Source: a virus. Taken from it: a DNA stretch of 64,000 bases. The position numbers were made by a program, and so were the translations under genes. The notes below the pieces were generated by a model. The model was not told the DNA's origin and searched no databases. It saw only the letters and a list, made by a program, of their open reading frames with translations. The first letter of the stretch is position 1. The number at the start of each line of letters is the position of its first letter. The stretch lies in the IMG/VR virus record IMGVR_UViG_3300045988_175441, positions 1 to 64,000 of that record; one strand, given 5' to 3'. Positions 1 to 64,000 of this stretch are shown one piece after another.

Positions 1-111
1 CATAGAAAAGAAAAGGGATATGGTAAACATAAATTAAGGCATTTCCTTTTGCAGTGAGTGGGGTTGCGCCGTCCGTCTGCCCCCTTGCTTGCCCCTCAGA
101 TTTTTATTTTT

Positions 112-158
112 GGCTCTAGCAGAATTTTTCTGAATTTCTGCGCTAGAGCTATTTTTTT
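112..158 (+). terminator. intrinsic terminator-like hairpin
   Basis: GCTCTAGC (113-120) pairs with GCTAGAGC (142-149), with an imperfect inner stem, followed by a T-run at 152-158. It would end a + strand transcript entering from the left edge. Confidence 0.5.
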
Positions 159-249
159 CTTCTCGGCTTGCCCTCGCTTTCACGGATTTTCTGCAAGACT
201 TTCTGAAATATCTGAACCATTCTCTTTCAGCAGTTCGCTACCTTGCTCT

Positions 250-441
250 CTCGCATTTTTTTGTGTCAGCTTGCTATATTTTGGTGTATCTTTACTCATT
301 TTCTGTGTATGTTTATTATCTTTTTGTGTCGGTGTATTATCTTTTTATACCGTTGTCTTTCCTCGTTTTCCCTTTTGTAATATCTCGCTTATCTCTTTGT
401 GTATAACGATTATCTTTTTGTGTAATGTGATTATTTTTAAG
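250..441 (+). repeat. orphan array of ~9 phased (~21 bp) degenerate direct repeats of the operator motif GATTATYTTTTTGTGT
   Basis: Units end in TGTGT(A/C) at 268, 289, 310, 330, 403 and 424. Best copies are 313-330 and 408-423. No conserved promoter is adjacent. The array sits between two + strand hairpin terminators. Confidence 0.7.
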
Positions 442-461
442 AGGGGTTGCCCCCTCTTTTT
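440..461 (+). terminator. intrinsic terminator-like hairpin
   Basis: AGAGGGG (440-446) / CCCCTCT (451-457) with loop TTGC, followed by TTTTT. The T-run is present only on the + strand. Confidence 0.55.
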
Positions 462-475
462 ATGTTGCTTTCGAT

Positions 476-811
476 CTAGTCTGTTACTGTTTGATAGTAG
501 CTAAGTGCTTCCTCGTTGTCTTTGAAATGCTCATAGATAAAGTTGTCAATTTCAATCCATAAGTCAGAATATAAGCCACAAAGAACTTGGTTCTTTTCGT
601 TGTGTTGCCAACTCTTGTGATTAAGTACCATAGCAAATTCTGTCATGTACTCAATATTATCTTTCCATTCATCTTTTGCTCGGTTGTAGGTGTCCTTAAC
701 TCCCTCAACTCCGAACATATCAGCAATGCTAAAGTCAGACCAGAAGGTTGTTTTAGGCTCATAGCCAATCATTTCAAAGATAGGGTTTGTATATCCTGTA
801 GTCAGGTTCAT
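476..811 (-). CDS. hypothetical protein (111 aa)
   Basis: Intact ORF. The ATG is preceded by AAAGGAGAACGCAAC. No domain recognised. Confidence 0.65.
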   Translation of the reverse strand: MNLTTGYTNPIFEMIGYEPKTTFWSDFSIADMFGVEGVKDTYNRAKDEWKDNIEYMTEFAMVLNHKSWQHNEKNQVLCGLYSDLWIEIDNFIYEHFKDNEEALSYYQTVTD

Positions 812-855
812 GTTGCGTTCTCCTTTAATTCTAAGGGGCTTATAGCCCCTCTTTT

Positions 856-1278
856 TTAGTAGTCAATTTCTGTATAGGTCAAGTTGTACTTCGCTACAAT
901 TTCATCTAGGATTTTGTTCATATCATCCTTAACTCGTTTGATAACTTCTTCCAACTTTTCAACCGTTGTATCTAACCACTCTTCAACGTTTGTTACTTCC
1001 AACTCTGCGATAGCTGAATCAATAGTGTCTCTGTCAATCGAAAGTCCACATAAGCTAATAAAGGTTGCGTTTGGTTCGCATGAACCCTCATGAGCGATAT
1101 GGTATGTTTCTTCATAGTCCTTCATGTAGGCTTCGTCAATACGTTCTGCCACAAGCTCCCAGAACTCATTCATCATTTCTTCTGTAGCACCATAGTTCTC
1201 ACTAAGTGACTGTCCGTGCCACATATAGTTATCTTCTGAACATTGCTCTACACGTTTCATTAAGGCTTTTATTGACAT
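856..1278 (-). CDS. hypothetical acidic protein (140 aa)
   Basis: The ORF-track start at 1326 reads through the -10 box (GTG TAT AAT ATA AAC = MYNIN). Trimmed to the ATG at 1278, which is preceded by CAGGAGAAAAAACCT. The product is rich in D/E. Confidence 0.65.
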   Translation of the reverse strand: MSIKALMKRVEQCSEDNYMWHGQSLSENYGATEEMMNEFWELVAERIDEAYMKDYEETYHIAHEGSCEPNATFISLCGLSIDRDTIDSAIAELEVTNVEEWLDTTVEKLEEVIKRVKDDMNKILDEIVAKYNLTYTEIDY

Positions 1279-1307
1279 AGGTTTTTTCTCCTGTTTTCTT
1301 AACTTCT

Positions 1308-1391
1308 TTATGTTTATATTATACACTCTTTTTTAAATTTTGTCAACTACTTTTGCAACTTTTTTATGTTTTTTGATTATTTTTTTGTGTT
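1308..1391 (-). promoter_or_regulatory. class-1 promoter module with upstream operator repeats
   Basis: -35 TTGACA (rc 1341-1346), 17-nt spacer, -10 TATAAT (rc 1318-1323). Conserved core is AAAAAGAGTGTATAATATAAACATAAA. Operator copies at 1375-1391 and a degenerate one at 1355-1370. Confidence 0.8.
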
Positions 1392-1459
1392 ATGTTTAAT
1401 AAGTGGCACGAAAAAGAGCCTACTCCTGCAAGCTCTTACTTATAGTCTAGCACCCTATA

Positions 1460-2020
1460 TCAACGTTTGTTTATAAACATCACACGTCCATTTTTATTAG
1501 TCAGTTTATAGCTGTATCGTAGCGATTCAACTACAATGTCTTTTTTAAAGCCTTTGTAGTTGGTTTTCGCAACCTTAAAGGTATTGACAATATGTTGTAT
1601 AGCCCACTCACGATACTCTTTACGTTGTTTGCGTTTCTCGTAAAGTTCAAGAGCTTCTTCTTCGGTTGAAAAAGTAAAATACTTATAAGGTTCATACTCT
1701 CCACCGTATGCAAAGATATAGCTATAGTAAATGTAAGGTTCTGATAGAAGATTATTTACTTCTTCCAAGCTCCACCAAGAATATTTAACTTTTTCTGTTA
1801 ATGTTAGAGTATGTTTTCCTGTGCTTTGATTGATACTTTCATACCAAAAGCCCAACTCATATCTTTTCCCATCTTTTTCCAAATCAATTTTCGCATAGTC
1901 GTCTTTATTTTTATCCAGTGATCCATTTTCTCTTGCTACTACAAATGTGTAGCCATCTAGTAGTAGTTTTGCTAACTGTTCTGAGTAAGCCTTGTTAATC
2001 TCTGTTCCTGTAAGTTTCAT
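1460..2020 (-). CDS. hypothetical protein (186 aa)
   Basis: Intact ORF. The ATG is preceded by AAAGGAGAATCGCAAC. No domain recognised. Confidence 0.65.
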   Translation of the reverse strand: MKLTGTEINKAYSEQLAKLLLDGYTFVVARENGSLDKNKDDYAKIDLEKDGKRYELGFWYESINQSTGKHTLTLTEKVKYSWWSLEEVNNLLSEPYIYYSYIFAYGGEYEPYKYFTFSTEEEALELYEKRKQRKEYREWAIQHIVNTFKVAKTNYKGFKKDIVVESLRYSYKLTNKNGRVMFINKR

Positions 2021-2035
2021 GTTGCGATTCTCCTT

Positions 2036-2347
2036 TTAAATAATTCCTAGTTGTTGAAAGATTAGTTTTGCTTCGCCAATCGTATTCTGGTTTTCAACTA
2101 CCTTTCTAATTTCTTGCAAGCGATAAAGATTTACTACTAGCGTCTCTTTAAGAGCAGTCAGTTTTTCTTCGCTCGCATTCTGGGAAATATACCACTTAAT
2201 CATAGCTGTTACACTATCACGGAAGCCTTTTTCATTTTCTTTAGCTTCTTCAATACGCATAGCTCCAAGATTATCCATGTATTCATGTAGCTGTTTCTTC
2301 ATTTCATCTGCGTAGCCTTGTATTTCTACTGGTAGTGTTGCGTTCAT
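2036..2347 (-). CDS. hypothetical protein (103 aa)
   Basis: Intact ORF. The ATG is preceded by AAAAAGGAGAATCGCAATC. Predicted helical. Confidence 0.65.
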   Translation of the reverse strand: MNATLPVEIQGYADEMKKQLHEYMDNLGAMRIEEAKENEKGFRDSVTAMIKWYISQNASEEKLTALKETLVVNLYRLQEIRKVVENQNTIGEAKLIFQQLGII

Positions 2348-2396
2348 GATTGCGATTCTCCTTTTTATAGGGCGTTGCGTACCCTTTAATTATCTT

Positions 2397-2489
2397 TATG
2401 ATTATATTATACACTCTTTTTTAATCTTTGTCAACATTTTTTATAATATTTTGATTATTTTTTTGTGTTGCGCGTGATTTTTTATAGTG
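2397..2489 (-). promoter_or_regulatory. class-1 promoter module with upstream operator repeats
   Basis: -35 rc at 2429-2434, 17-nt spacer, -10 rc at 2406-2411. Operator GATTATTTTTTTGTGTT at 2453-2469 plus a partial copy at 2471-2489. Confidence 0.8.
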
Positions 2490-2537
2490 AAATTAAAAAC
2501 AACCCTAAAATTATTGCGTTTTAGAGTGTTCCATAGT

Positions 2538-2768
2538 TCAATTTTCTGTCAGGATATTCAAGACTTCTTCTAAAATACCCTCTTGTTCAGCAGTTTCAGG
2601 ATAAATCTCCCAACCTCTGTCATAGGAGACGATTGTTTCTTCTCCGATAGATATATCTAGGTTGTAAACACGCCCTCTATCAATTCCATCTGGGGAAGGT
2701 TCATCACTTACCTTGGCTAAGTAGTCAACCTTTTGCCCTTTGTACGTCAGTTTCCCTTTATTCCACAT
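2538..2768 (-). CDS. hypothetical protein (76 aa)
   Basis: Intact ORF. The ATG is preceded by AGAAAGAGAGGTTTGCT. Confidence 0.55.
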   Translation of the reverse strand: MWNKGKLTYKGQKVDYLAKVSDEPSPDGIDRGRVYNLDISIGEETIVSYDRGWEIYPETAEQEGILEEVLNILTEN

Positions 2769-2930
2769 AGCAAACCTCTCTTTCTGCTTATTCCGTCCTT
2801 ATTTTCCTCTTTTTTGCCCCCTGTCACGTTTTTAGAAGCTCCACCTAGATTTATGCCACTTTGACTTAAAACGGCTTATACGCCCTTATATGAGCTTTTA
2901 GAATATCAAAGGAAAGACTAACTTTTGTAG
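2769..2930 (-). repeat. dispersed non-coding repeat family, copy B
   Basis: Shares blocks (TTTTAAGGGCGT, GGCATAAAT, GGACGG, GAGAGG) with copies at 8051-8212, 25529-25600 and 62169-62340 (inverted). Confidence 0.6.
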
Positions 2931-3596
2931 CTAGTCTTTCTCTAATTCTTCTAAACGTTCTTCAAAAGAACTTTCGATCTCTTCCCAAGCTCGGTCAGTA
3001 TAGGCAATAATACCACTAAAACAGTTATAAAAGTCTAACAGCTCCACTTTAGGAACTAAAGGCTCGTTTATACTATTTCTAGTAAAGGACGCAACTGTTC
3101 TACAGGATTCATCAAACATACTGACAAATTCTACAACGAATACATCATTTTCAAGAACGAAAGAAACATATAAACCTTCGATTACATCATCTGCGCTGTT
3201 AATTCTTGCTACCTTTCTTTCTCGCATGAATTTCTCAGCACTATAGAAGATAGCATACAAACGCTCTAATGCAGTAGTTGTTTTCTTAGCGATTCCCTGC
3301 AACCAATAATCAAGCTCCTCTTTGTCATTGTCGTTCCTGATAGTGGTATTCAGCCTATAACCTTTGCTCCCATCTGAAAATTCACGGACATAGCCATAGT
3401 CAAGATAGTTGGCTCTTTCTAGTCTGCTTTCCTTAAATTCAAAGCTATCTAAAATCCACCTATCTTTTTCTTTGTCGCTCCAAGTATAGAAAGACGGATA
3501 TTCTGCCTTGATATAGTCCATCAGGTTTTCCCAATGCCCCCCAAGATCAATATCAATACGCTTGTCTTTCAGCTTGTCAATGATATACTTACCCAA
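2931..3596 (-). CDS. hypothetical protein (221 aa)
   Basis: Intact ORF with a TTG start preceded by GAAAGGGGATATT. Confidence 0.6.
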   Translation of the reverse strand: MGKYIIDKLKDKRIDIDLGGHWENLMDYIKAEYPSFYTWSDKEKDRWILDSFEFKESRLERANYLDYGYVREFSDGSKGYRLNTTIRNDNDKEELDYWLQGIAKKTTTALERLYAIFYSAEKFMRERKVARINSADDVIEGLYVSFVLENDVFVVEFVSMFDESCRTVASFTRNSINEPLVPKVELLDFYNCFSGIIAYTDRAWEEIESSFEERLEELEKD

Positions 3597-3615
3597 AATA
3601 TCCCCTTTCTACTAC

Positions 3616-3918
3616 TTAGCCTTTTACTAATTTTTCAATCGCTTCCCAATCTTCTTCCTTCGTAGCCATCTTAGCAACGTTAATCAAGAGCTTTTTAGCT
3701 TCTTCTGAAAGTTCTTTAGCGCTCGAATTGTTTTGATTGGTTGCAACTTGTTCCATCTGCAACTGAAAGAAAAAGATTTTTGCAACTAGGTCTGACACAA
3801 ACTCATTCAGTTCTTTCAGCTTTTGGACTGCTTCGTTGTCATGGTCTGTTTCTCCATGCCATGAAATACCTTGTAGTAAGTCCTCTGGTGTAATGTTCTG
3901 TTTGATTTTAAATTCCAT
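3616..3918 (-). CDS. hypothetical protein (100 aa)
   Basis: Intact ORF. The ATG is preceded by CAGGAGAAACAAA. Confidence 0.6.
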   Translation of the reverse strand: MEFKIKQNITPEDLLQGISWHGETDHDNEAVQKLKELNEFVSDLVAKIFFFQLQMEQVATNQNNSSAKELSEEAKKLLINVAKMATKEEDWEAIEKLVKG

Positions 3919-3980
3919 TTTGTTTCTCCTGTTCTTCTAAGAAGGTTATATCAAAGAGTGGAAGCCCACTTCCCAAGACT

Positions 3981-4304
3981 TCATTTTTTAACAATTTTTC
4001 CATTTTCTAAGATACTATCAATGAACCAATCATATCCCATGAACCCTTCTGAAAGTTTCATAATCCCTTCAAAGTCTTTTTTGTTGCCTACAGTCATTGT
4101 TACATTAGCAACCCAACCGTCTCCAAAATCGTAAGTAAATGTTTTTTTTGCCCCTCTATGTAGGTCAAATCCAAGTTCTGTCAACCTTTCTCTTTTTTTA
4201 GTAGTTAGGAACACTTCCTTAGCAAATACCTTGCCTTCCCCAGACCACTTTTTATCCCATGTGTTAATTTTACTGTGTCCGTACTCAAATAATAATACTG
4301 TCAT
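3981..4304 (-). CDS. small protein with YDFGDGW motif (pRiA4b ORF3 / MM3350-like fold candidate)
   Basis: FTYDFGDGWVANV resembles the YDFGDxW signature of that family as I recall it. RBS is GAAAGAAGG. Confidence 0.45.
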   Translation of the reverse strand: MTVLLFEYGHSKINTWDKKWSGEGKVFAKEVFLTTKKRERLTELGFDLHRGAKKTFTYDFGDGWVANVTMTVGNKKDFEGIMKLSEGFMGYDWFIDSILENGKIVKK

Positions 4305-4324
4305 ATTCTGTACCTTCTTTCTAC

Positions 4325-4564
4325 CTATTCTTCTGCAAACCCATAATCTCTGATTTCTTCTTCATCTTCGATAGAGGTATAACGCTTGTTTGTCGTTTCG
4401 TGCTTAGTATTGATAATGTTATCCCAATTATCTTCATCATTCAACTTTTTGATCGTGTATAAGCTGTAAATATCAAGCCCTTTATTCAAGCGTTTAATTT
4501 TTGCCAGAACATATTCTTCTACGATAGCAAAGTGTAGGTGGTTTTCGATTAAGTAGTAGTCCAT
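4325..4564 (-). CDS. hypothetical protein (79 aa)
   Basis: Intact ORF. The ATG is preceded by AACGGAGTTTTAAAC. Confidence 0.55.
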   Translation of the reverse strand: MDYYLIENHLHFAIVEEYVLAKIKRLNKGLDIYSLYTIKKLNDEDNWDNIINTKHETTNKRYTSIEDEEEIRDYGFAEE

Positions 4565-4585
4565 GTTTAAAACTCCGTTTTCTTA

Positions 4586-4676
4586 TTTATGTTTATATTA
4601 TACACCCTTTTATAATCGCTGTCAACTAATTTGCGTTATTTTTTCGTGTTTTTTTATTATTTTTTTATGTTGTGTT
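4586..4676 (-). promoter_or_regulatory. class-1 promoter module with upstream operator repeats
   Basis: -35 rc at 4620-4625, 17-nt spacer, -10 rc at 4597-4602. Operator-like copies at 4633-4650 and 4654-4676. Confidence 0.8.
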
Positions 4677-4712
4677 TTGAAGTGATAAGAAAAAGCCTAT
4701 CATTTAGGCTTT

Positions 4713-4955
4713 CTATTGGAAGCTAACGCTCCCATCTTCATTGCAGACAATCGTTTTGATTGTCATGTAGTTAAATTGCTGTTGTAACGCCTGCTCGATA
4801 AGGTTATCAATCTCTGGATCATTTTCATCATACCAGTCTTTTTTGTTCTCCAAAAGCCACGTTTCAGCTTGTTCTTCTGTCATGGTTATTTCCTGACGCT
4901 CGTAGCTAGAGGTTGAGCGCCAAGCGTCATGATAGTAGATTTCATACAAGGTCAT
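4713..4955 (-). CDS. hypothetical acidic protein (80 aa)
   Basis: Intact ORF. The ATG is preceded by AAAAAGGAAGAATAGT. Confidence 0.6.
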   Translation of the reverse strand: MTLYEIYYHDAWRSTSSYERQEITMTEEQAETWLLENKKDWYDENDPEIDNLIEQALQQQFNYMTIKTIVCNEDGSVSFQ

Positions 4956-4993
4956 ACTATTCTTCCTTTTTAAAACAAGGGTAGAAGATGGTT

Positions 4994-5506
4994 TTAAACC
5001 ACCTCTACCTCTTTCACGTTGTGTTGTTCAATAAAGCTCTTATAACATGCCTTGATTGTGTCAACGTCCGACTTATAAAGTTTTGACGGTTTTACACCGT
5101 AGCTTTTTGGAAAAAGCCTTACACCATACTTAGTAGTTTTCAAGGTTGAACCGTCATCTGTCATCATCACAAACTGCTTAACCTTTACTTTCTTTTCCCC
5201 TGTAAGGATTTTCCGTACTTCTTCTGTGTCTTTTGCCATGTAGTTTTCAATTAGGTCATGTTCTTCCAAGTATTGAATCCGTTTATACAACGTCAATGCG
5301 CGTGAAATTCTAGTACAACCGTCATAGTGTCCTGAGACAAGTCCTAGCAGAAAGTCCTCTAGCTTTTCCTTGCTTTCAAATTCCCTCTCAACTTCATTTA
5401 CAATGATACGATCTCGCCAGTCTCTCACATTTCTTGATGAATAAGCGTACTTGACTTTAAGTTCCTTTAGATTGACTGTGAGTTTTTTCAATGTTTCGTA
5501 TGACAT
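4994..5506 (-). CDS. hypothetical protein (170 aa)
   Basis: Intact ORF. The ATG is preceded by AAAAGGAGAATCGCAAA and a leader hairpin. Confidence 0.65.
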   Translation of the reverse strand: MSYETLKKLTVNLKELKVKYAYSSRNVRDWRDRIIVNEVEREFESKEKLEDFLLGLVSGHYDGCTRISRALTLYKRIQYLEEHDLIENYMAKDTEEVRKILTGEKKVKVKQFVMMTDDGSTLKTTKYGVRLFPKSYGVKPSKLYKSDVDTIKACYKSFIEQHNVKEVEVV

Positions 5507-5552
5507 TTTGCGATTCTCCTTTTGGGGTTGTTGCGTTTACCCCTTGTTTTAC

Positions 5553-5638
5553 TTTATGATTATATTATACACTCTTTCTAGGAAATTGTCAATATTTTAT
5601 CTCATTTTTCAGTGTTTCTGTATTATATTTTTGTGTTC
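5553..5638 (-). promoter_or_regulatory. class-1 promoter module with upstream operator repeats
   Basis: -35 rc at 5587-5592, 17-nt spacer, -10 rc at 5564-5569. Operator-like copies at 5597-5616 and 5620-5638. Confidence 0.8.
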
Positions 5639-5682
5639 TGTTGTGAGTTAAGGGCAATAAAAAAGAGTAGTTGCCTACCCTT

Positions 5683-5904
5683 TTACAGTTTACGGTCTGC
5701 TAGTCTCCCAAAATCTTCAACTAGCTTTACATTGTTTTTGTTTAGGTCTCTGTGGACTTCTAAGCGTGATAGAACTTCCACGCTCCCTGTCACGATCCAA
5801 AGCATAACCGATAGCACAACACTCCCTGTAGCAAGATACAAGGCTAGAGAAGGGAGCAAGCTCCAAATAAACAGCTTAATGATAAACACAATGATTCTCA
5901 GCAT
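5683..5904 (-). CDS. small two-TM membrane protein (73 aa), tandem paralog of 5909-6133
   Basis: Trimmed to MLRIIVF, whose ATG follows AAAGGAG. KLFIWSLLPSLALY...VLSVMLWIV aligns with KIIIWSLFPPTLLY...TLSVGLWFL of the upstream gene. Confidence 0.6.
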   Translation of the reverse strand: MLRIIVFIIKLFIWSLLPSLALYLATGSVVLSVMLWIVTGSVEVLSRLEVHRDLNKNNVKLVEDFGRLADRKL

Positions 5905-5908
5905 ACCT

Positions 5909-6133
5909 TTACTCCTTTTCTCCGAACGCTTCCACGGTAAAATCCTGAAAGTCTTGCTCATGGACTGGTTCAGCAAAAGCAATTTCAGACAACAGCTCAA
6001 CAACTGCAATTAAAAACCATAAGCCAACTGAAAGCGTCATATTCCTTGTAACTGCATACAGGAGCGTTGGTGGAAACAAGCTCCAAATGATGATTTTTAC
6101 TGCCAATGCAACGATTTTAACATTTTCTAACAT
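5909..6133 (-). CDS. small two-TM membrane protein (74 aa)
   Basis: Two hydrophobic segments. RBS is AAGGGGGAAAATA. TAATG overlap with the upstream gene. Confidence 0.6.
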   Translation of the reverse strand: MLENVKIVALAVKIIIWSLFPPTLLYAVTRNMTLSVGLWFLIAVVELLSEIAFAEPVHEQDFQDFTVEAFGEKE

Positions 6134-6321
6134 TATTTTCCCCCTTTTCTAGCTTCTTCTAAATAGTATAGGTACGTTGCGTTCCCTTGGTGTCGGTTGA
6201 TTTCCTTTTCTACTGAAAAAGAAACAGTCTCAACTAAAGATTTTAACCCAAGGTAGTTTTTCAAAGCAAGAAGATGATTGTATTCATCTTGCGTGAGTGT
6301 TATCCTTACAGATTTTTTCAT
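6133..6321 (-). CDS. ribbon-helix-helix-like small DNA-binding protein candidate (62 aa)
   Basis: N-terminal VRITLTQDEYNHLLALK fits a beta-strand/helix pattern of the CopG/Arc type. ATGA overlap with the upstream gene. Confidence 0.45.
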   Translation of the reverse strand: MKKSVRITLTQDEYNHLLALKNYLGLKSLVETVSFSVEKEINRHQGNATYLYYLEEARKGGK

Positions 6322-6602
6322 TCTTTCTGTCCTTTCTGTAATGCAGGTGGTAGCTCTTTTTTTACCTCACTCATAACACCGTCTTGATCTGTTGGCAAAG
6401 TAGCAAAAATTTTCTTCTCTAATAGCCCTGCTTCAACAAAAATCATTTCCTTAAACACAGCTTCGCAGATAGCAATTACTCTCTGCTCGAACAAATATGC
6501 GTCAAGGTCGTCTCCATTATCCAAGTTTTCTATATCTTCATTCGCCAAGTCACAAGCCTTGTCATATAGATTTTCTGCAAACTTTCGTCTTAATTCTTCC
6601 AT
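6318..6602 (-). CDS. hypothetical acidic protein (94 aa)
   Basis: Intact ORF. The ATG is preceded by AAAGGAGCAAAACCA. Confidence 0.6.
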   Translation of the reverse strand: MEELRRKFAENLYDKACDLANEDIENLDNGDDLDAYLFEQRVIAICEAVFKEMIFVEAGLLEKKIFATLPTDQDGVMSEVKKELPPALQKGQKE

Positions 6603-6626
6603 TGGTTTTGCTCCTTTATAATTATC

Positions 6627-6995
6627 TTATTCATATTTTGATAACTCTTGCTTAATAACCTTTAAATCAATAAAAGTCATTTTGTTTAAAATACCTGAAT
6701 CGACTTTATCGGTTATTTCTTTAATGAGTTTTTGTTTTTCAACATTACTAACGTATTCTTGAATTGCTTGCTCCGTTGCTTGTTCTAGTTTTGTACTACG
6801 ATAGTTTTCATAAATACTACCTGATGGTGGGAACTGCTGTCCTTTCACATTCAAACGCCCTGTTGGTGTAATCTTTTCAATTACAGCAAGTGTTTTCACA
6901 CTACCTAAGACACCTTTTGAACTAACGATAAATACTTTATCGCCAACTTTTAGGTCTTTTAGCCAACCTTTTCTCTGGTCTTTTGATTCTGTCAT
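6627..6995 (-). CDS. hypothetical protein (122 aa)
   Basis: Intact ORF. The ATG is preceded by AAAAGGAGTAGAAACA. Confidence 0.6.
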   Translation of the reverse strand: MTESKDQRKGWLKDLKVGDKVFIVSSKGVLGSVKTLAVIEKITPTGRLNVKGQQFPPSGSIYENYRSTKLEQATEQAIQEYVSNVEKQKLIKEITDKVDSGILNKMTFIDLKVIKQELSKYE

Positions 6996-7009
6996 TGTTT
7001 CTACTCCTT

Positions 7010-7741
7010 TTACTTTCCTAAGTTGCGAACACGTTTTCTGTACGCCTTTTCTTTTTCTTTATATTCTTCCCAATCAACCTTTTTACTTGAACCATAATAA
7101 GAAACACGTTCTCCCTTCCAAGGTTTTAGCTCAAAAATATCTCCATAACCAACAAATGTAATTATTTCTGATTCAAAATTTTCAAGTTCCTCTTTTTTGA
7201 GTTTCATGCTATGCAAACCAGAATAATCATCTGGTCGTGGAACAAGAAAATCATCAATCACATATCTTTCTAGCTCTTTTTTATCTTTAAAGAAATACTC
7301 ACTACGCACACCCCTATACTCGATAGTTCTCTTGTTTACCTTGTAAATTTGCAAATAATAAAAGTGTCCATATCCAGATTGACTAATTCGATGACCGTAT
7401 AAATACATCGGATAACCCTCTGCACTTTTCAACTCATAAAGATTCTCAACCTTTTCATCATCTGCAAATACAAAACTGACTTCCAATCGCCCTTGAATAT
7501 CATAATTTGAAAGCAAGCTCTCAATTTCCAAGTAGAAAGAGTAGCTACCAAGTTCAAGAACCCTTGGTATATCGAAAAAGTGCCAAGCGCGTGTAGGCAT
7601 TTTTACTGCTTCTTTCCCTTCCATAACTTGCTCTTGTCTTGTTTCTTGCAAGAATTTTCTATCTGCTTCTGTCAGCTTGATACCTAAGTCACGTTCAAGT
7701 TCATCAATACCTAAGTTCCCAAATTTTACTTCTACTGCCAT
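7010..7741 (-). CDS. hypothetical protein (243 aa)
   Basis: Trimmed to MAVEVKF. Its ATG overlaps the stop of the upstream 61-aa gene (TAATG) and follows GGGAGAAAGAT. Confidence 0.6.
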   Translation of the reverse strand: MAVEVKFGNLGIDELERDLGIKLTEADRKFLQETRQEQVMEGKEAVKMPTRAWHFFDIPRVLELGSYSFYLEIESLLSNYDIQGRLEVSFVFADDEKVENLYELKSAEGYPMYLYGHRISQSGYGHFYYLQIYKVNKRTIEYRGVRSEYFFKDKKELERYVIDDFLVPRPDDYSGLHSMKLKKEELENFESEIITFVGYGDIFELKPWKGERVSYYGSSKKVDWEEYKEKEKAYRKRVRNLGK

Positions 7742-7926
7742 TATCTTTCTCCCTTTTCTCTCCAACTCATAAACCGTCCAATTCCGAATGATACCCAAAA
7801 AGCAAACATAGATATTCTAGGACTTTGTGTAATCATATATACTACACCAAAAGCAACCATAGGAAGGATTGAAGCCAAACTCATATAACGGAAAACTCCC
7901 CAAGCTCCTTTTAACACTTTAAACAT
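7741..7926 (-). CDS. small membrane protein (61 aa)
   Basis: Two hydrophobic segments. The ATG is preceded by CAGGAGAAAGAAAA. First gene after a class-1 promoter. Confidence 0.55.
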   Translation of the reverse strand: MFKVLKGAWGVFRYMSLASILPMVAFGVVYMITQSPRISMFAFWVSFGIGRFMSWREKGER

Positions 7927-7946
7927 TTTTCTTTCTCCTGTTCTTG

Positions 7947-8050
7947 TTTATGGTTATATTATACACCTCTTTTTATTTCTTGTCAACACTTTTTATTATT
8001 TTTTTGTGTTTTTTAATTATATTATTGTGTTGCGCGTGATTTTTGCTGTT
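7947..8050 (-). promoter_or_regulatory. class-1 promoter module with three upstream operator repeats
   Basis: -35 rc at 7981-7986, 17-nt spacer, -10 rc at 7958-7963. Operator copies at 7993-8010, 8014-8032 and 8033-8050, about 21 bp apart. Confidence 0.8.
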
Positions 8051-8212
8051 TCCTATCCCTTTTTCCTATGTATCAGATAAACAAAGTGTAGATATGCTCG
8101 TTTTTGCCATCTCTCGTCCTCTCTCTTGCGTCCTAGTTATCTCTCCGTCCATTTATGCCCCTAAAATCAAAACGTGCTTAGAACGTCCAAAAACGCCCTT
8201 AAAATTGATTGA
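8051..8212 (-). repeat. dispersed non-coding repeat family, copy A
   Basis: The reverse complement aligns block-wise with 62169-62340: CAATC.TTTTAAGGGC.TTTTT, AGGGGCATAAATGGAC vs AGGGGTAGAAATAGAC, GAGGACGAGAGA, GAAAAAGGG. It lies between a terminator and a class-1 promoter. Confidence 0.65.
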
Positions 8213-8250
8213 TGAAAAACAAAAAGTAGCTAGGAGTAAATCCTAACTAC
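8213..8250 (-). terminator. intrinsic terminator of the adhesin gene
   Basis: 10-bp stem GTAGCTAGGA / TCCTAACTAC (one mismatch), followed on the minus strand by CTTTTTGTTTTT. Confidence 0.7.
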
Positions 8251-8292
8251 TTTAAGTGATTTTAATGTTTTTTCGCTTCCTGCCTTTTAGCC

Positions 8293-10098
8293 TTAATCTT
8301 CTTTACGTTTAAGACCTGCTAGACCAAGCAAACTTACCGTTGCACTTGCTAAACCGATAGCTCCAAGTGAGCTTTCAGCAGTACCAGTATTTGGTAGTGA
8401 TGGTTTTTGTTCTTTTGGTTTTTCAGGTGTTTTAGGTGTTTCAGGAGGTGTTACAGGTTTTTCCTTAACGTAAGTCTTATGGTACTCCACTTCCACTTGT
8501 TTTTCTTTAGGAACAGGCACATAAGGCTTAATTGAAATCATAGGTTTTGGAGTGTATTTTGGTTCTTTGTATTCTTCGATAGAGATTGGTTTTTCTTTTA
8601 CTTCTTTTTGAGAAGCACGTCCGAATACACCACCAACGATAGAGTATGAATCATCACGAGTGTTTGAGTGAATGAAAGTAAAGTTGATCTTTTGACCTTT
8701 AGCAAATGACCAGCCAATACCATTAGAATCTAGTACACCTGATGTAGATTGTGATTGAGCAGAATCATTAGCTGTGAATGAGTTTCCACTTTGTGTAATA
8801 TTCTTACCAGTTGTCACTTTAGCGCCATCAAGTTTAGATACATCAATAACTTGTTGGCTATCAACGTCATTGATAGTAACTTCACTTACGTCACTAGCGT
8901 CTGTTTCAACACCAACTGTAACCATTTTTACCCAACCTTGACGGTCATTACGGTAAGCACCAGAAGCGCCCCCTCCACCTTGACCGTCAACGCCACCACC
9001 ACCGTTGGCTTCTCCTGCACCTGCAGAGATAAAGACACCGTAGCCGATACCACCATCTTCGCTTGCCCAAAGAGCAACGTAAGAACGGATAAATCCTGAC
9101 TCAGCAGATGGAGTGATGTCACTAAACGTCAAGGTAACGTCTCCGTGTGATGTGTTTTTAACTTTAATCTTAATTGTTCCACTCTTGTCATCAAGAAGGA
9201 AAACATTGTCAAAGTTAGCGTCAAGGTTAGTATTGCGTGCATAACCCTGAATTACGTTTGCTGTGTAGTCAGGGGCAACAGCTTTAGAACCACCTGAAAT
9301 AACTTCAAAAGTGGTGCTAGATGTAGCAGTCAAACCTGTTTGGATAGTTGAAATAACTTTACCTGCATTGGCTTTGTTCCATGCTTCAACAGCTTTCTTG
9401 TCTTGAGCAAGGTTTCCTGTGAATTTCAAGCCTTTAGCTTCCATGATAGCTTTGTTGCGAGCTTTGACTTTTTCAGCTTCTAGCTTTTCTTTCTTGAACT
9501 TAGCTTCGTTAGCTTCATTTTCTTTCTTAGCTTGCGCATTGTAGCCTTCAACAGTTTTCTTGTCTTTTGGATAGTCGCCAGTATGTTTCAAGCCAGCTTT
9601 TTCCATTGTTTTTTTGTTGTCAGCATTGATTTTTTTGTTAGCGCCAGTTGCTTCTTTGATTTCTTTAGTATTTTGCTCTTTTTCAGCAATCTTCTTGTCA
9701 ATTTCTTCAACTTGCGCTTTTTCATCTTTTTTAGCTTCTTCTTCGGTATCATAACCAACTTTTTCTTTTTCAGTTACTTTAATACCAACGCTTTTAGCTT
9801 TTTCAACAGTAGAATCTAAATCAGGAGTTTCAACAGGTTTTACTGTTTCTTCTGGTTTAGCTTCTGGTTTAACTTCTGTTTTAGGTGCTTCTGTAGTTGA
9901 AGCAGGTTTAGCAGTTTCAGTTGTTGGTTTAGCAACTTCTGTAGTTGCAGGTGTAGTAGGTTTTACTTCATTAGCAGATACATTGTTGCTACCAAAAGCA
10001 ACACCCAAGATAGCAAGCGCAAGGATAACTCCACACGCTCCAAATTTTGACGACTTACGGATTGAACCGTGAACCTTTGTTTCTTGTGATTTAAACAT
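8293..10098 (-). CDS. LPXTG cell-wall-anchored surface adhesin with YSIRK-type signal peptide (601 aa)
   Basis: N-terminal GSIRKSSKFGACGV matches the YSIRK-G/S motif. The C-terminus has LPNTG, a hydrophobic segment and KRKED. There is a Pro/Thr/Lys-rich stalk, an internal repeat (AGLKHTGDYPKDKKTVEGYN / KGLKFTGNLAQDKKAVEAWN) and a Gly-rich beta-type domain. Confidence 0.9.
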   Translation of the reverse strand: MFKSQETKVHGSIRKSSKFGACGVILALAILGVAFGSNNVSANEVKPTTPATTEVAKPTTETAKPASTTEAPKTEVKPEAKPEETVKPVETPDLDSTVEKAKSVGIKVTEKEKVGYDTEEEAKKDEKAQVEEIDKKIAEKEQNTKEIKEATGANKKINADNKKTMEKAGLKHTGDYPKDKKTVEGYNAQAKKENEANEAKFKKEKLEAEKVKARNKAIMEAKGLKFTGNLAQDKKAVEAWNKANAGKVISTIQTGLTATSSTTFEVISGGSKAVAPDYTANVIQGYARNTNLDANFDNVFLLDDKSGTIKIKVKNTSHGDVTLTFSDITPSAESGFIRSYVALWASEDGGIGYGVFISAGAGEANGGGGVDGQGGGGASGAYRNDRQGWVKMVTVGVETDASDVSEVTINDVDSQQVIDVSKLDGAKVTTGKNITQSGNSFTANDSAQSQSTSGVLDSNGIGWSFAKGQKINFTFIHSNTRDDSYSIVGGVFGRASQKEVKEKPISIEEYKEPKYTPKPMISIKPYVPVPKEKQVEVEYHKTYVKEKPVTPPETPKTPEKPKEQKPSLPNTGTAESSLGAIGLASATVSLLGLAGLKRKED

Positions 10099-10131
10099 TA
10101 TTTTCTTTTTCTCCTTTTTGTGTGTTAAAGA

Positions 10132-10410
10132 TTAAGCATTGACTTTTTCTTTTAAAGCCTTACCTGCTTTAAATGCAGGAACTTTGCTTGCCTTGATCGT
10201 GAGTTCTTTTCCTGTTTGTGGATTACGACCTTTACGCTCTGCACGATTGCGAACTTCAAAGATACCAAAGCCATCAATACGGACTTTTTCGCCTTCTGCC
10301 AAGTGTCCAGCGATTGTTTTGAATACAAATTCAACAGCTTCTTTAGAAGCCGTTTTAGTCAAACCCAACTCGCTTGCCATTGACTCGTAAATATCACGTT
10401 TTGCCTTCAT
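10132..10410 (-). CDS. hup: HU-family DNA-binding protein (92 aa)
   Basis: [44 protein letters not shown] is the canonical HU/IHF arm and C-terminus. Confidence 0.93.
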
Positions 10411-10449
10411 TTCTTCTTAACCCCCTTTTAATTATTTAATACATTTTAG

Positions 10450-10478
10450 ATTATATCATCATTCTTTAGAAAAAACAA
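10450..10478 (-). promoter_or_regulatory. extended -10 promoter for the HU-adhesin operon
   Basis: The minus strand reads TTGTTT-17-TGATATAAT, with the -10 rc at 10450-10455. Confidence 0.5.
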
Positions 10479-10490
10479 GAGATAAACTCA

Positions 10491-10530
10491 AAAAAAGTAT
10501 TATTTTATAAAATATAAAATAATACTTTTT
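10491..10530. terminator. bidirectional intrinsic terminator
   Basis: Perfect 12-bp stem GTATTATTTTAT (10497-10508) / ATAAAATAATAC (10514-10525), flanked by A6 on one side and T5 on the other. Confidence 0.75.
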
Positions 10531-10538
10531 CTTTTTTA

Positions 10539-11699
10539 TTAGCCTATGAACTCAACGTTTATTGATTTCACTAGTGGTTCTTCTAACCAAAAAGTGTTCA
10601 TTAGTTCTTTTTCTCCTGACAAAAATTTCCTATAAACCTCATATTCTGATAGCTTTGTATCAAGCAATTTCTTTGATAAATCAGCCATATCTCCATTGAA
10701 TTTTACGGTTGCTTTTGGTTTCTGCGCCAATAATTTTTCAACAGGTACATGACGTTCTTCTGCCAATACTTCAAGTTTCTTATAGTAAGGGTTATTTGGG
10801 CTAGGAGTTGCTACTAAACGTTGCAAGATTTCATCTGGATTGAAACTCTCTGCCAATCTCTTAGAGATTTTCTGGATAGCCACTCTCTCAGACGCAATCT
10901 GCTTATTTCTTTCTTCCCACTCGGTCACGCTGTCTAACAGTTCAACATTCTTACTTAGCTTTCTAAAAATGCTAGGCAAACATAAGAGCGTGTTAAAGTC
11001 ATCAGCAGTCATTTTAGGTATGCTATCTAGCGCTTGTGGTCTATTTATATTCAAGATCAACGTCATCAAAAGGACAATCTCACTCTCGTTCCCTTGCGTG
11101 TTGACCTTCACTTGATAGTGAGTGTTGTTTAGCTTCGCATTGTCAAGCCCTACTTCCTTGGTTTTATCCCTAAATTCTTCAACCAACTCAGGGTAACTAT
11201 CAATATTTTCTGTCAGGAGCTTATTGACCTGCATAGCGTCAAACAGTCTATAGAAATTATCAAGCAATTCTTCTGAACCACTCATTCTATGCTCCCACTT
11301 TTCAAGTGTTTCATTCAGGACTACTTCTAAATCCAATAAATGGCTTTTGCTCCATTCTTTCAACGCCATTTCCGTTGCTCGTCCTGTGTCAAAGAACTCC
11401 CTCAAACCGTCTCTCAGGTCATCATCTGTGATATAGCCTTCATTGATACCTAATTCTACCCACTTGTCATAAGACGCTTTCAGGCGTGGTTTTAAGTGCC
11501 AATCCACGTCAATATACGTCACGCCTTTAGGAAAGCCCTCTGTATGCAGATAATCTTCTACAAGCTCCTTAATGGTGCTTGGTTCAGCTTCAATCAAGGT
11601 TGCTGTAAAGTCCTGCAAGTCAAAGCGTTTTTCAAACATGAGGATTGCTTGTTTTAATGAATCATCTTTATTTTCTGATTTTCGTTTAATCGTAACCAT
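10539..11699 (-). CDS. hypothetical protein (386 aa)
   Basis: Intact ORF. The ATG is preceded by GAAGGAGAGTAGAT. No domain recognised. Confidence 0.7.
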   Translation of the reverse strand: MVTIKRKSENKDDSLKQAILMFEKRFDLQDFTATLIEAEPSTIKELVEDYLHTEGFPKGVTYIDVDWHLKPRLKASYDKWVELGINEGYITDDDLRDGLREFFDTGRATEMALKEWSKSHLLDLEVVLNETLEKWEHRMSGSEELLDNFYRLFDAMQVNKLLTENIDSYPELVEEFRDKTKEVGLDNAKLNNTHYQVKVNTQGNESEIVLLMTLILNINRPQALDSIPKMTADDFNTLLCLPSIFRKLSKNVELLDSVTEWEERNKQIASERVAIQKISKRLAESFNPDEILQRLVATPSPNNPYYKKLEVLAEERHVPVEKLLAQKPKATVKFNGDMADLSKKLLDTKLSEYEVYRKFLSGEKELMNTFWLEEPLVKSINVEFIG

Positions 11700-11734
11700 A
11701 TCTACTCTCCTTCGTGTTGTCTATTTTATTGTAT

Positions 11735-11770
11735 CAAAAAAAGCAAGCTATTTGTGAACTTGCTTTTTTG
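11735..11770 (-). terminator. intrinsic terminator or attenuator hairpin
   Basis: AGCAAG (11742-11747) / CTTGCT (11759-11764), flanked by A7 and T6. No promoter was seen between it and the next gene. Confidence 0.5.
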
Positions 11771-11772
11771 CT

Positions 11773-12246
11773 TTAGACAACAGCCATCAGCTCTTTTGAG
11801 CGTTTGAGCTGTTCTGTTAGTTCTGAGACTTGACTAGATAGGTCATTAGCTTCCTTAGAAAAGCCTTGGATCGCACGAATAACACTTGAATAAAGTTCTT
11901 TATCTTCTGGCTCAGCTTCCTTTTCGCCTTCTTCTAGGACGGTAAGGTTGTGACTAGCCCAATCCTCTAGCTTGTTAAGTGGTACAACTAGGTCACATAG
12001 TGCTTTTAGTTCTGTCTCAATATCCTCTTGGCTAGAGATAGTACCAAAGGCTACAAACTGGATAGCTTGTTCTTGGTCGCCAAAGACTTTCTTATCTTCC
12101 TCAGACAAGTCTCCCCCTGCGTCATCAATTCTATGTAGCCACGTTTCTAGTTTAGCACCAAATAGCTTCTTATTCTCTGCTAGGTTCTTGACTGCAAAGT
12201 TCAAGCCTGCCAAAGTATAGCCTTGAATTGAAATAACTTCTGCCAT
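11773..12246 (-). CDS. hypothetical acidic protein (157 aa)
   Basis: Intact ORF. The ATG is preceded by GGGAAGGAGAGTAGAT. Confidence 0.65.
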   Translation of the reverse strand: MAEVISIQGYTLAGLNFAVKNLAENKKLFGAKLETWLHRIDDAGGDLSEEDKKVFGDQEQAIQFVAFGTISSQEDIETELKALCDLVVPLNKLEDWASHNLTVLEEGEKEAEPEDKELYSSVIRAIQGFSKEANDLSSQVSELTEQLKRSKELMAVV

Positions 12247-12248
12247 AT

Positions 12249-12809
12249 CTACTCTCCTTCCCTGTAAGTTGCAAGTTGAATCTGCTCTGTCATAGTATCG
12301 TAGTTTCCTGAGTAAACTAGGATATTCTTGCCATCAGTAAACGTGATTGTAAACTGTAGCGTTCCTTCCAAGTTAGACTTGAAAACCTTAGTTTTAGAAG
12401 CGTCATACTTGTATTTTAGGAGCATTTTTTCCTTGATAATCATTAAGTCTTTACGATAGCTAGATAGGTCATGGTTTAGCCTATCTGGTACGATTGAGTT
12501 TTTATCAGGAGATTTTTCAAGAGCTTCAACCATCTTCTGGATCATCTTCTTAGTTGTCTCTGCTTGCTCTCCTGTCACTTGTTCATTGGGTTTTTCAAGT
12601 GTCTTTTCTAGCTCCTTTTGAGGATTGCTAGTGATGATTTCTACCTTTTCGGTTGTTTCTTCCTGAGTGGTAGTAGTTTGAACGCTTGCTTCCTCTAACT
12701 TAAACTGTTGCCCTTCGGACTTCTTGTTAAAGAATAGAAAGAAAGAAGCTGTACCAACCAGAACAAGCCCAATCAACCCAATCAATAGTCTTTTGGTAAA
12801 TCTATTCAT
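12249..12809 (-). CDS. N-terminally membrane-anchored protein (186 aa), paralog of 32496-33101
   Basis: One N-terminal TM segment followed by a Thr/Glu-rich linker. FKLEEASVQTTTTQEETTEK...EKTLEKPNEQVTGEQ parallels FQLKESTGVVTTTEPSSTTE...VEKLEKPTEEISGEK. Confidence 0.65.
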   Translation of the reverse strand: MNRFTKRLLIGLIGLVLVGTASFFLFFNKKSEGQQFKLEEASVQTTTTQEETTEKVEIITSNPQKELEKTLEKPNEQVTGEQAETTKKMIQKMVEALEKSPDKNSIVPDRLNHDLSSYRKDLMIIKEKMLLKYKYDASKTKVFKSNLEGTLQFTITFTDGKNILVYSGNYDTMTEQIQLATYREGE

Positions 12810-12811
12810 AG

Positions 12812-13714
12812 TTATTCTCCTGTCTTATGATGGTTAAAATCCTCTTTGTTCTCAGCCGTATTATACTTGCCTTTGTCGTCTCTTACTGTGTTCCCTTTTA
12901 GCAGGTCATTGATTTTCTTAAAGTAAGTATTCATATCTGAGTAACCTTGAATCGCGCCTGTATAGGTACAAGCAAGGATTTTACCTTCTTTATTTGTCTT
13001 AACAATGTAGTTAAGTAGGGCAAAGTCTCGCTTATCGTTCGTGACTGGAACTAGCACCTGAAAATATCGGTTTGCACTAGTTGAACCACTCATAACTGAT
13101 ACCATGACTGGACTAGCTAAAGAGGTAGTTGACTGCGTTTCTTTCCCCCAAGAATGAGAAGCTAAAAGATTATAAATGTTTTGTTGAACACTTAGGTCAG
13201 CTTCCCCTTCGGTTTTCTTATCCTTATCCTTATTTTTCGCCTTATCTTCACTTCCTACGCTATCTACAGAAGCACTAGAAGCAAGGTAAGGTTTCAAACT
13301 CTTATAAGCTGTATCAACTTTCGTATCAAAGCGAATCCCAACTAGCGTTTTAAAGAAATTATTTAAGTCTGTATCAGCGTTTAGCTTAGTAAAGTTCAAA
13401 GCAAAGTCAGTTTCTTCTCCGTTTTTGTCCTTTTCCTGCTCTGCTTGAATATCAGCAAGCTGTCCTTGAACTACCTTCAACTCGTTATTTTCAAGCTCTC
13501 CAATCTGCGTTGGCAAATCCTGTGTTGAAAACAACTTGCCTACTTCGTCAGTCGTGTAAGACTGCGTGACTGTGACTTTCTTAGAGAAGAATACCCCACC
13601 TAAAATAAAGGCTACAATAACAGGGATAATCGTAACAAACGTGATTTTTTTCCAATCTGACGCTTTTACTAAATCCTCTAGGTCGTCTAGCCATATTCCA
13701 ATTTTTTCAAACAT
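12812..13714 (-). CDS. N-terminally membrane-anchored extracellular protein (300 aa), transfer-apparatus candidate
   Basis: Single TM (ITFVTIIPVIVAFILGGVFF) and a large exported domain. Lies in an operon with other membrane proteins. Confidence 0.6.
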   Translation of the reverse strand: MFEKIGIWLDDLEDLVKASDWKKITFVTIIPVIVAFILGGVFFSKKVTVTQSYTTDEVGKLFSTQDLPTQIGELENNELKVVQGQLADIQAEQEKDKNGEETDFALNFTKLNADTDLNNFFKTLVGIRFDTKVDTAYKSLKPYLASSASVDSVGSEDKAKNKDKDKKTEGEADLSVQQNIYNLLASHSWGKETQSTTSLASPVMVSVMSGSTSANRYFQVLVPVTNDKRDFALLNYIVKTNKEGKILACTYTGAIQGYSDMNTYFKKINDLLKGNTVRDDKGKYNTAENKEDFNHHKTGE

Positions 13715-13721
13715 ATCTTAC

Positions 13722-14087
13722 TTACCCTTCATCTGGACTATCCCAAAAAGCAGAACCGTCAATATCAATATCGCCTTCTGTATGAAAAATATCGCTTCTA
13801 GGGAGCTTTTCTAACCAACCCATAAATTCTTCACTCCCTACTACGCCACCTTTCATGATATTTTCTTCTGGCATATTGACGAGATCCACTTCTAGGTTCT
13901 TATATAAATCTGGGCGCAATACAATTCTTTCTTCGATTTTGCGCCATTCTAACAACGATATGAACACATAATGGTCTTTCTTATCACTCTTACGCTGTAG
14001 ATTTTCGACTAGGCGTTCTACTCGTTGCTTTTCATACTTGTTTAATCGCCTTGTATTCAAGCGAACAAAAATATAATTCTGAGCCAT
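13722..14087 (-). CDS. hypothetical protein (121 aa)
   Basis: Intact ORF. The start abuts the upstream stop (TAAATG). Confidence 0.55.
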   Translation of the reverse strand: MAQNYIFVRLNTRRLNKYEKQRVERLVENLQRKSDKKDHYVFISLLEWRKIEERIVLRPDLYKNLEVDLVNMPEENIMKGGVVGSEEFMGWLEKLPRSDIFHTEGDIDIDGSAFWDSPDEG

Positions 14088-14519
14088 TTATTCTACATTT
14101 GCACTTTCTTTACGTTCAATATAGGTCAAAACAGAAGCATAGTCAAAGACTGCAATCTTTTCTTCGTTTTCTCCTGTCTTAACCACTCCCCAAAGATTAC
14201 CGTCTCCATCTAAGCGATAAACTCGCATAGTTACTCCGTCCGATAGGTTGAATACCCCACCTAATGTATCATCTTTGTTGATATACAAGCCATTCTTCAC
14301 TAGAGCATTTCTGAGCGCTTGATAATCTTCCTTGGAAAGTTCTCCTTTTTCTTCTTTCTGAGCATATAAACTCTCTGGAACTTCTACGTTGTTATCTACG
14401 GTTGCTACCTGCTTTGAGCAGGCTACACCAACTACACAAAAAGCAAGCAGAAAGCTAAGACTAATAGCCTTTCGTAGCAATCCAAGTTTTAAAGTGTTGT
14501 TCTGCTTTGTTGTCATCAT
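14088..14519 (-). CDS. secreted or lipoprotein-like protein (143 aa)
   Basis: Signal-like N-terminus (LSFLLAFCVVGVAC|SKQ) with a weak lipobox. It overlaps the upstream gene by 59 nt, so the start is uncertain. Confidence 0.5.
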   Translation of the reverse strand: MMTTKQNNTLKLGLLRKAISLSFLLAFCVVGVACSKQVATVDNNVEVPESLYAQKEEKGELSKEDYQALRNALVKNGLYINKDDTLGGVFNLSDGVTMRVYRLDGDGNLWGVVKTGENEEKIAVFDYASVLTYIERKESANVE

Positions 14520-15306
14520 AGTAAGTCTCCTTCAAATACAAGTGAGCTTGTTCTGATTTTTGTAACCCTGTGAGCATAGCTTCAATATCGTTTTCCATAC
14601 GCTGTAAGCATTGGTTTAGGTATTGAGCAAGCGTAAGCGTATCTTCTGGATCACTTACCTTGCGTCCTGACCATCTGTCATAAGTAAAGTCAGGTTTTAA
14701 AGCAAACTTCCAAGTATCGGTTGCTGTGATGTTGTTTTCTCGCAACAGCTCCTCATAACGCTTGTAGCTCTTGTAGAACTCTTTTAGTTCTTCTGAACTC
14801 TCAAAGTCCTCTTGTGAGTAAATAGGGAAATTAAAGTATTCTACCGTATAGATGATATGCTCTAACCCTTTAATATCGTTCTCTACTAAGTGGTTTTCAT
14901 CAGGAACTACCAAGTTGCCCCAATCTGTAATATCGTAGATAACTGGACGGACGTAATCTCCCCAATCCACGTTTTCTTCTTCATCAACGACTGGTACAGT
15001 TTCAAGCATATAGTCTTTCTTAAAGCTATCCATACGCTTCTTCCATTCCAACACTTGCTCGTCATACCAATCAGCAAGCAATTCTACATAGAAAGTTCCA
15101 CTTTCTTCCTCGTCTTTTTGAATCGCATAGTCCTGCGCACTTTCAATAGCTTCAAAGATTGTAAGCTCTGCATAGTCCTTTTCTAAAAACTGACGGTATT
15201 CTGCCAAAAAGCTATTGTAGGAAGCCATCACTCTTTCTAGTAGTTCTTTATTGTTCTCTACTACGAATAGGAACTCCTCTTTAATTTGTTCTTCTGTTTT
15301 TGCCAT
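14461..15306 (-). CDS. hypothetical acidic protein (281 aa)
   Basis: Intact ORF. The ATG is preceded by GAAAGAGAGAAGATAC. Confidence 0.65.
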   Translation of the reverse strand: MAKTEEQIKEEFLFVVENNKELLERVMASYNSFLAEYRQFLEKDYAELTIFEAIESAQDYAIQKDEEESGTFYVELLADWYDEQVLEWKKRMDSFKKDYMLETVPVVDEEENVDWGDYVRPVIYDITDWGNLVVPDENHLVENDIKGLEHIIYTVEYFNFPIYSQEDFESSEELKEFYKSYKRYEELLRENNITATDTWKFALKPDFTYDRWSGRKVSDPEDTLTLAQYLNQCLQRMENDIEAMLTGLQKSEQAHLYLKETYYDDNKAEQHFKTWIATKGY

Positions 15307-15321
15307 GTATCTTCTCTCTTT

Positions 15322-15975
15322 CTAGTATTTTGTATCACTTGCAATTTTATTGATGTTTTCATCTAGGATTTCAATGCCACTATCTGTATGATAGCCTAGA
15401 CGTAGGACTTCTCCTGTTTCTCGGTTGTAAACAGAAGGAACTTTGTCAATATCAGGATAATGTTTTACATATTCCTCGCCAAAAGAACTTGTCACGTCCA
15501 CATAGACTATTGCTGTTTGCGCTCTACCTGTTAGACTTTGTAGTTTTGGAACTGTTGCCTGACACGCTTCACACGTTGGGTTCATAAATACTATGTATGA
15601 GCTACCCTCGATTGCAGACTTATCCTTATCTGATACCGAAAAGACAAAGTTAGGATTGCTTTGATCTAATAACCTAAATCCATCTGCACCCATATAGCCT
15701 ATGTAGGTTCTTGAAAACAAGCTAAAGCCTAACCAAACAACCGTTGCTGTCACCCCTGCACCAAATACAACCCACTTCCAAACAGTTTTAAAGTTAAATA
15801 GAACAGGTATCAGCCCAACTGTAAAAGGTAGAATCATAAAGCCTAATACATGATAATAATGCTTGAATGAATACCCTAACTGGAAAGGAAGAAGGAGCAA
15901 TACTGCTATCAAGATGACTTTCAGTACAAAAAATAACCACTCCTGCGAATTAAACTCCGAAAATTTCAACTTCAT
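15322..15975 (-). CDS. membrane-bound thioredoxin-like thiol-disulfide oxidoreductase (217 aa)
   Basis: Four N-terminal hydrophobic segments are followed by a domain with a CxxC motif (NPTCEACQATVPKL). Confidence 0.55.
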   Translation of the reverse strand: MKLKFSEFNSQEWLFFVLKVILIAVLLLLPFQLGYSFKHYYHVLGFMILPFTVGLIPVLFNFKTVWKWVVFGAGVTATVVWLGFSLFSRTYIGYMGADGFRLLDQSNPNFVFSVSDKDKSAIEGSSYIVFMNPTCEACQATVPKLQSLTGRAQTAIVYVDVTSSFGEEYVKHYPDIDKVPSVYNRETGEVLRLGYHTDSGIEILDENINKIASDTKY

Positions 15976-17234
15976 TAGTTGCTCCCTTCTTTCTTCTTAG
16001 TAGAATTTGAACTTTTTGTCTGTACTTCCTTTGAATCAGATTTCTGTTTTTCATCTTTCTTAGAAGAATCATCAGAACTTTTCGGTTTTTCGTCCTTCTT
16101 ATTCTCGGTTTTCTTCGCTTTAGCTTTTGAGTTTTCAATGAACTTCTGTACCCACTCGTCATCATAGACAACCTTTTCCCCTTTAGCGTCAAAGACGGTC
16201 AAAGAGCCTGTTGACTGGTCGTACTTCTGAATAAAGTATCTCTTGTTCTCAAACGTAAAATACCCTGTAAGACCTGTCTTATCGTTCTGCTTGATAGTAT
16301 CAAAGGCTGTTGTGAGCGACTTAACGTTGGTGTCAAACTCTCCACTAGATAAACCTGCTCCTGCTTCTTCCTTCTTAGGAGCTTCTTCCATGATTTTTGC
16401 GACTTCCTGTTCAGCAAGGCTCGTATTCTTACTGTTAGTATTGATTTGCCAAAAAGCCAATCCACCAATCGCAAGCACGGTAGGGATACCAACTGCAATA
16501 TACTTCAAAACACCGTTTTTCTTACGTTTTTTCACTTTTTTACCCTCGTCTGGTTCAACTTCTGCGTCAGGTTCGTCCGTGTCAGCTTCAACTTCGTTGT
16601 CAGCTTCTTCTGGAAGGTCAACCTCAGTATCTTCTGGTTCTTCTGTCGCTTCTTCAATTTCAGGCTCAGGTTCTTCTGTAGGTTCTACATAGGTTTCTGG
16701 CTCTACTGGTTCAGGAACGGTTGTTTCTGGTTGTTCCTCAACTGGTTCAATCTCAGCTACTTCCTCGCTTACAATCGGTTCTGTAGCTTCTACTGGTTCT
16801 TCAATAGGCTCTTGGACTTCCTCTTTTGGTTTTGGAGAAGCAAGTCTCATTTTCTTCCTTGGAGCAACTGCTTTAGGAGTTCTATCTGTATGCTGTGGAG
16901 CAACTATAATAGAGTTCCCTTCTTTAGTTTCTGCTTCCTTGGGTTGTTCAACCTGTTCTTCTGGCTTGTCTGCCTTCAACTCATTGTATAGAGCCATAAA
17001 GCTATCCTGACCGTTATTCTTAACATAAAGGTCAATCACTAGCCCTACAAGAACATTGTAAAGCTCAGTTTGTTCTTCTGATTTTCCTTGGAACTCATAC
17101 GTCAGGATTTTTGTAAGTTCAGAATCGCTTACTTGACCGTCTTGTAAGAATTGCAACATAGCTTTTAATCGTTGTTGCCCCAAAGCAGGTTGATTATCTA
17201 TTTGCTCTCGCAAGGCTTCATACTTACTAATCAT
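15975..17234 (-). CDS. bitopic protein with a very acidic Glu/Pro-rich linker (419 aa); C-terminal domain paralogous to 31846-32478
   Basis: About 100 aa of EPxE-type repeats, then a TM (GVLKYIAVGIPTVLAIGGLAFW). C-terminal GLTGYFTFENKRYFIQKYDQSTGSLTVFD matches DLTGYFTSNNKIYKVITYDRETGQMYVVE. Confidence 0.65.
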   Translation of the reverse strand: MISKYEALREQIDNQPALGQQRLKAMLQFLQDGQVSDSELTKILTYEFQGKSEEQTELYNVLVGLVIDLYVKNNGQDSFMALYNELKADKPEEQVEQPKEAETKEGNSIIVAPQHTDRTPKAVAPRKKMRLASPKPKEEVQEPIEEPVEATEPIVSEEVAEIEPVEEQPETTVPEPVEPETYVEPTEEPEPEIEEATEEPEDTEVDLPEEADNEVEADTDEPDAEVEPDEGKKVKKRKKNGVLKYIAVGIPTVLAIGGLAFWQINTNSKNTSLAEQEVAKIMEEAPKKEEAGAGLSSGEFDTNVKSLTTAFDTIKQNDKTGLTGYFTFENKRYFIQKYDQSTGSLTVFDAKGEKVVYDDEWVQKFIENSKAKAKKTENKKDEKPKSSDDSSKKDEKQKSDSKEVQTKSSNSTKKKEGSN

Positions 17235-17249
17235 CTGTTCTCCTCTCTA

Positions 17250-17624
17250 TCAATCTACAATTTCAATCTTGTTATCGCTACTCAACTTGTATCTGCCTAA
17301 CTTAATAGACGATACCGTAATTGTTAGCTGTGAACGAACGTGAGTTACTTTTTCAATCTCCATATCGTCCATCGTTACCTTATGCCCACTTTTCATTGAA
17401 TCTACTGGCAAACCTCTGCCATTTGAACCAATTAAGCGAACAAACACTAGTTCTTCCTCGTTAGTAGAATCAACTTTGACATTCTGCAAGATAATTCTAA
17501 TCTCGTCTGATGACTTTTCATAAGCGCAGACTGTTTCAAATTCTGCTTCTTCAAAAATTAAGTCTTGGTTAATTCCTCGAAAGAACATTAGACCTTGTAT
17601 TTTTTCTGCTTCAATAGCTACCAT
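17250..17624 (-). CDS. hypothetical protein (124 aa)
   Basis: Intact ORF. The ATG is preceded by GGGAGAGATTAG. Confidence 0.6.
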   Translation of the reverse strand: MVAIEAEKIQGLMFFRGINQDLIFEEAEFETVCAYEKSSDEIRIILQNVKVDSTNEEELVFVRLIGSNGRGLPVDSMKSGHKVTMDDMEIEKVTHVRSQLTITVSSIKLGRYKLSSDNKIEIVD

Positions 17625-18095
17625 CTAATCTCTCCCACTATAAAATTCTTTCAGGTTTTCTTGTTCTCTATCAATCAGGACAAGACCACCTGTATAGACA
17701 AATAACTTCTCATAAGAGACAACTTTGACGTATGAATCCTCAAAGTCAAACTCTACATAAGGGTTTTCCGAACGCATGACTTGACCTGCCTGTACTTCTC
17801 GGTTAGAAGGCGTGTCAAGATACAAGCGAAATAGTCTGCCTGTATTGTTTGCGACATTGCCATCTTGGTAGGGTGGATAGATTGTGTTATCTTCCTCAAT
17901 CTCTACCAATAGTTTTAATGGCTTAGTGCTTAACACCTCTGCCACCTTTAGTTTTTTGTCTGCAAAAAATCCTTCAATATCAAACGTCTTATAACGCTCA
18001 AAGTTTGTATAGTTCCTTGTCTTTTCATACGTTGGAACGTGTTTTATTGACTTTCTTACTTCCACTTTCTTTTTCCTTCTTTCGTTGCGCTTCAA
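17625..18095 (-). CDS. hypothetical protein (156 aa; start uncertain)
   Basis: Intact ORF. The annotated start overlaps the upstream gene by 70 nt, and no alternative ATG is obvious. Confidence 0.5.
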   Translation of the reverse strand: MKRNERRKKKVEVRKSIKHVPTYEKTRNYTNFERYKTFDIEGFFADKKLKVAEVLSTKPLKLLVEIEEDNTIYPPYQDGNVANNTGRLFRLYLDTPSNREVQAGQVMRSENPYVEFDFEDSYVKVVSYEKLFVYTGGLVLIDREQENLKEFYSGRD

Positions 18096-18525
18096 TTTCT
18101 AAATCGTTTATGTAGTCTAGGAGTTGGATCATCTTAGCAATGCTAAAGTGAAATTCCTTATCTCCTGTATAGAGCTGTCTAATGCTATTGGTTGCAATAG
18201 CAGAACCAACTTCATCTGTCTCCTTCAATTCTTTTCTCCACTTGAAAAAGAACTGCTTATCTCGGTCAAATATCTTGCGTAGTTTTTTCTCAAAGTATTT
18301 GCCCTTCTTATGTTTATCTAAAATTTTACATAGTTGCAGGATAACTGTACCTCGCAACCTAAAGAACTTCTCTTTATCTTTCGTATAGAAGATTTTAGAG
18401 GTAGTTCCGATTTTCATTCCACTTACTACAAAGTCTTTAGGAGCAAGTTTATTTTCTTCAATAAACTGCATGATTTCATCTGTTAGAGCATTATATTCTT
18501 TTTCAATAATCTTATGTTTTTGCAA
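18025..18525 (-). CDS. hypothetical basic protein (166 aa), first gene of the leftward transfer operon
   Basis: TTG start preceded by AGAGAGGAGATAAAC. Lys-rich. Confidence 0.55.
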   Translation of the reverse strand: MQKHKIIEKEYNALTDEIMQFIEENKLAPKDFVVSGMKIGTTSKIFYTKDKEKFFRLRGTVILQLCKILDKHKKGKYFEKKLRKIFDRDKQFFFKWRKELKETDEVGSAIATNSIRQLYTGDKEFHFSIAKMIQLLDYINDLEIEAQRKKEKESGSKKVNKTRSNV

Positions 18526-18560
18526 GTTTATCTCCTCTCTTTGTTGTTTTTATATAATCT

Positions 18561-18589
18561 ATAATACCATTATTATTTCTATCTTACAA
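18561..18589 (-). promoter_or_regulatory. promoter of the leftward transfer operon
   Basis: The minus strand reads TTGTAA-17-TGGTATTAT. It is divergent from the parA promoter, which has the same AATGGTATTAT -10 region. Confidence 0.55.
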
Positions 18590-18647
18590 CTATATAAATA
18601 AAGGTTTTTATAATTTTAAAAAAATTAAACTTTTTTTATCTTTTCTA

Positions 18648-18750
18648 TTGACATGAGTTTTTCATTATGGTATTATTAAATCGTGTTAAGTGATTATATT
18701 TTTGTGTCTGATGATTATTTTTTGATTTATCTCAACACAAAAAGATAACC
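18648..18750 (+). promoter_or_regulatory. parA promoter with three downstream operator copies
   Basis: TTGACA (18648-18653), 17-nt spacer, TGGTATTAT (-10 at 18671-18676). Operators at 18692-18707 and 18713-18728 (direct) and 18734-18750 (inverted). Confidence 0.7.
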
Positions 18751-18779
18751 ACAATCTTATATTATTTCAGGAGTATATT

Positions 18780-19622
18780 ATGAAAGTTGTCACTGTCTCT
18801 TCCCTTAAAGGGGGAGTAGGGAAATCCGACCTCTCAACAATAATAGCCGATTTCCTTTCATACTATGGTAGGGTTTTATTGATTGACGCAAATCGTCAAG
18901 GAGACACGTCTAAACGGTTTATCTATCAAGAAAACGAAGAAGGAAAAACTGTTGATATTTCTTCTGAGGAAAATCTCTTTGAAAATATCTTCCGTAAAAA
19001 GCCTGTTGTTCCTTTGACTGTCAAAGACAACCTTGACCTACTTGTAGCTACTAAGAGCTTGAAAGAGGTCGAAGCTCACGTTGAACACATGGAACGTAAA
19101 AGTCCACTTATCTTCAAACGCTGGCTTAAACGTTCTAAACTGAAAGACTACTACAAGTATGTAGTGATCGACACTCACAATAGCGAAGGTATCTTGCTTG
19201 ATAACTTCTACCTAGCTAGTGACCTGTTAATCGCAGTTGCAGGTTCAGGGCGTTGCGAAATGGACGGAGCTATCGGTGTATATGACCGTGTAGAAGCTCT
19301 TAAAAATGATGATAACCTTGTCAATGATGATGACGAGCCTATCATGAAAGCTAAAGTCGTCTTTGTTGGGAACTTGCTTAAGTCTGGTGGTGGTTCTCAT
19401 GGCGTTACTGCTACAAATGAATACCTAGAACAGACCAAGGATAATGAACTATTCATTACTAATATCTGGGAGCGTAACATTTTCCGTGACGCAAGCGCAG
19501 AAAACAAAACGGTTTTTGACATTATGAAGCGCTCTAAGTATCGTAATAAAAGTTTTGAAAAATACTTTGCCAAGCTACAAGAAAGCCTTGAAACAATCAA
19601 GCACGCTATTGACGTAGCATAA
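18780..19622 (+). CDS. parA: ParA/Soj-family partition ATPase (280 aa)
   Basis: Deviant Walker A SLKGGVGKSDLS, then LLIDANRQGD. Confidence 0.9.
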   Translation: MKVVTVSSLKGGVGKSDLSTIIADFLSYYGRVLLIDANRQGDTSKRFIYQENEEGKTVDISSEENLFENIFRKKPVVPLTVKDNLDLLVATKSLKEVEAHVEHMERKSPLIFKRWLKRSKLKDYYKYVVIDTHNSEGILLDNFYLASDLLIAVAGSGRCEMDGAIGVYDRVEALKNDDNLVNDDDEPIMKAKVVFVGNLLKSGGGSHGVTATNEYLEQTKDNELFITNIWERNIFRDASAENKTVFDIMKRSKYRNKSFEKYFAKLQESLETIKHAIDVA

Positions 19623-19636
19623 ATTAAACATATTTT

Positions 19637-19695
19637 GATTATCATTTTGTGTTGGGATATTATTTTTATAATCATTTCAACACAATAGAATAATC
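19637..19695. promoter_or_regulatory. operator cluster between parA and the RHH gene
   Basis: GATTATCATTTTGTGTT at 19637-19653, a degenerate copy at 19656-19673 and an inverted copy AACACAATAGAATAATC at 19679-19695. Confidence 0.6.
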
Positions 19696-19742
19696 TTGAA
19701 ACACTATTTTATAATTCAGAAATTAAGAAAGAGGAAATTAAA

Positions 19743-20291
19743 ATGGCATTTAAACTACCAACTAAACAACCTACTAAAACAAACAAGAGAATTGTCTTGG
19801 ACGCTATTGATACAGACGAACCAACACCTGTTGAAGCTCCTAAGAAGAAAGTTGCTAAGAAACCTGCTAAAAAGAAAGCAGAAGCGAAGAAAGAGCCTGT
19901 TGTAGAAACTACAGAGCAGACCAACACTTTCTTCCATAAGCTCCAAATTAGTGAGCCTAAACATGAAAAACTTTCAACAAATATCTCAGACGCAAACTTG
20001 CGTAAGCTAGAGCGTCTGATTAAAGCAGGTTGCCAAAACAAATCTAAGGCAATCGGAGCAATCCTTGACGCTTTTGACGTGGATAAGGCTATTGAAGAAC
20101 CTACATTCTTTGTAAAGAACACCATCACGAACGATTCACGCCACAATCGTCTCAATATCTCCATGACACCTTCTCAACGTGAGAAGCTAATGCGTGTAGC
20201 TCATGCAGGACTTGGAAATATTGCCCTTGCGTTCTCATGTATCTTGAACGCCTTTGACGTGGAAGAAGCCTTGAAGAATATGGAAGAATAA
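19743..20291 (+). CDS. tandem ribbon-helix-helix protein with Lys-rich N-terminal tail (182 aa); candidate centromere-binding protein and global repressor
   Basis: Two internal repeats fit a strand-helix-helix pattern: KLSTNISDANLRKLERLIKAG..SKAIGAILDAFDVDKAIEE and RLNISMTPSQREKLMRVAHAG..NIALAFSCILNAFDVEEALKN. It lies immediately downstream of parA. Confidence 0.55.
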   Translation: MAFKLPTKQPTKTNKRIVLDAIDTDEPTPVEAPKKKVAKKPAKKKAEAKKEPVVETTEQTNTFFHKLQISEPKHEKLSTNISDANLRKLERLIKAGCQNKSKAIGAILDAFDVDKAIEEPTFFVKNTITNDSRHNRLNISMTPSQREKLMRVAHAGLGNIALAFSCILNAFDVEEALKNMEE

Positions 20292-20317
20292 GCTAGATTA
20301 TTTTCTAGCTTATTTTT
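20291..20317 (+). terminator. intrinsic terminator
   Basis: AGCTAGA (20291-20297) / TCTAGCT (20304-20310), followed by TATTTTT. Confidence 0.6.
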
Positions 20318-20376
20318 ATTATCTTTTTGTGTTACTGGACACCTTTTTATGTGTTTATGTATTATTTTTACGTTTT
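20317..20376 (+). promoter_or_regulatory. three direct operator copies downstream of the par genes
   Basis: Copies end at 20333, 20355 and 20376, giving 21-22 bp phasing. Confidence 0.55.
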
Positions 20377-20384
20377 AAGAAATT

Positions 20385-20414
20385 AAAAAAACGTGTTATA
20401 AAACACGCTTTTTT
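20385..20414. terminator. bidirectional terminator between convergent genes
   Basis: ACGTGTT (20391-20397) / AACACG(C)T (20402-20409), flanked by A7 and T6. Confidence 0.6.
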
Positions 20415-20790
20415 AATTCCCTGAAATAATCTTCCCTGTTGCTGAATCGAAGTCTATTTTCAGTTCTTTCAAATATTTCTTGACGGTTGGCTCTTGGACG
20501 TTGAGCGCCATAGCAATCTGAGCAACACTCTTAAAGCTACCCTTCTTAACACCTGCAAGTAAGGCTGTCTGTCGGTCAGATTTCCCCATAGATGATGATA
20601 AGCCCATGTTTGACTGAGCGTTCCGTAAACCTGTTCCTCTTGACGCTTCTCTTGAATAATCGGCAATTTCTCTACTAGACATGACCTTACGCTCGCTTCT
20701 ACGAGTGATGACGCTTGGATCATACGTTGTCACGACCTCGCCTGTACTTGTACTACTCTTTTTGAAAAAATCGTTAGGATTGTACCCCAT
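20413..20790 (-). CDS. DNA-binding protein with C-terminal helix-turn-helix (125 aa)
   Basis: SVAQIAMALNVQEPTVKKYLKEL is a typical HTH. The N-terminal half is Ser/Arg-rich and probably disordered. Confidence 0.55.
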   Translation of the reverse strand: MGYNPNDFFKKSSTSTGEVVTTYDPSVITRRSERKVMSSREIADYSREASRGTGLRNAQSNMGLSSSMGKSDRQTALLAGVKKGSFKSVAQIAMALNVQEPTVKKYLKELKIDFDSATGKIISGN

Positions 20791-20868
20791 TTTTTGAACT
20801 CCTTATTTTGTTTGAGACTATTTTATCATTTTTCGATAATTTTTTCAAGAATATTTTTTCTTAAAATG

Positions 20869-20897
20869 CTGATTTTTCAAAGGACTTTTGGTATAAT
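20869..20897 (+). promoter_or_regulatory. extended -10 promoter (TGGTATAAT)
   Basis: TTTTGGTATAAT with the -10 at 20892-20897. The -35 is poor. Confidence 0.45.
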
Positions 20898-20938
20898 AGT
20901 TGTGAATAATAATTTATTTTAACAAACAAAGGAGCAAC

Positions 20939-21190
20939 ATGGAAACAGAATACATTGAGAAATTGATTGAGTTTGCTTGTAACCGTATCATGACTGACCT
21001 GAAAGAAGGGAAGTTTACTGCCTACTTTATAGCGCAACAAATCGGTATTACTCGCAAGTCTGTCCTACACTTAGTAGAGAACGGTTGGGAGCAAGCACGA
21101 TACAGTACGATTACTGGCTTGATTGAGTTTTACGAAAAACACTATGGAGTTATCAGTCTCCCTAAAACTGATGAAGATTACAAACTATAA
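20939..21190 (+). CDS. small HTH protein (83 aa)
   Basis: FIAQQIGITRKSVLHLVENG is an HTH-like segment. RBS is AAAGGAGCAAC. Confidence 0.5.
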   Translation: METEYIEKLIEFACNRIMTDLKEGKFTAYFIAQQIGITRKSVLHLVENGWEQARYSTITGLIEFYEKHYGVISLPKTDEDYKL

Positions 21191-21199
21191 GGAGTACCT

Positions 21200-23830
21200 A
21201 TGAGTTCCAAAAGTTCAAAGAAGAAAAAGAAAAAGAAACTACAGAGGTATTACAAGAACGGTAAGAACGTTTATCCTTACGCAAAGGCTTCTAGGTTTTT
21301 GTGGGGTTCAGGATTTACCGTTACTATCCTTGCAGGGTTAATCGTAGCAACCCAACTGATACTGTTCCTGTTACAAAAACTAGCCTTAATGATTCAGGGG
21401 GTAGTAGGATTTAATAGTAAGCTAGGTAAAAACCTAGACAACTTTATCTACATAAAACTACCTTTGGGTGGGATTTTAAAACCCTTATTGGCTGTCCTGC
21501 TGTTTATTGTTCTTGCTTATCTGGTAACTATTGCCTTACGTCATCACGAAGGAGAACTACAGCCCTTTAAAGACGATAACATGGCTAGAGCTATCCGTAG
21601 AGACGTTATCAAAAACCTAGAGCTAAACGTACTGGACTATGACGACAAAGGCAAGATCAAGAACTCTAAACAGGATATAAAAGCTCGTGAGATATTAAGA
21701 CGTATGGCTATTGAAGTCCATACCAGAAAAGAAGTAAACGGAAGTGACTTTCTTTCAATCGCAACCGTCAAGATCGAACGACCAAAAAACAAGGCTATCC
21801 GTAAAGTGCTTGAAGGCACGTTCTTTAAGGACTTACCTAGTGAGTTGACTTTTGCGACAGAGGAGCTGTTTGCCTTCTCAGAACGCTTGACTGAAAAAGA
21901 GTTCTATTTCTTTGAAGCGAAGGCTATCGTAACCGAAGAATACGTCTATAAGATTGAGGAAGCGCAGAAGAAACTACAAGAAGCTCTTGGCAAAGGTAAA
22001 AAGTCTGGCAATGGTTCTGATGAAGTTGAAATTGTTGATACAGGTATTTTCACAAAAGAAAAAGCCTCTTGGGATATTGAGGTTCTGTACGATAAGAAAC
22101 TACAAGAAAAGATCGAAGAACAAACCAAACTTGCAAATGAAGAAGTCGCAAACCTCTATCTTTCACTTGAAACCTTTATCAGTTCTAACGAAAAAGTAAA
22201 CCTGCAATTTGTTAGTATGAGAGCAACAAACTCTAACGCTCAATTTACTTACACGAAGCCAAAAGGTGTAAATAACATGGGTACAGAGCAGATGAAGGAG
22301 AACTTGGAAAGTGACTTGGGTAAGCAGGATATAAATATTACTCTAAGAGCAGGTCAGATTATCATTCAGATTCCACTTGATAATAAGATTACTGCTGACG
22401 CTTACACCAACTTTATGAAAGCCTTTTTTGGCAAGAAAGACTTGCCACCACTACAAGCCTTAGTTGGGGTTGATACAGAAGGTGCACCAAGAACTTATGA
22501 CCTTGCGACAGCTCCACATATCCTGACAGCAGGTACAACTGGTTCTGGTAAGTCGGTTGGTATCAACATGATTTATTTGTCTATCATCTTGCGTAATAGC
22601 CCTGATGTTGTTAAATTCATCATCATTGATCCGAAGAAAACAGAGTTTACACCTTACAAGCGAAGCCCTTATCTCTATACAGACGTTATTACAGATATGG
22701 ACGGTGCTAAAAATGCCTTTAATGCTGTTGTAACTGAAATGGAGCGAAGAAATAGCTTGTTTGAGGAAATTGGGGTTCGTAATCTACAGACCTACAACCA
22801 GAAAGTATCTCCTGAAAAGAGAGAGCCTTACCTTATCCTGATTGCAGACGAGGTAGCAGACCTTATCATGACAAACGGAGACGAGGTAGAGGATTCAATG
22901 CAACGTCTAGGTCAAAAAGCCCGTTCAGCAGGTATCTTGATTCACATTGCAACTCAGACACCACGAGCTGATATTATCAAGGGTAAAATTAAGGCTAACT
23001 TGCCTTCTCAGATTGTCTATAAGGTTGCTAACAGCATTGAAAGTGATATTGCGATTGGAGAATCAGGAGCAGAACGCTTGCTTGGTAAAGGAGACACTTA
23101 CGTTAAGTGGTCGGATAACCCTAACCTTGTTCGTGTTCAAGGTGTATTCCTGACAGATGAAAATATCAATGACATTATTGATTCAACGATTCAAAAATAT
23201 CCTGATGAACGTTACTACAATGAACGTGTACCTATGGACGCTTTTGAAGATGGATTCATCAAACCTAAAGAACTTGGGGATATTTCAAAAGGTTCAGTTT
23301 ATCGCTACGCCATCAAGCACCAAAAAAGTCCTGTCATAGACGAGGACATGGACGAGCAGGACATAGTTATTCCTAGCCAAGAAAAGCCAAAGGGTACACC
23401 TGCTATTGCTTCTGCTCAACCTTACGAAACAACGAGTGTTCACAAAGAGAGTTTTGAGGAGTACAGGAAGCGTTATGAAGAAAAGAACGCCCAAACTGCC
23501 CTAGAGCTAGATGACATACTAGGCACTCGAAAGCGCAAAGTAGAAGCCTTGATAAACCAGATGAACCTTGATAAAGAAAAAGAACAGGAACAGGAGCAAG
23601 AAAAGGAAATTCCACAACTAGATCATGAGGTGGAAGAAGCGATTGAGGAACGTGTCTCACATACTGAGCCTGAGCCTACAACACCTGTTGACAAGGAAGC
23701 TATTGCTAATGAACTCTATCCTGATGGCACTACTCCAACCGAAGAAGTGAAGAAGGATAACTCAATCCTTCCTAAACCAATTCCGAAGGATTGGAAGTTC
23801 AGAAAAACTGGAAATAGAGGGAAAATGTAG
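21200..23830 (+). CDS. FtsK/SpoIIIE-family DNA translocase, candidate type IV coupling protein (876 aa)
   Basis: N-terminal TM segments. Walker A GTTGSGKS, Walker B LILIADEVADL, and IHIATQTPRADIIKGKIKANLPSQIVYKV...GAERLLGKGD, which matches the FtsK motor signature. Glu/Lys-rich tail. Confidence 0.85.
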   Translation: MSSKSSKKKKKKKLQRYYKNGKNVYPYAKASRFLWGSGFTVTILAGLIVATQLILFLLQKLALMIQGVVGFNSKLGKNLDNFIYIKLPLGGILKPLLAVLLFIVLAYLVTIALRHHEGELQPFKDDNMARAIRRDVIKNLELNVLDYDDKGKIKNSKQDIKAREILRRMAIEVHTRKEVNGSDFLSIATVKIERPKNKAIRKVLEGTFFKDLPSELTFATEELFAFSERLTEKEFYFFEAKAIVTEEYVYKIEEAQKKLQEALGKGKKSGNGSDEVEIVDTGIFTKEKASWDIEVLYDKKLQEKIEEQTKLANEEVANLYLSLETFISSNEKVNLQFVSMRATNSNAQFTYTKPKGVNNMGTEQMKENLESDLGKQDINITLRAGQIIIQIPLDNKITADAYTNFMKAFFGKKDLPPLQALVGVDTEGAPRTYDLATAPHILTAGTTGSGKSVGINMIYLSIILRNSPDVVKFIIIDPKKTEFTPYKRSPYLYTDVITDMDGAKNAFNAVVTEMERRNSLFEEIGVRNLQTYNQKVSPEKREPYLILIADEVADLIMTNGDEVEDSMQRLGQKARSAGILIHIATQTPRADIIKGKIKANLPSQIVYKVANSIESDIAIGESGAERLLGKGDTYVKWSDNPNLVRVQGVFLTDENINDIIDSTIQKYPDERYYNERVPMDAFEDGFIKPKELGDISKGSVYRYAIKHQKSPVIDEDMDEQDIVIPSQEKPKGTPAIASAQPYETTSVHKESFEEYRKRYEEKNAQTALELDDILGTRKRKVEALINQMNLDKEKEQEQEQEKEIPQLDHEVEEAIEERVSHTEPEPTTPVDKEAIANELYPDGTTPTEEVKKDNSILPKPIPKDWKFRKTGNRGKM

Positions 23831-23863
23831 TGTTTCACATGAAATTAGGAGAATTAAGAAAGT

Positions 23864-24535
23864 ATGAATAGACTAAAATTACTTTGGTTGAGGGTTGACC
23901 TTTGGTTCAACCCCTACAAGTACAATGAGGAAGGTATAAAAGCCCTCTATGCTCACAAGAATCCTAAAGAAAAGGTCAAAGGGCTTAGCAAACAGCAAGT
24001 AGTGGATAGCAACATGATTGCTCTTAATATCACTACTGTTGATAGACCTATTGAACTGGCTAATGGTATTAAGGAGCTTGAAAGCAGACCTTTTGATAAT
24101 GGTATTTACTACCACGATAACCATTACCATCAATACCTAATCAAGTATGACAAGGGTTCTGGTAAAAGATACCAAGCACGAAACGGTAGCAAGCGTAGTC
24201 GCTATAAGAAACACTTGAAAATCTATCCTAAGAACGTAGCTCGCTATGATCTTACACATATCAATTCTATTGGATTCCACGGAGACGAAACCTTCTGTAT
24301 CGGTTTTGACAGCAAACTCAACCAAGAGGACATGAATAGGTTTGAGGAAAAGGTAAGAGCTGTCAACAACAAACAGCCTATTTACTGGTTTACGGATATT
24401 CAACTACAGGAAGATTATTCTGCTGTTTGGGTAGCAACCATTGTTTCCTTAGACGGAGAAATCCTGCTCCAAGAGATATTTCATGATCACTCTAATTTCC
24501 ATTGGGAAATTGAGTGGAAACGTAAGGTGGGATAA
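23864..24535 (+). CDS. hypothetical His/Tyr-rich protein (223 aa) downstream of the coupling protein
   Basis: Intact ORF with RBS TAGGAGAA. Contains YYHDNHYHQYLIKY. Confidence 0.6.
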   Translation: MNRLKLLWLRVDLWFNPYKYNEEGIKALYAHKNPKEKVKGLSKQQVVDSNMIALNITTVDRPIELANGIKELESRPFDNGIYYHDNHYHQYLIKYDKGSGKRYQARNGSKRSRYKKHLKIYPKNVARYDLTHINSIGFHGDETFCIGFDSKLNQEDMNRFEEKVRAVNNKQPIYWFTDIQLQEDYSAVWVATIVSLDGEILLQEIFHDHSNFHWEIEWKRKVG

Positions 24536-24933
24536 TGCAAGAGACCTACGACAAAAAAGCCAATGTTTTCTGTAAGGTTCGTATGCTCAATGGCACGCGC
24601 CTTACTTATCAATTCCCTAACGACCTGAGAAAAGCTATGCTACAGTCTTATCACGAAGGGAACTTAAAAGAAATCCTGAACGGAGCTTTAATCAATGTTC
24701 CTACGACCAAGTACAATAAAAAAGGGCAAGCAACCCTTCACTTAGGAAAGATTACGCAGGTTTTCATAGCAACTCATAAAAGCAGATGGCGTACCAGAGG
24801 ACAATTCCTGACAAGTGATAACTGGCAGGGAGAACTTAATAAAGCAGATATTCGATTCTTACTACACGACCACTCTTTCTTGAATAAAGTCAGGATTCGT
24901 CTGGACTTGTTCAAGTGGAGAAGTCGCTTATAA
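24535..24933 (+). CDS. hypothetical basic protein (132 aa)
   Basis: TAATG-coupled start after AAGGTGGGA. Confidence 0.6.
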   Translation: MQETYDKKANVFCKVRMLNGTRLTYQFPNDLRKAMLQSYHEGNLKEILNGALINVPTTKYNKKGQATLHLGKITQVFIATHKSRWRTRGQFLTSDNWQGELNKADIRFLLHDHSFLNKVRIRLDLFKWRSRL

Positions 24934-24943
24934 ATAAAAAAAG

Positions 24944-24975
24944 GCATATTATAGATTATTTAATATGCTTTTTTC
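24944..24975 (+). terminator. intrinsic terminator
   Basis: GCATATTA (24944-24951) / TAATATGC (24961-24968), followed by TTTTTT. Confidence 0.7.
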
Positions 24976-24986
24976 TTTCCTACCCC

Positions 24987-25015
24987 TTTATCTTATAAAG
25001 GTTTTATGTTATAAT
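24987..25015 (+). promoter_or_regulatory. extended -10 promoter (TGTTATAAT)
   Basis: -10 at 25010-25015 with TG at 25007-25008. Weak -35. Confidence 0.4.
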
Positions 25016-25047
25016 GAGTTTAAATAAAATTGAAAGGAGTTCGCTAT

Positions 25048-25458
25048 ATGTTGGATTTTGTTCACAACCGTAAAAAGGTTATGGAAATTATGGCAGAGGA
25101 CGCTCTAACAACTATGGACTTGTTAGAAAAGGTCAAGGCAGATACAAAACACCTTGGCTCTTTCGCAGGAGACGGTTTGCTCATTCCACCACCTGCAACA
25201 AGCTATGTTATCAACAAAGCTCTTGCTGTTTTGAATATGGATCAAAAAGACCTTATCAAAAACGCAGATGGATTGGATTCTGTTTCTAACTCAGCTAAAG
25301 AGGTCAAAGAAAGTATCCGTCTTATCACTACTGATTCTGATGACGTTGCCCTTGTCTCAGAAGAAGTATTCACAGTCATTTTTGACTATCTAACTGACGC
25401 TGTTCAGTCATTCGCCCAAAGTCTTGAAGATTTCGGACAAGAAAATAACAAAGAATAG
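25048..25458 (+). CDS. hypothetical acidic protein (136 aa)
   Basis: Trimmed to the ATG at 25048, 8 nt after GAAAGGAG. Confidence 0.6.
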   Translation: MLDFVHNRKKVMEIMAEDALTTMDLLEKVKADTKHLGSFAGDGLLIPPPATSYVINKALAVLNMDQKDLIKNADGLDSVSNSAKEVKESIRLITTDSDDVALVSEEVFTVIFDYLTDAVQSFAQSLEDFGQENNKE

Positions 25459-25487
25459 AAAGTCTTTCACTATTAGTAACTATCAGT

Positions 25488-25528
25488 AAAAAAGCAACTA
25501 TTTCTGGGAAGAAGTAGTTGCTTTTTTT
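25488..25528 (+). terminator. intrinsic terminator
   Basis: GCAACTA (25494-25500) / TAGTTGC (25515-25521), followed by T7. Confidence 0.7.
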
Positions 25529-25600
25529 ACACCCTCTAATTAGCCCCTAAAATCGCCTGTACGCCCTTTTAAGAAAAAGTGGTACATTTTATCGACTATA
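25529..25600 (-). repeat. dispersed non-coding repeat family, truncated copy C
   Basis: TAGCCCCTAAAATCGCCTGTACGCCCTTTTAAG matches the ATGCCCCTAAAATC...ACGCCCTTAAAA block of copy A. Confidence 0.5.
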
Positions 25601-25706
25601 CAAAAAAATCCCCTTCTGGAGCAACAGAGGGGCAAATAAAGCGTGCCTAGATGAACAACAACGATTTTTTAGAATAGGTCGCTTTTTTTATTTTTTAAGT
25701 TCCACA
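25601..25706 (-). ncRNA. candidate ~105-nt small RNA, or a long 3' UTR of the paralog operon
   Basis: Minus-strand TGGTATAAT (rc 25713-25721) lies upstream. A minus-strand terminator (CCCCTCTG / CAGAAGGGG, 25610-25632) is followed by T7. No ORF inside. Confidence 0.3.
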
Positions 25707-25758
25707 AGGACTATTATACCATAAAAAGCCTTTGAAATAAAGGGTTTATGATATTTTT

Positions 25759-26847
25759 TTAATAATATTTTGAGTTTTTTTGCACGTCATGAACAAGCTG
25801 TATCAAGCTGTGGTAGGCTTCTGCATTTTCTTCTTTAGCGTCAGTCAACTCCTGCGTTACGCTTTCTACCCCTCGGCTTAGTAGATAGAGCTGTCCTAAT
25901 TCGTTAAGAATACTGGTGTCTCCTTCTTCATGGATTGATTCAAGTCTAGCTTTTTCTTTCTCAACTACTTTTTTATAGTTGCCTAGAATCTCTAAGCATT
26001 GAGTGTGAGGTTTTAAAATGGTAAAATCTCCACCGTTCAAATAACTTTGATATTCTCCAAGTCCAAAATCACCTTCAAGCAATTCTCTGCCTAAAATCAT
26101 AGCCATTAAAGAGTGGCTAGAAACAATTAGAAAACTTTTGCCTAAGTTTAATAGCTCCTGAATATAGTTTTCATGAGCTATTCTAAAATCTTTGTCATAA
26201 CTCTTTGAAGATACATCAAACTCTAAAATATAGGTCATTCTGAATGAAGCATTACTTAATTTACACCTTGAACCATCTATCTTAGATATAGCTTTTTCGA
26301 TTGGAGCTTTGTATTCTTCTGGGAAAGGCGCTCTCTCAAATCCAAAAACGTCCTCTCCCTCTAGGATAAAATCCTCTAATTTTAGCAAGGGGTGCAACAG
26401 AAATATAGGGGAGTAAATCCTCACTTGCTCAATTTCTTCCAACATATTTTCAAGTTGGATTGCACCTGTACTCTTTACTTTGTCTCGTAGGTTCTCTAAG
26501 ACTATCTCGTTGAACCTTATATTCGATTGATTGATTACTACAGCCTTGATGACGGTTGAAAAATAATCACGAAAAGCACGAAAATCTGACTGGCTATTGA
26601 TAGTTTTACTTTTCGCCATTAAAACGATCATCAGGTCATTTTCGCTTTGTGAACCACTAACCAAGTCAAGCCTTCTCCATTGGCTATTCAATTCTTGGCT
26701 TTGACTTTCTGTTAGTACATTTTCTAAAGTCGCTTTTATTACGTCCAGTCTGCGTATGGCATCAAAATACATAGCAGTATGTTCAAATACATTGTAGGTT
26801 TCTTTTTGAAGCCTTTGAGTATATTCAACCTGAGTTTCCGTCAACAT
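25759..26847 (-). CDS. helical protein of unknown function, paralog 3 of 3 (362 aa)
   Basis: Same N-terminal ML(T/S)E.Q pattern, size and operon as the two upstream genes, but more divergent. Confidence 0.7.
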   Translation of the reverse strand: MLTETQVEYTQRLQKETYNVFEHTAMYFDAIRRLDVIKATLENVLTESQSQELNSQWRRLDLVSGSQSENDLMIVLMAKSKTINSQSDFRAFRDYFSTVIKAVVINQSNIRFNEIVLENLRDKVKSTGAIQLENMLEEIEQVRIYSPIFLLHPLLKLEDFILEGEDVFGFERAPFPEEYKAPIEKAISKIDGSRCKLSNASFRMTYILEFDVSSKSYDKDFRIAHENYIQELLNLGKSFLIVSSHSLMAMILGRELLEGDFGLGEYQSYLNGGDFTILKPHTQCLEILGNYKKVVEKEKARLESIHEEGDTSILNELGQLYLLSRGVESVTQELTDAKEENAEAYHSLIQLVHDVQKNSKYY

Positions 26848-26868
26848 ATTAGACTTCCCCCTGTTTTA

Positions 26869-27969
26869 TTAGATTCTAGCCACTTCTAGCAATTTTTCTT
26901 TCAGAACTGTCAAACACTCCAAGTAATAACGAGGACACATTTCTGCCATTTTTAACACAGTTTCCAGTTGATAGGCAAGTGCGCTAAGTGTTTCAATACC
27001 AATATCAAACTTACTGTCATTTTTTTCTTCACGTTCTGCTTCTAAACGTTGGAGTTCTTTTTTTGTAGATTTGTATAATGATTCAAGTTCATTTGCGTTA
27101 GTTCTGTATGACAACATAAACTTGTCATGTTCTGCGTTTAAAGTTAATTTTGCAAAGACAAAAATACTACTTTGTCCATTGATAAGACGCTCAATTTTTT
27201 CACAAATTACTTGAATATCACTACATACCGTTGAACTTTCCTGATTTACCTTTTGGATAGTGGCGTAAGAATTACTGTAGGCATTTTTAAAATCTTTTGA
27301 ATAGATTTTATCTTGAAGGTCATCTTCTGAGGGCATATTCTTAGTGGCAACATAGGCAAGCTCCATATCATTATACACCTCTCTCATGCTCTTAGAAATG
27401 GCTTCAAACTCAGGATTGTATTTATCAGGGATAGCATAATCAGGGTAATCAAAAAATGGTCGTAGTCCTTCAATATCACTTTCTAGTTCTACCAAAGGCG
27501 TAATAATGTTGTTATTAAGAACACCAAACATTTCAAATAACTCTGTCAGGTTATTTGATAAGTATTCTTTTGCGTCCGTACCATCAACCCTTTTCAAAAC
27601 ATCTTCAACTATTTCAATGTTTTCGTTAAGATTTTTACGAGTTTCATAGACTTTATTTAATACCTCTGAATAGGTAAGGCGTAAATCAGAATAATCTAGT
27701 TTACTTGTGAGAAAATGGGCTTTTTGCCTTAATTCGTCAATATAATTATTTACCTTATTGAGATTAGTTGGTGCGATTGCAGTATTTTTCCATTTAATAT
27801 ACAATTCTGCTAATAATTTATCCTTATCTTCTTCAAATAACAATGAGTGCTTAAAACAATCTGGGTAAAGAAGAAGTTTATAAAAATAATCGTCATTACT
27901 AATATCTACTAGTCTTTTAAAAGCACTTGCTAACTCTTGGATTTTTTCTTCTTGTTGTTCAGTAAGCAT
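26869..27969 (-). CDS. helical protein of unknown function, paralog 2 of 3 (366 aa)
   Basis: Shares TVCSDIQ..CE.I.RL, KKELQRLEAEREEK.DSK.D.GIET and MAE.CP.YY with 28002-29117. Confidence 0.75.
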   Translation of the reverse strand: MLTEQQEEKIQELASAFKRLVDISNDDYFYKLLLYPDCFKHSLLFEEDKDKLLAELYIKWKNTAIAPTNLNKVNNYIDELRQKAHFLTSKLDYSDLRLTYSEVLNKVYETRKNLNENIEIVEDVLKRVDGTDAKEYLSNNLTELFEMFGVLNNNIITPLVELESDIEGLRPFFDYPDYAIPDKYNPEFEAISKSMREVYNDMELAYVATKNMPSEDDLQDKIYSKDFKNAYSNSYATIQKVNQESSTVCSDIQVICEKIERLINGQSSIFVFAKLTLNAEHDKFMLSYRTNANELESLYKSTKKELQRLEAEREEKNDSKFDIGIETLSALAYQLETVLKMAEMCPRYYLECLTVLKEKLLEVARI

Positions 27970-28001
27970 AATTTTACTCTACTTTCTTTCCTGTATATCC
28001 T

Positions 28002-29117
28002 TTAGACAATCCCTTGCTCTAGCAACTCTTTACTTGCTACAGTCAAGTTGGCTTTCAATGCTGTTAAGTTGTTCATGTAGTGGTAAGGGCATTTTTCTGC
28101 CATTTCAAGAATACTGTTGAGCTGACGAACTAACAAATTGATTGTCTCAATCCCTTCATCAAGTTTGCTATCTTTCTTTTCCTCACGTTCTGCTTCTAGG
28201 CGTTGAAGCTCTTTTTTAGCAGAATGAAGGAGTGGTTCAAGCTCTTTTGCATGGTTTCTATACGATACGATCATTTCGTCATAGTTTGCACTTGCAAATG
28301 AACCTACAAAGTCATAGACACTACTTTCTCCGTCCAAAAGACGTTTGATACGTTCACAAAGACCTTGAATATCTGAGCATACAGTCAAACTAGTTTGTTC
28401 TACGCTCTGAATAGTTGAATTAGCAACGCTATAGGCAATAAAGAAGTCGTCAGAAAAAATAGTTTTGTTCAGGTCATCTTCCTGTGGCGCGTGTTTTGAA
28501 GCGTTGTAAGCAATAACCATATCGTTATAAACTCCACCTAGACACTCAGAAACAGTTTCTACTGCTGTTCGGTATTTCTCAGGTAGGTTGGAAGGAGCAA
28601 GGTCAAAGCTCTCTTGAATTTTTACAATTCCCCCTTCCAAACCAAGCAACGGTGCAATAATACTATTGTTTAAAATTTCGTAGATACCATGTAATGTTTG
28701 AAGGCTTTGCGTAATTCTTGCTCTAGTATCTTCAACATAAACGTGTTTTAAAGTTTCATTGACTTTCTCAATGTTCGCAAGCAAGTTCGCTCGGATTTTG
28801 TAAAGTTGATCCGTGGTATCTAAATATTGCAAACGGAAGGAAAGGTAGTCTGCATTGGTACGGATATAGGCAACTTTGTTAGCTAAGTCTTGAATAAGTT
28901 CATCTCCACTATCCAAAGATGGATAAAGAGAATCATTTTTCCAGTTTTCTTCTAGTTCATCTGCTAAATCTTCCTTTCCACCATCACGCAAAGCCCAAAG
29001 GATTTCATCTGGGAACATACACGTCTCAGAATGGTATTTATCCTCTACAATTATTGCAATGTTACGAAAAGCTCCTGCTGTCTCATAAGCAAAGTCTCGT
29101 TGTTTTTCACTTAACAT
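28002..29117 (-). CDS. helical protein of unknown function, paralog 1 of 3 (371 aa)
   Basis: See paralog 2. RBS is AACGAGGTATAAACC. Confidence 0.75.
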   Translation of the reverse strand: MLSEKQRDFAYETAGAFRNIAIIVEDKYHSETCMFPDEILWALRDGGKEDLADELEENWKNDSLYPSLDSGDELIQDLANKVAYIRTNADYLSFRLQYLDTTDQLYKIRANLLANIEKVNETLKHVYVEDTRARITQSLQTLHGIYEILNNSIIAPLLGLEGGIVKIQESFDLAPSNLPEKYRTAVETVSECLGGVYNDMVIAYNASKHAPQEDDLNKTIFSDDFFIAYSVANSTIQSVEQTSLTVCSDIQGLCERIKRLLDGESSVYDFVGSFASANYDEMIVSYRNHAKELEPLLHSAKKELQRLEAEREEKKDSKLDEGIETINLLVRQLNSILEMAEKCPYHYMNNLTALKANLTVASKELLEQGIV

Positions 29118-29151
29118 GGTTTATACCTCGTTTTTCTATTTTTATATTTCT

Positions 29152-29191
29152 AGTATAGCTCATGTTTTTATTTTTGTGTGAACAGGCTCAT
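29152..29191 (-). promoter_or_regulatory. class-3 promoter with dyad box ATGAGCCTGTTCAC
   Basis: The minus strand reads ATGAGCCTGTTCAC (rc 29178-29191), 20 nt, then TATACTAGA (-10 rc 29152-29157). The same architecture occurs at 53818-53857. Confidence 0.55.
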
Positions 29192-29283
29192 AAAAAAAGA
29201 CTGTTTACATTTTTTCCTGAAAGTGGGGTAAAATAAAAATTGTTTTTAAAAAGGGGAGCTTTTATTTATTTACTCTCTCTCTC

Positions 29284-29311
29284 AATAATAATAGATATAG
29301 ATATATATAGA
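29284..29311. promoter_or_regulatory. AT-rich (TA)n tract, candidate DNA-unwinding element
   Basis: AATAATAATAGATATAGATATATATAG lies about 50 bp from the iterons. Confidence 0.4.
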
Positions 29312-29363
29312 GACGATTTTGACACCCTCTAAAAGCGCATGGTTGAGCGATTCTATTTTTATT

Positions 29364-29517
29364 GCACAACCGAAAACTGGGGTTTGCACAACCGAAAACT
29401 GGGGTTTGCACAACCGAAAACTGGGGTTTGCACAACCGAAAACTGGGGTTTGCACAACCGAAAACTGGGGTTTGCACAACCGAAAACTGGGGTTTGCACA
29501 ACCGAAAACTGGGGGTT
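29364..29517 (+). repeat. seven tandem 22-bp iterons (GCACAACCGAAAACTGGGGTTT), theta-replication origin
   Basis: Six perfect copies plus a seventh with one extra G. They lie directly upstream of the rep gene. Confidence 0.92.
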
Positions 29518-29657
29518 TTTCGTAATAATATAACTAAAATTATGCTAGTTGGCATAAACAAAGGGAGCAAAAACGTTTTAAATTATATAAATACAAGCGA
29601 TTATAGACAAAAAGCGTATAAAAAATAAAAAAAGTTAAACAACTTATAACTAAATGG

Positions 29658-29686
29658 TTGTTATCTTTTAGAAAATGTTATATACT
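29658..29686 (+). promoter_or_regulatory. rep promoter candidate
   Basis: TTGTTA (29658-29663), 17-nt spacer, TATACT (29681-29686). Confidence 0.5.
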
Positions 29687-29717
29687 AGGTTCGTAAATAC
29701 AAGGAAAGATGATTATT

Positions 29718-31058
29718 ATGAGTGAATTAACAGAAAAAACAAACGAATTAGTGGAGAATCAGTCTGTTACAGATTTAATTGATAAGCAGAGAAACATTCT
29801 TGCTAAGAGTAAAATTCTAAAGCTATCTAACCTAGCAAATAGAATGACACCAATCCAGAATGCTATTTTCTCTTTAGCCTTACGAAATGTAGTAATTGAT
29901 GGGGATAGAGCTATAACAGAAGTTCAGGTATCAGAACTCCTAGAATTGATTAAAAGTTCTGAGTATAGCAAATTCAACAGAACAGCAATCAATAGAGATA
30001 AAAAAGCTATACAAGAAAACCATATCAATCTAATTGATGAAAAATTCTATGACAATGATCCAAATGGAAAATCAATATCAATAGGACTTTTTAGCTATTT
30101 TGAATATGAGCGAGGAAAGTTTATAGGAGTATTTAATTCTACTCCTGACCGTAAAGGAAAGACACCTATTCTTGATATTTTAAAATCTCAGGAAGTAAAT
30201 CCCTTGATGTATAACCTTAATACATTTTCAAAGTTATCTCCATCAGGTCAAATGTTATACGAGGAGCTTTTAATTTTTAGTGGACAGAATATTCGGTCTG
30301 CAAAATATGATATTGAAGGGTTGAAACAGTTGTTTAAGTCTAACGGAAAATCCATGAACCGTTACTACACTATCAATCAAAAGCACCTAAAAGGAGCGAT
30401 TGAAGATATTAACAAATATACTGATATGGACTTAGTTGTTAAACCTGTAAAAGAAGGGCGAGCTGTTACTGGGATTGAATTAGTCTGGTCTATTGATAAG
30501 ATTAAGTTGCAGGCTACTGAAGATCAACGTAAGACGCTACATGAATTGTATGTTCAACTTAAAAAACTAGAACCTACCTCAAAAGAAGATTTGTCTTTAT
30601 TGTATAGACTTGAAAATCCTCACTTGGTAAGTAAACAGGAAGCGCAAGGGCTTATTTCGATAGCTATTGGACGAGTAAGAAGTTTAGCTATTGAACAACA
30701 ACCTGCACTACCAAGTGTTCCAGAGAGAAAAGTAGTTGCTGATGTTGAGAAAGTAAAAGAGTTGTTCCCAAGTGTGGAGAAAAGACAACTTAATCTAGTT
30801 GCTACAACTATGCAGGACTTTCCAGAGGAAGAACAGGACGCTATCTTAGAGTATGCTTTGTTTTTAGGTAAACATAATAACGCTAGAAGCGTGAAATATA
30901 TCCTACACCTTCTTAATGGTTGGTTTATCGAGGGGATAAAAACAAAAGCTCAAGCAGTTGCCCTTCACGACCAAAACTACGGAGAACCCCTACCAGATGT
31001 TAGCAAGATAGAAATTTCAGATGAATTTAGAAATGCTATGGACTTATGGAAGGACTAA
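29718..31058 (+). CDS. replication initiator: Rep_3-like iteron-binding N-terminal region fused to a DnaD/DnaB_2-like C-terminal domain (446 aa)
   Basis: Positioned after the iterons. KLSNLANRMTPIQNAIFSLALRNV resembles the Rep_3 N-terminal signature. C-terminal SVKYILHLLNGWFIEGIKTKAQAVAL resembles the DnaD-like Yi..iL..W...gi.T motif. The second ATG was chosen for its 12-nt spacing from AAGGA. Confidence 0.75.
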   Translation: MSELTEKTNELVENQSVTDLIDKQRNILAKSKILKLSNLANRMTPIQNAIFSLALRNVVIDGDRAITEVQVSELLELIKSSEYSKFNRTAINRDKKAIQENHINLIDEKFYDNDPNGKSISIGLFSYFEYERGKFIGVFNSTPDRKGKTPILDILKSQEVNPLMYNLNTFSKLSPSGQMLYEELLIFSGQNIRSAKYDIEGLKQLFKSNGKSMNRYYTINQKHLKGAIEDINKYTDMDLVVKPVKEGRAVTGIELVWSIDKIKLQATEDQRKTLHELYVQLKKLEPTSKEDLSLLYRLENPHLVSKQEAQGLISIAIGRVRSLAIEQQPALPSVPERKVVADVEKVKELFPSVEKRQLNLVATTMQDFPEEEQDAILEYALFLGKHNNARSVKYILHLLNGWFIEGIKTKAQAVALHDQNYGEPLPDVSKIEISDEFRNAMDLWKD

Positions 31059-31061
31059 GCA

Positions 31062-31529
31062 ATGAAAATTCTAGCGATTGATCCATCTTCAAATTTTTAC
31101 GAAACGTCCACAACAGGTATTATCCTACTAGACAACGAGGTTGAAATAAACCATTGGCTAGTAGGATATGGACGTGAAAATTTCAAGGCTTGGTATGATG
31201 AAATAGGCAAGAGCCTTGACTATGACGTGGTTGTAACGGAAAAGTTCACGGTCAGAGAGAATGACAGGGCAAGGGATAACACTCCTATCCAGACAATCGA
31301 AATGATACAAAAATGCTTCCCTGACACGAAGCTGATTAGTAACAACGAATATAAAACGACTGTTCCTGATGAACTACTTAAACTCTTGAACCTATGGAAG
31401 TTCCCTGAAAATGGCAACCACAATGACTTGCGAGCGTCTGCAAGAATTGGCTTGCATTGGGCGATTATGACCGAACAAAGAGAGGTTATACAAGCTATCG
31501 GCAAGAGGGTTATCCCTGAACAAAAATAA
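31062..31529 (+). CDS. RuvC-like Holliday junction resolvase (155 aa)
   Basis: MKILAIDPSS...GIILL, VVVTEKF and NHNDLRASARIG fit the RNase H-fold acidic residues of RuvC-type resolvases. Confidence 0.55.
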   Translation: MKILAIDPSSNFYETSTTGIILLDNEVEINHWLVGYGRENFKAWYDEIGKSLDYDVVVTEKFTVRENDRARDNTPIQTIEMIQKCFPDTKLISNNEYKTTVPDELLKLLNLWKFPENGNHNDLRASARIGLHWAIMTEQREVIQAIGKRVIPEQK

Positions 31530-31532
31530 AAA

Positions 31533-31558
31533 GTTAGAGAAAACTCTAGCTTTTTTTC
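31533..31558 (+). terminator. weak intrinsic terminator
   Basis: TAGAG / CTCTA stem followed by T7. Confidence 0.4.
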
Positions 31559-31574
31559 TTTTCTGTGATATAAT
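31546..31574 (+). promoter_or_regulatory. extended -10 promoter (TGATATAAT)
   Basis: -10 at 31569-31574 preceded by TGA. The leader has the hairpin AGTCC/GGACT. Confidence 0.45.
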
Positions 31575-31629
31575 TCATTTATAAGAACAAAGTCCTTTCG
31601 CGGACTAATAATTATCAAAAGGAGAACAG

Positions 31630-31830
31630 ATGGAAGTAAAAGCACTACCACTAAGGGCATGGTTAGCATGGAAAAAAATCAGTCATAAGGAATTGGCTGA
31701 AATTGTAGATGTTTCCCCAAGGTCAGTCTCTAAATGGGCGACAGAGGGGTTAGTTCCACTACCAAAGCACCAACGCAGAATTGCAGAAGCTCTAGGAGTT
31801 GAACTAGAGCAGATTGATTTTAAAAATTAA
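31630..31830 (+). CDS. XRE/Cro-like HTH regulator (66 aa)
   Basis: ISHKELAEIVDVSPRSVSKWATEG is an HTH. RBS is AAAAGGAGAACAG. Confidence 0.6.
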   Translation: MEVKALPLRAWLAWKKISHKELAEIVDVSPRSVSKWATEGLVPLPKHQRRIAEALGVELEQIDFKN

Positions 31831-31845
31831 AGAGAGGACTAAATT

Positions 31846-32478
31846 ATGGCAAAGAAAACAAAAGAACCGTTTGATCCAAGCGCTTGGTTGAATGAAGCGC
31901 CTGCAACCAAGGAAGAAAAGCGAGAGAAACGCAAGGCAGAGCGTGAAGAAAAGAAAAAAGAGGGCAACAAGAAAGCTACAATCCCTAAGAAGAAAAAAGA
32001 AAAAGAGAATGACAACAAATTTAATCTGAAATATGGTATCTTTGTAGGAGCTTGTGTTGTAGCATTGGCAGGTTCAGGAGCTTGGGCTTTTGTTTCTCAT
32101 AATGGGAACGCTAAATACAATGCTGACCTGATTGCTACTGCTAAGTCAGAGGTTGAAAAAGCTAAAGAGGAAGCAGAGCAAGAGGAAGAAAAGAAATACA
32201 GCCTTACGAAAGAGGAGTATGAGAAGAACGTTGATACAATTACAAAGAGTATCAAGACACTTTCTAAGAAAGACAATGGCGACTTAACAGGTTACTTTAC
32301 GTCTAACAACAAAATCTACAAGGTTATCACTTATGACCGTGAGACAGGGCAGATGTACGTTGTAGAAACAGACGAAAAGAACAAAGACAAAGACGTTAAT
32401 AGCAATGGTAAACCATTATCTCTAAACAAGGATTGGATCAACACGCTAGTTGTACGTCTTGAAGCGCAAAAAAATTGA
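31846..32478 (+). CDS. bitopic Lys/Glu-rich protein (210 aa), paralog of the C-terminal part of 15975-17234
   Basis: One TM (YGIFVGACVVALAGSGAWAFV). Shares the DLTGYFT..NK.Y....YD..TG domain. Confidence 0.65.
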   Translation: MAKKTKEPFDPSAWLNEAPATKEEKREKRKAEREEKKKEGNKKATIPKKKKEKENDNKFNLKYGIFVGACVVALAGSGAWAFVSHNGNAKYNADLIATAKSEVEKAKEEAEQEEEKKYSLTKEEYEKNVDTITKSIKTLSKKDNGDLTGYFTSNNKIYKVITYDRETGQMYVVETDEKNKDKDVNSNGKPLSLNKDWINTLVVRLEAQKN

Positions 32479-32495
32479 TAAGGAAGGTTGATTGA

Positions 32496-33101
32496 ATGAT
32501 TGAGTATTTTAAAAATCTATCTAATCGTGCTAAAGTTATCTGGTCTCTTTCGACTGTAGGAGTGATTGCTGTTGGGGTAACAGCCTTTATCTGGTTATCT
32601 CCTAAACCAAGTGCAGGAACAGACTTTCAACTAAAGGAAAGTACAGGAGTAGTCACTACTACTGAACCTTCCTCAACTACTGAAATCTCAGAGAAACCTG
32701 CTTCTTACTACAACGACACTCACGCAAGAGCAGTTGAGAAGTTAGAGAAGCCAACAGAGGAAATCTCAGGCGAAAAGAGAGAAAAAGTCAAGGCAGGCAT
32801 TGAAAGAGCGATTGCAGGATTGAAGAAAAATCCTGAGAACGTGGGTAGTGTTCAAGGTGGTTATAGCCCTACTACAAACTATATGGTACAGGGAATGCAC
32901 CAAGCTCTTGAAGCAGGGTACGAAGTGAAGATAGATACACTTACGACTACAAAAAGCAACCATGAGCATATCTATCAATTTGCAGTTGATATGGTTAGAA
33001 AAAAGGATAATAATTCTGTAACAGTTACAGGAAACTACAGCGAAGAATTGAACCAAATTCAATTTTCTATCCTTGTAGGAGATATTCAGATTCAAAACTA
33101 A
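32496..33101 (+). CDS. N-terminally anchored protein (201 aa), paralog of 12249-12809
   Basis: See 12249-12809. Confidence 0.65.
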   Translation: MIEYFKNLSNRAKVIWSLSTVGVIAVGVTAFIWLSPKPSAGTDFQLKESTGVVTTTEPSSTTEISEKPASYYNDTHARAVEKLEKPTEEISGEKREKVKAGIERAIAGLKKNPENVGSVQGGYSPTTNYMVQGMHQALEAGYEVKIDTLTTTKSNHEHIYQFAVDMVRKKDNNSVTVTGNYSEELNQIQFSILVGDIQIQN

Positions 33102-33157
33102 CCACACGATTATAAAATGCGACAACACAAAGAATAATCGGAAGGTAGAGAAATTTA

Positions 33158-35788
33158 ATGACAAAGAAACAAAACGTGAAAGTTTGTTACCACAAAGAGC
33201 GAACGAAAAAGTCAAGGTTTAGGAGCAAGTCTGCTCTAGTATTGGCTCTTTTTGTAGTAAATGCAGTCCATACGTCAGGAGTGATACCAGTTATTCGTGA
33301 TGGCGTGATTGCTTATGCTGATGTTCACTACTCTTATTCTCCTGATGATGATTGTGGAGTGAACCAAGACGTAAAAGGTAAGAGCAAAAAAAACAACAAA
33401 GATAGCTCTACCTCTAATAGTCAGTCGTCAGATTCAATAGACGATACCGTTTGGACAAGAAAAGGTACGAAAGCCTATCAAAACGCCATAGACACGATCA
33501 ACTTTTGGAAAGAGCAAGGTCTTTCAGGGGTTGAAATTGCAGGTATTATCGGAAATATTGGTGGTGCTGAGAATACAACCTTTACCCTTGACCTGTCAGA
33601 AGAAGGTGGGGGAAGTGGTGGACTATATCGGTTTAACCCTTCTAGCAAATATACTAGTTGGAGTGGCTTTGATGGTAAATGGTCTGCTCAAAACCAAGGG
33701 GAGTTTGTCCTTTACTCAGAACCTCAATCTGTACTAGCGTATATTAACAAAAAGAACACTAGTCCGTCTCAATCTGCTGAGGATTGGGCGAACCTATACG
33801 AACGACCAGACGCAGGAGCTTTGGCAAATAGCTTGCAAGCTCGTAAAGACGCTTCTGAAAAAGCCTACAAGGTCTTTGAACTAGATAAAATCGAAGGCGA
33901 TTCTAAGAAGGTATCTACTTGGGGTGGCTCAAATGTTTCCCAAGATAAAAAGGTCAAAATCTCGGCAGAAGATGGCAATAAAAAGGGAACTAAGATTGAC
34001 CTTAAAGTTGCTATTAAGTGGTTTGAAGAAAGAGAAGGCAAGGTTACTTACAGTCAGGACGCAGGTAGTAGAAAAGGTCCTCTGCAATATGACTGTTCTT
34101 CCTCAATCTACATGGCTTTAGTCGAAGGTGGAGCAGGTAAGACAGCAGGCGATTATCCAGTCTCTACAGAAACAGAACATGAGTGGCTTCTACAAAATGG
34201 CTTTACTAAAGTCTATGAAGGCAAGTGGGGAGACAAGGGAGACGTTAAAGAGGTCAAAAAAGGCGACATTATTATCTGGGGAACTAAAGGTTCTTCTGGT
34301 GGCGACTTAGGGCATACTATGATTATGTATGACAATGAGACTATTATCCATAGCTCGGCAGGTCATAACGGTATCGCTCGTGACACTTACTCTAAATACC
34401 GTGATGAAGCAACAGACCATCAGACAGTATATGTTTACCGTTACTCAGGTTCAACCAACTTTAGCGAAGATGACGTTGAGAAGGTAGAAACAAAATGTAA
34501 ACCTAAGTGTGCTTACAATGACAGTTCAGAACGTGTGAAAGGCACGAATAGCTCAACAGACAGCAGTACCTCTACTTCTGGTAGTAAAGATACAGCAACA
34601 ATGTTGAATGAGTTTGCTAAAAAACATGAGCAAGCCTATGTTGAAAGTTGGCGTGTAGGTGGGTTCTTACCTTCTGCGTCTATCATTCAAACTATGATTG
34701 AGACTAGCTTCAATGAGAGCGTACCTTCATTCGGTCAGGCTCATAACATGGGTGGAGTTAAAACCTCTAAATTAGAGGACTTCTCAGAAACCATGAAGCT
34801 CTATGGTAAGGACGCTGTTGCCTTTTCAGGAGCAGGAACTACCGTTGGAGACAATACAGGTGGTACTTATACCTACTTCAAGAGTTTTGACGCAGGGATT
34901 GTAGGTAAAGCTGAGTTCATGGCACGTCAAACGCTCTATGACGGAGCGATTAACAACACGGACGCAAAAGCAGTCTTTAAGGCTATTGCTGATGGTGGTT
35001 GGGCGACAGATTCAAGCTATCAAGTCTCACTAAATAAGATGTACGACCAGTACGGAGAACAGCTCAAATGGTTAGATGAAAAAGCTATTGCTAAATATGG
35101 TAAGACACCATTTAAAAAAGGCTCTATTGCTGAAAGTAAAGATAAGGCAGTTGGGGCTAAGATGGGCGCTCATAGAGGTACAGCAGTTTGCGACACTAAC
35201 AGCAGTTCTGGTGGTGGAGACGGTTGGCAAAAAGCAGGTGGTTCAACAAGCTATACTTTAAATCTGTGGTGGAAAAAAGATGACCTACCCCCTGAAATGC
35301 AACAATATGCTCTTGATCCAGAGAGTGTAGGATTGAAATGGCGTTCTAAAGTGGGTTGGGAAGGAGCTTCTGCTTATATTTCAAGTGGATATACCGACCA
35401 ATGTACCACTCTAGCAAGTGCTTTGTTTGGGGCATTGTGGGAGAAAGACGGAAAAGCTATGGGCGATTCTCACGGTATGACAGGTAACGGTGTTGAAATG
35501 GCTAAACAGGTTGCTTCTAAATTCGGTAAGAGTACAACCAGTACACCGACAAGTGGAGATATTGTTTCTCTACAACCTAACCACGTTGCTATTGTCAGTC
35601 ACGTTTTCGATAACGGAGATATTCTTCTAGTGGAGCAGAACGTTCCTAACTATTCAGGTAACGGAGATAGCTTCACTTGGAACTACTCTTATATCACAAA
35701 AGCTACCCAAAAAGCGAAGAACTACGAATTTTGGAATCCATCATCAGAAGGCTACAAAGTAACAAGCAAAGCTAAGTCAGTAGGCTAA
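33158..35788 (+). CDS. multi-domain peptidoglycan hydrolase of the transfer apparatus (876 aa)
   Basis: N-terminal anchor followed by four domains. (1) Lysozyme-like (GIIGNIGGAENTTF...GGSGGLYRF). (2) NlpC/P60-like (YDCSSSIYMAL...GHTMIMYD). (3) Glucosaminidase-like (PSASIIQTMIETSFNES...GGWATDSSY). (4) C-terminal CHAP-like (GYTDQCTTLAS...PNHVAIVSHV). Confidence 0.8.
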   Translation: MTKKQNVKVCYHKERTKKSRFRSKSALVLALFVVNAVHTSGVIPVIRDGVIAYADVHYSYSPDDDCGVNQDVKGKSKKNNKDSSTSNSQSSDSIDDTVWTRKGTKAYQNAIDTINFWKEQGLSGVEIAGIIGNIGGAENTTFTLDLSEEGGGSGGLYRFNPSSKYTSWSGFDGKWSAQNQGEFVLYSEPQSVLAYINKKNTSPSQSAEDWANLYERPDAGALANSLQARKDASEKAYKVFELDKIEGDSKKVSTWGGSNVSQDKKVKISAEDGNKKGTKIDLKVAIKWFEEREGKVTYSQDAGSRKGPLQYDCSSSIYMALVEGGAGKTAGDYPVSTETEHEWLLQNGFTKVYEGKWGDKGDVKEVKKGDIIIWGTKGSSGGDLGHTMIMYDNETIIHSSAGHNGIARDTYSKYRDEATDHQTVYVYRYSGSTNFSEDDVEKVETKCKPKCAYNDSSERVKGTNSSTDSSTSTSGSKDTATMLNEFAKKHEQAYVESWRVGGFLPSASIIQTMIETSFNESVPSFGQAHNMGGVKTSKLEDFSETMKLYGKDAVAFSGAGTTVGDNTGGTYTYFKSFDAGIVGKAEFMARQTLYDGAINNTDAKAVFKAIADGGWATDSSYQVSLNKMYDQYGEQLKWLDEKAIAKYGKTPFKKGSIAESKDKAVGAKMGAHRGTAVCDTNSSSGGGDGWQKAGGSTSYTLNLWWKKDDLPPEMQQYALDPESVGLKWRSKVGWEGASAYISSGYTDQCTTLASALFGALWEKDGKAMGDSHGMTGNGVEMAKQVASKFGKSTTSTPTSGDIVSLQPNHVAIVSHVFDNGDILLVEQNVPNYSGNGDSFTWNYSYITKATQKAKNYEFWNPSSEGYKVTSKAKSVG

Positions 35789-35792
35789 GAAA

Positions 35793-35819
35793 GAGAGGGT
35801 TTACCCCTCTTTTCTTTTT
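35793..35819 (+). terminator. intrinsic terminator
   Basis: AGAGGG (35794-35799) / CCCTCT (35805-35810), followed by TTTCTTTTT. Confidence 0.65.
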
Positions 35820-35827
35820 GCCCTTAT

Positions 35828-35899
35828 GTCAAAAAAATAATCAAACGACACAAAAAAATAATACAAATACTTGACAAAATAATATTTTTGTGATTTAAT
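35828..35899 (+). promoter_or_regulatory. promoter of the rightward transfer operon with operator copies
   Basis: TTGACA (35871-35876), 17-nt spacer, TGATTTAAT. Operators at 35830-35842 and 35846-35864 upstream, and 35878-35893 overlapping the spacer. Confidence 0.65.
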
Positions 35900-36089
35900 G
35901 ATGGTGTAAAGTTAAGAAAGAGTTATTAAAGAAAGAGAGAAACAGTTATGTCACTAAGAAATATTATTGATTCAACAGTTGCAGGACTTTTGGCAGTAAG
36001 TGTGAAAAATGCAGGAGACGGATATAAGAAGTCTAGCCATAAGTCTATTGTGGCGAATAAGCCGATTAAGAAAGATTGGAGTAAATGAA

Positions 36090-36398
36090 ATGAGAGAGTT
36101 ATTATCTAAAATTTGGTATTATGGAACGTTGCCTATTTGGTGGTTCTTTACCTTCATCACGTCAGACGTACTGACTAATATTTTCTGGGGTGGAGCTATC
36201 ATTGGTGGGTTCGTGTTCTTGCTAACCTATAAAACAACTTATGAATGGTTGATATTTTCGTTTATGTGTGTATGTTGTGCAGGGGGTATGTGGTTCGCAG
36301 GTGTCTTCTATGGATTCTTGGGTAAAATCATAGTACGATTGATCCGTATTGTTCAAGGTTGGATTGACGGTGTTGACTATTCAGAATATGACGTTTAA
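36090..36398 (+). CDS. small polytopic membrane protein (102 aa)
   Basis: Trimmed to MRELLSK, 9 nt after GGAG. Three hydrophobic segments. An alternative 46-aa ORF at 35948-36088 precedes it. Confidence 0.55.
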   Translation: MRELLSKIWYYGTLPIWWFFTFITSDVLTNIFWGGAIIGGFVFLLTYKTTYEWLIFSFMCVCCAGGMWFAGVFYGFLGKIIVRLIRIVQGWIDGVDYSEYDV

Positions 36399-36412
36399 TA
36401 AGTAAAAGTAAA

Positions 36413-36440
36413 AGTCGCTCATAAGAGAGTGGCTTTTTTA
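36413..36440 (+). terminator. intrinsic terminator (stem includes G-U pairs)
   Basis: AGTCGCTC / GAGTGGCT stem followed by TTTTTT. Confidence 0.5.
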
Positions 36441-36492
36441 TTGCTCTAGGCTAGAAAAATCAAGATAAATCGCAAATTTAATACACAAAATC

Positions 36493-36521
36493 ATAGTAAA
36501 GTAAAAAAACTATGGTATAAT
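36493..36521 (+). promoter_or_regulatory. extended -10 promoter (TGGTATAAT)
   Basis: -10 at 36516-36521. Confidence 0.45.
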
Positions 36522-36558
36522 TAAGTAATGATAATAAAATGTTATTGAGGAGGATATT

Positions 36559-36798
36559 TTGGAACATAAACCAAAGGTTACGATAGCTCAAAGGTGGATT
36601 TTATCAGAGTTAGAAAAGCATAAAGAAATGACCTTAAAAGAGTTGATGAAAGTAACGGAGATTAAAGAGACAACTTTGAAAGTCTATCTTAGTCGCTTGA
36701 TTCAACAGGACTTAATAGTATCTATCCGAATTAGTGGAGAAGAAACTAAATACACGGTCAAGAAAGGAAAGAAATCAGATGGGAAAAAAGAAAGTTAA
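36559..36798 (+). CDS. winged-helix (MarR/ArsR-like) small regulator (79 aa)
   Basis: TTG start after GAGGAGGATATT. MTLKELMKVTEIKETTLKVYLSRLIQQDLI is a wHTH pattern. Confidence 0.55.
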   Translation: MEHKPKVTIAQRWILSELEKHKEMTLKELMKVTEIKETTLKVYLSRLIQQDLIVSIRISGEETKYTVKKGKKSDGKKES

Positions 36799-37876
36799 AG
36801 AAAAGTACAAACAACTAAAAGCTAAAGAAAACACGATAGCTGAAATTGAAAAGGTAAGCGAGCAGGAAGAAACGAAGCATAATTTCTTATACAAGTGTCG
36901 CTCATTCTTAGGTCAGACGTTTAACTTAAAGACGAAGCGTGGCAAGATTCTTGCTTTTGGGCTGACAGCTTGGTTATCAATGGCAATAGGATTCGCTTTA
37001 TCTAACTATGTGCAGACAGGGAACACGGTAGGGGGAACAGTCGCAACTTACAAAGGGGGCTATATCCGAGGACGGAAGCTGTACGAATACTACAAGAACT
37101 CCCTAGAAGGTTCAAACCTAGTTAAGACTACGCTTTTGTACCAGACTTTCGGTGCGCTTTATGGCGATAAAATCACAGATGAAGAAATTGAAACAGCACT
37201 ACCGAACTACCGAAACGCAGGACTAAAGACTTTATTTGAAAAAGGAGACAGTACAGAGAGTATCAAAACTCTAGTACGTCAACAACTAGCCTTGCAGTAT
37301 GGATTGAAAACCAATATTGATGTAACCCAAGAAGAAATGGCTGAACGTTGGGAAACCTTCCACCCTAAAATGAAAGTCCAGATGGTATTAGTGGCAGATG
37401 AAGCGCAAGCGAATGATATTGCTACACAGTTAGGTCAGGGAGTTAAGATTGACAATTTCCTTAAAATGGATCAATCAGGACTGAACGGACAAACAGCAAC
37501 TATCAAGTCTAACACAGAGCAACTTTCTAGCGAGGAGCTAAAACAACTCCAAAGCACCAAAGAAGGGGGAGCTACAGTTATTGAAAAAGACAACGTAGCA
37601 CCAGACGGTTCAATCGTTAAAACCTACTATGTGTTTAAGGTATTAGAAAACCCTGCAAAGGGCGAAAATATGGAAAGTTGGACTGATGAACTTAAAGAGC
37701 AGATTCAGGAAGATAAAGTCCGTATTGGTTTAGGTCAGAAACAAGCGTCCGAAGAAGAAGTTGCAAAGAATACTAAGGCAGTCAAAGACGCTATCAAGTC
37801 TGTATTTAAAGAGCAGGACGTAAGAGTAACTGACGACTACATGAAAAAAGCACTTGCTGATTATCTAGGAGAGTAA
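36779..37876 (+). CDS. PrsA-like foldase / SurA-N-type chaperone, membrane anchored (365 aa)
   Basis: The N-terminal TM is followed by VATYKGGYIRGRKLYEYYKNSLEGSNLVKTTLLYQTFGALYGDKITDEEIE, which matches the PrsA N-terminal signature. The start was trimmed to the ATG after AAGGAAAG. Confidence 0.6.
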   Translation: MGKKKVKEKYKQLKAKENTIAEIEKVSEQEETKHNFLYKCRSFLGQTFNLKTKRGKILAFGLTAWLSMAIGFALSNYVQTGNTVGGTVATYKGGYIRGRKLYEYYKNSLEGSNLVKTTLLYQTFGALYGDKITDEEIETALPNYRNAGLKTLFEKGDSTESIKTLVRQQLALQYGLKTNIDVTQEEMAERWETFHPKMKVQMVLVADEAQANDIATQLGQGVKIDNFLKMDQSGLNGQTATIKSNTEQLSSEELKQLQSTKEGGATVIEKDNVAPDGSIVKTYYVFKVLENPAKGENMESWTDELKEQIQEDKVRIGLGQKQASEEEVAKNTKAVKDAIKSVFKEQDVRVTDDYMKKALADYLGE

Positions 37877-37879
37877 CGA

Positions 37880-38233
37880 ATGGGTATTTTTAAAAAAGTT
37901 AAAAAGAAAATTGACAATACGTTTGATGAAGATACATTACAGAATGACGTATCAAGTGGAGCGCTAGAAAAAGGCTCTATTCTTTGGGGATTGAGAGCTA
38001 CAGTCATTGGTACAAAGAGTGTATTGAACGAGGTTGTCGGAAGGACAGTAACGGTTGCGAACAATGAACGAGATAAGATTATCAACCAACAAGAACCTCA
38101 ACGACCTCAACCAGAAATTAAAAAGCAGGTTCAAGAGCCTGTAGCCCCTCAAAGCTCAGATATGTCAGAGTATGACGAATTTGAAGAATGGAAGAAATTT
38201 CAAGCTATGAAGCGAGGAAAGGGGAATGAATAA
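37880..38233 (+). CDS. hypothetical protein (117 aa)
   Basis: Intact ORF with RBS TAGGAGAG. Confidence 0.6.
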   Translation: MGIFKKVKKKIDNTFDEDTLQNDVSSGALEKGSILWGLRATVIGTKSVLNEVVGRTVTVANNERDKIINQQEPQRPQPEIKKQVQEPVAPQSSDMSEYDEFEEWKKFQAMKRGKGNE

Positions 38234-39114
38234 TGGCAAACGAGGTACAAGAATACCAACAAGTCCAAGAAAACGAATTTGACGTTATTGAAATCCCAAA
38301 GGGAGATTGGACTGGGGAAAGTCTAAAACATGGTTTGGTAAACTCGTATTTCTACTTTGATATTTTCAAAAACCTAACCAATGGTAAGCCTATTAAAATT
38401 TTGTGGGCTGGGTTCTCCTTGATGTTAGTCTTTGCGACAATTTTCATGGCAACTCTAGCCTTCCAATGGACTTCTACAGTCTCAGTTTTTAGTGGTATTA
38501 TTTCTGCAATCCTCGTAAGCATAACGCTTCTTTGGTTGGCATGGTTGAATATCAAGCCTTCTAGCGATACAACTTTATTGATTGATAGTATCCGTACTTT
38601 CTTTTACTTGGTAAAATCAAAACCAAGCCTGAACAACCTACGTTTTAAAGCGCAGGTCAAGGGAAATCAGATTGTTTTTGATAACGGTAAGAGCTATGGA
38701 GAGGTTTATGTGGTAGAGGGTGTAGTCAACAAGTCCATGCTTTCAAGAGACTTAGTTGCTATCTACACAGACCTTGAAAACTTACTACCCAACTTGGGAG
38801 AAGTCACAATGATCCAATCAAGCCAGATTGAACGTGTTGAGTTTACTAGTTTGAAAGAACACTATAGAGAAATCAGACAGAACCCTAACAGTACGAAGTT
38901 GCAGAAGAAGTTGGCTCAGATTAAGAACCGACGTGTAGTTGATGACTTAAAGAATGAGTTGACGCAGAAGGAAGTTGTATTCTTTGTAGCAAACAAGGAA
39001 GAAGAACTATCAAAGGGCAGACAGTTTTTGAGGTCTGCTTCTGAAAAAGGGGTTATCGCAAGCTATGCGCCTATCTCACAAAAGAACCTAGAAAGGATAT
39101 TAGATAGACTATGA
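38233..39114 (+). CDS. two-TM protein in the VirB3 position with a cytoplasmic domain (293 aa)
   Basis: A hydrophobic hairpin (ILWAGFSLMLVFATIFMATLAF...ISAILVSITLLWLAWL) lies directly upstream of, and overlaps, the VirB4-position gene. Confidence 0.45.
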   Translation: MANEVQEYQQVQENEFDVIEIPKGDWTGESLKHGLVNSYFYFDIFKNLTNGKPIKILWAGFSLMLVFATIFMATLAFQWTSTVSVFSGIISAILVSITLLWLAWLNIKPSSDTTLLIDSIRTFFYLVKSKPSLNNLRFKAQVKGNQIVFDNGKSYGEVYVVEGVVNKSMLSRDLVAIYTDLENLLPNLGEVTMIQSSQIERVEFTSLKEHYREIRQNPNSTKLQKKLAQIKNRRVVDDLKNELTQKEVVFFVANKEEELSKGRQFLRSASEKGVIASYAPISQKNLERILDRL

Positions 39115-41039
39115 AATCTATTGTTAAAGAATATGCCCTAGACTATCTAATCAATGGGCGCTATAGAAAGTATTTGTATGTGTTTGCCCCTTACGGACGA
39201 GGACTACAAATGCAGGCAGAAGATATTATCAATCTCAAAGGCTTCCCTGTTATCTCAGGCTGTACGGTAACAACATGGAATAAGCTCCAACTCCTAAAAC
39301 CAGAAGAATATCGTAAGGAAATGAAAGGTTTAGCCAATCTGGTTAAGGTCAACGACCAAGACTTGCCAGACGGTGGGCTTGCAGGAGATATTAAGTGGGC
39401 TACGAATCGTCACAGCGCCATGTATCTTGCTGAACAGTCTGACGACAAAATGTCAGGTGGCTTGTATGTTTGGGAAATCGTTGTTACAGCTCTTTCCAGA
39501 GAGAAGTTGGATCGCCAAATTGAAGTTATCCTAAACCGTTGGGGTGGGGTTGATAACTATATCAGTAAGAAATACAACCCTATCCAATACTTTGAATTGG
39601 TTGATACAGTAGGAACTAACAAGTACAAGCGAGGAATTTTATTCAATCCTCTAATCGTTACTGAGAAAGTGAACACTACTACGCTAGAGAACTATGCGAA
39701 GTTGTGTTTCTTCCAACGAACTACGCTACAAGATGAATTAGGAGAAGAATTTGGATATGATTTTCTAGCTCCTTCTCAGATTGGGGAAGATGGCAACTCT
39801 AAATATCCAAAAGTCCTAATTGACGCAAAGAACTACCTCAACAAACTAGGTATTGTAGCAATACCACGCTCATTTTCACGCTTTGATTATGTCTTTAAGG
39901 ACGTTTATCAAGATGAAGCAGAGACTATTAAGAAACCTCAGTCACTAGCGAGCGTAACAAGTCAGCAAGTGGCTAATCAATTCTTGATGGAAGGTAAGAA
40001 AGTAGTCCATATCGTCCTAAATGACTTTGACTACTTTAAATTAGAAACCCCTCATAATCGAGACACTAAGCAGTTCCAGAATACGATTATCGAGGAAACG
40101 CAGATTATTGATGGCTCACGAATTAGTATCAATCCATTACAGCCTTTTGCGAAGAACAGAACGGAAGAAAAGGAAGAAGAAATCCCTGCTTATGGTCGCT
40201 CTAAGAAGAAATTTAATACCATTATCCAAACCTTGATTTACTACCAAGGCGAAGATACAGGGATAGTTGATGAAGTCTTTGACGAGCTGATGGAAAATGA
40301 AGCGCTTTGGAACAGAGATAATGACGTGATGGTTGACCGTAGGAACTATCTGCAACAACCTGCAAGTAAATATCCTGCTTTTGACCGTGCTATCACGCGC
40401 TTTGAGACCAAAGAAGCTAACCTACGCAGGGATATGAAGATTGATGAAGCAAAAGAAGTCGCTCAGATTAAGAGACGACTAGAGAGCTTCTTGACGAATA
40501 ATAGGTCGCTGATTGGTTCTAAGACAACCCTTGAATTAGACGAAAGCAAGGTCAACTACTACATACGACTAGACAAACTTGATACTCTACAGAAAAATAT
40601 TCAGGTTATCAATCTAGTTGACTTTGTGACAGAGTTCTTAGGAGCAGGAGACCTGATGATTATTCACGGTGCAGAGGTTTTAGATGTCCGAACTTATGAG
40701 TATCTAGCTGAACAGTTTGAGCGTACCTATGATAAGAAGGTGCGAGTGCTATTGAGTTATGACGTTACGGATTCATTGAAACCAAGCACGAAGAACTCTT
40801 TAGGTTCATCTAACGTATTTACTCTTACTAAGCGCCTGTATGAAGAATTTAACACAGGGGTTGACTGGTCGTTCGTAGGTCGTATGAACAATTCAAGGAA
40901 TTACGAGCAGTTAGTAAAGGCTGAACTCCCAACAACAACAAAGGTTGATATTGAATTTGAAGGGGGAGTAGGACGTGCCTTATTCAATCGTCCTGCAACA
41001 AGATCATTTTACTTGATAGGAGTTAAACCGATATGTTAA
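39111..41039 (+). CDS. VirB4-position protein with no recognisable Walker A or B (642 aa)
   Basis: Size, operon position and some patterns (INPLQPF; LMIIHGAEVLD where VirB4 has hhhDEAW) suggest a VirB4/TrsE relative. No GxxGxGK[ST] motif is present anywhere in the ORF. Confidence 0.35.
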   Translation: MKSIVKEYALDYLINGRYRKYLYVFAPYGRGLQMQAEDIINLKGFPVISGCTVTTWNKLQLLKPEEYRKEMKGLANLVKVNDQDLPDGGLAGDIKWATNRHSAMYLAEQSDDKMSGGLYVWEIVVTALSREKLDRQIEVILNRWGGVDNYISKKYNPIQYFELVDTVGTNKYKRGILFNPLIVTEKVNTTTLENYAKLCFFQRTTLQDELGEEFGYDFLAPSQIGEDGNSKYPKVLIDAKNYLNKLGIVAIPRSFSRFDYVFKDVYQDEAETIKKPQSLASVTSQQVANQFLMEGKKVVHIVLNDFDYFKLETPHNRDTKQFQNTIIEETQIIDGSRISINPLQPFAKNRTEEKEEEIPAYGRSKKKFNTIIQTLIYYQGEDTGIVDEVFDELMENEALWNRDNDVMVDRRNYLQQPASKYPAFDRAITRFETKEANLRRDMKIDEAKEVAQIKRRLESFLTNNRSLIGSKTTLELDESKVNYYIRLDKLDTLQKNIQVINLVDFVTEFLGAGDLMIIHGAEVLDVRTYEYLAEQFERTYDKKVRVLLSYDVTDSLKPSTKNSLGSSNVFTLTKRLYEEFNTGVDWSFVGRMNNSRNYEQLVKAELPTTTKVDIEFEGGVGRALFNRPATRSFYLIGVKPIC

Positions 41040-42028
41040 ATAATAATCTTAAAAGGCTATCTCCTCATATCAGTAAAGCAATAAAAGGTGGCTTTGCCTT
41101 CCTGATGGTAGTCTTTACAACCTTCTTTATCGCTTATAGTGTTATTGAAGGGCGTAAGGCTCTAGGAAACTCACAAACACCGATAGGAGAGACGCTACAA
41201 TTTGCACGTTCAGGAGCTAATATCATAGTCAAGAACTACTACACAGACAAGAATCAAGATGTGTTGATTGCTACGCTTGAAGTAAAAGAAGGCAATAGCA
41301 AGTTACCAACTAAGGCAAGTGACTATTGGGTAGTCACTACCTCAGATATTGGTGGACGTAGCATACCTACTTACTTTGGGCGAATGAATACAGACGGAGA
41401 CTTTTATATCATTATCCCTTATCCTAAACAGCAGACCTACACGGTTGCTATCTACAACACTACTACAAGTGGTGGGGATATAAGTTCTAGTGGAGACCAA
41501 CTAACTATTGGTACAGGAACGAATAGTAAAATCGTATCAGATATTACAAGTGACCTATTGAAGAACGTAAACAATCAACAGGCTCAGAAAGTAAAAGAGA
41601 CTGATATTATCGCTTTGAACATGACCTTAAAATCTGCATTACAAGATGACGCTAAGTATAAAATCACTACCCTTGATGTAGATAGTCTATTGTCGCAAGA
41701 CGGAGACACAGTAGCCTTTGATTTTAGGAAGTTCTACACGCTTGCTTATCGTGACCTAGCTGTATCAGTCGCAAGGGATAAGGTCAACAGCTACACAGAG
41801 GAAATTAAAGCTCTCAATGATAAGTTGAAAGAGGTCAGAGAAACCCTAGACCGAAATCCGAATGATGAAGTCGCTATCAATCAACAAAACACGATCAATG
41901 ATAGTATCGCAAGCGCTCAGGATAATCTTGAAAAAGCGAACCAAAACTTAACAGAGATTAAGAAACGCTTTAACTATGACGAAAGTACCTTTAGTGACTA
42001 TACAACGAAGATGTATTCATTGAATTAA
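41033..42028 (+). CDS. N-terminally anchored exported protein with C-terminal coiled coil (331 aa), transfer-apparatus component
   Basis: One TM (GFAFLMVVFTTFFIAYSVI). Overlaps the upstream gene. Confidence 0.55.
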   Translation: MLNNNLKRLSPHISKAIKGGFAFLMVVFTTFFIAYSVIEGRKALGNSQTPIGETLQFARSGANIIVKNYYTDKNQDVLIATLEVKEGNSKLPTKASDYWVVTTSDIGGRSIPTYFGRMNTDGDFYIIIPYPKQQTYTVAIYNTTTSGGDISSSGDQLTIGTGTNSKIVSDITSDLLKNVNNQQAQKVKETDIIALNMTLKSALQDDAKYKITTLDVDSLLSQDGDTVAFDFRKFYTLAYRDLAVSVARDKVNSYTEEIKALNDKLKEVRETLDRNPNDEVAINQQNTINDSIASAQDNLEKANQNLTEIKKRFNYDESTFSDYTTKMYSLN

Positions 42029-42049
42029 AAAAGAAAGGAGAGCTTAATT

Positions 42050-50567: not shown

Positions 50568-51932
50568 ATGATTTTAAGAGGGGAAGAAGTGATAGAACTC
50601 CGTCCTTGGCAAAAGTCGGCTCTAGTTCGCAGTAGAAGGGAGATAGACGGTATTTTCCTTGAAGCACTAGGTGGACGTGGTAAGACAATCGCAACAATGG
50701 CGATCATTCAGGAGAAGAAAGCAGAGCGTGTTCTAATCTTGAATAACAAGACAGCCATACTCAATGGTTGGGAGAAGGACGCTCAGGAGCTAAATTTGGG
50801 CTATCCTGTCGCTTTTACGGTCAAAACCGACAAATGGTTAAGGTCGAAAGCGAACGCTCTTAGAGAAGCCGAGAAGGGGCTTAAAACGCTTCGTAAAAAA
50901 ATAGGGGTACGAAAACTCTATAGACAGAATCCAAAGTATGTAGAACTTAGCGAGAACGTGAAGCAGTTGAAAGCAGAGTTGGACTATGATGTACTTGTCA
51001 TAGATGAATGGCAGGATATGTGTAGTAATCAGACCTGTAAGGACTATCTACATATCCAGAGAAAGTACACTATCGGCTTATCTGCAACACCTATCAGGCG
51101 CAAAGGGGAGAACTTTTACCCCCTTGAAAAGACCTTCTTCAAGACGCAAGAACCGTCCAATAGACAGGAATGGCTCTTAAAGTGGGGAACACTAGTCTAT
51201 GATTCTTATTCTGCAATGAAAGCAAAGTGGAAGGATTTTGCAGACTACGAGAGCTATATTGCTCAACTAGATAACCGTGGCAATTTTATGTGTTGCGAGG
51301 AGATCGAGAACATAGAGCAAGCTGTATTAAACAATGGCTTTGCAAAGGAGCTTTACCTAAAGCGTGTTTCAATCCCTGAGAAGAACAAAGAAAAGCTGAA
51401 AAGTTTTAAAAAGTTCAACGTCTTAGGAGTAGATGGCGATTATGTCATGGGTAAAGGCTCTATGTCTAACAAGCATACCGAACGCTTGCTGAGACAAGCA
51501 GAGGTTGTTATTGAAGATGGCAAGCTGATCGTAGATGACACTAAGATTAGTCCTGTAATGGAAATGGCAGGTGGAATGTTAGAGAGGTCATTTAACCGAA
51601 AAGAGGGGCTGAAAGGTGGCGTGGTTGTCGTTTGTGAAAGCAAGAGAGTAGCAAAGGCAATGTATGAACACTTTAAAGGCAATTCTCTTGGGCTATGGAC
51701 TGGCGATAAGCAGATAGACCACTTGAACAGCGCTAACTTAATTGCTACAGCAAAGGTCATGGGAACTGGTGTAGATGGATTGCAGTATCGCTTTGATACT
51801 ATGATTGTACTTGATCCAAAACAAGAAGGAAGTGGAGAGTACAATGATTATAGACAGTTGCAATGGCGTATCTCAGGGGCAAGACAACAACACAAAGTGA
51901 ACATTGTTGAAGTGGTTTTCGTAGAGGAATAA
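50568..51932 (+). CDS. SF2 helicase (DEAD/ResIII-like N domain plus helicase C domain) (454 aa)
   Basis: Motif I ALGGRGKT, motif II VIDEWQD, motif III LSATP, motif V GTGVDG, motif VI QLQWRISGARQ. Confidence 0.75.
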   Translation: MILRGEEVIELRPWQKSALVRSRREIDGIFLEALGGRGKTIATMAIIQEKKAERVLILNNKTAILNGWEKDAQELNLGYPVAFTVKTDKWLRSKANALREAEKGLKTLRKKIGVRKLYRQNPKYVELSENVKQLKAELDYDVLVIDEWQDMCSNQTCKDYLHIQRKYTIGLSATPIRRKGENFYPLEKTFFKTQEPSNRQEWLLKWGTLVYDSYSAMKAKWKDFADYESYIAQLDNRGNFMCCEEIENIEQAVLNNGFAKELYLKRVSIPEKNKEKLKSFKKFNVLGVDGDYVMGKGSMSNKHTERLLRQAEVVIEDGKLIVDDTKISPVMEMAGGMLERSFNRKEGLKGGVVVVCESKRVAKAMYEHFKGNSLGLWTGDKQIDHLNSANLIATAKVMGTGVDGLQYRFDTMIVLDPKQEGSGEYNDYRQLQWRISGARQQHKVNIVEVVFVEE

Positions 51933-51935
51933 ATT

Positions 51936-52502
51936 ATGGGGATAAAAGAGATAGTTCAAAGAATTTTTAAGAAGGAAGCAAAAGTGCATATTCTTCTTGA
52001 TATTGACGGAGTGCTTAACACAAACAAAGAGCCTACTGGCTATTACAAAATTATTTCACACCCTTGGGGAAGGTGGACTGTAAGGACAGATGTTTTGGAT
52101 TGGGTAAAAGAACTTTCAAGCATGGATAATGTTCAAGTCCATTGGGTATCAACTTGGGAAGATGAAAGCAATATTATCAATAAGTACCTAAATATCAAGG
52201 AGTTTCATTGTTTTAAAGTTAATGGAACGGTAGTAGAAGGGAAATTAAAAGCAATTAAGGAACAACTAGCGACAGTCAAAGGGAAAACAATTATTGCAAT
52301 AGATGATGATTTGAACAGAAATCAGTTGCTATCTTTAACAGAGGAACAGAATGTTAATAAGTTGAGACAAGAGGTTACTAACCTTGCTTATCAAAATCAC
52401 AACGCTTTTTATGGAGTAGTTCCTGATAGAAATATTGGAATAAGTGACGAGGAAATGAAATTTGTTGGGGAAATTATAGAGCAGGAGTTGGCAAGAAGAT
52501 AG
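51936..52502 (+). CDS. HAD-superfamily phosphatase-like protein (188 aa)
   Basis: Motif I ILLDIDGVLNT, VSTWED, and AIDDD near the C-terminal third. Confidence 0.5.
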   Translation: MGIKEIVQRIFKKEAKVHILLDIDGVLNTNKEPTGYYKIISHPWGRWTVRTDVLDWVKELSSMDNVQVHWVSTWEDESNIINKYLNIKEFHCFKVNGTVVEGKLKAIKEQLATVKGKTIIAIDDDLNRNQLLSLTEEQNVNKLRQEVTNLAYQNHNAFYGVVPDRNIGISDEEMKFVGEIIEQELARR

Positions 52503-52506
52503 CTAT

Positions 52507-52544
52507 TTGAATTATTCAGAGGAACGGTGTATAATATAAATATG
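52507..52544 (+). promoter_or_regulatory. class-1-like promoter whose predicted +1 coincides with an ATG (leaderless mRNA candidate)
   Basis: TTGAAT (52507-52512), 17-nt spacer, TATAAT (52530-52535). The ATG at 52542 is 7 nt after the -10 and has no SD. Confidence 0.55.
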
Positions 52545-53165
52545 GGGAAAAGACAAGATGTGGTTGTCAATCGCTTGTATGAGCTTGTAAAATCAACCTC
52601 AAAACCCAGAATACCAATGGCAGAATCTTTGAGCCGATATAGTGGGCTAGATGTCGAACAGGTAAAAGATATAGCCATAGAAATCAATAAAGCACGCAGG
52701 ATAAACAGTTTACCCAACTACCGAATGGTAAGTATCTTACTACGAGTGCTTCCTGATGAAGATATAAGGTATCTTCTGAAATTGAATCGAGAAGCAAGGT
52801 ATGGGAATGAACAGAGAACTCCTGATGAAATGCTTGCGATTAGTATTTTTAGGAAAAGAATTAGTGGGCAGTTTAACCAGACCAGAAACGAAGTCTTTTC
52901 AGAACTGGTAAAAAAACACGCTGATCTAAATATCGTTCCTTGCGAGACGATATTAGACGAGCTAGAGGACTATTTTAACAATAGTGAAATGATAATTCTT
53001 AGAATGGTAGCAAGAGGTTACAACCCTAAAATAGAGGACGCAACAAACACTATAAGTCTGCTGAGTGCAGAGCATAGGCAACTTATGAGAGAAAACAGAA
53101 AGAAAGAAAGAGACAGGTTACTATATGAGTACGAAAGAAGAAGTAAAACAGAAAGTGAAAACTAG
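52542..53165 (+). CDS. hypothetical protein (207 aa)
   Basis: The ORF-track start at 52527 is the promoter read as MYNIN. Trimmed to the ATG at 52542. Confidence 0.55.
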   Translation: MGKRQDVVVNRLYELVKSTSKPRIPMAESLSRYSGLDVEQVKDIAIEINKARRINSLPNYRMVSILLRVLPDEDIRYLLKLNREARYGNEQRTPDEMLAISIFRKRISGQFNQTRNEVFSELVKKHADLNIVPCETILDELEDYFNNSEMIILRMVARGYNPKIEDATNTISLLSAEHRQLMRENRKKERDRLLYEYERRSKTESEN

Positions 53166-53604
53166 CTATAAATATCATCATATCACGAGACGATATTTGA
53201 AGCGCAACTATCAAAAGGTTCTTGAAATTCAACGCAGATACCGAGAAGCACACCCAGAAAAGTCGAGAGAGTGGCGTAGAGAAGCGCAACGTAGGTTCTA
53301 TCTGAAAAATAAGGATAAACCAGAGTATCAGGCAAGTAAATATTACAGCAACCAAAAAGGGAGCTTTAAACGCTATGTGTTGAATCACGCAGAGCAGGAA
53401 GAACTGAACCTTTTTCTATCCGTCTTGGAAGCTAAGAAGAAGAATGAAGCAGTCAAACGCCCTGTACTGATTGCCCTAGATGATAAAGAAGTTCAAAAAA
53501 TGCGAACGATAGCTTACCGTTTTATCTTTAAGAACGTAGAAGCAAAAGACTATAAGCAGGTTGAAGGCTTTATCCATGAAGCGCTAGAAAAACTAGAACG
53601 GTAA
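53125..53604 (+). CDS. hypothetical basic protein (159 aa)
   Basis: Intact ORF overlapping the upstream gene by 41 nt. Arg/Lys-rich. Confidence 0.55.
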   Translation: MSTKEEVKQKVKTSYKYHHITRRYLKRNYQKVLEIQRRYREAHPEKSREWRREAQRRFYLKNKDKPEYQASKYYSNQKGSFKRYVLNHAEQEELNLFLSVLEAKKKNEAVKRPVLIALDDKEVQKMRTIAYRFIFKNVEAKDYKQVEGFIHEALEKLER

Positions 53605-53607
53605 GGT

Positions 53608-53781
53608 ATGAAGTTCAAGCTCTTATTGTTACTAGTCAATGCAGGGGCAATGTATCTTGTTTATCTACATGAAAGCCCAGATAGAACCTTGCTTGGGTTA
53701 TCTATCTTATTTTCCACCTACATTTATCTGTTTGTCAGGTATTTGTTTTGCAGACCACAGAAAAACGCAAAGAGGAAATAA
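53608..53781 (+). CDS. unannotated 57-aa two-TM membrane peptide
   Basis: ATG follows TAAGGT. MKFKLLLLLVNAGAMYLVYL...LGLSILFSTYIYLFVRYLF. Followed by a terminator. Confidence 0.45.
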   Translation: MKFKLLLLLVNAGAMYLVYLHESPDRTLLGLSILFSTYIYLFVRYLFCRPQKNAKRK

Positions 53782-53788
53782 CCTCATG

Positions 53789-53813
53789 GAAGCCTATAAA
53801 GGCTTCTTTTTTT
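53789..53813 (+). terminator. intrinsic terminator
   Basis: GAAGCC / GGCTTC stem followed by T7. Confidence 0.75.
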
Positions 53814-53817
53814 GTAA

Positions 53818-53857
53818 ATGAGCCTGTTCACTAAACCAAGAAAAAAAGAGTTATACT
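53818..53857 (+). promoter_or_regulatory. class-3 promoter with dyad box ATGAGCCTGTTCAC
   Basis: Box at 53818-53831, 20 nt, then TATACTAGA (-10 at 53852-53857). Identical box and spacing to 29152-29191. Confidence 0.55.
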
Positions 53858-53890
53858 AGAGATAAATAAAAAAGACAAGGAGAAAGCAAT

Positions 53891-55417
53891 ATGGCTTTTG
53901 GGGAAAATATAGAAAAACTTAGCTCAATTACTTTAGAGTGTCATGATATGGATAGTGGTTCTAATTATGGAACAGGGATTGACGCTCCTGACGTGGAATT
54001 AAATGACGCAGACCTAGAAAAACTTGCTGATTGGTATGTGAAGCACTATGGCAATGGTTCAGTAACAGTCGAGGACGTGAAGGATCATGAATACGATAAC
54101 GAAATCAAGGAAATCATTGAACAGGCTATCCTAGATAATGCAACGGTTTATGATGAAAAAGCAAGAAAATACTACAACCAGACTGTAAAATCCTATTATG
54201 TAACATATTCTGCAAAAGTGAACTGTTCTTTTGAACTAAATGGCTTGAGCTTTAATATCAACTATGATGAAATTGAACGCAATTTTCCTTTTACTAAAGG
54301 TTTAGAGGACTATTCAGAAGTCCTAGAACTAGTTGAAAAAGACGAGCTAGACAACTTATTATCAGATGACGATAAGAACGAGTTGGAACAATTAAAAGTC
54401 CAGATTAAAGACAATTACTACTCAGTTGCAAGCCTTCCTGTAGAAATTGATTGGGAAATGTGTAAAGGCTATGCAAAAGAAGCAGGTGTAGCTGATGAAT
54501 ACCTGACAGAAGCAAACTTAAACCGTGCTTTGGAGCTTACTTTGCAAAATATTGCTCTTGAATACACTAAGATAGGGGATTGCTTTGTCCTTATCAAAGA
54601 CGGTTTGATCCATGTAGGAACAAACATTGTAGAATATGAAGATACAGCAGAAGAAGATATTGAAACGATTAGTAAATTGACTATAGAGAAAGACGACTTA
54701 GGAATTTATCGTCTGTATGTATCAGGAGAAATGCAGGACGAGTTGAACAAGGCTACAGAATACAAAGAAGTTATTACACGAATTTGGAGTTATGTAACAT
54801 GGTTTAAGCAGGAAAAAGCAAAAGCAGATACCTATATCCAAGAAATCAATGCAAAAATCAAGAATATCTTATCAAGCATTATGGAACGTATCTTGACTGT
54901 TGCAGAAGTTGAAAAAAACCAAGAATGGGTGGTTAAGAAACTAGACCTTGCAAACGAGTTAGAACAAGCAGTAAAAACTTACCTAACTGCTAAAAGGGAA
55001 ATGCGTCACGCGCTAGAAGATGATAGTTTGGAAAAATTAAAGGTAGATACAACAGCTATTGGGCTACTTAACCTAGACGCTTTAACAGGTGGATCTTTAA
55101 GAGTTGGAGTGGAATTTTTAACAAGCGTTTTGGGAGACCTAAAAGAAGCGAAAACGTCATTTTCTATGTTGCAGGTGGCAGAAATTTCCTTTGAAGAAGT
55201 GTTGAAGATGGAATCAGGAACTTGCTCATTGGTTCTAACAGAAATCAGTTCACAACTTAAAAAGCTACTAAGTGAACATAGCGAAAATGAAAAGATGGCG
55301 CAGGAAATCGAAGAAGCGCTTGCGCTTACTAAACAACCGAAAGTGATTACAGCAGAAGAAGAAATGGTGTCTGCATGGAATAAATATATTGGTTTGAAAA
55401 TGGAAGGGAAGGAATAA
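53891..55417 (+). CDS. hypothetical acidic protein (508 aa)
   Basis: Intact ORF with RBS CAAGGAGAAAGCAAT. No domain recognised. Confidence 0.7.
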   Translation: MAFGENIEKLSSITLECHDMDSGSNYGTGIDAPDVELNDADLEKLADWYVKHYGNGSVTVEDVKDHEYDNEIKEIIEQAILDNATVYDEKARKYYNQTVKSYYVTYSAKVNCSFELNGLSFNINYDEIERNFPFTKGLEDYSEVLELVEKDELDNLLSDDDKNELEQLKVQIKDNYYSVASLPVEIDWEMCKGYAKEAGVADEYLTEANLNRALELTLQNIALEYTKIGDCFVLIKDGLIHVGTNIVEYEDTAEEDIETISKLTIEKDDLGIYRLYVSGEMQDELNKATEYKEVITRIWSYVTWFKQEKAKADTYIQEINAKIKNILSSIMERILTVAEVEKNQEWVVKKLDLANELEQAVKTYLTAKREMRHALEDDSLEKLKVDTTAIGLLNLDALTGGSLRVGVEFLTSVLGDLKEAKTSFSMLQVAEISFEEVLKMESGTCSLVLTEISSQLKKLLSEHSENEKMAQEIEEALALTKQPKVITAEEEMVSAWNKYIGLKMEGKE

Positions 55418-55419
55418 TC

Positions 55420-55632
55420 ATGAGAGAAACGATTGAAGCTTTTTTGGAAGAAACCAAAAATCTTTCTGACGATACCTTGCTTGGAGAAAGAATCGGAACG
55501 GAATTTTATTGGAAGTACGGTAGAGCGACAAAATGCTTTTGGAGTTGGTATTTTGATAGCGATTGTGTAGTGACTATGAAACACCTACGCTATCTTGCTA
55601 ACTTGGAATTGAAGCTTCTAGACAAAGAATAA
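55420..55632 (+). CDS. hypothetical protein (70 aa)
   Basis: Intact ORF with RBS GGAAGGAATAATC. Confidence 0.55.
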   Translation: MRETIEAFLEETKNLSDDTLLGERIGTEFYWKYGRATKCFWSWYFDSDCVVTMKHLRYLANLELKLLDKE

Positions 55633-55640
55633 ATAGATAA

Positions 55641-55676
55641 CTCCCAGAGGAGCAGTTCCTTTGGGGTTTATTTTTA
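55641..55676 (+). terminator. intrinsic terminator
   Basis: CCCAGAGGA / TCCTTTGGG stem (one mismatch) followed by GTTTATTTTT. Confidence 0.6.
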
Positions 55677-55677
55677 G

Positions 55678-55775
55678 ACAACACGAAAAAATAATACATG
55701 AGTACAAAAAAATAATCAAAAAATCATAAAAAGTGTTGACAAAAGATAAAAAGAGTGTATAATATAAATATAAAA
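55678..55775 (+). promoter_or_regulatory. class-1 promoter module with two upstream operator copies
   Basis: Operators ACAACACGAAAAAATAATAC (55678-55697) and GTACAAAAAAATAATC (55702-55717). TTGACA (55736-55741), 16-nt spacer, TATAAT (55758-55763). Confidence 0.8.
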
Positions 55776-55800
55776 ACAATAGTTCATTAAGGAGAACAGA

Positions 55801-56133
55801 ATGATTAAATCAGTAAAACGATACATTAAGCGTAACCCCTACCAAGCAGGGCTTATCGCTTATAACTTAGGGGTGTTTGCATGGTTACAGACAAATGCAC
55901 ATATTTTGCTTATAAAAAACAATGTAACAATACCACCTTTTTTACAGGCTTATAGCGAAGAAACACTACGTTTTATCAGTACCTACACGCCTCTTTCATG
56001 GCTTGTTGGCTCAATGTTTTTAGCTTGGGCGTTTAAAGCTGTAGGAACGGTTGTAAAATGGATCATCACTATTGCCCTTATCTTTGTAGCTTACTACTTG
56101 TTGAAAAACTACAGAATTGCTATCTTTGGCTAG
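55801..56133 (+). CDS. membrane protein (110 aa)
   Basis: Three hydrophobic segments. RBS is TAAGGAGAACAGA. Confidence 0.6.
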   Translation: MIKSVKRYIKRNPYQAGLIAYNLGVFAWLQTNAHILLIKNNVTIPPFLQAYSEETLRFISTYTPLSWLVGSMFLAWAFKAVGTVVKWIITIALIFVAYYLLKNYRIAIFG

Positions 56134-56441
56134 AAAGAGAAAAATGGCAATGTTTCAACGCTTTGGAACATTACTTAAATCAACAAGGAATTGACCTTGA
56201 TAGTGTAGCAGATGATGAAATTGAAATGGACGATTCAGCAAGAATCTATGTTTTCTTAGAAGCAAATATAGAAGGAGTTGAAATCGTTAAGGAGAACATG
56301 AGGTATTTTGTTCCACTACTAGAATATAATGGGGAAGTTGATTATTTTCTCCAATGGATTGAATCAAGGTTCAGTTTTGATAAGTTCACTTGGAAAGATA
56401 AAGAGTATTATATCCTCATTGAGAAGGAAGATGACAAATGA
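56058..56441 (+). CDS. hypothetical acidic protein (start uncertain)
   Basis: The ORF is open from 56058 but overlaps the upstream gene by 76 nt, and no good SD was found for any in-frame start. Confidence 0.4.
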   Translation: MDHHYCPYLCSLLLVEKLQNCYLWLEREKWQCFNALEHYLNQQGIDLDSVADDEIEMDDSARIYVFLEANIEGVEIVKENMRYFVPLLEYNGEVDYFLQWIESRFSFDKFTWKDKEYYILIEKEDDK

Positions 56442-56968
56442 ATATTAGAAAGTTTAATAAAAAGTTCAAGTTGAAAGTGATAGATGTTGCAGGAGACTTT
56501 TTTGGGAAAAAGCATTATTACCACTTTGACACTTGGGAAGAAGTCCAGTTCTTTCTTCCCTTTGGTTATACAGAAGGCAAAAGGCAGATTGAAGTCACAG
56601 AGACAACGGTTGCTCCTGACGGTATGCAGACCTTTAGCAAAACCAAGGTCAAAACCTATGATATAGGCGAGCTGACCTTCATAGAGCAAGTAAATAATGT
56701 CCTTGGGCTGTTTGGGGAAGAACTAGTCATATCAGACAACACGGAGCAGTTTGGGGTTTTGCTGATTGACCTTCCTTCCAAGCTCATGAAGTACACTTAT
56801 GTTGCTAAGAGGATTATTGTGGGGCATACCTACTACTCAGCCCTTAGTTGTGATGATATTACCTTTATTGCAGAAGAAGGTAGTAGAGCTGTATTCACTC
56901 AGGAAGAAGTGGAGAATGATCCAATCCTTAGACGGTATTATTTCAAAGAGTTAAAGGGTATTGACTGA
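56438..56968 (+). CDS. hypothetical protein (176 aa)
   Basis: ATGA overlap with the upstream gene. Confidence 0.6.
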   Translation: MNIRKFNKKFKLKVIDVAGDFFGKKHYYHFDTWEEVQFFLPFGYTEGKRQIEVTETTVAPDGMQTFSKTKVKTYDIGELTFIEQVNNVLGLFGEELVISDNTEQFGVLLIDLPSKLMKYTYVAKRIIVGHTYYSALSCDDITFIAEEGSRAVFTQEEVENDPILRRYYFKELKGID

Positions 56969-57423
56969 TGAAGGATTTTGATTGGGTTATTGGAAAACAA
57001 GTAGGGGAGCTGACTATACTTAGTTATACACCCCCTTTAAAAGAGCTACGACACCAAAGAAACTGTACTTGTCTATGCAGTTGTGGAAAGCAGGTCGAAA
57101 AAAGGTTAAGTCGTGTTTTAGGAGAAGAAGTGAAGTCTTGTGGGCATTTACGTTCACAGGCAGGTAAGGACTTTTCAATCAACCTAGATCAGAATAAGGC
57201 TTACGAAGCAAGAACAAGTAAAGACAAGGCTATGTCGAACTCACAGACAGGGATAAGGAATATATCAAAGTCAAAAAATGGAGACGGATATAGGGTATAT
57301 CTCAGAAGGCATGGCAAACATTATCGTAAGAGAGCCAAAACCCTTTCAGAAGCTCTACTAGTCAAGAAAGAATTGATTAAACAAGCTGAGAGGGATTTTG
57401 GCGAGGTCATCTATAAAGACTAG
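56968..57423 (+). CDS. zinc-ribbon plus AP2-like DNA-binding domain protein (151 aa)
   Basis: A Cys cluster (CTCLCSCGK...SCGH) is followed by TGIRNISKSKNGDGYRVYLRRHGKHYRKRAKTLSEALLVKKEL, which fits the AP2 pattern. Confidence 0.5.
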   Translation: MKDFDWVIGKQVGELTILSYTPPLKELRHQRNCTCLCSCGKQVEKRLSRVLGEEVKSCGHLRSQAGKDFSINLDQNKAYEARTSKDKAMSNSQTGIRNISKSKNGDGYRVYLRRHGKHYRKRAKTLSEALLVKKELIKQAERDFGEVIYKD

Positions 57424-57440
57424 AACAGAATAAAGAGAAA

Positions 57441-57467
57441 GTCCTACAAAAAGTTAGGACTTTTTTA
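57441..57467 (+). terminator. intrinsic terminator
   Basis: GTCCTA / TAGGAC stem followed by T6. Confidence 0.7.
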
Positions 57468-57487
57468 TTAAAAAAAGATAAAAAGTG

Positions 57488-57530
57488 TTGACAAAGTATA
57501 GAAACAAGTGTATAATATAAGCATAAATAA
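57488..57530 (+). promoter_or_regulatory. class-1 promoter module (ssb)
   Basis: TTGACA (57488-57493), 17-nt spacer, TATAAT (57511-57516), followed by a ~100-nt leader. Confidence 0.8.
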
Positions 57531-57620
57531 ATTAAGGAAAAAACCTTTCTTGAAAATATCTTTATGGTTTTTGGCAGAAGTGCGAAAGCAAAAATGATAA
57601 AAAATAAAGGAGAATAAACT

Positions 57621-58088
57621 ATGGCAATCAATAGTGTAGTCCTAGTAGGACGTATGACAAAGGACGCAGAATTGCGTTATACACCTTCCAATGTGGCAGT
57701 CGCTACATTTACTCTTGCAGTAAATCGTCCATTTAAGAACCAAAATGGCGATCGTGAAGCTGACTTTATCAATGTGGTTATGTGGCGACAAAGTGCTGAA
57801 AACCTTGCAAATTGGGCTAAAAAAGGAGCGCTTATCGGTATTGAAGGGCGTATTCAAACACGCAACTATGACAATCAACAAGGTCAACGTGTTTATATAA
57901 CAGAAGTTCTAGCTGAGAGTTTTTCTCTTTTAGAAAGTCGCTCAGTTCGTGAAGGACAAGGACAAGGTGGATATTCTGCACCAAGCAACCAAGCGTCAAC
58001 GCAACCTACACCTGACTTTTCAAGACAAGAAAATCCTTTCGGACAAACAAATCCAATGGATATTTCAGATGATGATTTACCATTTTAA
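57621..58088 (+). CDS. ssb: single-stranded DNA-binding protein (155 aa)
   Basis: [22 protein letters not shown]...[13 protein letters not shown]-fold, Gly/Gln-rich linker and acidic tip DDDLPF. Confidence 0.96.
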
Positions 58089-58099
58089 TTAAGCGAAAA

Positions 58100-58133
58100 C
58101 CCTTGACTTCAAACAGTTCAAGGGCTTTCCTTT
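58100..58133 (+). terminator. weak terminator-like hairpin
   Basis: CCCTTGA / TCAAGGG stem followed by CTTTCCTTT. Confidence 0.35.
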
Positions 58134-58161
58134 AGAGTATTTTAGGGGGCATTATGAAACT

Positions 58162-58989
58162 ATGAAACTACGGTATGCTATCTGGGAACGATTAAAAAAG
58201 GCAAAAGAGGAGAAGGGGCTGACCTATCGTGAGTTATCAGAACGGACAGGTATCAGTCAGACAGCTCTTACAACTTTATTCTCAGTAAAACCAAACTGTA
58301 CGGTTGGAAGAATTATCAAGTTATGCAAGGCTTTAAACAGAGACTTGTCCTATGCGTTCGGAGAAGATACAGGAAAAGTTCTTGTCTATCCAGAAACAGA
58401 AAGAGAAGCGATCAACAATTTTTGGAAGCAGATTGATTCTTACTACTTGAACCCTAACGGACGCAAACATTACTCACGGAAGAAAGTCTATCGGTCAATG
58501 GGTAAGGCTTATTACAGGGCAGTAGGAGAAGATAATATCCATCTATCGCTTGACGTGGTGGAAAAATTCTCTAATCACTTGAAGATAAGTCCTTTGAACC
58601 TTATCTCAAAAACCTATAGCTTGGGTGGACGCTTGCACTTTAGGAAGCAAAACAGCCTAGTCTATCTACACTTACAGGACGGAAAGACAGATGTAGCAAC
58701 CTATATGATTGATGGCGACAATTCACGCTATAAAGTCGAAGATTGGCTCATGGGTATGCTTGCAGGAACAGGTGGACGAGTGCTGACCTTGACGGATATT
58801 AACGACAAGCAAAGTCAAGTTTGCCTAGAGTGGGGCGACAGTCTTATTCTACGCCTAGAAAAAAACGGTCAGGAGCTTTATTCTTACAAGTCAGAAAAAG
58901 ACAAGGCAAATGAACTACTAACAAAAATAAGCAGGAAGGAAAAAGGTTACGATTCATACTTGAACCTTTTAGAAGAAAAAGAAATATGA
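58162..58989 (+). CDS. XRE-type HTH protein with a ~200-aa C-terminal domain of unknown function (275 aa)
   Basis: LTYRELSERTGISQTALTTLF is an HTH. Confidence 0.6.
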   Translation: MKLRYAIWERLKKAKEEKGLTYRELSERTGISQTALTTLFSVKPNCTVGRIIKLCKALNRDLSYAFGEDTGKVLVYPETEREAINNFWKQIDSYYLNPNGRKHYSRKKVYRSMGKAYYRAVGEDNIHLSLDVVEKFSNHLKISPLNLISKTYSLGGRLHFRKQNSLVYLHLQDGKTDVATYMIDGDNSRYKVEDWLMGMLAGTGGRVLTLTDINDKQSQVCLEWGDSLILRLEKNGQELYSYKSEKDKANELLTKISRKEKGYDSYLNLLEEKEI

Positions 58990-59159
58990 AAGAAGAAAAT
59001 AGCAAGCTAGTATTTGCTATCATTGTGCTTGCGTCTCTACTACTTTCTGTTTATCTATCTGCTGTTGTGGTAGCTGTTGTAAAAGATGTATCAATTACAA
59101 CAGTTATCCATAATTGGCAGTCAGGAGCGCTTGATTTTTTGAAAAGCCTGATTGAGTAG
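58986..59159 (+). CDS. unannotated 57-aa single-TM membrane peptide
   Basis: ATGA overlap with the upstream stop. LVFAIIVLASLLLSVYLSAVVVAVV. Confidence 0.4.
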   Translation: MKEENSKLVFAIIVLASLLLSVYLSAVVVAVVKDVSITTVIHNWQSGALDFLKSLIE

Positions 59160-59175
59160 AAAGGAAAAAATATTT

Positions 59176-60681
59176 ATGTTTATAGTATATTTACTTGCTG
59201 TAGCCTTCTTAGTGGGTTTATTTGCAATCCTTGGTTACTGGGGTTCACAGATTGATAGGGGCAATTTAGAAAAAGAAATCATGTATCGTCAAAGGGCGTT
59301 AGGTAAACCTATTTTTGACGATATAGACTTTGAGAAGTACGGTTCAATCAAAGAGCTTATACGACTGAACGAGGAGCTAAAAGTCCTACAAAGAATGCAG
59401 AAGGCTAGAGAAGGAAGTTTAGCATGGTATGAAGGCGTAGTTCCAGTTAGTGGGGAAGTGACGCAGAAACAAGGCTTTGAGTATATAGAGTTTGAAGAAC
59501 AACAGGAAGCCCTTATCCCTCTTAATTGGGATTTATCCATCGTGGGGCAAGGAAAAGTTGACGTTGATAGAAAGAAACGTGACAGACGTATTCAGGAAGT
59601 TGAAAGGCTTGAAGAAAAGGTTGACAGTTACTTTAAAAATTGTTTTGGAAGAAATGTGATCGCATTATTCAATACTAAAATAACTTGGAGTGGAGCTGAG
59701 TTCTTTATTAGAATAGCGCTTAAATATGGTTATGTAGAAACATACGCCTTGAAAGCTATAAAAATTGACTTAGAAAGCATTTTTCATACTAACTCCTTAG
59801 AAGTGACAGAGTATGGGAATATTATCCGTATTGCTTTTAATACAAGTGAGATTGAGTTCCCAACAACTCACTATATGTTCTCAAAATTTGCAAGCGAAGG
59901 TGTACCTAAGACACCCCTAACAATTATGGCAGGGATTGATAAAGAAGGTAGAGTAAGGCAGTATGACCTTGCTATGGCAGGTGGAGTTCTGGTATGTGGT
60001 GGAGTTGGAAGTGGCAAAAGCAACTTTGTAAGACTAGCTCTTTCCTCAATCATGCTACACAGTACGCCAGATGAAGCTAAGTTTGTAGTTTATAGCCCTG
60101 CTGTTGATGTGGAGTTCCACTACCTCAAAGGAAGTCCGTATCTTTACAAGGATATACTATGCAAAGAAGAAGAAACACTTAATGTCCTAGCAGAGCTGAA
60201 AAATGAGATTGACCGTAGATGGAAGATGTTTTCAGAACGTGCAGTCTATAGCGTTAGTGAATTTAACTCTATTGCTGATGAAAAAGAGAAATTGCCTTAT
60301 CTGTTAGTTGTACTAAATGAAGCTGAGAGCTTGCTGTATCATAAGTATGATGAAGTGATTGAACTATTGGTATCTTTGACAACTAGAGGACGATCTACAG
60401 GAGTTATTCTTTTAGAAACAACACATAACGCTAGAGCAGATATTGTTCCACAACGTCTGAAAGCCAATTTACCGTGTGTGATCGCTTATAGTCTAGGCAA
60501 TTCTGTTGATAGCTTGATTGCTATTGGAACAGAAGGAGCAGGACGCTTACTAGTGTCAGAGTGCTTGATAAAATGGATTGATAGCCCAGAGCCTACTAAG
60601 ATTAAAACCCCTTATATCAGCGATACAGAAATAGCTAAGATGGTTGAATCCACTAGTAAGAAGTTTAAGAAGTTTTCGTAA
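59176..60681 (+). CDS. second, divergent FtsK/SpoIIIE-like ATPase (501 aa)
   Basis: N-terminal TM. Walker A GGVGSGKS. Walker B region LLVVLNEAESL has N where D is expected. TTHNARADIVPQRLKANLPCVIAY replaces the ATQRP-type motif. The start was trimmed to the ATG after AAAGGAAAAAA. Confidence 0.75.
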   Translation: MFIVYLLAVAFLVGLFAILGYWGSQIDRGNLEKEIMYRQRALGKPIFDDIDFEKYGSIKELIRLNEELKVLQRMQKAREGSLAWYEGVVPVSGEVTQKQGFEYIEFEEQQEALIPLNWDLSIVGQGKVDVDRKKRDRRIQEVERLEEKVDSYFKNCFGRNVIALFNTKITWSGAEFFIRIALKYGYVETYALKAIKIDLESIFHTNSLEVTEYGNIIRIAFNTSEIEFPTTHYMFSKFASEGVPKTPLTIMAGIDKEGRVRQYDLAMAGGVLVCGGVGSGKSNFVRLALSSIMLHSTPDEAKFVVYSPAVDVEFHYLKGSPYLYKDILCKEEETLNVLAELKNEIDRRWKMFSERAVYSVSEFNSIADEKEKLPYLLVVLNEAESLLYHKYDEVIELLVSLTTRGRSTGVILLETTHNARADIVPQRLKANLPCVIAYSLGNSVDSLIAIGTEGAGRLLVSECLIKWIDSPEPTKIKTPYISDTEIAKMVESTSKKFKKFS

Positions 60682-60694
60682 AAAGACAAAATAA

Positions 60695-60723
60695 AAGCCC
60701 CTGATTAGTCGTAGGGCTTTTTG
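60695..60723 (+). terminator. intrinsic terminator
   Basis: AAGCCC / GGGCTT stem followed by TTTTG. Confidence 0.6.
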
Positions 60724-60848
60724 TATGAGAAAACTAAAATCAAACCCCCTCTTACGAGGGGTGGAGAACTTATAAGAAAGTTCAAAGAATAGTACGAAGC
60801 TATTATAACACTAACAAGCAACTCCTGACAAGTTTTTTCGGAAAATAG

Positions 60849-60890
60849 TTGACAGGAGGTATAAAAGGGTGTATAATATAAACATAATTA
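60849..60890 (+). promoter_or_regulatory. class-1 promoter module
   Basis: TTGACA (60849-60854), 17-nt spacer, TATAAT (60872-60877). Confidence 0.8.
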
Positions 60891-60912
60891 AAAAAAGAAA
60901 GCAGGATTTAAA

Positions 60913-61080
60913 ATGCGTACAACAATATGCTATGCAACCATGATTAAGGACGGAAAACCATTCATCTACGAGCTTGAACGTGAGGACTACTCCTTGTTTG
61001 ACTTTGACAAGGAATTTCAAAAGATTGCTAAAAATCGTGGTTGGCAGTATGTAGAATGTGGCACAACACCACTCTTATAG
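60913..61080 (+). CDS. unannotated 55-aa protein upstream of the nuclease
   Basis: ATG after AAGCAGGATTTAAA. MRTTICYATMIKDGKPFIYELEREDYSLFDFDKEFQKIAKNRGWQYVECGTTPLL. First gene after a class-1 promoter. Confidence 0.45.
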   Translation: MRTTICYATMIKDGKPFIYELEREDYSLFDFDKEFQKIAKNRGWQYVECGTTPLL

Positions 61081-61099
61081 AATGTTCGCAGGGGGAACT

Positions 61100-61855
61100 A
61101 TGGAAAAGAAGAAAATCTTTAAACTACTGACCGTAGCAACAGCAATGTTGCTATTAGTTGGTTGTAAGGACGTTCAGAAGATTGCTGACAAGAAAGACAG
61201 TCAGACAACAGAAGTAGCGCAGGTAGAACAGGGAGCAGTCCAGACTTGGAGTATTGATAAGTACCCTAACTACTACACAGTAGATGGCAAGAGTGGTATC
61301 AATCCATCAGACTTTCCAGAAGCAGGTAAAATCCAGTATGGAGAGTTAGACAAGCTAGGACGTACCACGGAAGCTAAAGGCTCACTAACGTTTAAGAACG
61401 TAGAAGGCTCTTACGGAGTGCGCCAGAAGTTTTCTAAGGACGCTGATCCAAGTGGTTGGGGTGTTCAGGATAAAGTGAAAATCCCTTACTCTAACGGTAA
61501 ACACTACAAAGGGTTCTTTTGGAATCGTAGTCATCTTATCGGAGACGCTTTAGGTGGAGACGCTATCCGTCAAAACGTAGTGACAGGAACACGAACTCAA
61601 AACGTGGGAGAGGACGCTAAAGGTGGTATGCGTTATAGCGAGATTAAGGCGCAGGAGTGGTTGGAAGCAAACCATGACGGAACGCTCTACTACGGAGCAA
61701 AGCCAGTCTATGAGGGTAACGAGCTAGTGCCAAGGACTGTTATTGTTTCTATGCTATCGTCAGATGGTACGATTGATGAAAAGGTTATCGTCTTTAATAG
61801 CGCTAATGGTTTTGAAATCAACTACGCAGACGGAACTTTTAAGGAGACAAAATAG
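61100..61855 (+). CDS. secreted lipoprotein DNA/RNA non-specific endonuclease (DNA-entry-nuclease-like) (251 aa)
   Basis: Trimmed to MEKKKIF after GGGGGAAC. Lipobox LLLVGC. FFWNRSHLIGDALGG...NVVTGTRTQNVG resembles the Endonuclease_NS_2 core. Confidence 0.6.
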   Translation: MEKKKIFKLLTVATAMLLLVGCKDVQKIADKKDSQTTEVAQVEQGAVQTWSIDKYPNYYTVDGKSGINPSDFPEAGKIQYGELDKLGRTTEAKGSLTFKNVEGSYGVRQKFSKDADPSGWGVQDKVKIPYSNGKHYKGFFWNRSHLIGDALGGDAIRQNVVTGTRTQNVGEDAKGGMRYSEIKAQEWLEANHDGTLYYGAKPVYEGNELVPRTVIVSMLSSDGTIDEKVIVFNSANGFEINYADGTFKETK

Positions 61856-61866
61856 CAGGTGGCGTA

Positions 61867-62112
61867 GTGAAGAAAATATACAAAAAATTAGGTTCGGATT
61901 CAGTTGTTGTAAATGCGAAAAAGTTAGTTGTTTTAACTAAACATGGAGAAGAACCTGCTAGTAAGTATTTTCCAAAATTTAGAATGTATGATGATTTAAT
62001 CATAATACCCATTGAACCAGAAAGCGAGTTCAAGGAATATCTAAGTAGCTATGTAATAGATTGGAGTAGAATTTCTAAAGAAGTCCTTTCCATTACAACG
62101 TCATGGTGGTAA
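61867..62112 (+). CDS. hypothetical protein (81 aa)
   Basis: GTG start after AGGTGG. Confidence 0.45.
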   Translation: MKKIYKKLGSDSVVVNAKKLVVLTKHGEEPASKYFPKFRMYDDLIIIPIEPESEFKEYLSSYVIDWSRISKEVLSITTSWW

Positions 62113-62139
62113 AAACATTGGGGAAGTTTAGGAGCAAGT

Positions 62140-62168
62140 AGCTAGGAGAAAATCCTAGCTATTTTTTT
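62140..62168 (+). terminator. intrinsic terminator
   Basis: AGCTAGGA (62140-62147) / TCCTAGCT (62153-62160), followed by ATTTTTTT. Homologous to the terminator at 8213-8250. Confidence 0.75.
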
Positions 62169-62340
62169 ATTTTTCTCCAATCGTTTTAAAGGGCATTTTT
62201 AGCCGATATAAGCGATTTTAAGACAAAGGGGTAGAAATAGACCTCGATATAGATAAAGTGCGAAAATGAGGACGAGAGAGGACAAATAGAGGACGATAGG
62301 ATATAAAGGAGTGTGTAGAGAGAGAAAAAGGGTTGATTTT
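62169..62340 (+). repeat. dispersed non-coding repeat family, copy D (inverted relative to A-C)
   Basis: See 8051-8212. Lies between a terminator and a class-1 promoter. Confidence 0.65.
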
Positions 62341-62411
62341 GATAAAAATAATCTCAGAAAGCAAAAAAGTCTTGACAGTCAAGTAAAAAGAGTGTATAAT
62401 ATAAACATAAA
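62341..62411 (+). promoter_or_regulatory. class-1 promoter module
   Basis: Partial operator GATAAAAATAATC (62341-62353). TTGACA (62372-62377), 17-nt spacer, TATAAT (62395-62400). Confidence 0.8.
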
Positions 62412-62431
62412 AATAAAAAAGGGGTATCATT

Positions 62432-62805
62432 ATGAACCAAGATGAACGCAACGCAACGCAAAGAGAGTAGCTGAACTTACCAAGCTACAAGCTATTAAAG
62501 AGACAACTGAACGCCTACTTCACTCAGGCGAAGAAAACACTCATACTCTTATCATGGTTGAGACTACTAGGAAAGGCGAGGAAATCGAAACAATAAGCCG
62601 AGTTATGGCTGACGGAGATGTACGTCAAATCTTATTGTCGGTTGGTGGGCTTCTCAAAACAGCAAAAAAGATGATGAATAGCTTTCCTGATGACTTTATT
62701 GAGGATGCAAAGGAAACAAGAAAAGAAGAACTGCTTAATCTTTTTCTGCAATCGGCTGAAATCGGCTCACAGTTGATGGAGTGGTGTGAAATCGGAGATA
62801 TGTAA
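62432..62805 (+). pseudogene. gene split by a +5 frameshift inside an (AACGC)3 repeat, either phase-off or a pseudogene
   Basis: The ATG at 62432 has a strong SD (AAGGGGTATCATT) but stops after 12 codons. The 83-aa ORF at 62554-62805 has no SD and is open upstream to 62446. Removing one AACGC unit (62445-62459) fuses the two frames. Confidence 0.55.
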
Positions 62806-62817
62806 AGAGGTTCAGAT

Positions 62818-63156
62818 ATGATAGTAAAAGATTATAAGAACAATGGGGAAAGCATTACATACAAGCTAGACTATGATATTTTTAGTGTGAACGTTGAACA
62901 TAAAAAAACTAGTGAAGGAGTTAATGTAACTGACCTGACAGACTTGTTCGATTGGCTAGATGAACAAGAAGTAAGCGTACTGCCATTAAAATATTTTTTG
63001 TGTTTCCAAGATAGTCTGTTACTAGCAGGCGACACATTAGATTTTGCAATGAGCGAACGCAAAATGACGCAAAAAGGAATTGAAGAACTAGCTGATAAAT
63101 TATTTGATAAGAATATATCAGAACGTTTAGAATCAATTTGTGGAAGGAAGGAGTAA
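62818..63156 (+). CDS. hypothetical protein (112 aa)
   Basis: Intact ORF with RBS AAAGAGGTTCAGAT. Confidence 0.6.
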   Translation: MIVKDYKNNGESITYKLDYDIFSVNVEHKKTSEGVNVTDLTDLFDWLDEQEVSVLPLKYFLCFQDSLLLAGDTLDFAMSERKMTQKGIEELADKLFDKNISERLESICGRKE

Positions 63157-63165
63157 AAGAGAAGA

Positions 63166-63954
63166 ATGCGAAAAATCATAATGATTACAATAAATATCAT
63201 TGCATTGGTCTTGATGTCAAGTGATGATGTGAAACATAGAGTTGTAGGGGTATCTATTATAATTTTCTGTTATTTGTTCCTTCTGCTTAATTACACGCTT
63301 CCTAATAGAAATTATGAAAACTATAGCGTAAAAAGAATTGAAGCGCCTATATTAAGTGCAAGAAAACAGTTTAAAGTCAAAAAGATTGCGACCTATAAAG
63401 TGAATGAAGGGGTTTTAACAGAGGAAAAATGGGAAGATTTAAAACTTGCGTTAAACTCCTTTGCATTAGAGTTTTTACATAGAAATTTTCCTGATGTTGA
63501 ATGGGATAGTCAATTCTATTTAATAAAATATGATGGAAGGTTAGCAGGGGTGTTTGTGAGCATAGCACTTTATAAAGAACTTATGTTTACAGAAAAGCCT
63601 ATGTCACCTATTTTGTTAAATGAAACTTTTCTGTATGCTACAATCAAGTTTAATGATTTTGGGATTATTAAACCAGTAGTGGAACATGAATTAGTACACT
63701 ATGCACTTTGGAAACAAGGAAAGAAATTTAGAGATCATCAAGAAGATTTTGAAAACAAACTTTTAGAGTTGAATATCCCATCAAATAACCCTGAAAATTC
63801 AAACGCTTACAGCTTTGGGATAGAACGTATTGAAACAGAGAATGGGATTGAGGACACGCTATCTTTAATTATACCGCCTAGCAAATTATCTGAAAAAGAT
63901 TACAAGAACGTCCTAGAAAAATATATAAATAAGTATAACAGCAATGATGAATAG
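63166..63954 (+). CDS. membrane-anchored SprT-like zinc metalloprotease candidate (262 aa)
   Basis: Two N-terminal hydrophobic segments. HExxH in VVEHELVHYALWKQGKKFRDHQEDF. Confidence 0.45.
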   Translation: MRKIIMITINIIALVLMSSDDVKHRVVGVSIIIFCYLFLLLNYTLPNRNYENYSVKRIEAPILSARKQFKVKKIATYKVNEGVLTEEKWEDLKLALNSFALEFLHRNFPDVEWDSQFYLIKYDGRLAGVFVSIALYKELMFTEKPMSPILLNETFLYATIKFNDFGIIKPVVEHELVHYALWKQGKKFRDHQEDFENKLLELNIPSNNPENSNAYSFGIERIETENGIEDTLSLIIPPSKLSEKDYKNVLEKYINKYNSNDE

Positions 63955-63972
63955 GGGGAGAATAAATCAAAC

Positions 63973-64000
63973 ATGACAAATTGGTTTGTACGGATAAACC
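63973..64000 (+). CDS. 5' end of a further ORF, truncated by the window edge
   Basis: ATG after GGGGGAGAATAAATCAAAC. Only 9 codons are visible. Confidence 0.25.

What the first reader, a model, noticed from the sequence alone, without database searches (positions are those of the whole stretch)
18561..20376. par locus with a single-chain tandem-RHH partner, bracketed by nine copies of the plasmid-wide operator
The parA gene (deviant Walker A KGGVGKS) is followed by a 182-aa protein. This protein has a Lys-rich N-terminal tail and two consecutive strand-helix-helix units: LSTNISDANLRKLERLIKAG..AIGAILDAF and LNISMTPSQREKLMRVAHAG..ALAFSCILNAF. That would make it a covalently linked RHH pseudo-dimer. 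The 17-bp motif AACACAAAAAAATAATC occurs three times between the parA promoter and its start codon (two direct, one inverted), three times between the two genes, and three times just downstream at 21-22 bp phasing. The same motif lies upstream of the -35 of most class-1 promoters and of the transfer-operon promoter at 35828-35899, always in the same orientation relative to transcription. This parallels omega of inc18 plasmids and KorB of IncP, where the centromere-binding protein doubles as a global repressor. The protein architecture here is different.
Basis: partly seen in the sequence, partly recalled or inferred. Interest (0 to 1): 0.68.

Follow-up and report, generated by a model that had tools for sequence, protein, structure and literature searches.

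The report
Plasmid partition locus, double-RHH partner

Summary
parA (18780-19622, KGGVGKS) is followed by a 182-aa ORF (19743-20291). That ORF has a conserved N-terminal peptide, a disordered Lys-rich linker and two homologous beta-alpha-alpha units (hhalign E 1.5e-12). AlphaFold models the C-terminal 121 residues at pLDDT 84 and pTM 0.79. Foldseek's leading hits are the four known single-chain double-RHH families: F TraY, DndE, MJ0366 and VirC2. The 17-bp motif gives 18 matches against 1.2 expected by chance. Around par it forms 21-bp-phased arrays of 4, 4 and 3 units: five strong, two moderate, the rest degenerate. The first unit overlaps the parA -10. Motif cores are conserved in 15 relatives while the 4-bp spacers drift. 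The motif also lies upstream of 6 of 10 near-identical consensus promoters and of the 35871 promoter, co-oriented, with gaps of 7/8, 18 or 28 bp. A further 7-unit array lies between convergent terminators (251-424). Binding by the 182-aa protein, repression and partition are inferred, not shown. VirC1/VirC2 already pairs a ParA-like ATPase with a single-chain RHH, so the architecture has a precedent. Verdict: a new variant of the type Ib par / omega-like global-regulator theme.

The parts
18648..18676 (+). parA promoter: TTGACA (18648-18653), 17-bp spacer, TGg-TATTAT (-10 at 18671-18676)
   Evidence: Best promoter match in the region, 11 of 12 with an upstream TG. Conserved in all three clades.
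18671..18750 (.). Array IG1: four 17-bp units in 21-bp register, 18671(-), 18692(-), 18713(-) and 18734(+), running from the -10 into the parA leader
   Evidence: PWM 11.0, 23.5, 6.6 and 24.1 bits. Cores conserved and spacers variable in 15 relatives. Same layout with a diverged motif in clades 2 and 3.
18780..19622 (+). parA: 280-aa deviant-Walker-A ATPase (KGGVGKS) without an N-terminal HTH domain
   Evidence: Pfam AAA_31 2e-20 and CbiA. NCBIfam PrgP 1e-11, far below cutoff. PDB Borrelia PF-32 1.8e-11. Less than 31% identity to any PLSDB ParA.
19637..19716 (.). Array IG2: four units in 21-bp register, 19637(-), 19658(-), 19679(+) and 19700(+), between parA and the 182-aa gene
   Evidence: PWM 22.6, -1.4, 20.7 and 3.3 bits. 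19637 and 19679 are nearly invariant in relatives. No terminator between the genes.
19743..20291 (+). 182-aa ParB-like protein with a single-chain double-RHH domain
   Evidence: No Pfam, NCBIfam, PHROG or PDB-sequence hit. Homologues only in three clades of the same plasmid family, always downstream of parA.
19743..19808 (+). Conserved N-terminal peptide (residues 1-22, F-x-L-P-T-x-Q-P-x-K...DAI); candidate ParA-contact motif
   Evidence: F3, P6, T7, Q9, P10 and A21 are invariant, and L5, K12 and K15 nearly so, across clades that are 40-45% identical overall. The function is inferred.
19809..19964 (+). Disordered Lys-rich linker (KKKVAKKPAKKKAEAKK; TPKK-type repeats in clade 2)
   Evidence: pLDDT below 50 for residues 18-58. 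Length and sequence vary between clades.
19965..20096 (+). RHH unit 1 (residues 75-118): strand 75-82, helices 83-95 and 100-110, short helix 113-118
   Evidence: AlphaFold.
20139..20285 (+). RHH unit 2 (residues 133-181): strand 133-141, helices 143-157 and 160-170, C-terminal helix 173-181
   Evidence: AlphaFold. Homologous to unit 1.
20284..20317 (+). Terminator-like hairpin after the 182-aa gene
20317..20376 (-). Array IG3: three units, 20317, 20339 and 20360, all (-), at 21-22-bp spacing
   Evidence: PWM 25.2, -6.2 and 11.0 bits. Conserved in most clade-1 relatives, absent in L020 and in clades 2 and 3.
251..424 (-). Remote 7-unit array (2 + 5 units; the five in 21-bp register) between convergent terminators, in a non-promoter context; candidate additional centromere
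   Evidence: Retained in relative L031.
1375..1391 (-). Motif upstream of the class-1 promoter at 1346 (gap 28 bp to the -35)
2453..2469 (-). Motif upstream of the class-1 promoter at 2434 (gap 18 bp)
4634..4671 (-). Two units 21 bp apart upstream of the class-1 promoter at 4625 (gap 8 bp)
5621..5637 (-). Motif, plus a degenerate second unit at 5600, upstream of the class-1 promoter at 5592 (gap 7 bp from the degenerate unit)
7994..8031 (-). Two units upstream of the class-1 promoter at 7986 (gap 7 bp)
35826..35899 (+). Promoter region at 35871: two co-oriented units (35826, 35847) 7 bp upstream of TTGACA (35871-35876), plus an inverted unit (35878-35894, 11.9 bits) in the spacer that abuts the -10 (TGa-TTTAAT, 35894-35899)
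55680..55717 (+). Two units upstream of the class-1 promoter at 55736 (gap 18 bp)

Best explanation
This is a type-Ib-like active partition cassette of a low-copy, iteron-controlled (Rep_3) plasmid.

The centromere-binding partner of the ParA ATPase is not a dimer of small RHH subunits. It is one chain that carries two fused RHH units, so a monomer presents a complete, intrinsically asymmetric two-stranded ribbon.

Inferred mechanism:
1. The double-RHH domain reads the oriented, non-palindromic 17-bp site. Monomers line up on one DNA face on arrays with 21-bp (two-turn) spacing.
2. The array that starts in the parA -10 and runs into the leader shuts off parA-parB transcription (autoregulation).
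3. The arrays of three or more units (IG1, IG2, IG3 and 251-424) serve as centromeres. The disordered tail, ending in the conserved N-terminal peptide, recruits ParA and stimulates its ATPase.
4. One to three co-oriented units sit at fixed helical phase upstream of the -35 of near-consensus promoters. An inverted unit sits inside the 35871 promoter. Together these put many operons under the same protein, most likely by repression, as with omega of pSM19035.

Shown here: the genes, the predicted fold, the internal duplication, the motif enrichment, phasing and conservation, and the promoter association. Inferred: who binds the motif, the sign of regulation, the ParA contact, and partition itself.
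For: - ParA with a deviant Walker A and no HTH domain.
- The 182-aa gene lies immediately downstream with no intervening terminator.
- The pair is syntenic in three clades at 40-93% identity.
- Double-RHH fold: pLDDT 84.3 and pTM 0.79. Foldseek hits TraY at probability 0.97-0.99 and TM up to 0.64, then DndE, MJ0366 and VirC2. Internal repeat E 1.5e-12.
- Motif: 18 matches against 1.2 expected. The sites are intergenic. Arrays are in 21-bp register at par. Cores are conserved while spacers vary in 15 relatives.
- The first unit overlaps the parA -10 in all three clades, although the motif sequence has changed between clades together with probable ribbon residues (N80 to R or I, S140 to K).
- A 7-unit array lies in a promoterless convergent intergenic region.
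- Gaps from motif to -35 fall only in 7/8, 18 or 28/29 bp, both in the window and in relative L031.
- These promoters are already consensus TTGACA-17-TATAAT with an upstream TG, which favours repression over activation.
- The Rep iterons are a different 22-bp repeat, so the motif is not the Rep site.
- Literature: RHH ParB omega uses repeat arrays (PMC9499535); it is described as both centromere-binding protein and global regulator in PMC3074150 (abstract listed).
Against: - There is no experimental or computational evidence that this protein contacts this motif.
- Other DNA-binding proteins are encoded: HTH_3 at 58162-58989, HTH-like ORFs at 20413-20790 and 20939-21190, and an HU/IHF-like gene at 10132-10410.
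- Foldseek E-values are weak (0.1-0.7), and no sequence profile links the protein to any RHH family.
- Four of ten class-1 promoters lack the motif.
- In clade 2 the par-type motif was found only at par within about 30 kb, and class-1-like promoters there have no upstream motif.
- Sites at about -43 to -59 coincide with the UP-element zone and are A-rich, so some promoter copies could act through DNA shape alone.
- I did not screen the whole element for a second par system.
Confidence: 0.58

Rival explanations
1. VirC1/VirC2-like role. The ParA-like ATPase and the double-RHH protein act mainly in DNA transfer, marking and delivering a transfer origin to the FtsK/SpoIIIE-type translocase encoded 900 bp downstream, rather than in vegetative partition. 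The protein would then be a TraY/VirC2-type accessory factor.
For: - The best structural matches are relaxosome or transfer accessory proteins, TraY and VirC2.
- VirC1/VirC2 are Par-like proteins co-opted for T-DNA transfer (PMC8406263).
- ParA gives faint VirC1 hits.
- An FtsK/SpoIIIE ATPase gene (21200-23830) is a conserved neighbour.
Against: - The VirC1 hits are far below cutoff, and there is no VirC2 or TraY sequence match.
- No relaxase or T4SS family was detected in the ORFs tested.
- Sites are dispersed at many promoters and overlap the parA -10. That fits autoregulated par operons and global repressors, not a single oriT or overdrive site.
- A Rep_3 iteron plasmid of about 76 kb needs a partition system, and none other was seen.
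Confidence: 0.13
2. The motif is the operator of a different plasmid or host regulator. The par operon is just one of its targets, and the 182-aa protein recognises some other centromere not identified here.
For: - Several other candidate DNA-binding proteins are encoded.
- No direct link between protein and motif exists.
- Promoter-upstream dispersal was not seen in clade 2 although the par proteins are conserved there.
Against: - The densest clusters of sites bracket and separate the two par genes. No other repeat family lies near par.
- The layout, with the first unit in the -10 and 21-bp register, is kept in three clades while the motif sequence changes along with the ParB-like protein.
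- The site is asymmetric and occurs in direct and inverted arrays, as for RHH centromere binders. It is not the dyad-symmetric site typical of HTH dimers.
Confidence: 0.17
3. Only the par-proximal arrays are protein sites. The copies upstream of class-1 promoters are UP-element or curved-DNA modules (phased A-tracts) that boost transcription without any plasmid protein.
For: - The sites occupy roughly -43 to -80 and are A-tract-rich.
- They sit at helical-phase gaps of 7/8, 18 and 28 bp. That pattern is expected for bent DNA or alpha-CTD contacts.
Against: - The non-A-tract flanks (AACAC ... TAATC) are as well conserved as the A-run, and the consensus is the same as at the par sites.
- Four otherwise identical class-1 promoters do without the motif.
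- The 35871 promoter adds an inverted unit inside the core promoter.
Confidence: 0.1

Closest known systems
delta/omega of inc18 plasmid pSM19035 (type Ib ParA plus RHH ParB that is also a global regulator)
   Same: - A Walker ParA of about 280-300 aa with a small non-HTH centromere-binding protein.
- Short non-palindromic sites in direct and inverted arrays.
- The arrays overlap promoters, so centromeres and operators are the same DNA.
- At least 4 contiguous repeats are needed for ATPase activation in pSM19035 (PMC9499535). Here the arrays have 3-7 units.
   Different: - Omega is a 71-aa homodimer with one RHH per chain. Here two RHH units are fused in one 182-aa chain.
- The repeat unit is 17 bp on a 21-bp pitch, not contiguous 7-bp heptads.
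- No sequence similarity was detected.
VirC1/VirC2 of Agrobacterium Ti plasmids
   Same: - A ParA/MinD-like ATPase gene followed by a gene for a roughly 200-aa protein.
- That protein's C-terminal roughly 120 residues form a single-chain RHH (PDB 2rh3), preceded by a non-RHH N-terminal part.
- 2rh3 is among the Foldseek hits, at 18% identity over 119 columns.
   Different: - VirC1/C2 bind the overdrive sequence and promote T-DNA processing and transfer, not partition (PMC8406263).
- The Foldseek match is weak (probability 0.25, TM 0.41).
- No Pfam or NCBIfam membership.
- No dispersed operator network is known to me for VirC2.
F-plasmid TraY (relaxosome accessory protein) and DndE
   Same: Two tandem RHH units plus a C-terminal helix in one chain, acting as a monomeric pseudo-dimer on asymmetric sites (PMC10853773). 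These are the best structural matches.
   Different: - TraY pairs with the relaxase TraI at oriT, and DndE with an ABC ATPase (DndD). Neither pairs with ParA.
- Neither has a Lys-rich N-terminal tail.
- Sequence identity is 6-14%.
ParF/ParG (TP228) and par2 of pB171 (type Ib; parC1 and parC2 flank the operon)
   Same: - The operon is autoregulated by the centromere-binding protein.
- A flexible N-terminal tail stimulates the ATPase.
- Repeat arrays lie on both sides of the genes (from my own knowledge of these systems, not tested here).
   Different: Those binding proteins are homodimeric single-RHH proteins of about 76-90 aa, and their repeats are 4-6 bp.
KorB/IncC of IncP-1 plasmids
   Same: A partition protein whose sites are spread over the plasmid and control many operons, some of them immediately upstream of the -35 (from my own knowledge).
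   Different: KorB is an HTH ParB/Srx-type protein that binds a 13-bp palindrome. No ParB-type domain is present here.
PrgP/PrgO (pCF10) and RepB/RepC (pAD1)
   Same: Best NCBIfam hit of the ParA (PrgP, 1e-11). These are Gram-positive plasmid par operons with repeat arrays flanking the genes (the latter from my own knowledge).
   Different: The score of 44.6 bits is far below the 400-bit cutoff, so this is not an equivalog. The partner protein is unrelated.

Membership tests
Type Ib partition systems (small ParA + RHH centromere-binding protein) | ParA/MinD-type ATPase with a deviant Walker A (KGGxxK[ST]) and no N-terminal HTH domain | tested here: met
   KGGVGKS at residues 10-16. AAA_31 and CbiA cover residues 1-177 with no extra domain.
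Type Ib partition systems (small ParA + RHH centromere-binding protein) | Downstream, co-transcribed gene for a small centromere-binding protein with an RHH DNA-binding fold | tested here: met
   The gene lies 121 bp downstream with no terminator between. Predicted RHH units.
Type Ib partition systems (small ParA + RHH centromere-binding protein) | The centromere-binding protein is a homodimer with one RHH per chain ('dimeric RHH', PMC9499535) | tested here: not met
   Two homologous RHH units in one chain. The model pairs the two strands within one chain. Oligomeric state was not measured.
Type Ib partition systems (small ParA + RHH centromere-binding protein) | Arrays of short repeats next to the operon that overlap its promoter (centromere and autoregulation) | tested here: met
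   Arrays of 4, 4 and 3 units at 18671-18750, 19637-19716 and 20317-20376. The first unit overlaps the -10.
Type Ib partition systems (small ParA + RHH centromere-binding protein) | Plasmid stabilisation; stimulation of the ParA ATPase by the centromere-binding protein's N-terminal tail | not testable with these tools
   Only the conservation of the N-terminal 22 residues across clades is seen.
Single-chain double-RHH proteins (TraY / VirC2 / DndE / MJ0366) | Two tandem beta-alpha-alpha units in one polypeptide forming a pseudo-dimer | tested here: met
   hhalign unit 1 against unit 2: 97.7%, E 1.5e-12. AlphaFold pLDDT 84.3, pTM 0.79.
Single-chain double-RHH proteins (TraY / VirC2 / DndE / MJ0366) | Structural similarity to solved members | tested here: met
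   All hits with meaningful TM-scores are TraY, DndE, MJ0366, VirC2 and one CRISPR-associated protein (6oaw). TraY has probability 0.97-0.99 and TM 0.55-0.64, but E-values are only 0.1-0.7.
Single-chain double-RHH proteins (TraY / VirC2 / DndE / MJ0366) | Sequence-profile membership of one of these families (Pfam or PDB sequence) | tested here: not met
   No Pfam, NCBIfam or PDB-sequence hit. There is only a non-significant match (E 0.7) of the stacked-unit profile to the RHH protein HP0222.
VirC1/VirC2 transfer-promoting Par-like pair | ParA-like ATPase belonging to the VirC1 family | tested here: not met
   Pfam VirC1 E 0.004 over residues 1-39 only. NCBIfam VirC1 19.8 bits against a cutoff of 313.
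VirC1/VirC2 transfer-promoting Par-like pair | Functional link to a relaxase, a T4SS and a border or oriT-adjacent site | tested here: inconclusive
   No relaxase or T4SS family was found in about 40 ORFs scanned, but most proteins of the element match nothing. Two FtsK/SpoIIIE ATPases are present.
Centromere-binding proteins that double as global regulators (omega, KorB) | The same binding motif at the par locus and at multiple unrelated promoters of the plasmid | tested here: met
   Seven promoter regions plus the par arrays and the array at 251-424. Also in relative L031. Not seen in the sampled part of clade 2.
Centromere-binding proteins that double as global regulators (omega, KorB) | Demonstrated repression of those promoters by the protein | not testable with these tools
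   Needs reporter assays or RNA-seq.
HTH ParB (ParB/Srx, CTP-dependent clamps) | ParB N-terminal/Srx domain and HTH centromere-binding domain | tested here: not met
   No such Pfam or NCBIfam domains. The predicted fold is RHH.

The most novel reading that the evidence does not exclude
A third structural solution for ParB. A monomeric, covalently fused double-RHH centromere-binding protein has built-in asymmetry that lets it read an oriented 17-bp site. Arrays on a two-turn (21-bp) pitch act as centromeres. Single, orientation- and phase-fixed copies upstream of consensus promoters act as a plasmid-wide transcriptional switch. The system operates in a very prevalent, still uncultivated family of 75-90-kb plasmids of oral streptococci whose other proteins are almost all unannotatable.
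Probability: 0.4. Interest if true: 0.72.

Novelty: new variant of a known kind. Interest (0 to 1): 0.56.

Why it matters
A current description of the field sorts ParB proteins into two groups: dimeric HTH and dimeric RHH (PMC9499535).

A ParA partner that is a fused double RHH would show that the RHH class can work as a monomer. That changes how centromere arrays, stoichiometry and ParA activation should be modelled. One N-terminal activating tail would serve each binding site instead of two, and the site would have a defined polarity.

It would also link partition proteins evolutionarily to the TraY/VirC2 accessory proteins of conjugation.

The oriented, phase-locked copies at promoters offer a clean system for asking how a centromere-binding protein controls transcription from upstream of the -35.

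The host element is abundant in human oral metagenomes: hundreds of contigs, 280 clusters at 90% identity for a neighbouring gene. It is absent from PLSDB, from GTDB representative genomes and from phage collections, and IMG/VR files it as viral. Any functional foothold in it is therefore useful.

Tried and rejected
- **Near-identity and tblastn searches** of the locus and of the 182-aa protein against PLSDB and INPHARED found nothing. ParA has only relatives below 31% identity.
- **GTDB representative genomes** hold no homologue, so no host could be named. Choline-binding and AgI/II proteins on a relative's contig only suggest mitis-group Streptococcus.
- **Sequence-profile routes to RHH** failed (Pfam, NCBIfam, PHROGs, PDB sequences, and a stacked-unit profile). 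There was only a non-significant HP0222 match.
- **Covariation test in sister clades.** I spent the last homologue search on the neighbouring 386-aa protein, but only clade-1 hits were listed. A metagenome scan did give four long clade-2 loci. Those show the clade-2 par motif only at par and no motif at two class-1-like promoters. The test of a 'plasmid-wide operator that co-varies with ParB' is therefore negative or uninformative for the roughly 30 kb sampled, not positive.
- **Scanning IMG/VR for the motif** was uninformative. A 15-base A-rich pattern occurs by chance in many unrelated contigs.
- **The motif as Rep iteron** was rejected. The iterons are a different 22-bp repeat, present in 7 copies.
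- **IHF-site reading of the motif** was rejected. The WATCAANNNNTTR consensus fits only one copy (by inspection).
It is the loop and stem of the terminator hairpin.
- **An oriT next to the 251-424 array** was considered. The 113-149 hairpin is followed by a T-run on the + strand and looks like a terminator.
- **Rfam** found nothing in the window.
Full report
**Observation**

parA (18780-19622, +) encodes a 280-aa ATPase with the deviant Walker A 'KGGVGKS'. It matches AAA_31 (2e-20) and CbiA and has no extra N-terminal domain.

A 121-bp spacer without a terminator follows. Then comes a 182-aa ORF (19743-20291, +).

The parA promoter is the best sigma-70 match in the area. It reads TTGACA (18648-18653), 17 bp, TGg-TATTAT (18671-18676).

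**The 182-aa protein**

It has no Pfam, NCBIfam, PHROG or PDB-sequence match. An exhaustive search of 1.8 billion representative proteins, plus two word-indexed searches, found homologues in only three clades. These are 75-93%, about 45% and about 40% identical. In every contig examined the gene follows parA in the same gene neighbourhood.

The alignment shows three parts:
- An N-terminal peptide that stays nearly invariant across the clades (F3, L5, P6, T7, Q9, P10, K12, K15 ... A21).
- A Lys-rich linker of variable length and sequence, with TPKK-type repeats in clade 2.
- A conserved C-terminal 110 residues.

The C-terminal part consists of two homologous units (residues about 73-120 and 132-179). 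BLASTP gives E 5e-10 and 34% identity over 47 ungapped residues. hhalign of the unit alignments gives 97.7% probability and E 1.5e-12.

AlphaFold2 with a 31-sequence alignment predicts residues 18-58 as disordered. It predicts the rest as strand-helix-helix(-helix), a linker helix, then strand-helix-helix-helix. Modelling residues 62-182 alone gives mean pLDDT 84.3 and pTM 0.79. These are the only two strands in the model, so they must pair with each other. That is the RHH ribbon formed within one chain.

Foldseek against the PDB returns F-plasmid TraY first (probability 0.97-0.99, TM up to 0.64). The identity of chain 9f0x_E as TraY was verified. DndE, MJ0366 and VirC2 follow. These are the proteins the literature describes as two RHH units in one chain (PMC10853773; PMC5425179).

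The E-values are weak (0.1-0.7), so the fold assignment rests on several things together. They are the confident model, the internal duplication, the RHH sequence pattern and the make-up of the hit list. I regard the tandem-RHH reading as well supported but not proven.

**The motif**

AACACAAAAAAATAATC with up to 3 mismatches occurs 18 times against 1.2 expected. A PWM built from these sites finds 19 sites at 12 bits or more against 1.1 expected. All strong sites are intergenic.

Around par the units lie in exact 21-bp register, with PWM bits:
- 18671, 18692, 18713 (all -) and 18734 (+): 11.0, 23.5, 6.6, 24.1.
- 19637, 19658 (-) and 19679, 19700 (+): 22.6, -1.4, 20.7, 3.3.
- 20317, 20339, 20360 (all -): 25.2, -6.2, 11.0.

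That makes five strong, two moderate and four degenerate in-phase units. The first unit contains the parA -10 hexamer: ATAATA read on the other strand is TATTAT.

In 15 distinct clade-1 relatives the motif cores are conserved while the 4-bp spacers between units vary. That is the signature of selected binding sites.

In clades 2 and 3 the layout is kept: consensus -35, a unit overlapping the -10, further units at 21-22 bp, and more units between the genes. The sequence has changed, however. It reads AATACAAAACGTAATT / AAACAAGAAAAGTAATT in clade 2 and AWCACACAAATATAATW in clade 3.

The predicted ribbon residues also differ between clades: T79/N80 become A/R or V/I, and S140 becomes K. S78, S82, N138 and T142 are invariant. 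This is consistent with co-evolution of protein and site, but it is only a correlation over three clades.

**Motif copies away from par**

The window has ten almost identical promoters of the form TTGACA-17-TATAAT with an upstream TG, followed by ATAAnCATAAA. Six of them carry one to three co-oriented units upstream of the -35: 1346, 2434, 4625, 5592, 7986 and 55736. The gap from the last unit to the -35 is 7, 7, 8, 18, 18 or 28 bp.

The promoter at 35871 has two upstream units at a 7-bp gap. It also has an inverted unit (11.9 bits) inside the spacer, next to the -10.

A relative (L031, 84-96% identical) shows the same gap classes: 7, 8, 8, 18, 18, 18 and 29 bp. This includes promoters that are absent from the window.

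A further array of seven units (two plus five, the five in 21-bp register) lies at 251-424. It sits between two convergent terminators with no promoter nearby. The motif therefore cannot be merely part of a promoter cassette.

The Rep_3 initiator gene (29709-31058) has its own, unrelated iterons. These are seven perfect 22-bp copies at 29362-29514, so the motif is not the Rep site.

**Context**

The element is a Rep_3 iteron plasmid of roughly 75-90 kb with 38% G+C. It is found on hundreds of human metagenome contigs, among them samples labelled ZHAN15 and VALL22, HMP-type IMG samples and one NCBI MAG.

It is absent from PLSDB, INPHARED and GTDB representative genomes. IMG/VR lists it as 'UViG'.

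Most of its proteins match no Pfam or PHROG family. The recognisable ones are:
- two FtsK/SpoIIIE ATPases;
- a multi-domain cell-wall hydrolase;
- SSB;
- an HU/IHF-like protein;
- LPXTG and AgI/II adhesins;
- a ClpB-like AAA+ protein;
- an SNF2 helicase;
- a nuclease.

A relative also carries a choline-binding protein, which suggests a mitis-group Streptococcus host (inference).

**Most likely mechanism (confidence about 0.58)**

This is a type-Ib-like partition cassette in which the centromere-binding protein is a monomeric, fused double-RHH protein.

The ribbon reads the oriented 17-bp site, and arrays on a two-turn pitch place the monomers on one DNA face. The array from the -10 into the leader autoregulates parAB. 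Arrays of three or more units serve as centromeres. The conserved N-terminal peptide on the disordered Lys-rich tail contacts ParA and activates it.

The phase-locked copies at near-consensus promoters, plus the inverted unit inside the 35871 promoter, give plasmid-wide control. Repression is the more likely sign, because these promoters need no activation.

Only the anatomy is shown here. Binding, the sign of regulation and partition itself are inferred by analogy with omega of pSM19035 (PMC9499535; PMC3074150).

**Rival explanations**
- A VirC1/VirC2-like transfer function. VirC2 and TraY are the structural neighbours, and VirC1/C2 are Par-like proteins co-opted for transfer (PMC8406263).
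- A different regulator binds the motif.
- The promoter copies act as UP-element or bent DNA.

Each has specific evidence against it, listed in the rival section. None is excluded.

**Comparison and novelty**

Functionally the system resembles delta/omega: an RHH centromere binder that also acts as a global regulator, with arrays overlapping promoters. It also resembles pB171 and pAD1-type operons, which are flanked by repeat arrays.

Structurally the partner belongs with TraY, VirC2, DndE and MJ0366. It is not a member of any of these families by sequence. It also fails the 'homodimeric single-RHH' feature of known type Ib binding proteins.

Because VirC1/VirC2 already couples a ParA-like ATPase to a single-chain RHH, the architecture is not categorically new. 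What appears new to me is its use as a likely partition and global-regulator protein. Also new are the 17-bp oriented site on a 21-bp pitch and the strict phase and orientation rule at promoters.

I rate it a new variant of a known kind, with interest 0.56.

Noticed in passing
window 29362-29514 (and rep gene 29709-31058): Seven perfect tandem copies of a 22-bp iteron (TTGCACAACCGAAAACTGGGGT) lie upstream of a Rep_3-type initiator (Rep3_C 1.8e-11). This is the replication origin of an iteron-controlled theta plasmid. The repeat is unrelated to the 17-bp motif.
   Followed up: partly
window promoters at 1346, 2434, 4625, 5592, 7986 (-) and 50505, 55736, 57488, 60849, 62372 (+): Ten near-identical consensus promoters (TTGACA-17-TATAAT with an upstream TG, followed by ATAAnCATAAA) mostly follow terminators. 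They drive small, often acidic proteins of unknown function, plus SSB. The arrangement resembles a leading-region or early-gene set. Clade 2 has the same promoter type without the upstream motif (L027 13888 and 17308).
   Followed up: partly
window 251-424 (-): A seven-unit array of the 17-bp motif sits between two convergent terminators (hairpins at 439-458 and 113-149) with no promoter nearby. It is the largest array in the window and a candidate stand-alone centromere, 18 kb from the par genes.
   Followed up: partly
whole window; loci L001-L031, L151: The element is a prevalent plasmid family of about 75-90 kb in human metagenomes (hundreds of contigs in three clades). Most of its proteins have no Pfam or PHROG match. 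It is absent from PLSDB, INPHARED and GTDB representative genomes, and IMG/VR catalogues it as viral (UViG).
   Followed up: partly
Only a ClpB-like double AAA+ protein (42050-44284) was recognised. The 1389-aa, 642-aa, 380-aa and 331-aa products match nothing.
   Followed up: partly
window 21200-23830 and 59152-60681: There are two FtsK/SpoIIIE-family ATPases. The first is a conserved neighbour of par, preceded by two small HTH-like ORFs (20413-20790 on the - strand, 20939-21190 on the + strand). This may point to a TraB/TcpA-type DNA translocase for transfer.
   Followed up: no
window 33158-35788: An 876-aa multi-domain peptidoglycan hydrolase (Phage_lysozyme2, Amidase_5, Glucosaminidase, CHAP) lies immediately upstream of the motif-controlled 35871 promoter.
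   Followed up: no
L151 (NCBI MAG GCA_003556085.1, contig QWCT01000270.1) 11606-16556: A clade-1 relative carries an AgI/II-type adhesin and a choline-binding-repeat protein next to the HU-like gene. This hints at a mitis-group Streptococcus host. The adhesin slot is variable between relatives (601-aa LPXTG protein in the window, 1039-1103-aa AgI/II in others).
   Followed up: no
clade-2 homologues P0050, P0058-P0075 (alignment A2): In clade 2 the disordered linker is built of TPKK / KKTxxKK repeats that resemble histone H1 tails and minor-groove-binding SPKK motifs. The linker might contact the central A-tract of the site or bridge DNA.
   Followed up: no
L030 (BNJU01000524.1, 145,475-bp contig): One clade-2 relative lies on a 145-kb contig, almost twice the usual size. 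It could be a larger plasmid, a co-integrate or an integrated copy.
   Followed up: no
window 10132-10410 (-): A plasmid-encoded HU/IHF-like protein (IHF-alpha model 1.6e-27) is conserved in all three clades. It is another architectural DNA-binding protein that could cooperate at the A-rich arrays.
   Followed up: no

What the first reader, a model, noticed from the sequence alone, without database searches (positions are those of the whole stretch)
38233..41039. VirB4-position protein appears to lack both Walker motifs
In Gram-positive T4SS operons a small two-TM VirB3-like protein is followed by the VirB4 ATPase, the most conserved T4SS component. Here the two-TM protein (293 aa) is followed by a 642-aa protein of the right size. 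Some of its patterns resemble VirB4 (INPLQPF; a beta-strand LMIIHGAEVLD where VirB4 has hhhDEAW). However, there is no GxxGxGK[ST] motif anywhere in it, and the Walker B acidic pair is replaced by HG. If the homology holds, this is a catalytically dead VirB4, which would be very unusual and would require energy from another ATPase.
Basis: inference. Interest (0 to 1): 0.65.

Follow-up and report, generated by a model that had tools for sequence, protein, structure and literature searches.

The report
VirB4 homolog without ATP-binding motifs
The 642-residue protein is a true relative of VirB4, the normally indispensable ATPase of bacterial conjugation machines, but it and its whole family have lost the ATP-binding motifs; the same family occurs, unrecognised, in the vancomycin-resistance pELF linear plasmids of Enterococcus faecium.

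Summary
ORF 39111-41039 (642 aa) follows a two-TM 293-aa ORF with an ATGA overlap and has no GK[ST] and no hhhhD[DE].

The homology also holds. A 117-sequence family profile hits the VirB4 crystal structure 4AG5 (E=3e-5) and the canonical pHTbeta VirB4 (102 bits). It aligns to the PrgJ family by hhalign (96.5%). An AlphaFold model (pLDDT 86.7) finds VirB4 structures first (4AG5 E=3e-12; full-length TrwK TM 0.52).

VirB4's GxxGxGKS corresponds to IPRSFSRF (aa 251-258). Its hhhhDE corresponds to LMIIHG (aa 515-520). None of 117 family members has a P-loop there. The gene is under strong purifying selection (dN/dS 0.047).

The neighbours form a T4SS-like module: a multi-domain cell-wall hydrolase, a 1389-aa polytopic membrane protein, an LPXTG protein and an FtsK-type translocase. 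Many loci also carry an intact two-ring Clp-like AAA+ ATPase. The module recurs in S. salivarius pIKMIN-B502, E. faecium pELF2, staphylococcal-group plasmids and high-GC actinobacterial plasmids. No canonical VirB4 was found in the window, in complete pIKMIN-B502 or in the 100 of 108 kb of pELF2 scanned.

Most likely it is a structural, non-catalytic VirB4. ATP hydrolysis would come from the FtsK-like and, where present, Clp-like ATPases; this part is inferred.

The parts
38233..39114 (+). 293-aa two-TM protein in the VirB3 position (TM aa 59-77 and 85-103, plus a ~190-aa soluble C-terminal domain). Its stop overlaps the start of the next gene (ATGA).
   Evidence: No Pfam, NCBIfam or PHROG hit. 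A homolog sits directly upstream of the family gene in L008 (8e-11). A 288-aa ORF occupies the same position in pELF2 and L002. VirB3 homology itself was not shown.
39111..41039 (+). 642-aa VirB4 homolog lacking Walker A and Walker B (N-terminal VirB4-type domain plus C-terminal HerA/FtsK-type RecA-like domain).
39846..39884 (+). aa 246-258, LGIVAI-PRSFSRF: core strand plus loop at the position of the VirB4 P-loop (NGFILG-KMGFGKS in pHTbeta VirB4). No glycine-rich loop, no lysine; the loop is variable across the family.
   Evidence: hhalign places the PrgJ GSSGSGKG here. Family block. pHTbeta anchors. Residues.
39996..40034 (+). aa 296-308, KKVVHIVLNDFDY: family signature (H300 in 101/117, L303 in 102/117, N304 in 89/117), equivalent to the VirB4 'IIVDPESEY' strand after helix alpha-1.
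40098..40151 (+). aa 330-347, TQIIDGSRISINPLQPFA: the NPL motif shared with canonical VirB4. N341 is invariant in 117/117.
40647..40685 (+). aa 513-525, GDLMIIHGAEVLD: the Walker B-position strand, with HG where VirB4 has DE (D514 in 114/117, H519 in 106/117, G520 in 115/117; an acidic residue at 522 in 106/117).
   Evidence: (strand 515-519).
41033..42028 (+). 331-aa single-TM protein, a conserved partner of the family gene.
   Evidence: Homologs next to the family gene or the AAA+ in L001 (3e-39), L002 (5e-16), L008 (1e-43), L009 (9e-30) and pELF2 (4e-18). TM.
42050..44284 (+). 744-aa two-ring Clp/Hsp100-like AAA+ ATPase. Both Walker A motifs (GNAGTGKT, GPTGVGKT) and both Walker B motifs (FIDEAH, VIDEVE) are intact. 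Candidate energy source.
   Evidence: Conserved neighbour in L001, L002/pELF2, L009 and L012. Not seen in L007, L010 or L013.
44271..48440 (+). 1389-aa protein with a signal peptide and two clusters of TM helices (aa 413-551 and 958-1098). VirB6-like by topology only.
   Evidence: No family hit. An ORF of 1213-1404 aa follows the AAA+ or the family gene in pELF2, pIKMIN-B502, L007, L009 and L010.
48511..48789 (+). 92-aa two-TM protein.
49086..49880 (+). 264-aa LPXTG cell-wall-anchored surface protein, followed by a terminator-like hairpin at 49915-49948.
   Evidence: Weak similarity to pCF10 PrgC (6e-7).
36734..37876 (+). 380-aa membrane-anchored PrsA-like peptidyl-prolyl isomerase homolog, probably the first gene of the unit.
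37880..38233 (+). 117-aa protein of unknown function.
33158..35788 (+). 876-aa cell-wall hydrolase (Phage_lysozyme2, Amidase_5/NlpC, glucosaminidase, CHAP), in the VirB1/PrgK role.
   Evidence: Phage_lysozyme2 hydrolases occur near the family gene in L001, L007, L009, L010 and pELF2.
21200..23830 (+). 876-aa membrane-anchored FtsK/SpoIIIE translocase (GTTGSGKS), homolog of pELF2 TraD. Candidate coupling protein and DNA pump.
   Evidence: 6e-59 to pELF2 TraD. TraD is essential for pELF2 transfer (PMC13492992).
23864..24535 (+). 223-aa homolog of pELF2 tra-operon orf5.
   Evidence: 1e-38.
59152..60681 (+). Second FtsK/SpoIIIE-type ATPase (509 aa, GGVGSGKS).
61058..61855 (+). DNA/RNA non-specific endonuclease, homolog of pELF2 tra-operon orf1.
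   Evidence: 5e-25.

Best explanation
ORF 39111-41039 encodes a real, selectively maintained homolog of the type IV secretion ATPase VirB4 whose nucleotide-binding site has been lost. The P-loop is replaced by a variable loop and the Walker B Asp-Glu by His-Gly. This is true of the whole family (about 185 clusters at 50% identity). It sits in a T4SS-like mating-channel module: a two-TM protein, the VirB4 homolog, a single-TM protein, a Clp-like AAA+, a giant polytopic membrane protein and an LPXTG protein, with a multi-domain cell-wall hydrolase and an FtsK-type translocase nearby. The element is plasmid-like and related to the pELF-type linear plasmids. Shown: homology, loss of motifs, purifying selection, conserved gene neighbourhood, and no canonical VirB4 in the window, in complete pIKMIN-B502 or in the 100 of 108 kb of pELF2 scanned. 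Inferred: the protein keeps VirB4's architectural role, as the cytoplasmic hub docked on the membrane through the two-TM partner at the base of the channel. ATP-driven work would then be done by the FtsK-type translocase (DNA pumping, perhaps of double-stranded DNA as proposed for pELF2) and, in the lineages that have it, by the Clp/Hsp100-like AAA+ (assembly, remodelling or substrate unfolding).
For: Homology: the family profile hits 4AG5 VirB4 at E=3.1e-5. Foldseek on the pLDDT-86.7 model returns VirB4 structures as four of the five best hits: 4ag5_B E=3e-12 TMt 0.70, and full-length TrwK (8rtd_O, 7o43_B) E~5e-11 TMq 0.52 over ~665 columns. hhalign against the PrgJ family gives 96.5%, E=8e-10, over 400 columns. 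The family HMM hits the canonical pHTbeta VirB4 at 102 bits in two collinear pieces that skip exactly the Walker A region and stop just before Walker B. The only Pfam hits among 66 members are to VirB4 N-domain families.

Motif loss.

Selection: dN/dS 0.047 against a 92%-identical homolog.

Context. The same module is present in pIKMIN-B502, pELF2, L009 (62% GC), L012 and others.

Other P-loop ATPases: apart from a SNF2/ResIII helicase and ParA-type partition ATPases in the window, the only ones in the window, in complete pIKMIN-B502 and in 100 of 108 kb of pELF2 are FtsK-like and Clp-like.

AAA+: both rings keep their motifs. On plasmids it is found in essentially the same hosts as the VirB4 homolog: 108 versus 99 Enterococcus records.
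Against: No biochemical or genetic data exist for any member. The scaffold role and the division of labour among ATPases are inference. The Clp-like AAA+ is not universal: none was found within the fetched flanks in Gordonia pGKT2 (the 'AAA family ATPase' there is UvrD-like), in L010 or in L013. In pIKMIN-B502 only one AAA+ ring has a canonical Walker A. For pELF2 the published essential transfer genes (traC, traD, traG) lie about 30 kb from this module. The module's contribution to transfer has not been tested (PMC13492992). VirB3-like and VirB6-like labels for the neighbours rest on size and topology only.
Confidence: 0.6

Rival explanations
1. The module containing this protein is not the DNA-transfer channel. 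DNA transfer is done by a minimal FtsK-type system (as published for pELF2 TraC/TraD/TraG). The VirB4-derived protein and its neighbours serve another envelope function, such as mating-pair stabilisation or adhesion, cell-wall remodelling or protein export.
For: In pELF2 three genes of a separate operon at 71-80 kb are essential for transfer, and the authors describe a minimal machinery (PMC13492992). The module encodes surface-related proteins: an LPXTG protein, a hydrolase and a PrsA-like foldase.
Against: Essentiality of traC/D/G does not exclude a requirement for this module, which was not mutated. The module has the typical composition of Gram-positive T4SS operons and is linked to FtsK-type genes in every well-covered locus. 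A cell-wall hydrolase and a VirB4-fold hub are hard to explain without a channel.
Confidence: 0.2
2. The protein is still an NTPase that binds nucleotide through a non-canonical site built from the family-specific conserved residues (H300, N304, N341, D514, H519, G520, D/E522, R545).
For: These residues are almost invariant across the family. That argues for a conserved functional site near the old active-site strands.
Against: There is no glycine-rich loop and no lysine at the P-loop position. That loop varies in both sequence and length across the family. No ASCE ATPase is known, to my knowledge, to work without a P-loop.
Confidence: 0.05
3. It is an accessory, degenerate paralog working beside a canonical VirB4 encoded elsewhere on the element, as with RvhB4-II in Rickettsiales.
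For: The window covers only 64 kb, and related contigs reach 86-103 kb. Rickettsia carries a second VirB4 with altered NTP-binding residues (PMC2653234).
Against: The complete relative pIKMIN-B502 and 100 of 108 kb of pELF2 contain one family member and no other VirB4-like or VirB4-sized P-loop protein. MOB-suite types 91 of 110 carrier plasmids as non-mobilizable, meaning no recognisable MPF ATPase was detected.
Confidence: 0.05
4. The similarity to VirB4 is only generic HerA/FtsK-superfamily similarity or chance. The protein would belong to another branch, such as a HerA-like, DndH-like or phage packaging-related protein.
For: HerA, DndH and FtsK structures also appear in the Foldseek list. 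Bacillus phage proteins top the viral list.
Against: VirB4 entries rank first and are the only ones that cover both domains with TM about 0.5 and rmsd about 7 A; HerA hits have rmsd 13-14 A. Sequence profiles hit only VirB4 proteins. The match includes the VirB4-specific N-terminal domain.
Confidence: 0.03

Closest known systems
Gram-positive VirB4 ATPases of ~650 aa, as in pHTbeta (WP_002311860.1 'tra protein'); also PrgJ (pCF10) and the T. pseudethanolicus VirB4 (PDB 4AG5)
   Same: Same two-domain fold and length. Collinear profile matches cover the N-domain and the segment between the Walker motifs. The INPLQ motif and the Q..N helix before Walker B are shared. The gene sits in the same operon position, after a small TM protein and alongside a cell-wall hydrolase.
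   Different: No P-loop and no Walker B Asp-Glu. Family-specific signatures HxVLNDFDY and GDxxxIHGxD/E. Invisible to Pfam, NCBIfam and MOB-suite. The 2025 T4SS review states that Gram-positive VirB4 homologs retain Walker A and B (PMC12857230).
TrwK/VirB4 of R388 (PDB 7O43, 8RTD)
   Same: Full-length structural match, TMq 0.52 over ~665 columns. In R388 VirB4 is the cytoplasmic hub bound to VirB3, which is the role proposed here.
   Different: 8-9% identity, a Gram-negative system and an active ATPase. The oligomeric state of the new protein is unknown.
Rickettsiales RvhB4-II (second VirB4 copy with altered NTP-binding residues)
   Same: A precedent for a VirB4 homolog with a compromised nucleotide site (PMC2653234).
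   Different: There it is a paralog beside a canonical VirB4, and the motifs are substituted rather than absent. Here it is the only VirB4 homolog found and the P-loop is gone.
pELF-type linear plasmid conjugation system of E. faecium (TraC 'B4 analog', TraD, TraG; PMC13492992)
   Same: The window shares homologs of TraD, orf5, orf1, the AAA+, the 331-aa protein and the VirB4 homolog with pELF2. pELF2 carries the same module at 29975-42999.
   Different: The paper names TraC as a VirB4 analog by analogy only and does not discuss this module; its text has no mention of AAA, peptidoglycan, LPXTG or hydrolase. The window comes from a distant, probably streptococcal relative at 23% identity.
ClpV/ClpB-type AAA+ ATPases used by other secretion machines (T6SS TssH, T7SS EccA)
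   Same: The neighbouring 744-aa protein matches TssH/ClpB/ClpA models and Hsp101/ClpC structures and has two intact rings.
   Different: It scores far below the equivalog cut-offs and has no recognised N- or M-domain. As far as I could find, no role in T4SS has been described.

Membership tests
VirB4 (T4SS ATPase; CagE/TrbE/TraC family) | Two-domain architecture: VirB4-type N-terminal domain plus C-terminal HerA/FtsK-type RecA-like domain | tested here: met
   Foldseek to full-length TrwK, TMq 0.52 over ~665 columns, and 4AG5 TMt 0.70. hhalign covers PrgJ 237-662. The HMM matches pHTbeta VirB4 residues 22-227 and 307-492. Weak CagE_TrbE_VirB and TraC_F_IV hits in 2 of 66 members.
VirB4 (T4SS ATPase; CagE/TrbE/TraC family) | Walker A P-loop GxxGxGK[ST] | tested here: not met
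   Absent from the protein and from the homologous position in all 117 aligned members. The position is occupied by IPRSFSRF.
VirB4 (T4SS ATPase; CagE/TrbE/TraC family) | Walker B hhhhDE | tested here: not met
   LMII-HG at aa 515-520. H519 in 106/117 and G520 in 115/117. The strand is predicted at 515-519. Residue-level register with DE is inferred from anchors, not from a 3D superposition.
VirB4 (T4SS ATPase; CagE/TrbE/TraC family) | Conserved NPL motif and Q/N helix between the Walker motifs | tested here: met
   INPLQ aligns with INPLQ of 4AG5 and VNPLQ of pHTbeta VirB4. AQfvNvl aligns with AQYFNVL of 4AG5. N341 is invariant.
VirB4 (T4SS ATPase; CagE/TrbE/TraC family) | Encoded in a T4SS gene cluster: small TM VirB3-like partner, polytopic VirB6-like protein, cell-wall hydrolase and coupling ATPase | tested here: met
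   Conserved in related loci. The VirB3 and VirB6 assignments rest on topology only.
VirB4 (T4SS ATPase; CagE/TrbE/TraC family) | ATP binding and hydrolysis; requirement for transfer | not testable with these tools
   Needs purified protein and mutants.
ASCE P-loop NTPases, HerA/FtsK clade | RecA-like core with a functional P-loop and catalytic acid | tested here: not met
   The fold is retained: HerA, DndH and FtsK also match. The catalytic motifs are absent.
pELF-type plasmid gene set (E. faecium linear plasmids) | Shared core genes: TraD-type FtsK, orf5, orf1 endonuclease, AAA+, 331-aa protein, VirB4 homolog | tested here: met
   phmmer of window ORFs against pELF2 ORFs, E from 1e-17 to 6e-59. 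Identity is low (about 23-27%), so this is a distant relative, not a pELF plasmid.
pELF-type plasmid gene set (E. faecium linear plasmids) | Linear topology with a terminal hairpin (pELF_hp) | not tested
   The window does not obviously include an element end. pIKMIN-B502 is reported as a linear phage-like episome (PMC7530928).

The most novel reading that the evidence does not exclude
pELF-type linear plasmids and a wider set of 60-100 kb plasmid-like elements of Firmicutes and Actinobacteria would use a previously unrecognised class of Gram-positive conjugation machine. In it the universal VirB4 motor has become a non-catalytic structural hub. Its energy-transducing role has passed to an FtsK-type (probably double-stranded DNA) translocase and, in many lineages, to a Clp/Hsp100-like AAA+ unfoldase. 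This would overturn both 'VirB4 ATPase activity is universal in T4SS' and 'pELF plasmids have a minimal machinery'.
Probability: 0.35. Interest if true: 0.85.

Novelty: new variant of a known kind. Interest (0 to 1): 0.72.

Why it matters
VirB4 is treated as the one ubiquitous, motif-conserving ATPase of type IV secretion, and it is the marker on which conjugation-system detection and classification rest. A whole conserved family that keeps the fold but has lost the nucleotide site has several consequences.

- These elements are invisible to typing tools: MOB-suite of 110 carrier plasmids non-mobilizable.
- VirB4 would have an essential role separable from ATP hydrolysis.
- A specific, testable gene set is identified in pELF-type plasmids, which spread vancomycin resistance in hospital E. 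faecium. Their transfer machinery was recently described as minimal, with only an 'analog' of VirB4.

The recurrent Clp-like AAA+ neighbour offers a concrete candidate for how the lost activity is compensated.

Tried and rejected
1. Single-sequence searches (Pfam, NCBIfam, PHROGs, PDB phmmer, BLASTP against PrgJ) gave nothing. Only family profiles and structure revealed the homology.
2. The first AlphaFold run, on a 7-sequence alignment, was unusable (pLDDT 45).
3. A second word-indexed protein search with alignment A1 returned no new sequences.
4. Megablast of the window against plasmids and tblastn against phages found nothing.
5. I suspected the E. faecium carriers were pMG1/pHTbeta-type plasmids. 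This was rejected: pHTbeta has a conventional T4SS with an intact VirB4. The carriers are pELF-type.
6. The genome-contig scan gave only 3 loci, and the 117-sequence alignment was too diverse for that tool.
7. 'AAA family ATPase' next to the Gordonia homolog looked like further AAA+ co-occurrence, but it is UvrD-like.
8. A direct MAFFT alignment of family members with PrgJ and pHTbeta VirB4 is unreliable around the Walker regions. The mapping instead rests on hhalign, HMM anchors and predicted secondary structure.
9. The older pHTbeta papers and the supplementary tables of the pELF paper were not available.
10. Model coordinates are not exposed, so the pocket could not be inspected in 3D.


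Full report
**1. The observation**

The window has ORFs at 38233-39114 (+, 293 aa) and 39111-41039 (+, 642 aa), joined by an ATGA stop/start overlap. A hydropathy scan gives two TM segments in the 293-aa protein, aa 59-77 and 85-103. The 642-aa protein contains no GxxGxGK[ST], no [AG]xxxxGK[ST], no GK[ST] at all and no hhhhD[DE]. INPLQPF is at aa 340 and LMIIHGAEVLD at aa 515.

**2. Is it related to VirB4?**

Single-sequence methods see nothing. Pfam, NCBIfam and PHROGs give no hit. PDB phmmer gives only noise. BLASTP against pCF10 PrgJ gives only noise.

An exhaustive profile search found 185 representative proteins at E<=1e-3, of which 59 are at E<=1e-30. I aligned 117 roughly full-length members as alignment A2. 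That profile gives several independent lines of evidence.

- It hits the crystal structure of Thermoanaerobacter pseudethanolicus VirB4 (4AG5) at E=3.1e-5. GtiNPlE aligns with GKINPLQ, and aQfvNvl with AQYFNVL.
- It aligns to a 22-sequence PrgJ-family alignment by hhalign with probability 96.5% and E=8e-10 over 400 columns, profile 37-498 against PrgJ 237-662.
- It hits the canonical VirB4 of E. faecium pHTbeta (651 aa; Walker A GKMGFGKS at 253, Walker B MVLIDE at 518) with 102 bits (E=8e-31 in a small database). The match comes as two collinear pieces: profile 36-248 against residues 22-227, and profile 340-512 against residues 307-492. The match therefore skips exactly the Walker A region and stops just before Walker B.
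- With A2 as input, AlphaFold2 gives a confident model (mean pLDDT 86.7, pTM 0.84). A 7-sequence alignment had given pLDDT 45.
- Foldseek against the PDB returns VirB4 first. 4ag5_B has E=3e-12 and TMt 0.70. Full-length TrwK/VirB4 of R388 (8rtd_O, 7o43_B) has E about 5e-11 and TMq 0.52 over about 665 columns at rmsd about 7 A. HerA, DndH-C and FtsK follow with rmsd 13-18 A.
- Of 66 members scanned individually against Pfam, only two have any hit. Both hits are to VirB4 N-terminal domain families: CagE_TrbE_VirB at 2.4e-4 and TraC_F_IV at 1.8e-3.

The protein is a VirB4 homolog in both domains.

**3. Where the motifs went**

hhalign places the PrgJ P-loop (GSSGSGKG) on the family segment 'vvIA + variable loop'. 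Anchoring on pHTbeta VirB4 gives the following correspondences.

| Canonical VirB4 | Window protein |
|---|---|
| GFYLG (pHTbeta) | EEFGY (G215) |
| FIFD (pHTbeta) | VLID (D238) |
| NGFILG-KMGFGKS (pHTbeta, Walker A) | LGIVAI-PRSFSRF (aa 246-258) |
| helix alpha-1 | aa 279-293 |
| IIVDPESEY (PrgJ) | HIVLNDFDY (aa 300-308) |

In the 117-member block this loop varies in sequence and length and never carries a glycine-rich motif or GK[ST]. The four members with an [AG]xxxxGK[ST] match have it at other positions.

At the Walker B position the model has a strand at 515-519. The family signature there is G-D-h-h-h-I-H-G-x-[DE]. D514 occurs in 114/117, H519 in 106/117 and G520 in 115/117, with an acidic residue at 522 in 106/117.

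The gene is not decaying. Against the 92%-identical homolog in locus L004, dS=0.87, dN=0.041 and dN/dS=0.047. Full-length ORFs persist from 32% to 62% GC hosts.

**4. Surroundings**

Terminator-like hairpins at 35791, 36410 and 49915 bracket a probable unit from about 36.5 to 49.9 kb. In order, it encodes:

- a membrane-anchored PrsA-like PPIase homolog (36734-37876);
- a 117-aa protein;
- the two-TM 293-aa protein;
- the VirB4 homolog;
- a single-TM 331-aa protein;
- a 744-aa two-ring Clp/Hsp100-like AAA+;
- a 1389-aa protein with a signal peptide and two TM clusters;
- a 92-aa two-TM protein;
- an LPXTG protein.

The AAA+ has Walker A GNAGTGKT and GPTGVGKT and Walker B FIDEAH and VIDEVE. Its best PDB matches are Hsp101, ClpC1 and ClpB, and its best NCBIfam matches are TssH/ClpB, far below the equivalog cut-offs.

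Upstream lies an 876-aa hydrolase with Phage_lysozyme2, Amidase_5, glucosaminidase and CHAP domains (33158-35788). Also upstream are a Rep3-type initiator, a ParA and an 876-aa membrane-anchored FtsK/SpoIIIE protein (21200-23830). Downstream lie a second FtsK-like protein (59152-60681) and a non-specific endonuclease (61058-61855).

Among window ORFs of at least 100 aa, Walker A motifs occur only in the two FtsK-like proteins, the AAA+, a SNF2/ResIII helicase and (by chance) the hydrolase.

**5. Relatives elsewhere**

tblastn finds the protein at 21-26% identity in 110 plasmid records: 99 Enterococcus, plus Staphylococcus, Mammaliicoccus, Macrococcus, Streptococcus salivarius, Gordonia, Streptomyces and Rhodococcus. 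MOB-suite types 91 of these as non-mobilizable.

The module is conserved across hosts.

- **S. salivarius pIKMIN-B502.** It has the family gene, the 331-aa homolog and the hydrolase, and separately the AAA+ followed by a 1257-aa protein and an FtsK protein. This plasmid was described as a linear phage-like episome (PMC7530928).
- **Metagenomic locus L009 (62% GC).** It keeps the exact order: 362-aa protein, family gene, 331-aa homolog (9e-30), AAA+ (4e-61), 1354-aa protein, with a Phage_lysozyme2 hydrolase upstream.
- **Gordonia pGKT2 and L010.** These have the family gene followed directly by a 1272- or 1404-aa protein, plus a lysozyme2 hydrolase.

The Clp-like AAA+ is not universal. The Gordonia 'AAA family ATPase' is UvrD-like, and the upstream ORF in L010 is a topoisomerase. 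No AAA+ was seen in L013.

The E. faecium carriers are pELF-type linear plasmids. In pELF2 (NZ_AP022343.1) the module lies at 29975-42999: a 352-aa protein, an AAA+ of 649 aa, a 1213-aa protein, a 718-aa protein, an LPXTG protein, a 288-aa protein and the 656-aa family member. The pELF2 member also has no P-loop; it shows HIVLN and DIVMIHG.

The window additionally shares homologs of pELF2 TraD (6e-59), orf5 (1e-38) and orf1 endonuclease (5e-25). The window is therefore a distant relative of pELF plasmids, probably streptococcal. Its close homologs come from human-associated metagenomes on contigs up to about 100 kb.

In complete pIKMIN-B502 and in 100 of 108 kb of pELF2, the only Walker A-bearing ORFs of relevant size are the AAA+ and the FtsK-type protein. 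Each plasmid has exactly one family member and no PrgJ-type VirB4.

**6. What is known**

A partial precedent is the second VirB4 copy of Rickettsia, which has altered NTP-binding residues but sits beside a canonical copy (PMC2653234).

The 2026 study of pELF2 identified traC, traD and traG (71-80 kb) as essential and called the machinery highly minimized. It named TraC a VirB4 'analog' and TraG a VirB6 'analog' on architectural analogy only. It notes that both lack detectable homology (PMC13492992). Its text does not mention the AAA+, hydrolase or LPXTG module. I found no paper describing this family.

**7. Interpretation**

- **Shown:** a conserved, selected family of VirB4 homologs that lacks both Walker motifs. 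It is embedded in a T4SS-like module, and it is the only VirB4 homolog found in the window, in complete pIKMIN-B502 and in the 100 of 108 kb of pELF2 scanned.
- **Inferred:** it retains VirB4's architectural role at the cytoplasmic base of the channel, tethered by the co-translated two-TM partner. ATP-dependent steps would be carried out by the FtsK-type translocase and, where present, by the Clp-like AAA+.
- **Main uncertainty:** whether this module takes part in DNA transfer at all. For pELF2 only the separate FtsK operon has been tested.
- **Less likely alternatives:** a non-canonical nucleotide site, a hidden canonical VirB4 elsewhere on the element, or mere superfamily-level similarity.

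**8. Verdict**

This is a new variant of a known kind, a P-loop-less VirB4 lineage. It bears directly on how clinically important pELF plasmids transfer and on the assumption that VirB4 ATPase activity is universal.

Noticed in passing
NZ_AP022343.1 (pELF2) 29975-42999 = L015: The published pELF2 conjugation study assigns 'VirB4 analog' to TraC and 'VirB6 analog' to a rhomboid-like TraG. Yet pELF2 carries, about 30 kb away, a true VirB4-fold protein (41029-42999), a 1213-aa polytopic protein, a Clp-like AAA+ and LPXTG genes, none of which the paper discusses.
   Followed up: partly
window 25759-29117 (- strand): Three tandem genes of 362, 366 and 371 aa are paralogs: b versus c at 1e-86, and a versus b or c at about 1e-10. 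None has a Pfam hit. They lie between the FtsK block and the Rep gene.
   Followed up: partly
window 36734-37876 (+): A membrane-anchored PrsA-like peptidyl-prolyl isomerase homolog (NF003356 5e-25, well below its cut-off) is probably the first gene of the T4SS-like unit. A dedicated extracytoplasmic foldase in a conjugation operon is unusual.
   Followed up: no
window 59152-60681 and 61058-61855 (+): A second FtsK/SpoIIIE ATPase (509 aa) and a DNA/RNA non-specific endonuclease resemble pELF2 TraD and tra-operon orf1. The element therefore encodes two FtsK-type ATPases.
   Followed up: partly
window 33158-35788 (+): An 876-aa hydrolase combines four cell-wall-cleaving domains: Phage_lysozyme2, Amidase_5/NlpC-P60, glucosaminidase and CHAP. 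This is one more domain than is described for PrgK.
   Followed up: no
window 1-18500 (- strand) versus 18780-64000 (+ strand): Gene orientation and GC/AT skew switch near 18.5-20 kb, next to a ParA gene (18780-19622). The left arm encodes mostly proteins without any family hit, plus a 601-aa LPXTG adhesin (8293-10098).
   Followed up: no
window 50568-52502 (+): A ResIII/SNF2-type helicase (454 aa) is followed by a HAD_SAK_2 domain protein, just downstream of the T4SS-like unit.
   Followed up: no
L007 (Gordonia pGKT2), L009 and L010 (61-62% GC): High-GC, apparently actinobacterial elements carry the same P-loop-less VirB4 homolog next to a ~1300-1400-aa protein and a lysozyme2 hydrolase. L009 keeps the full Firmicutes gene order including the Clp-like AAA+, which suggests an ancient or horizontally shared module.
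   Followed up: partly
L017 (pIKMIN-B502 52326-56490): Four 'polymer-forming cytoskeletal protein' (bactofilin-like) genes cluster near one end of the linear S. salivarius episome.
   Followed up: no
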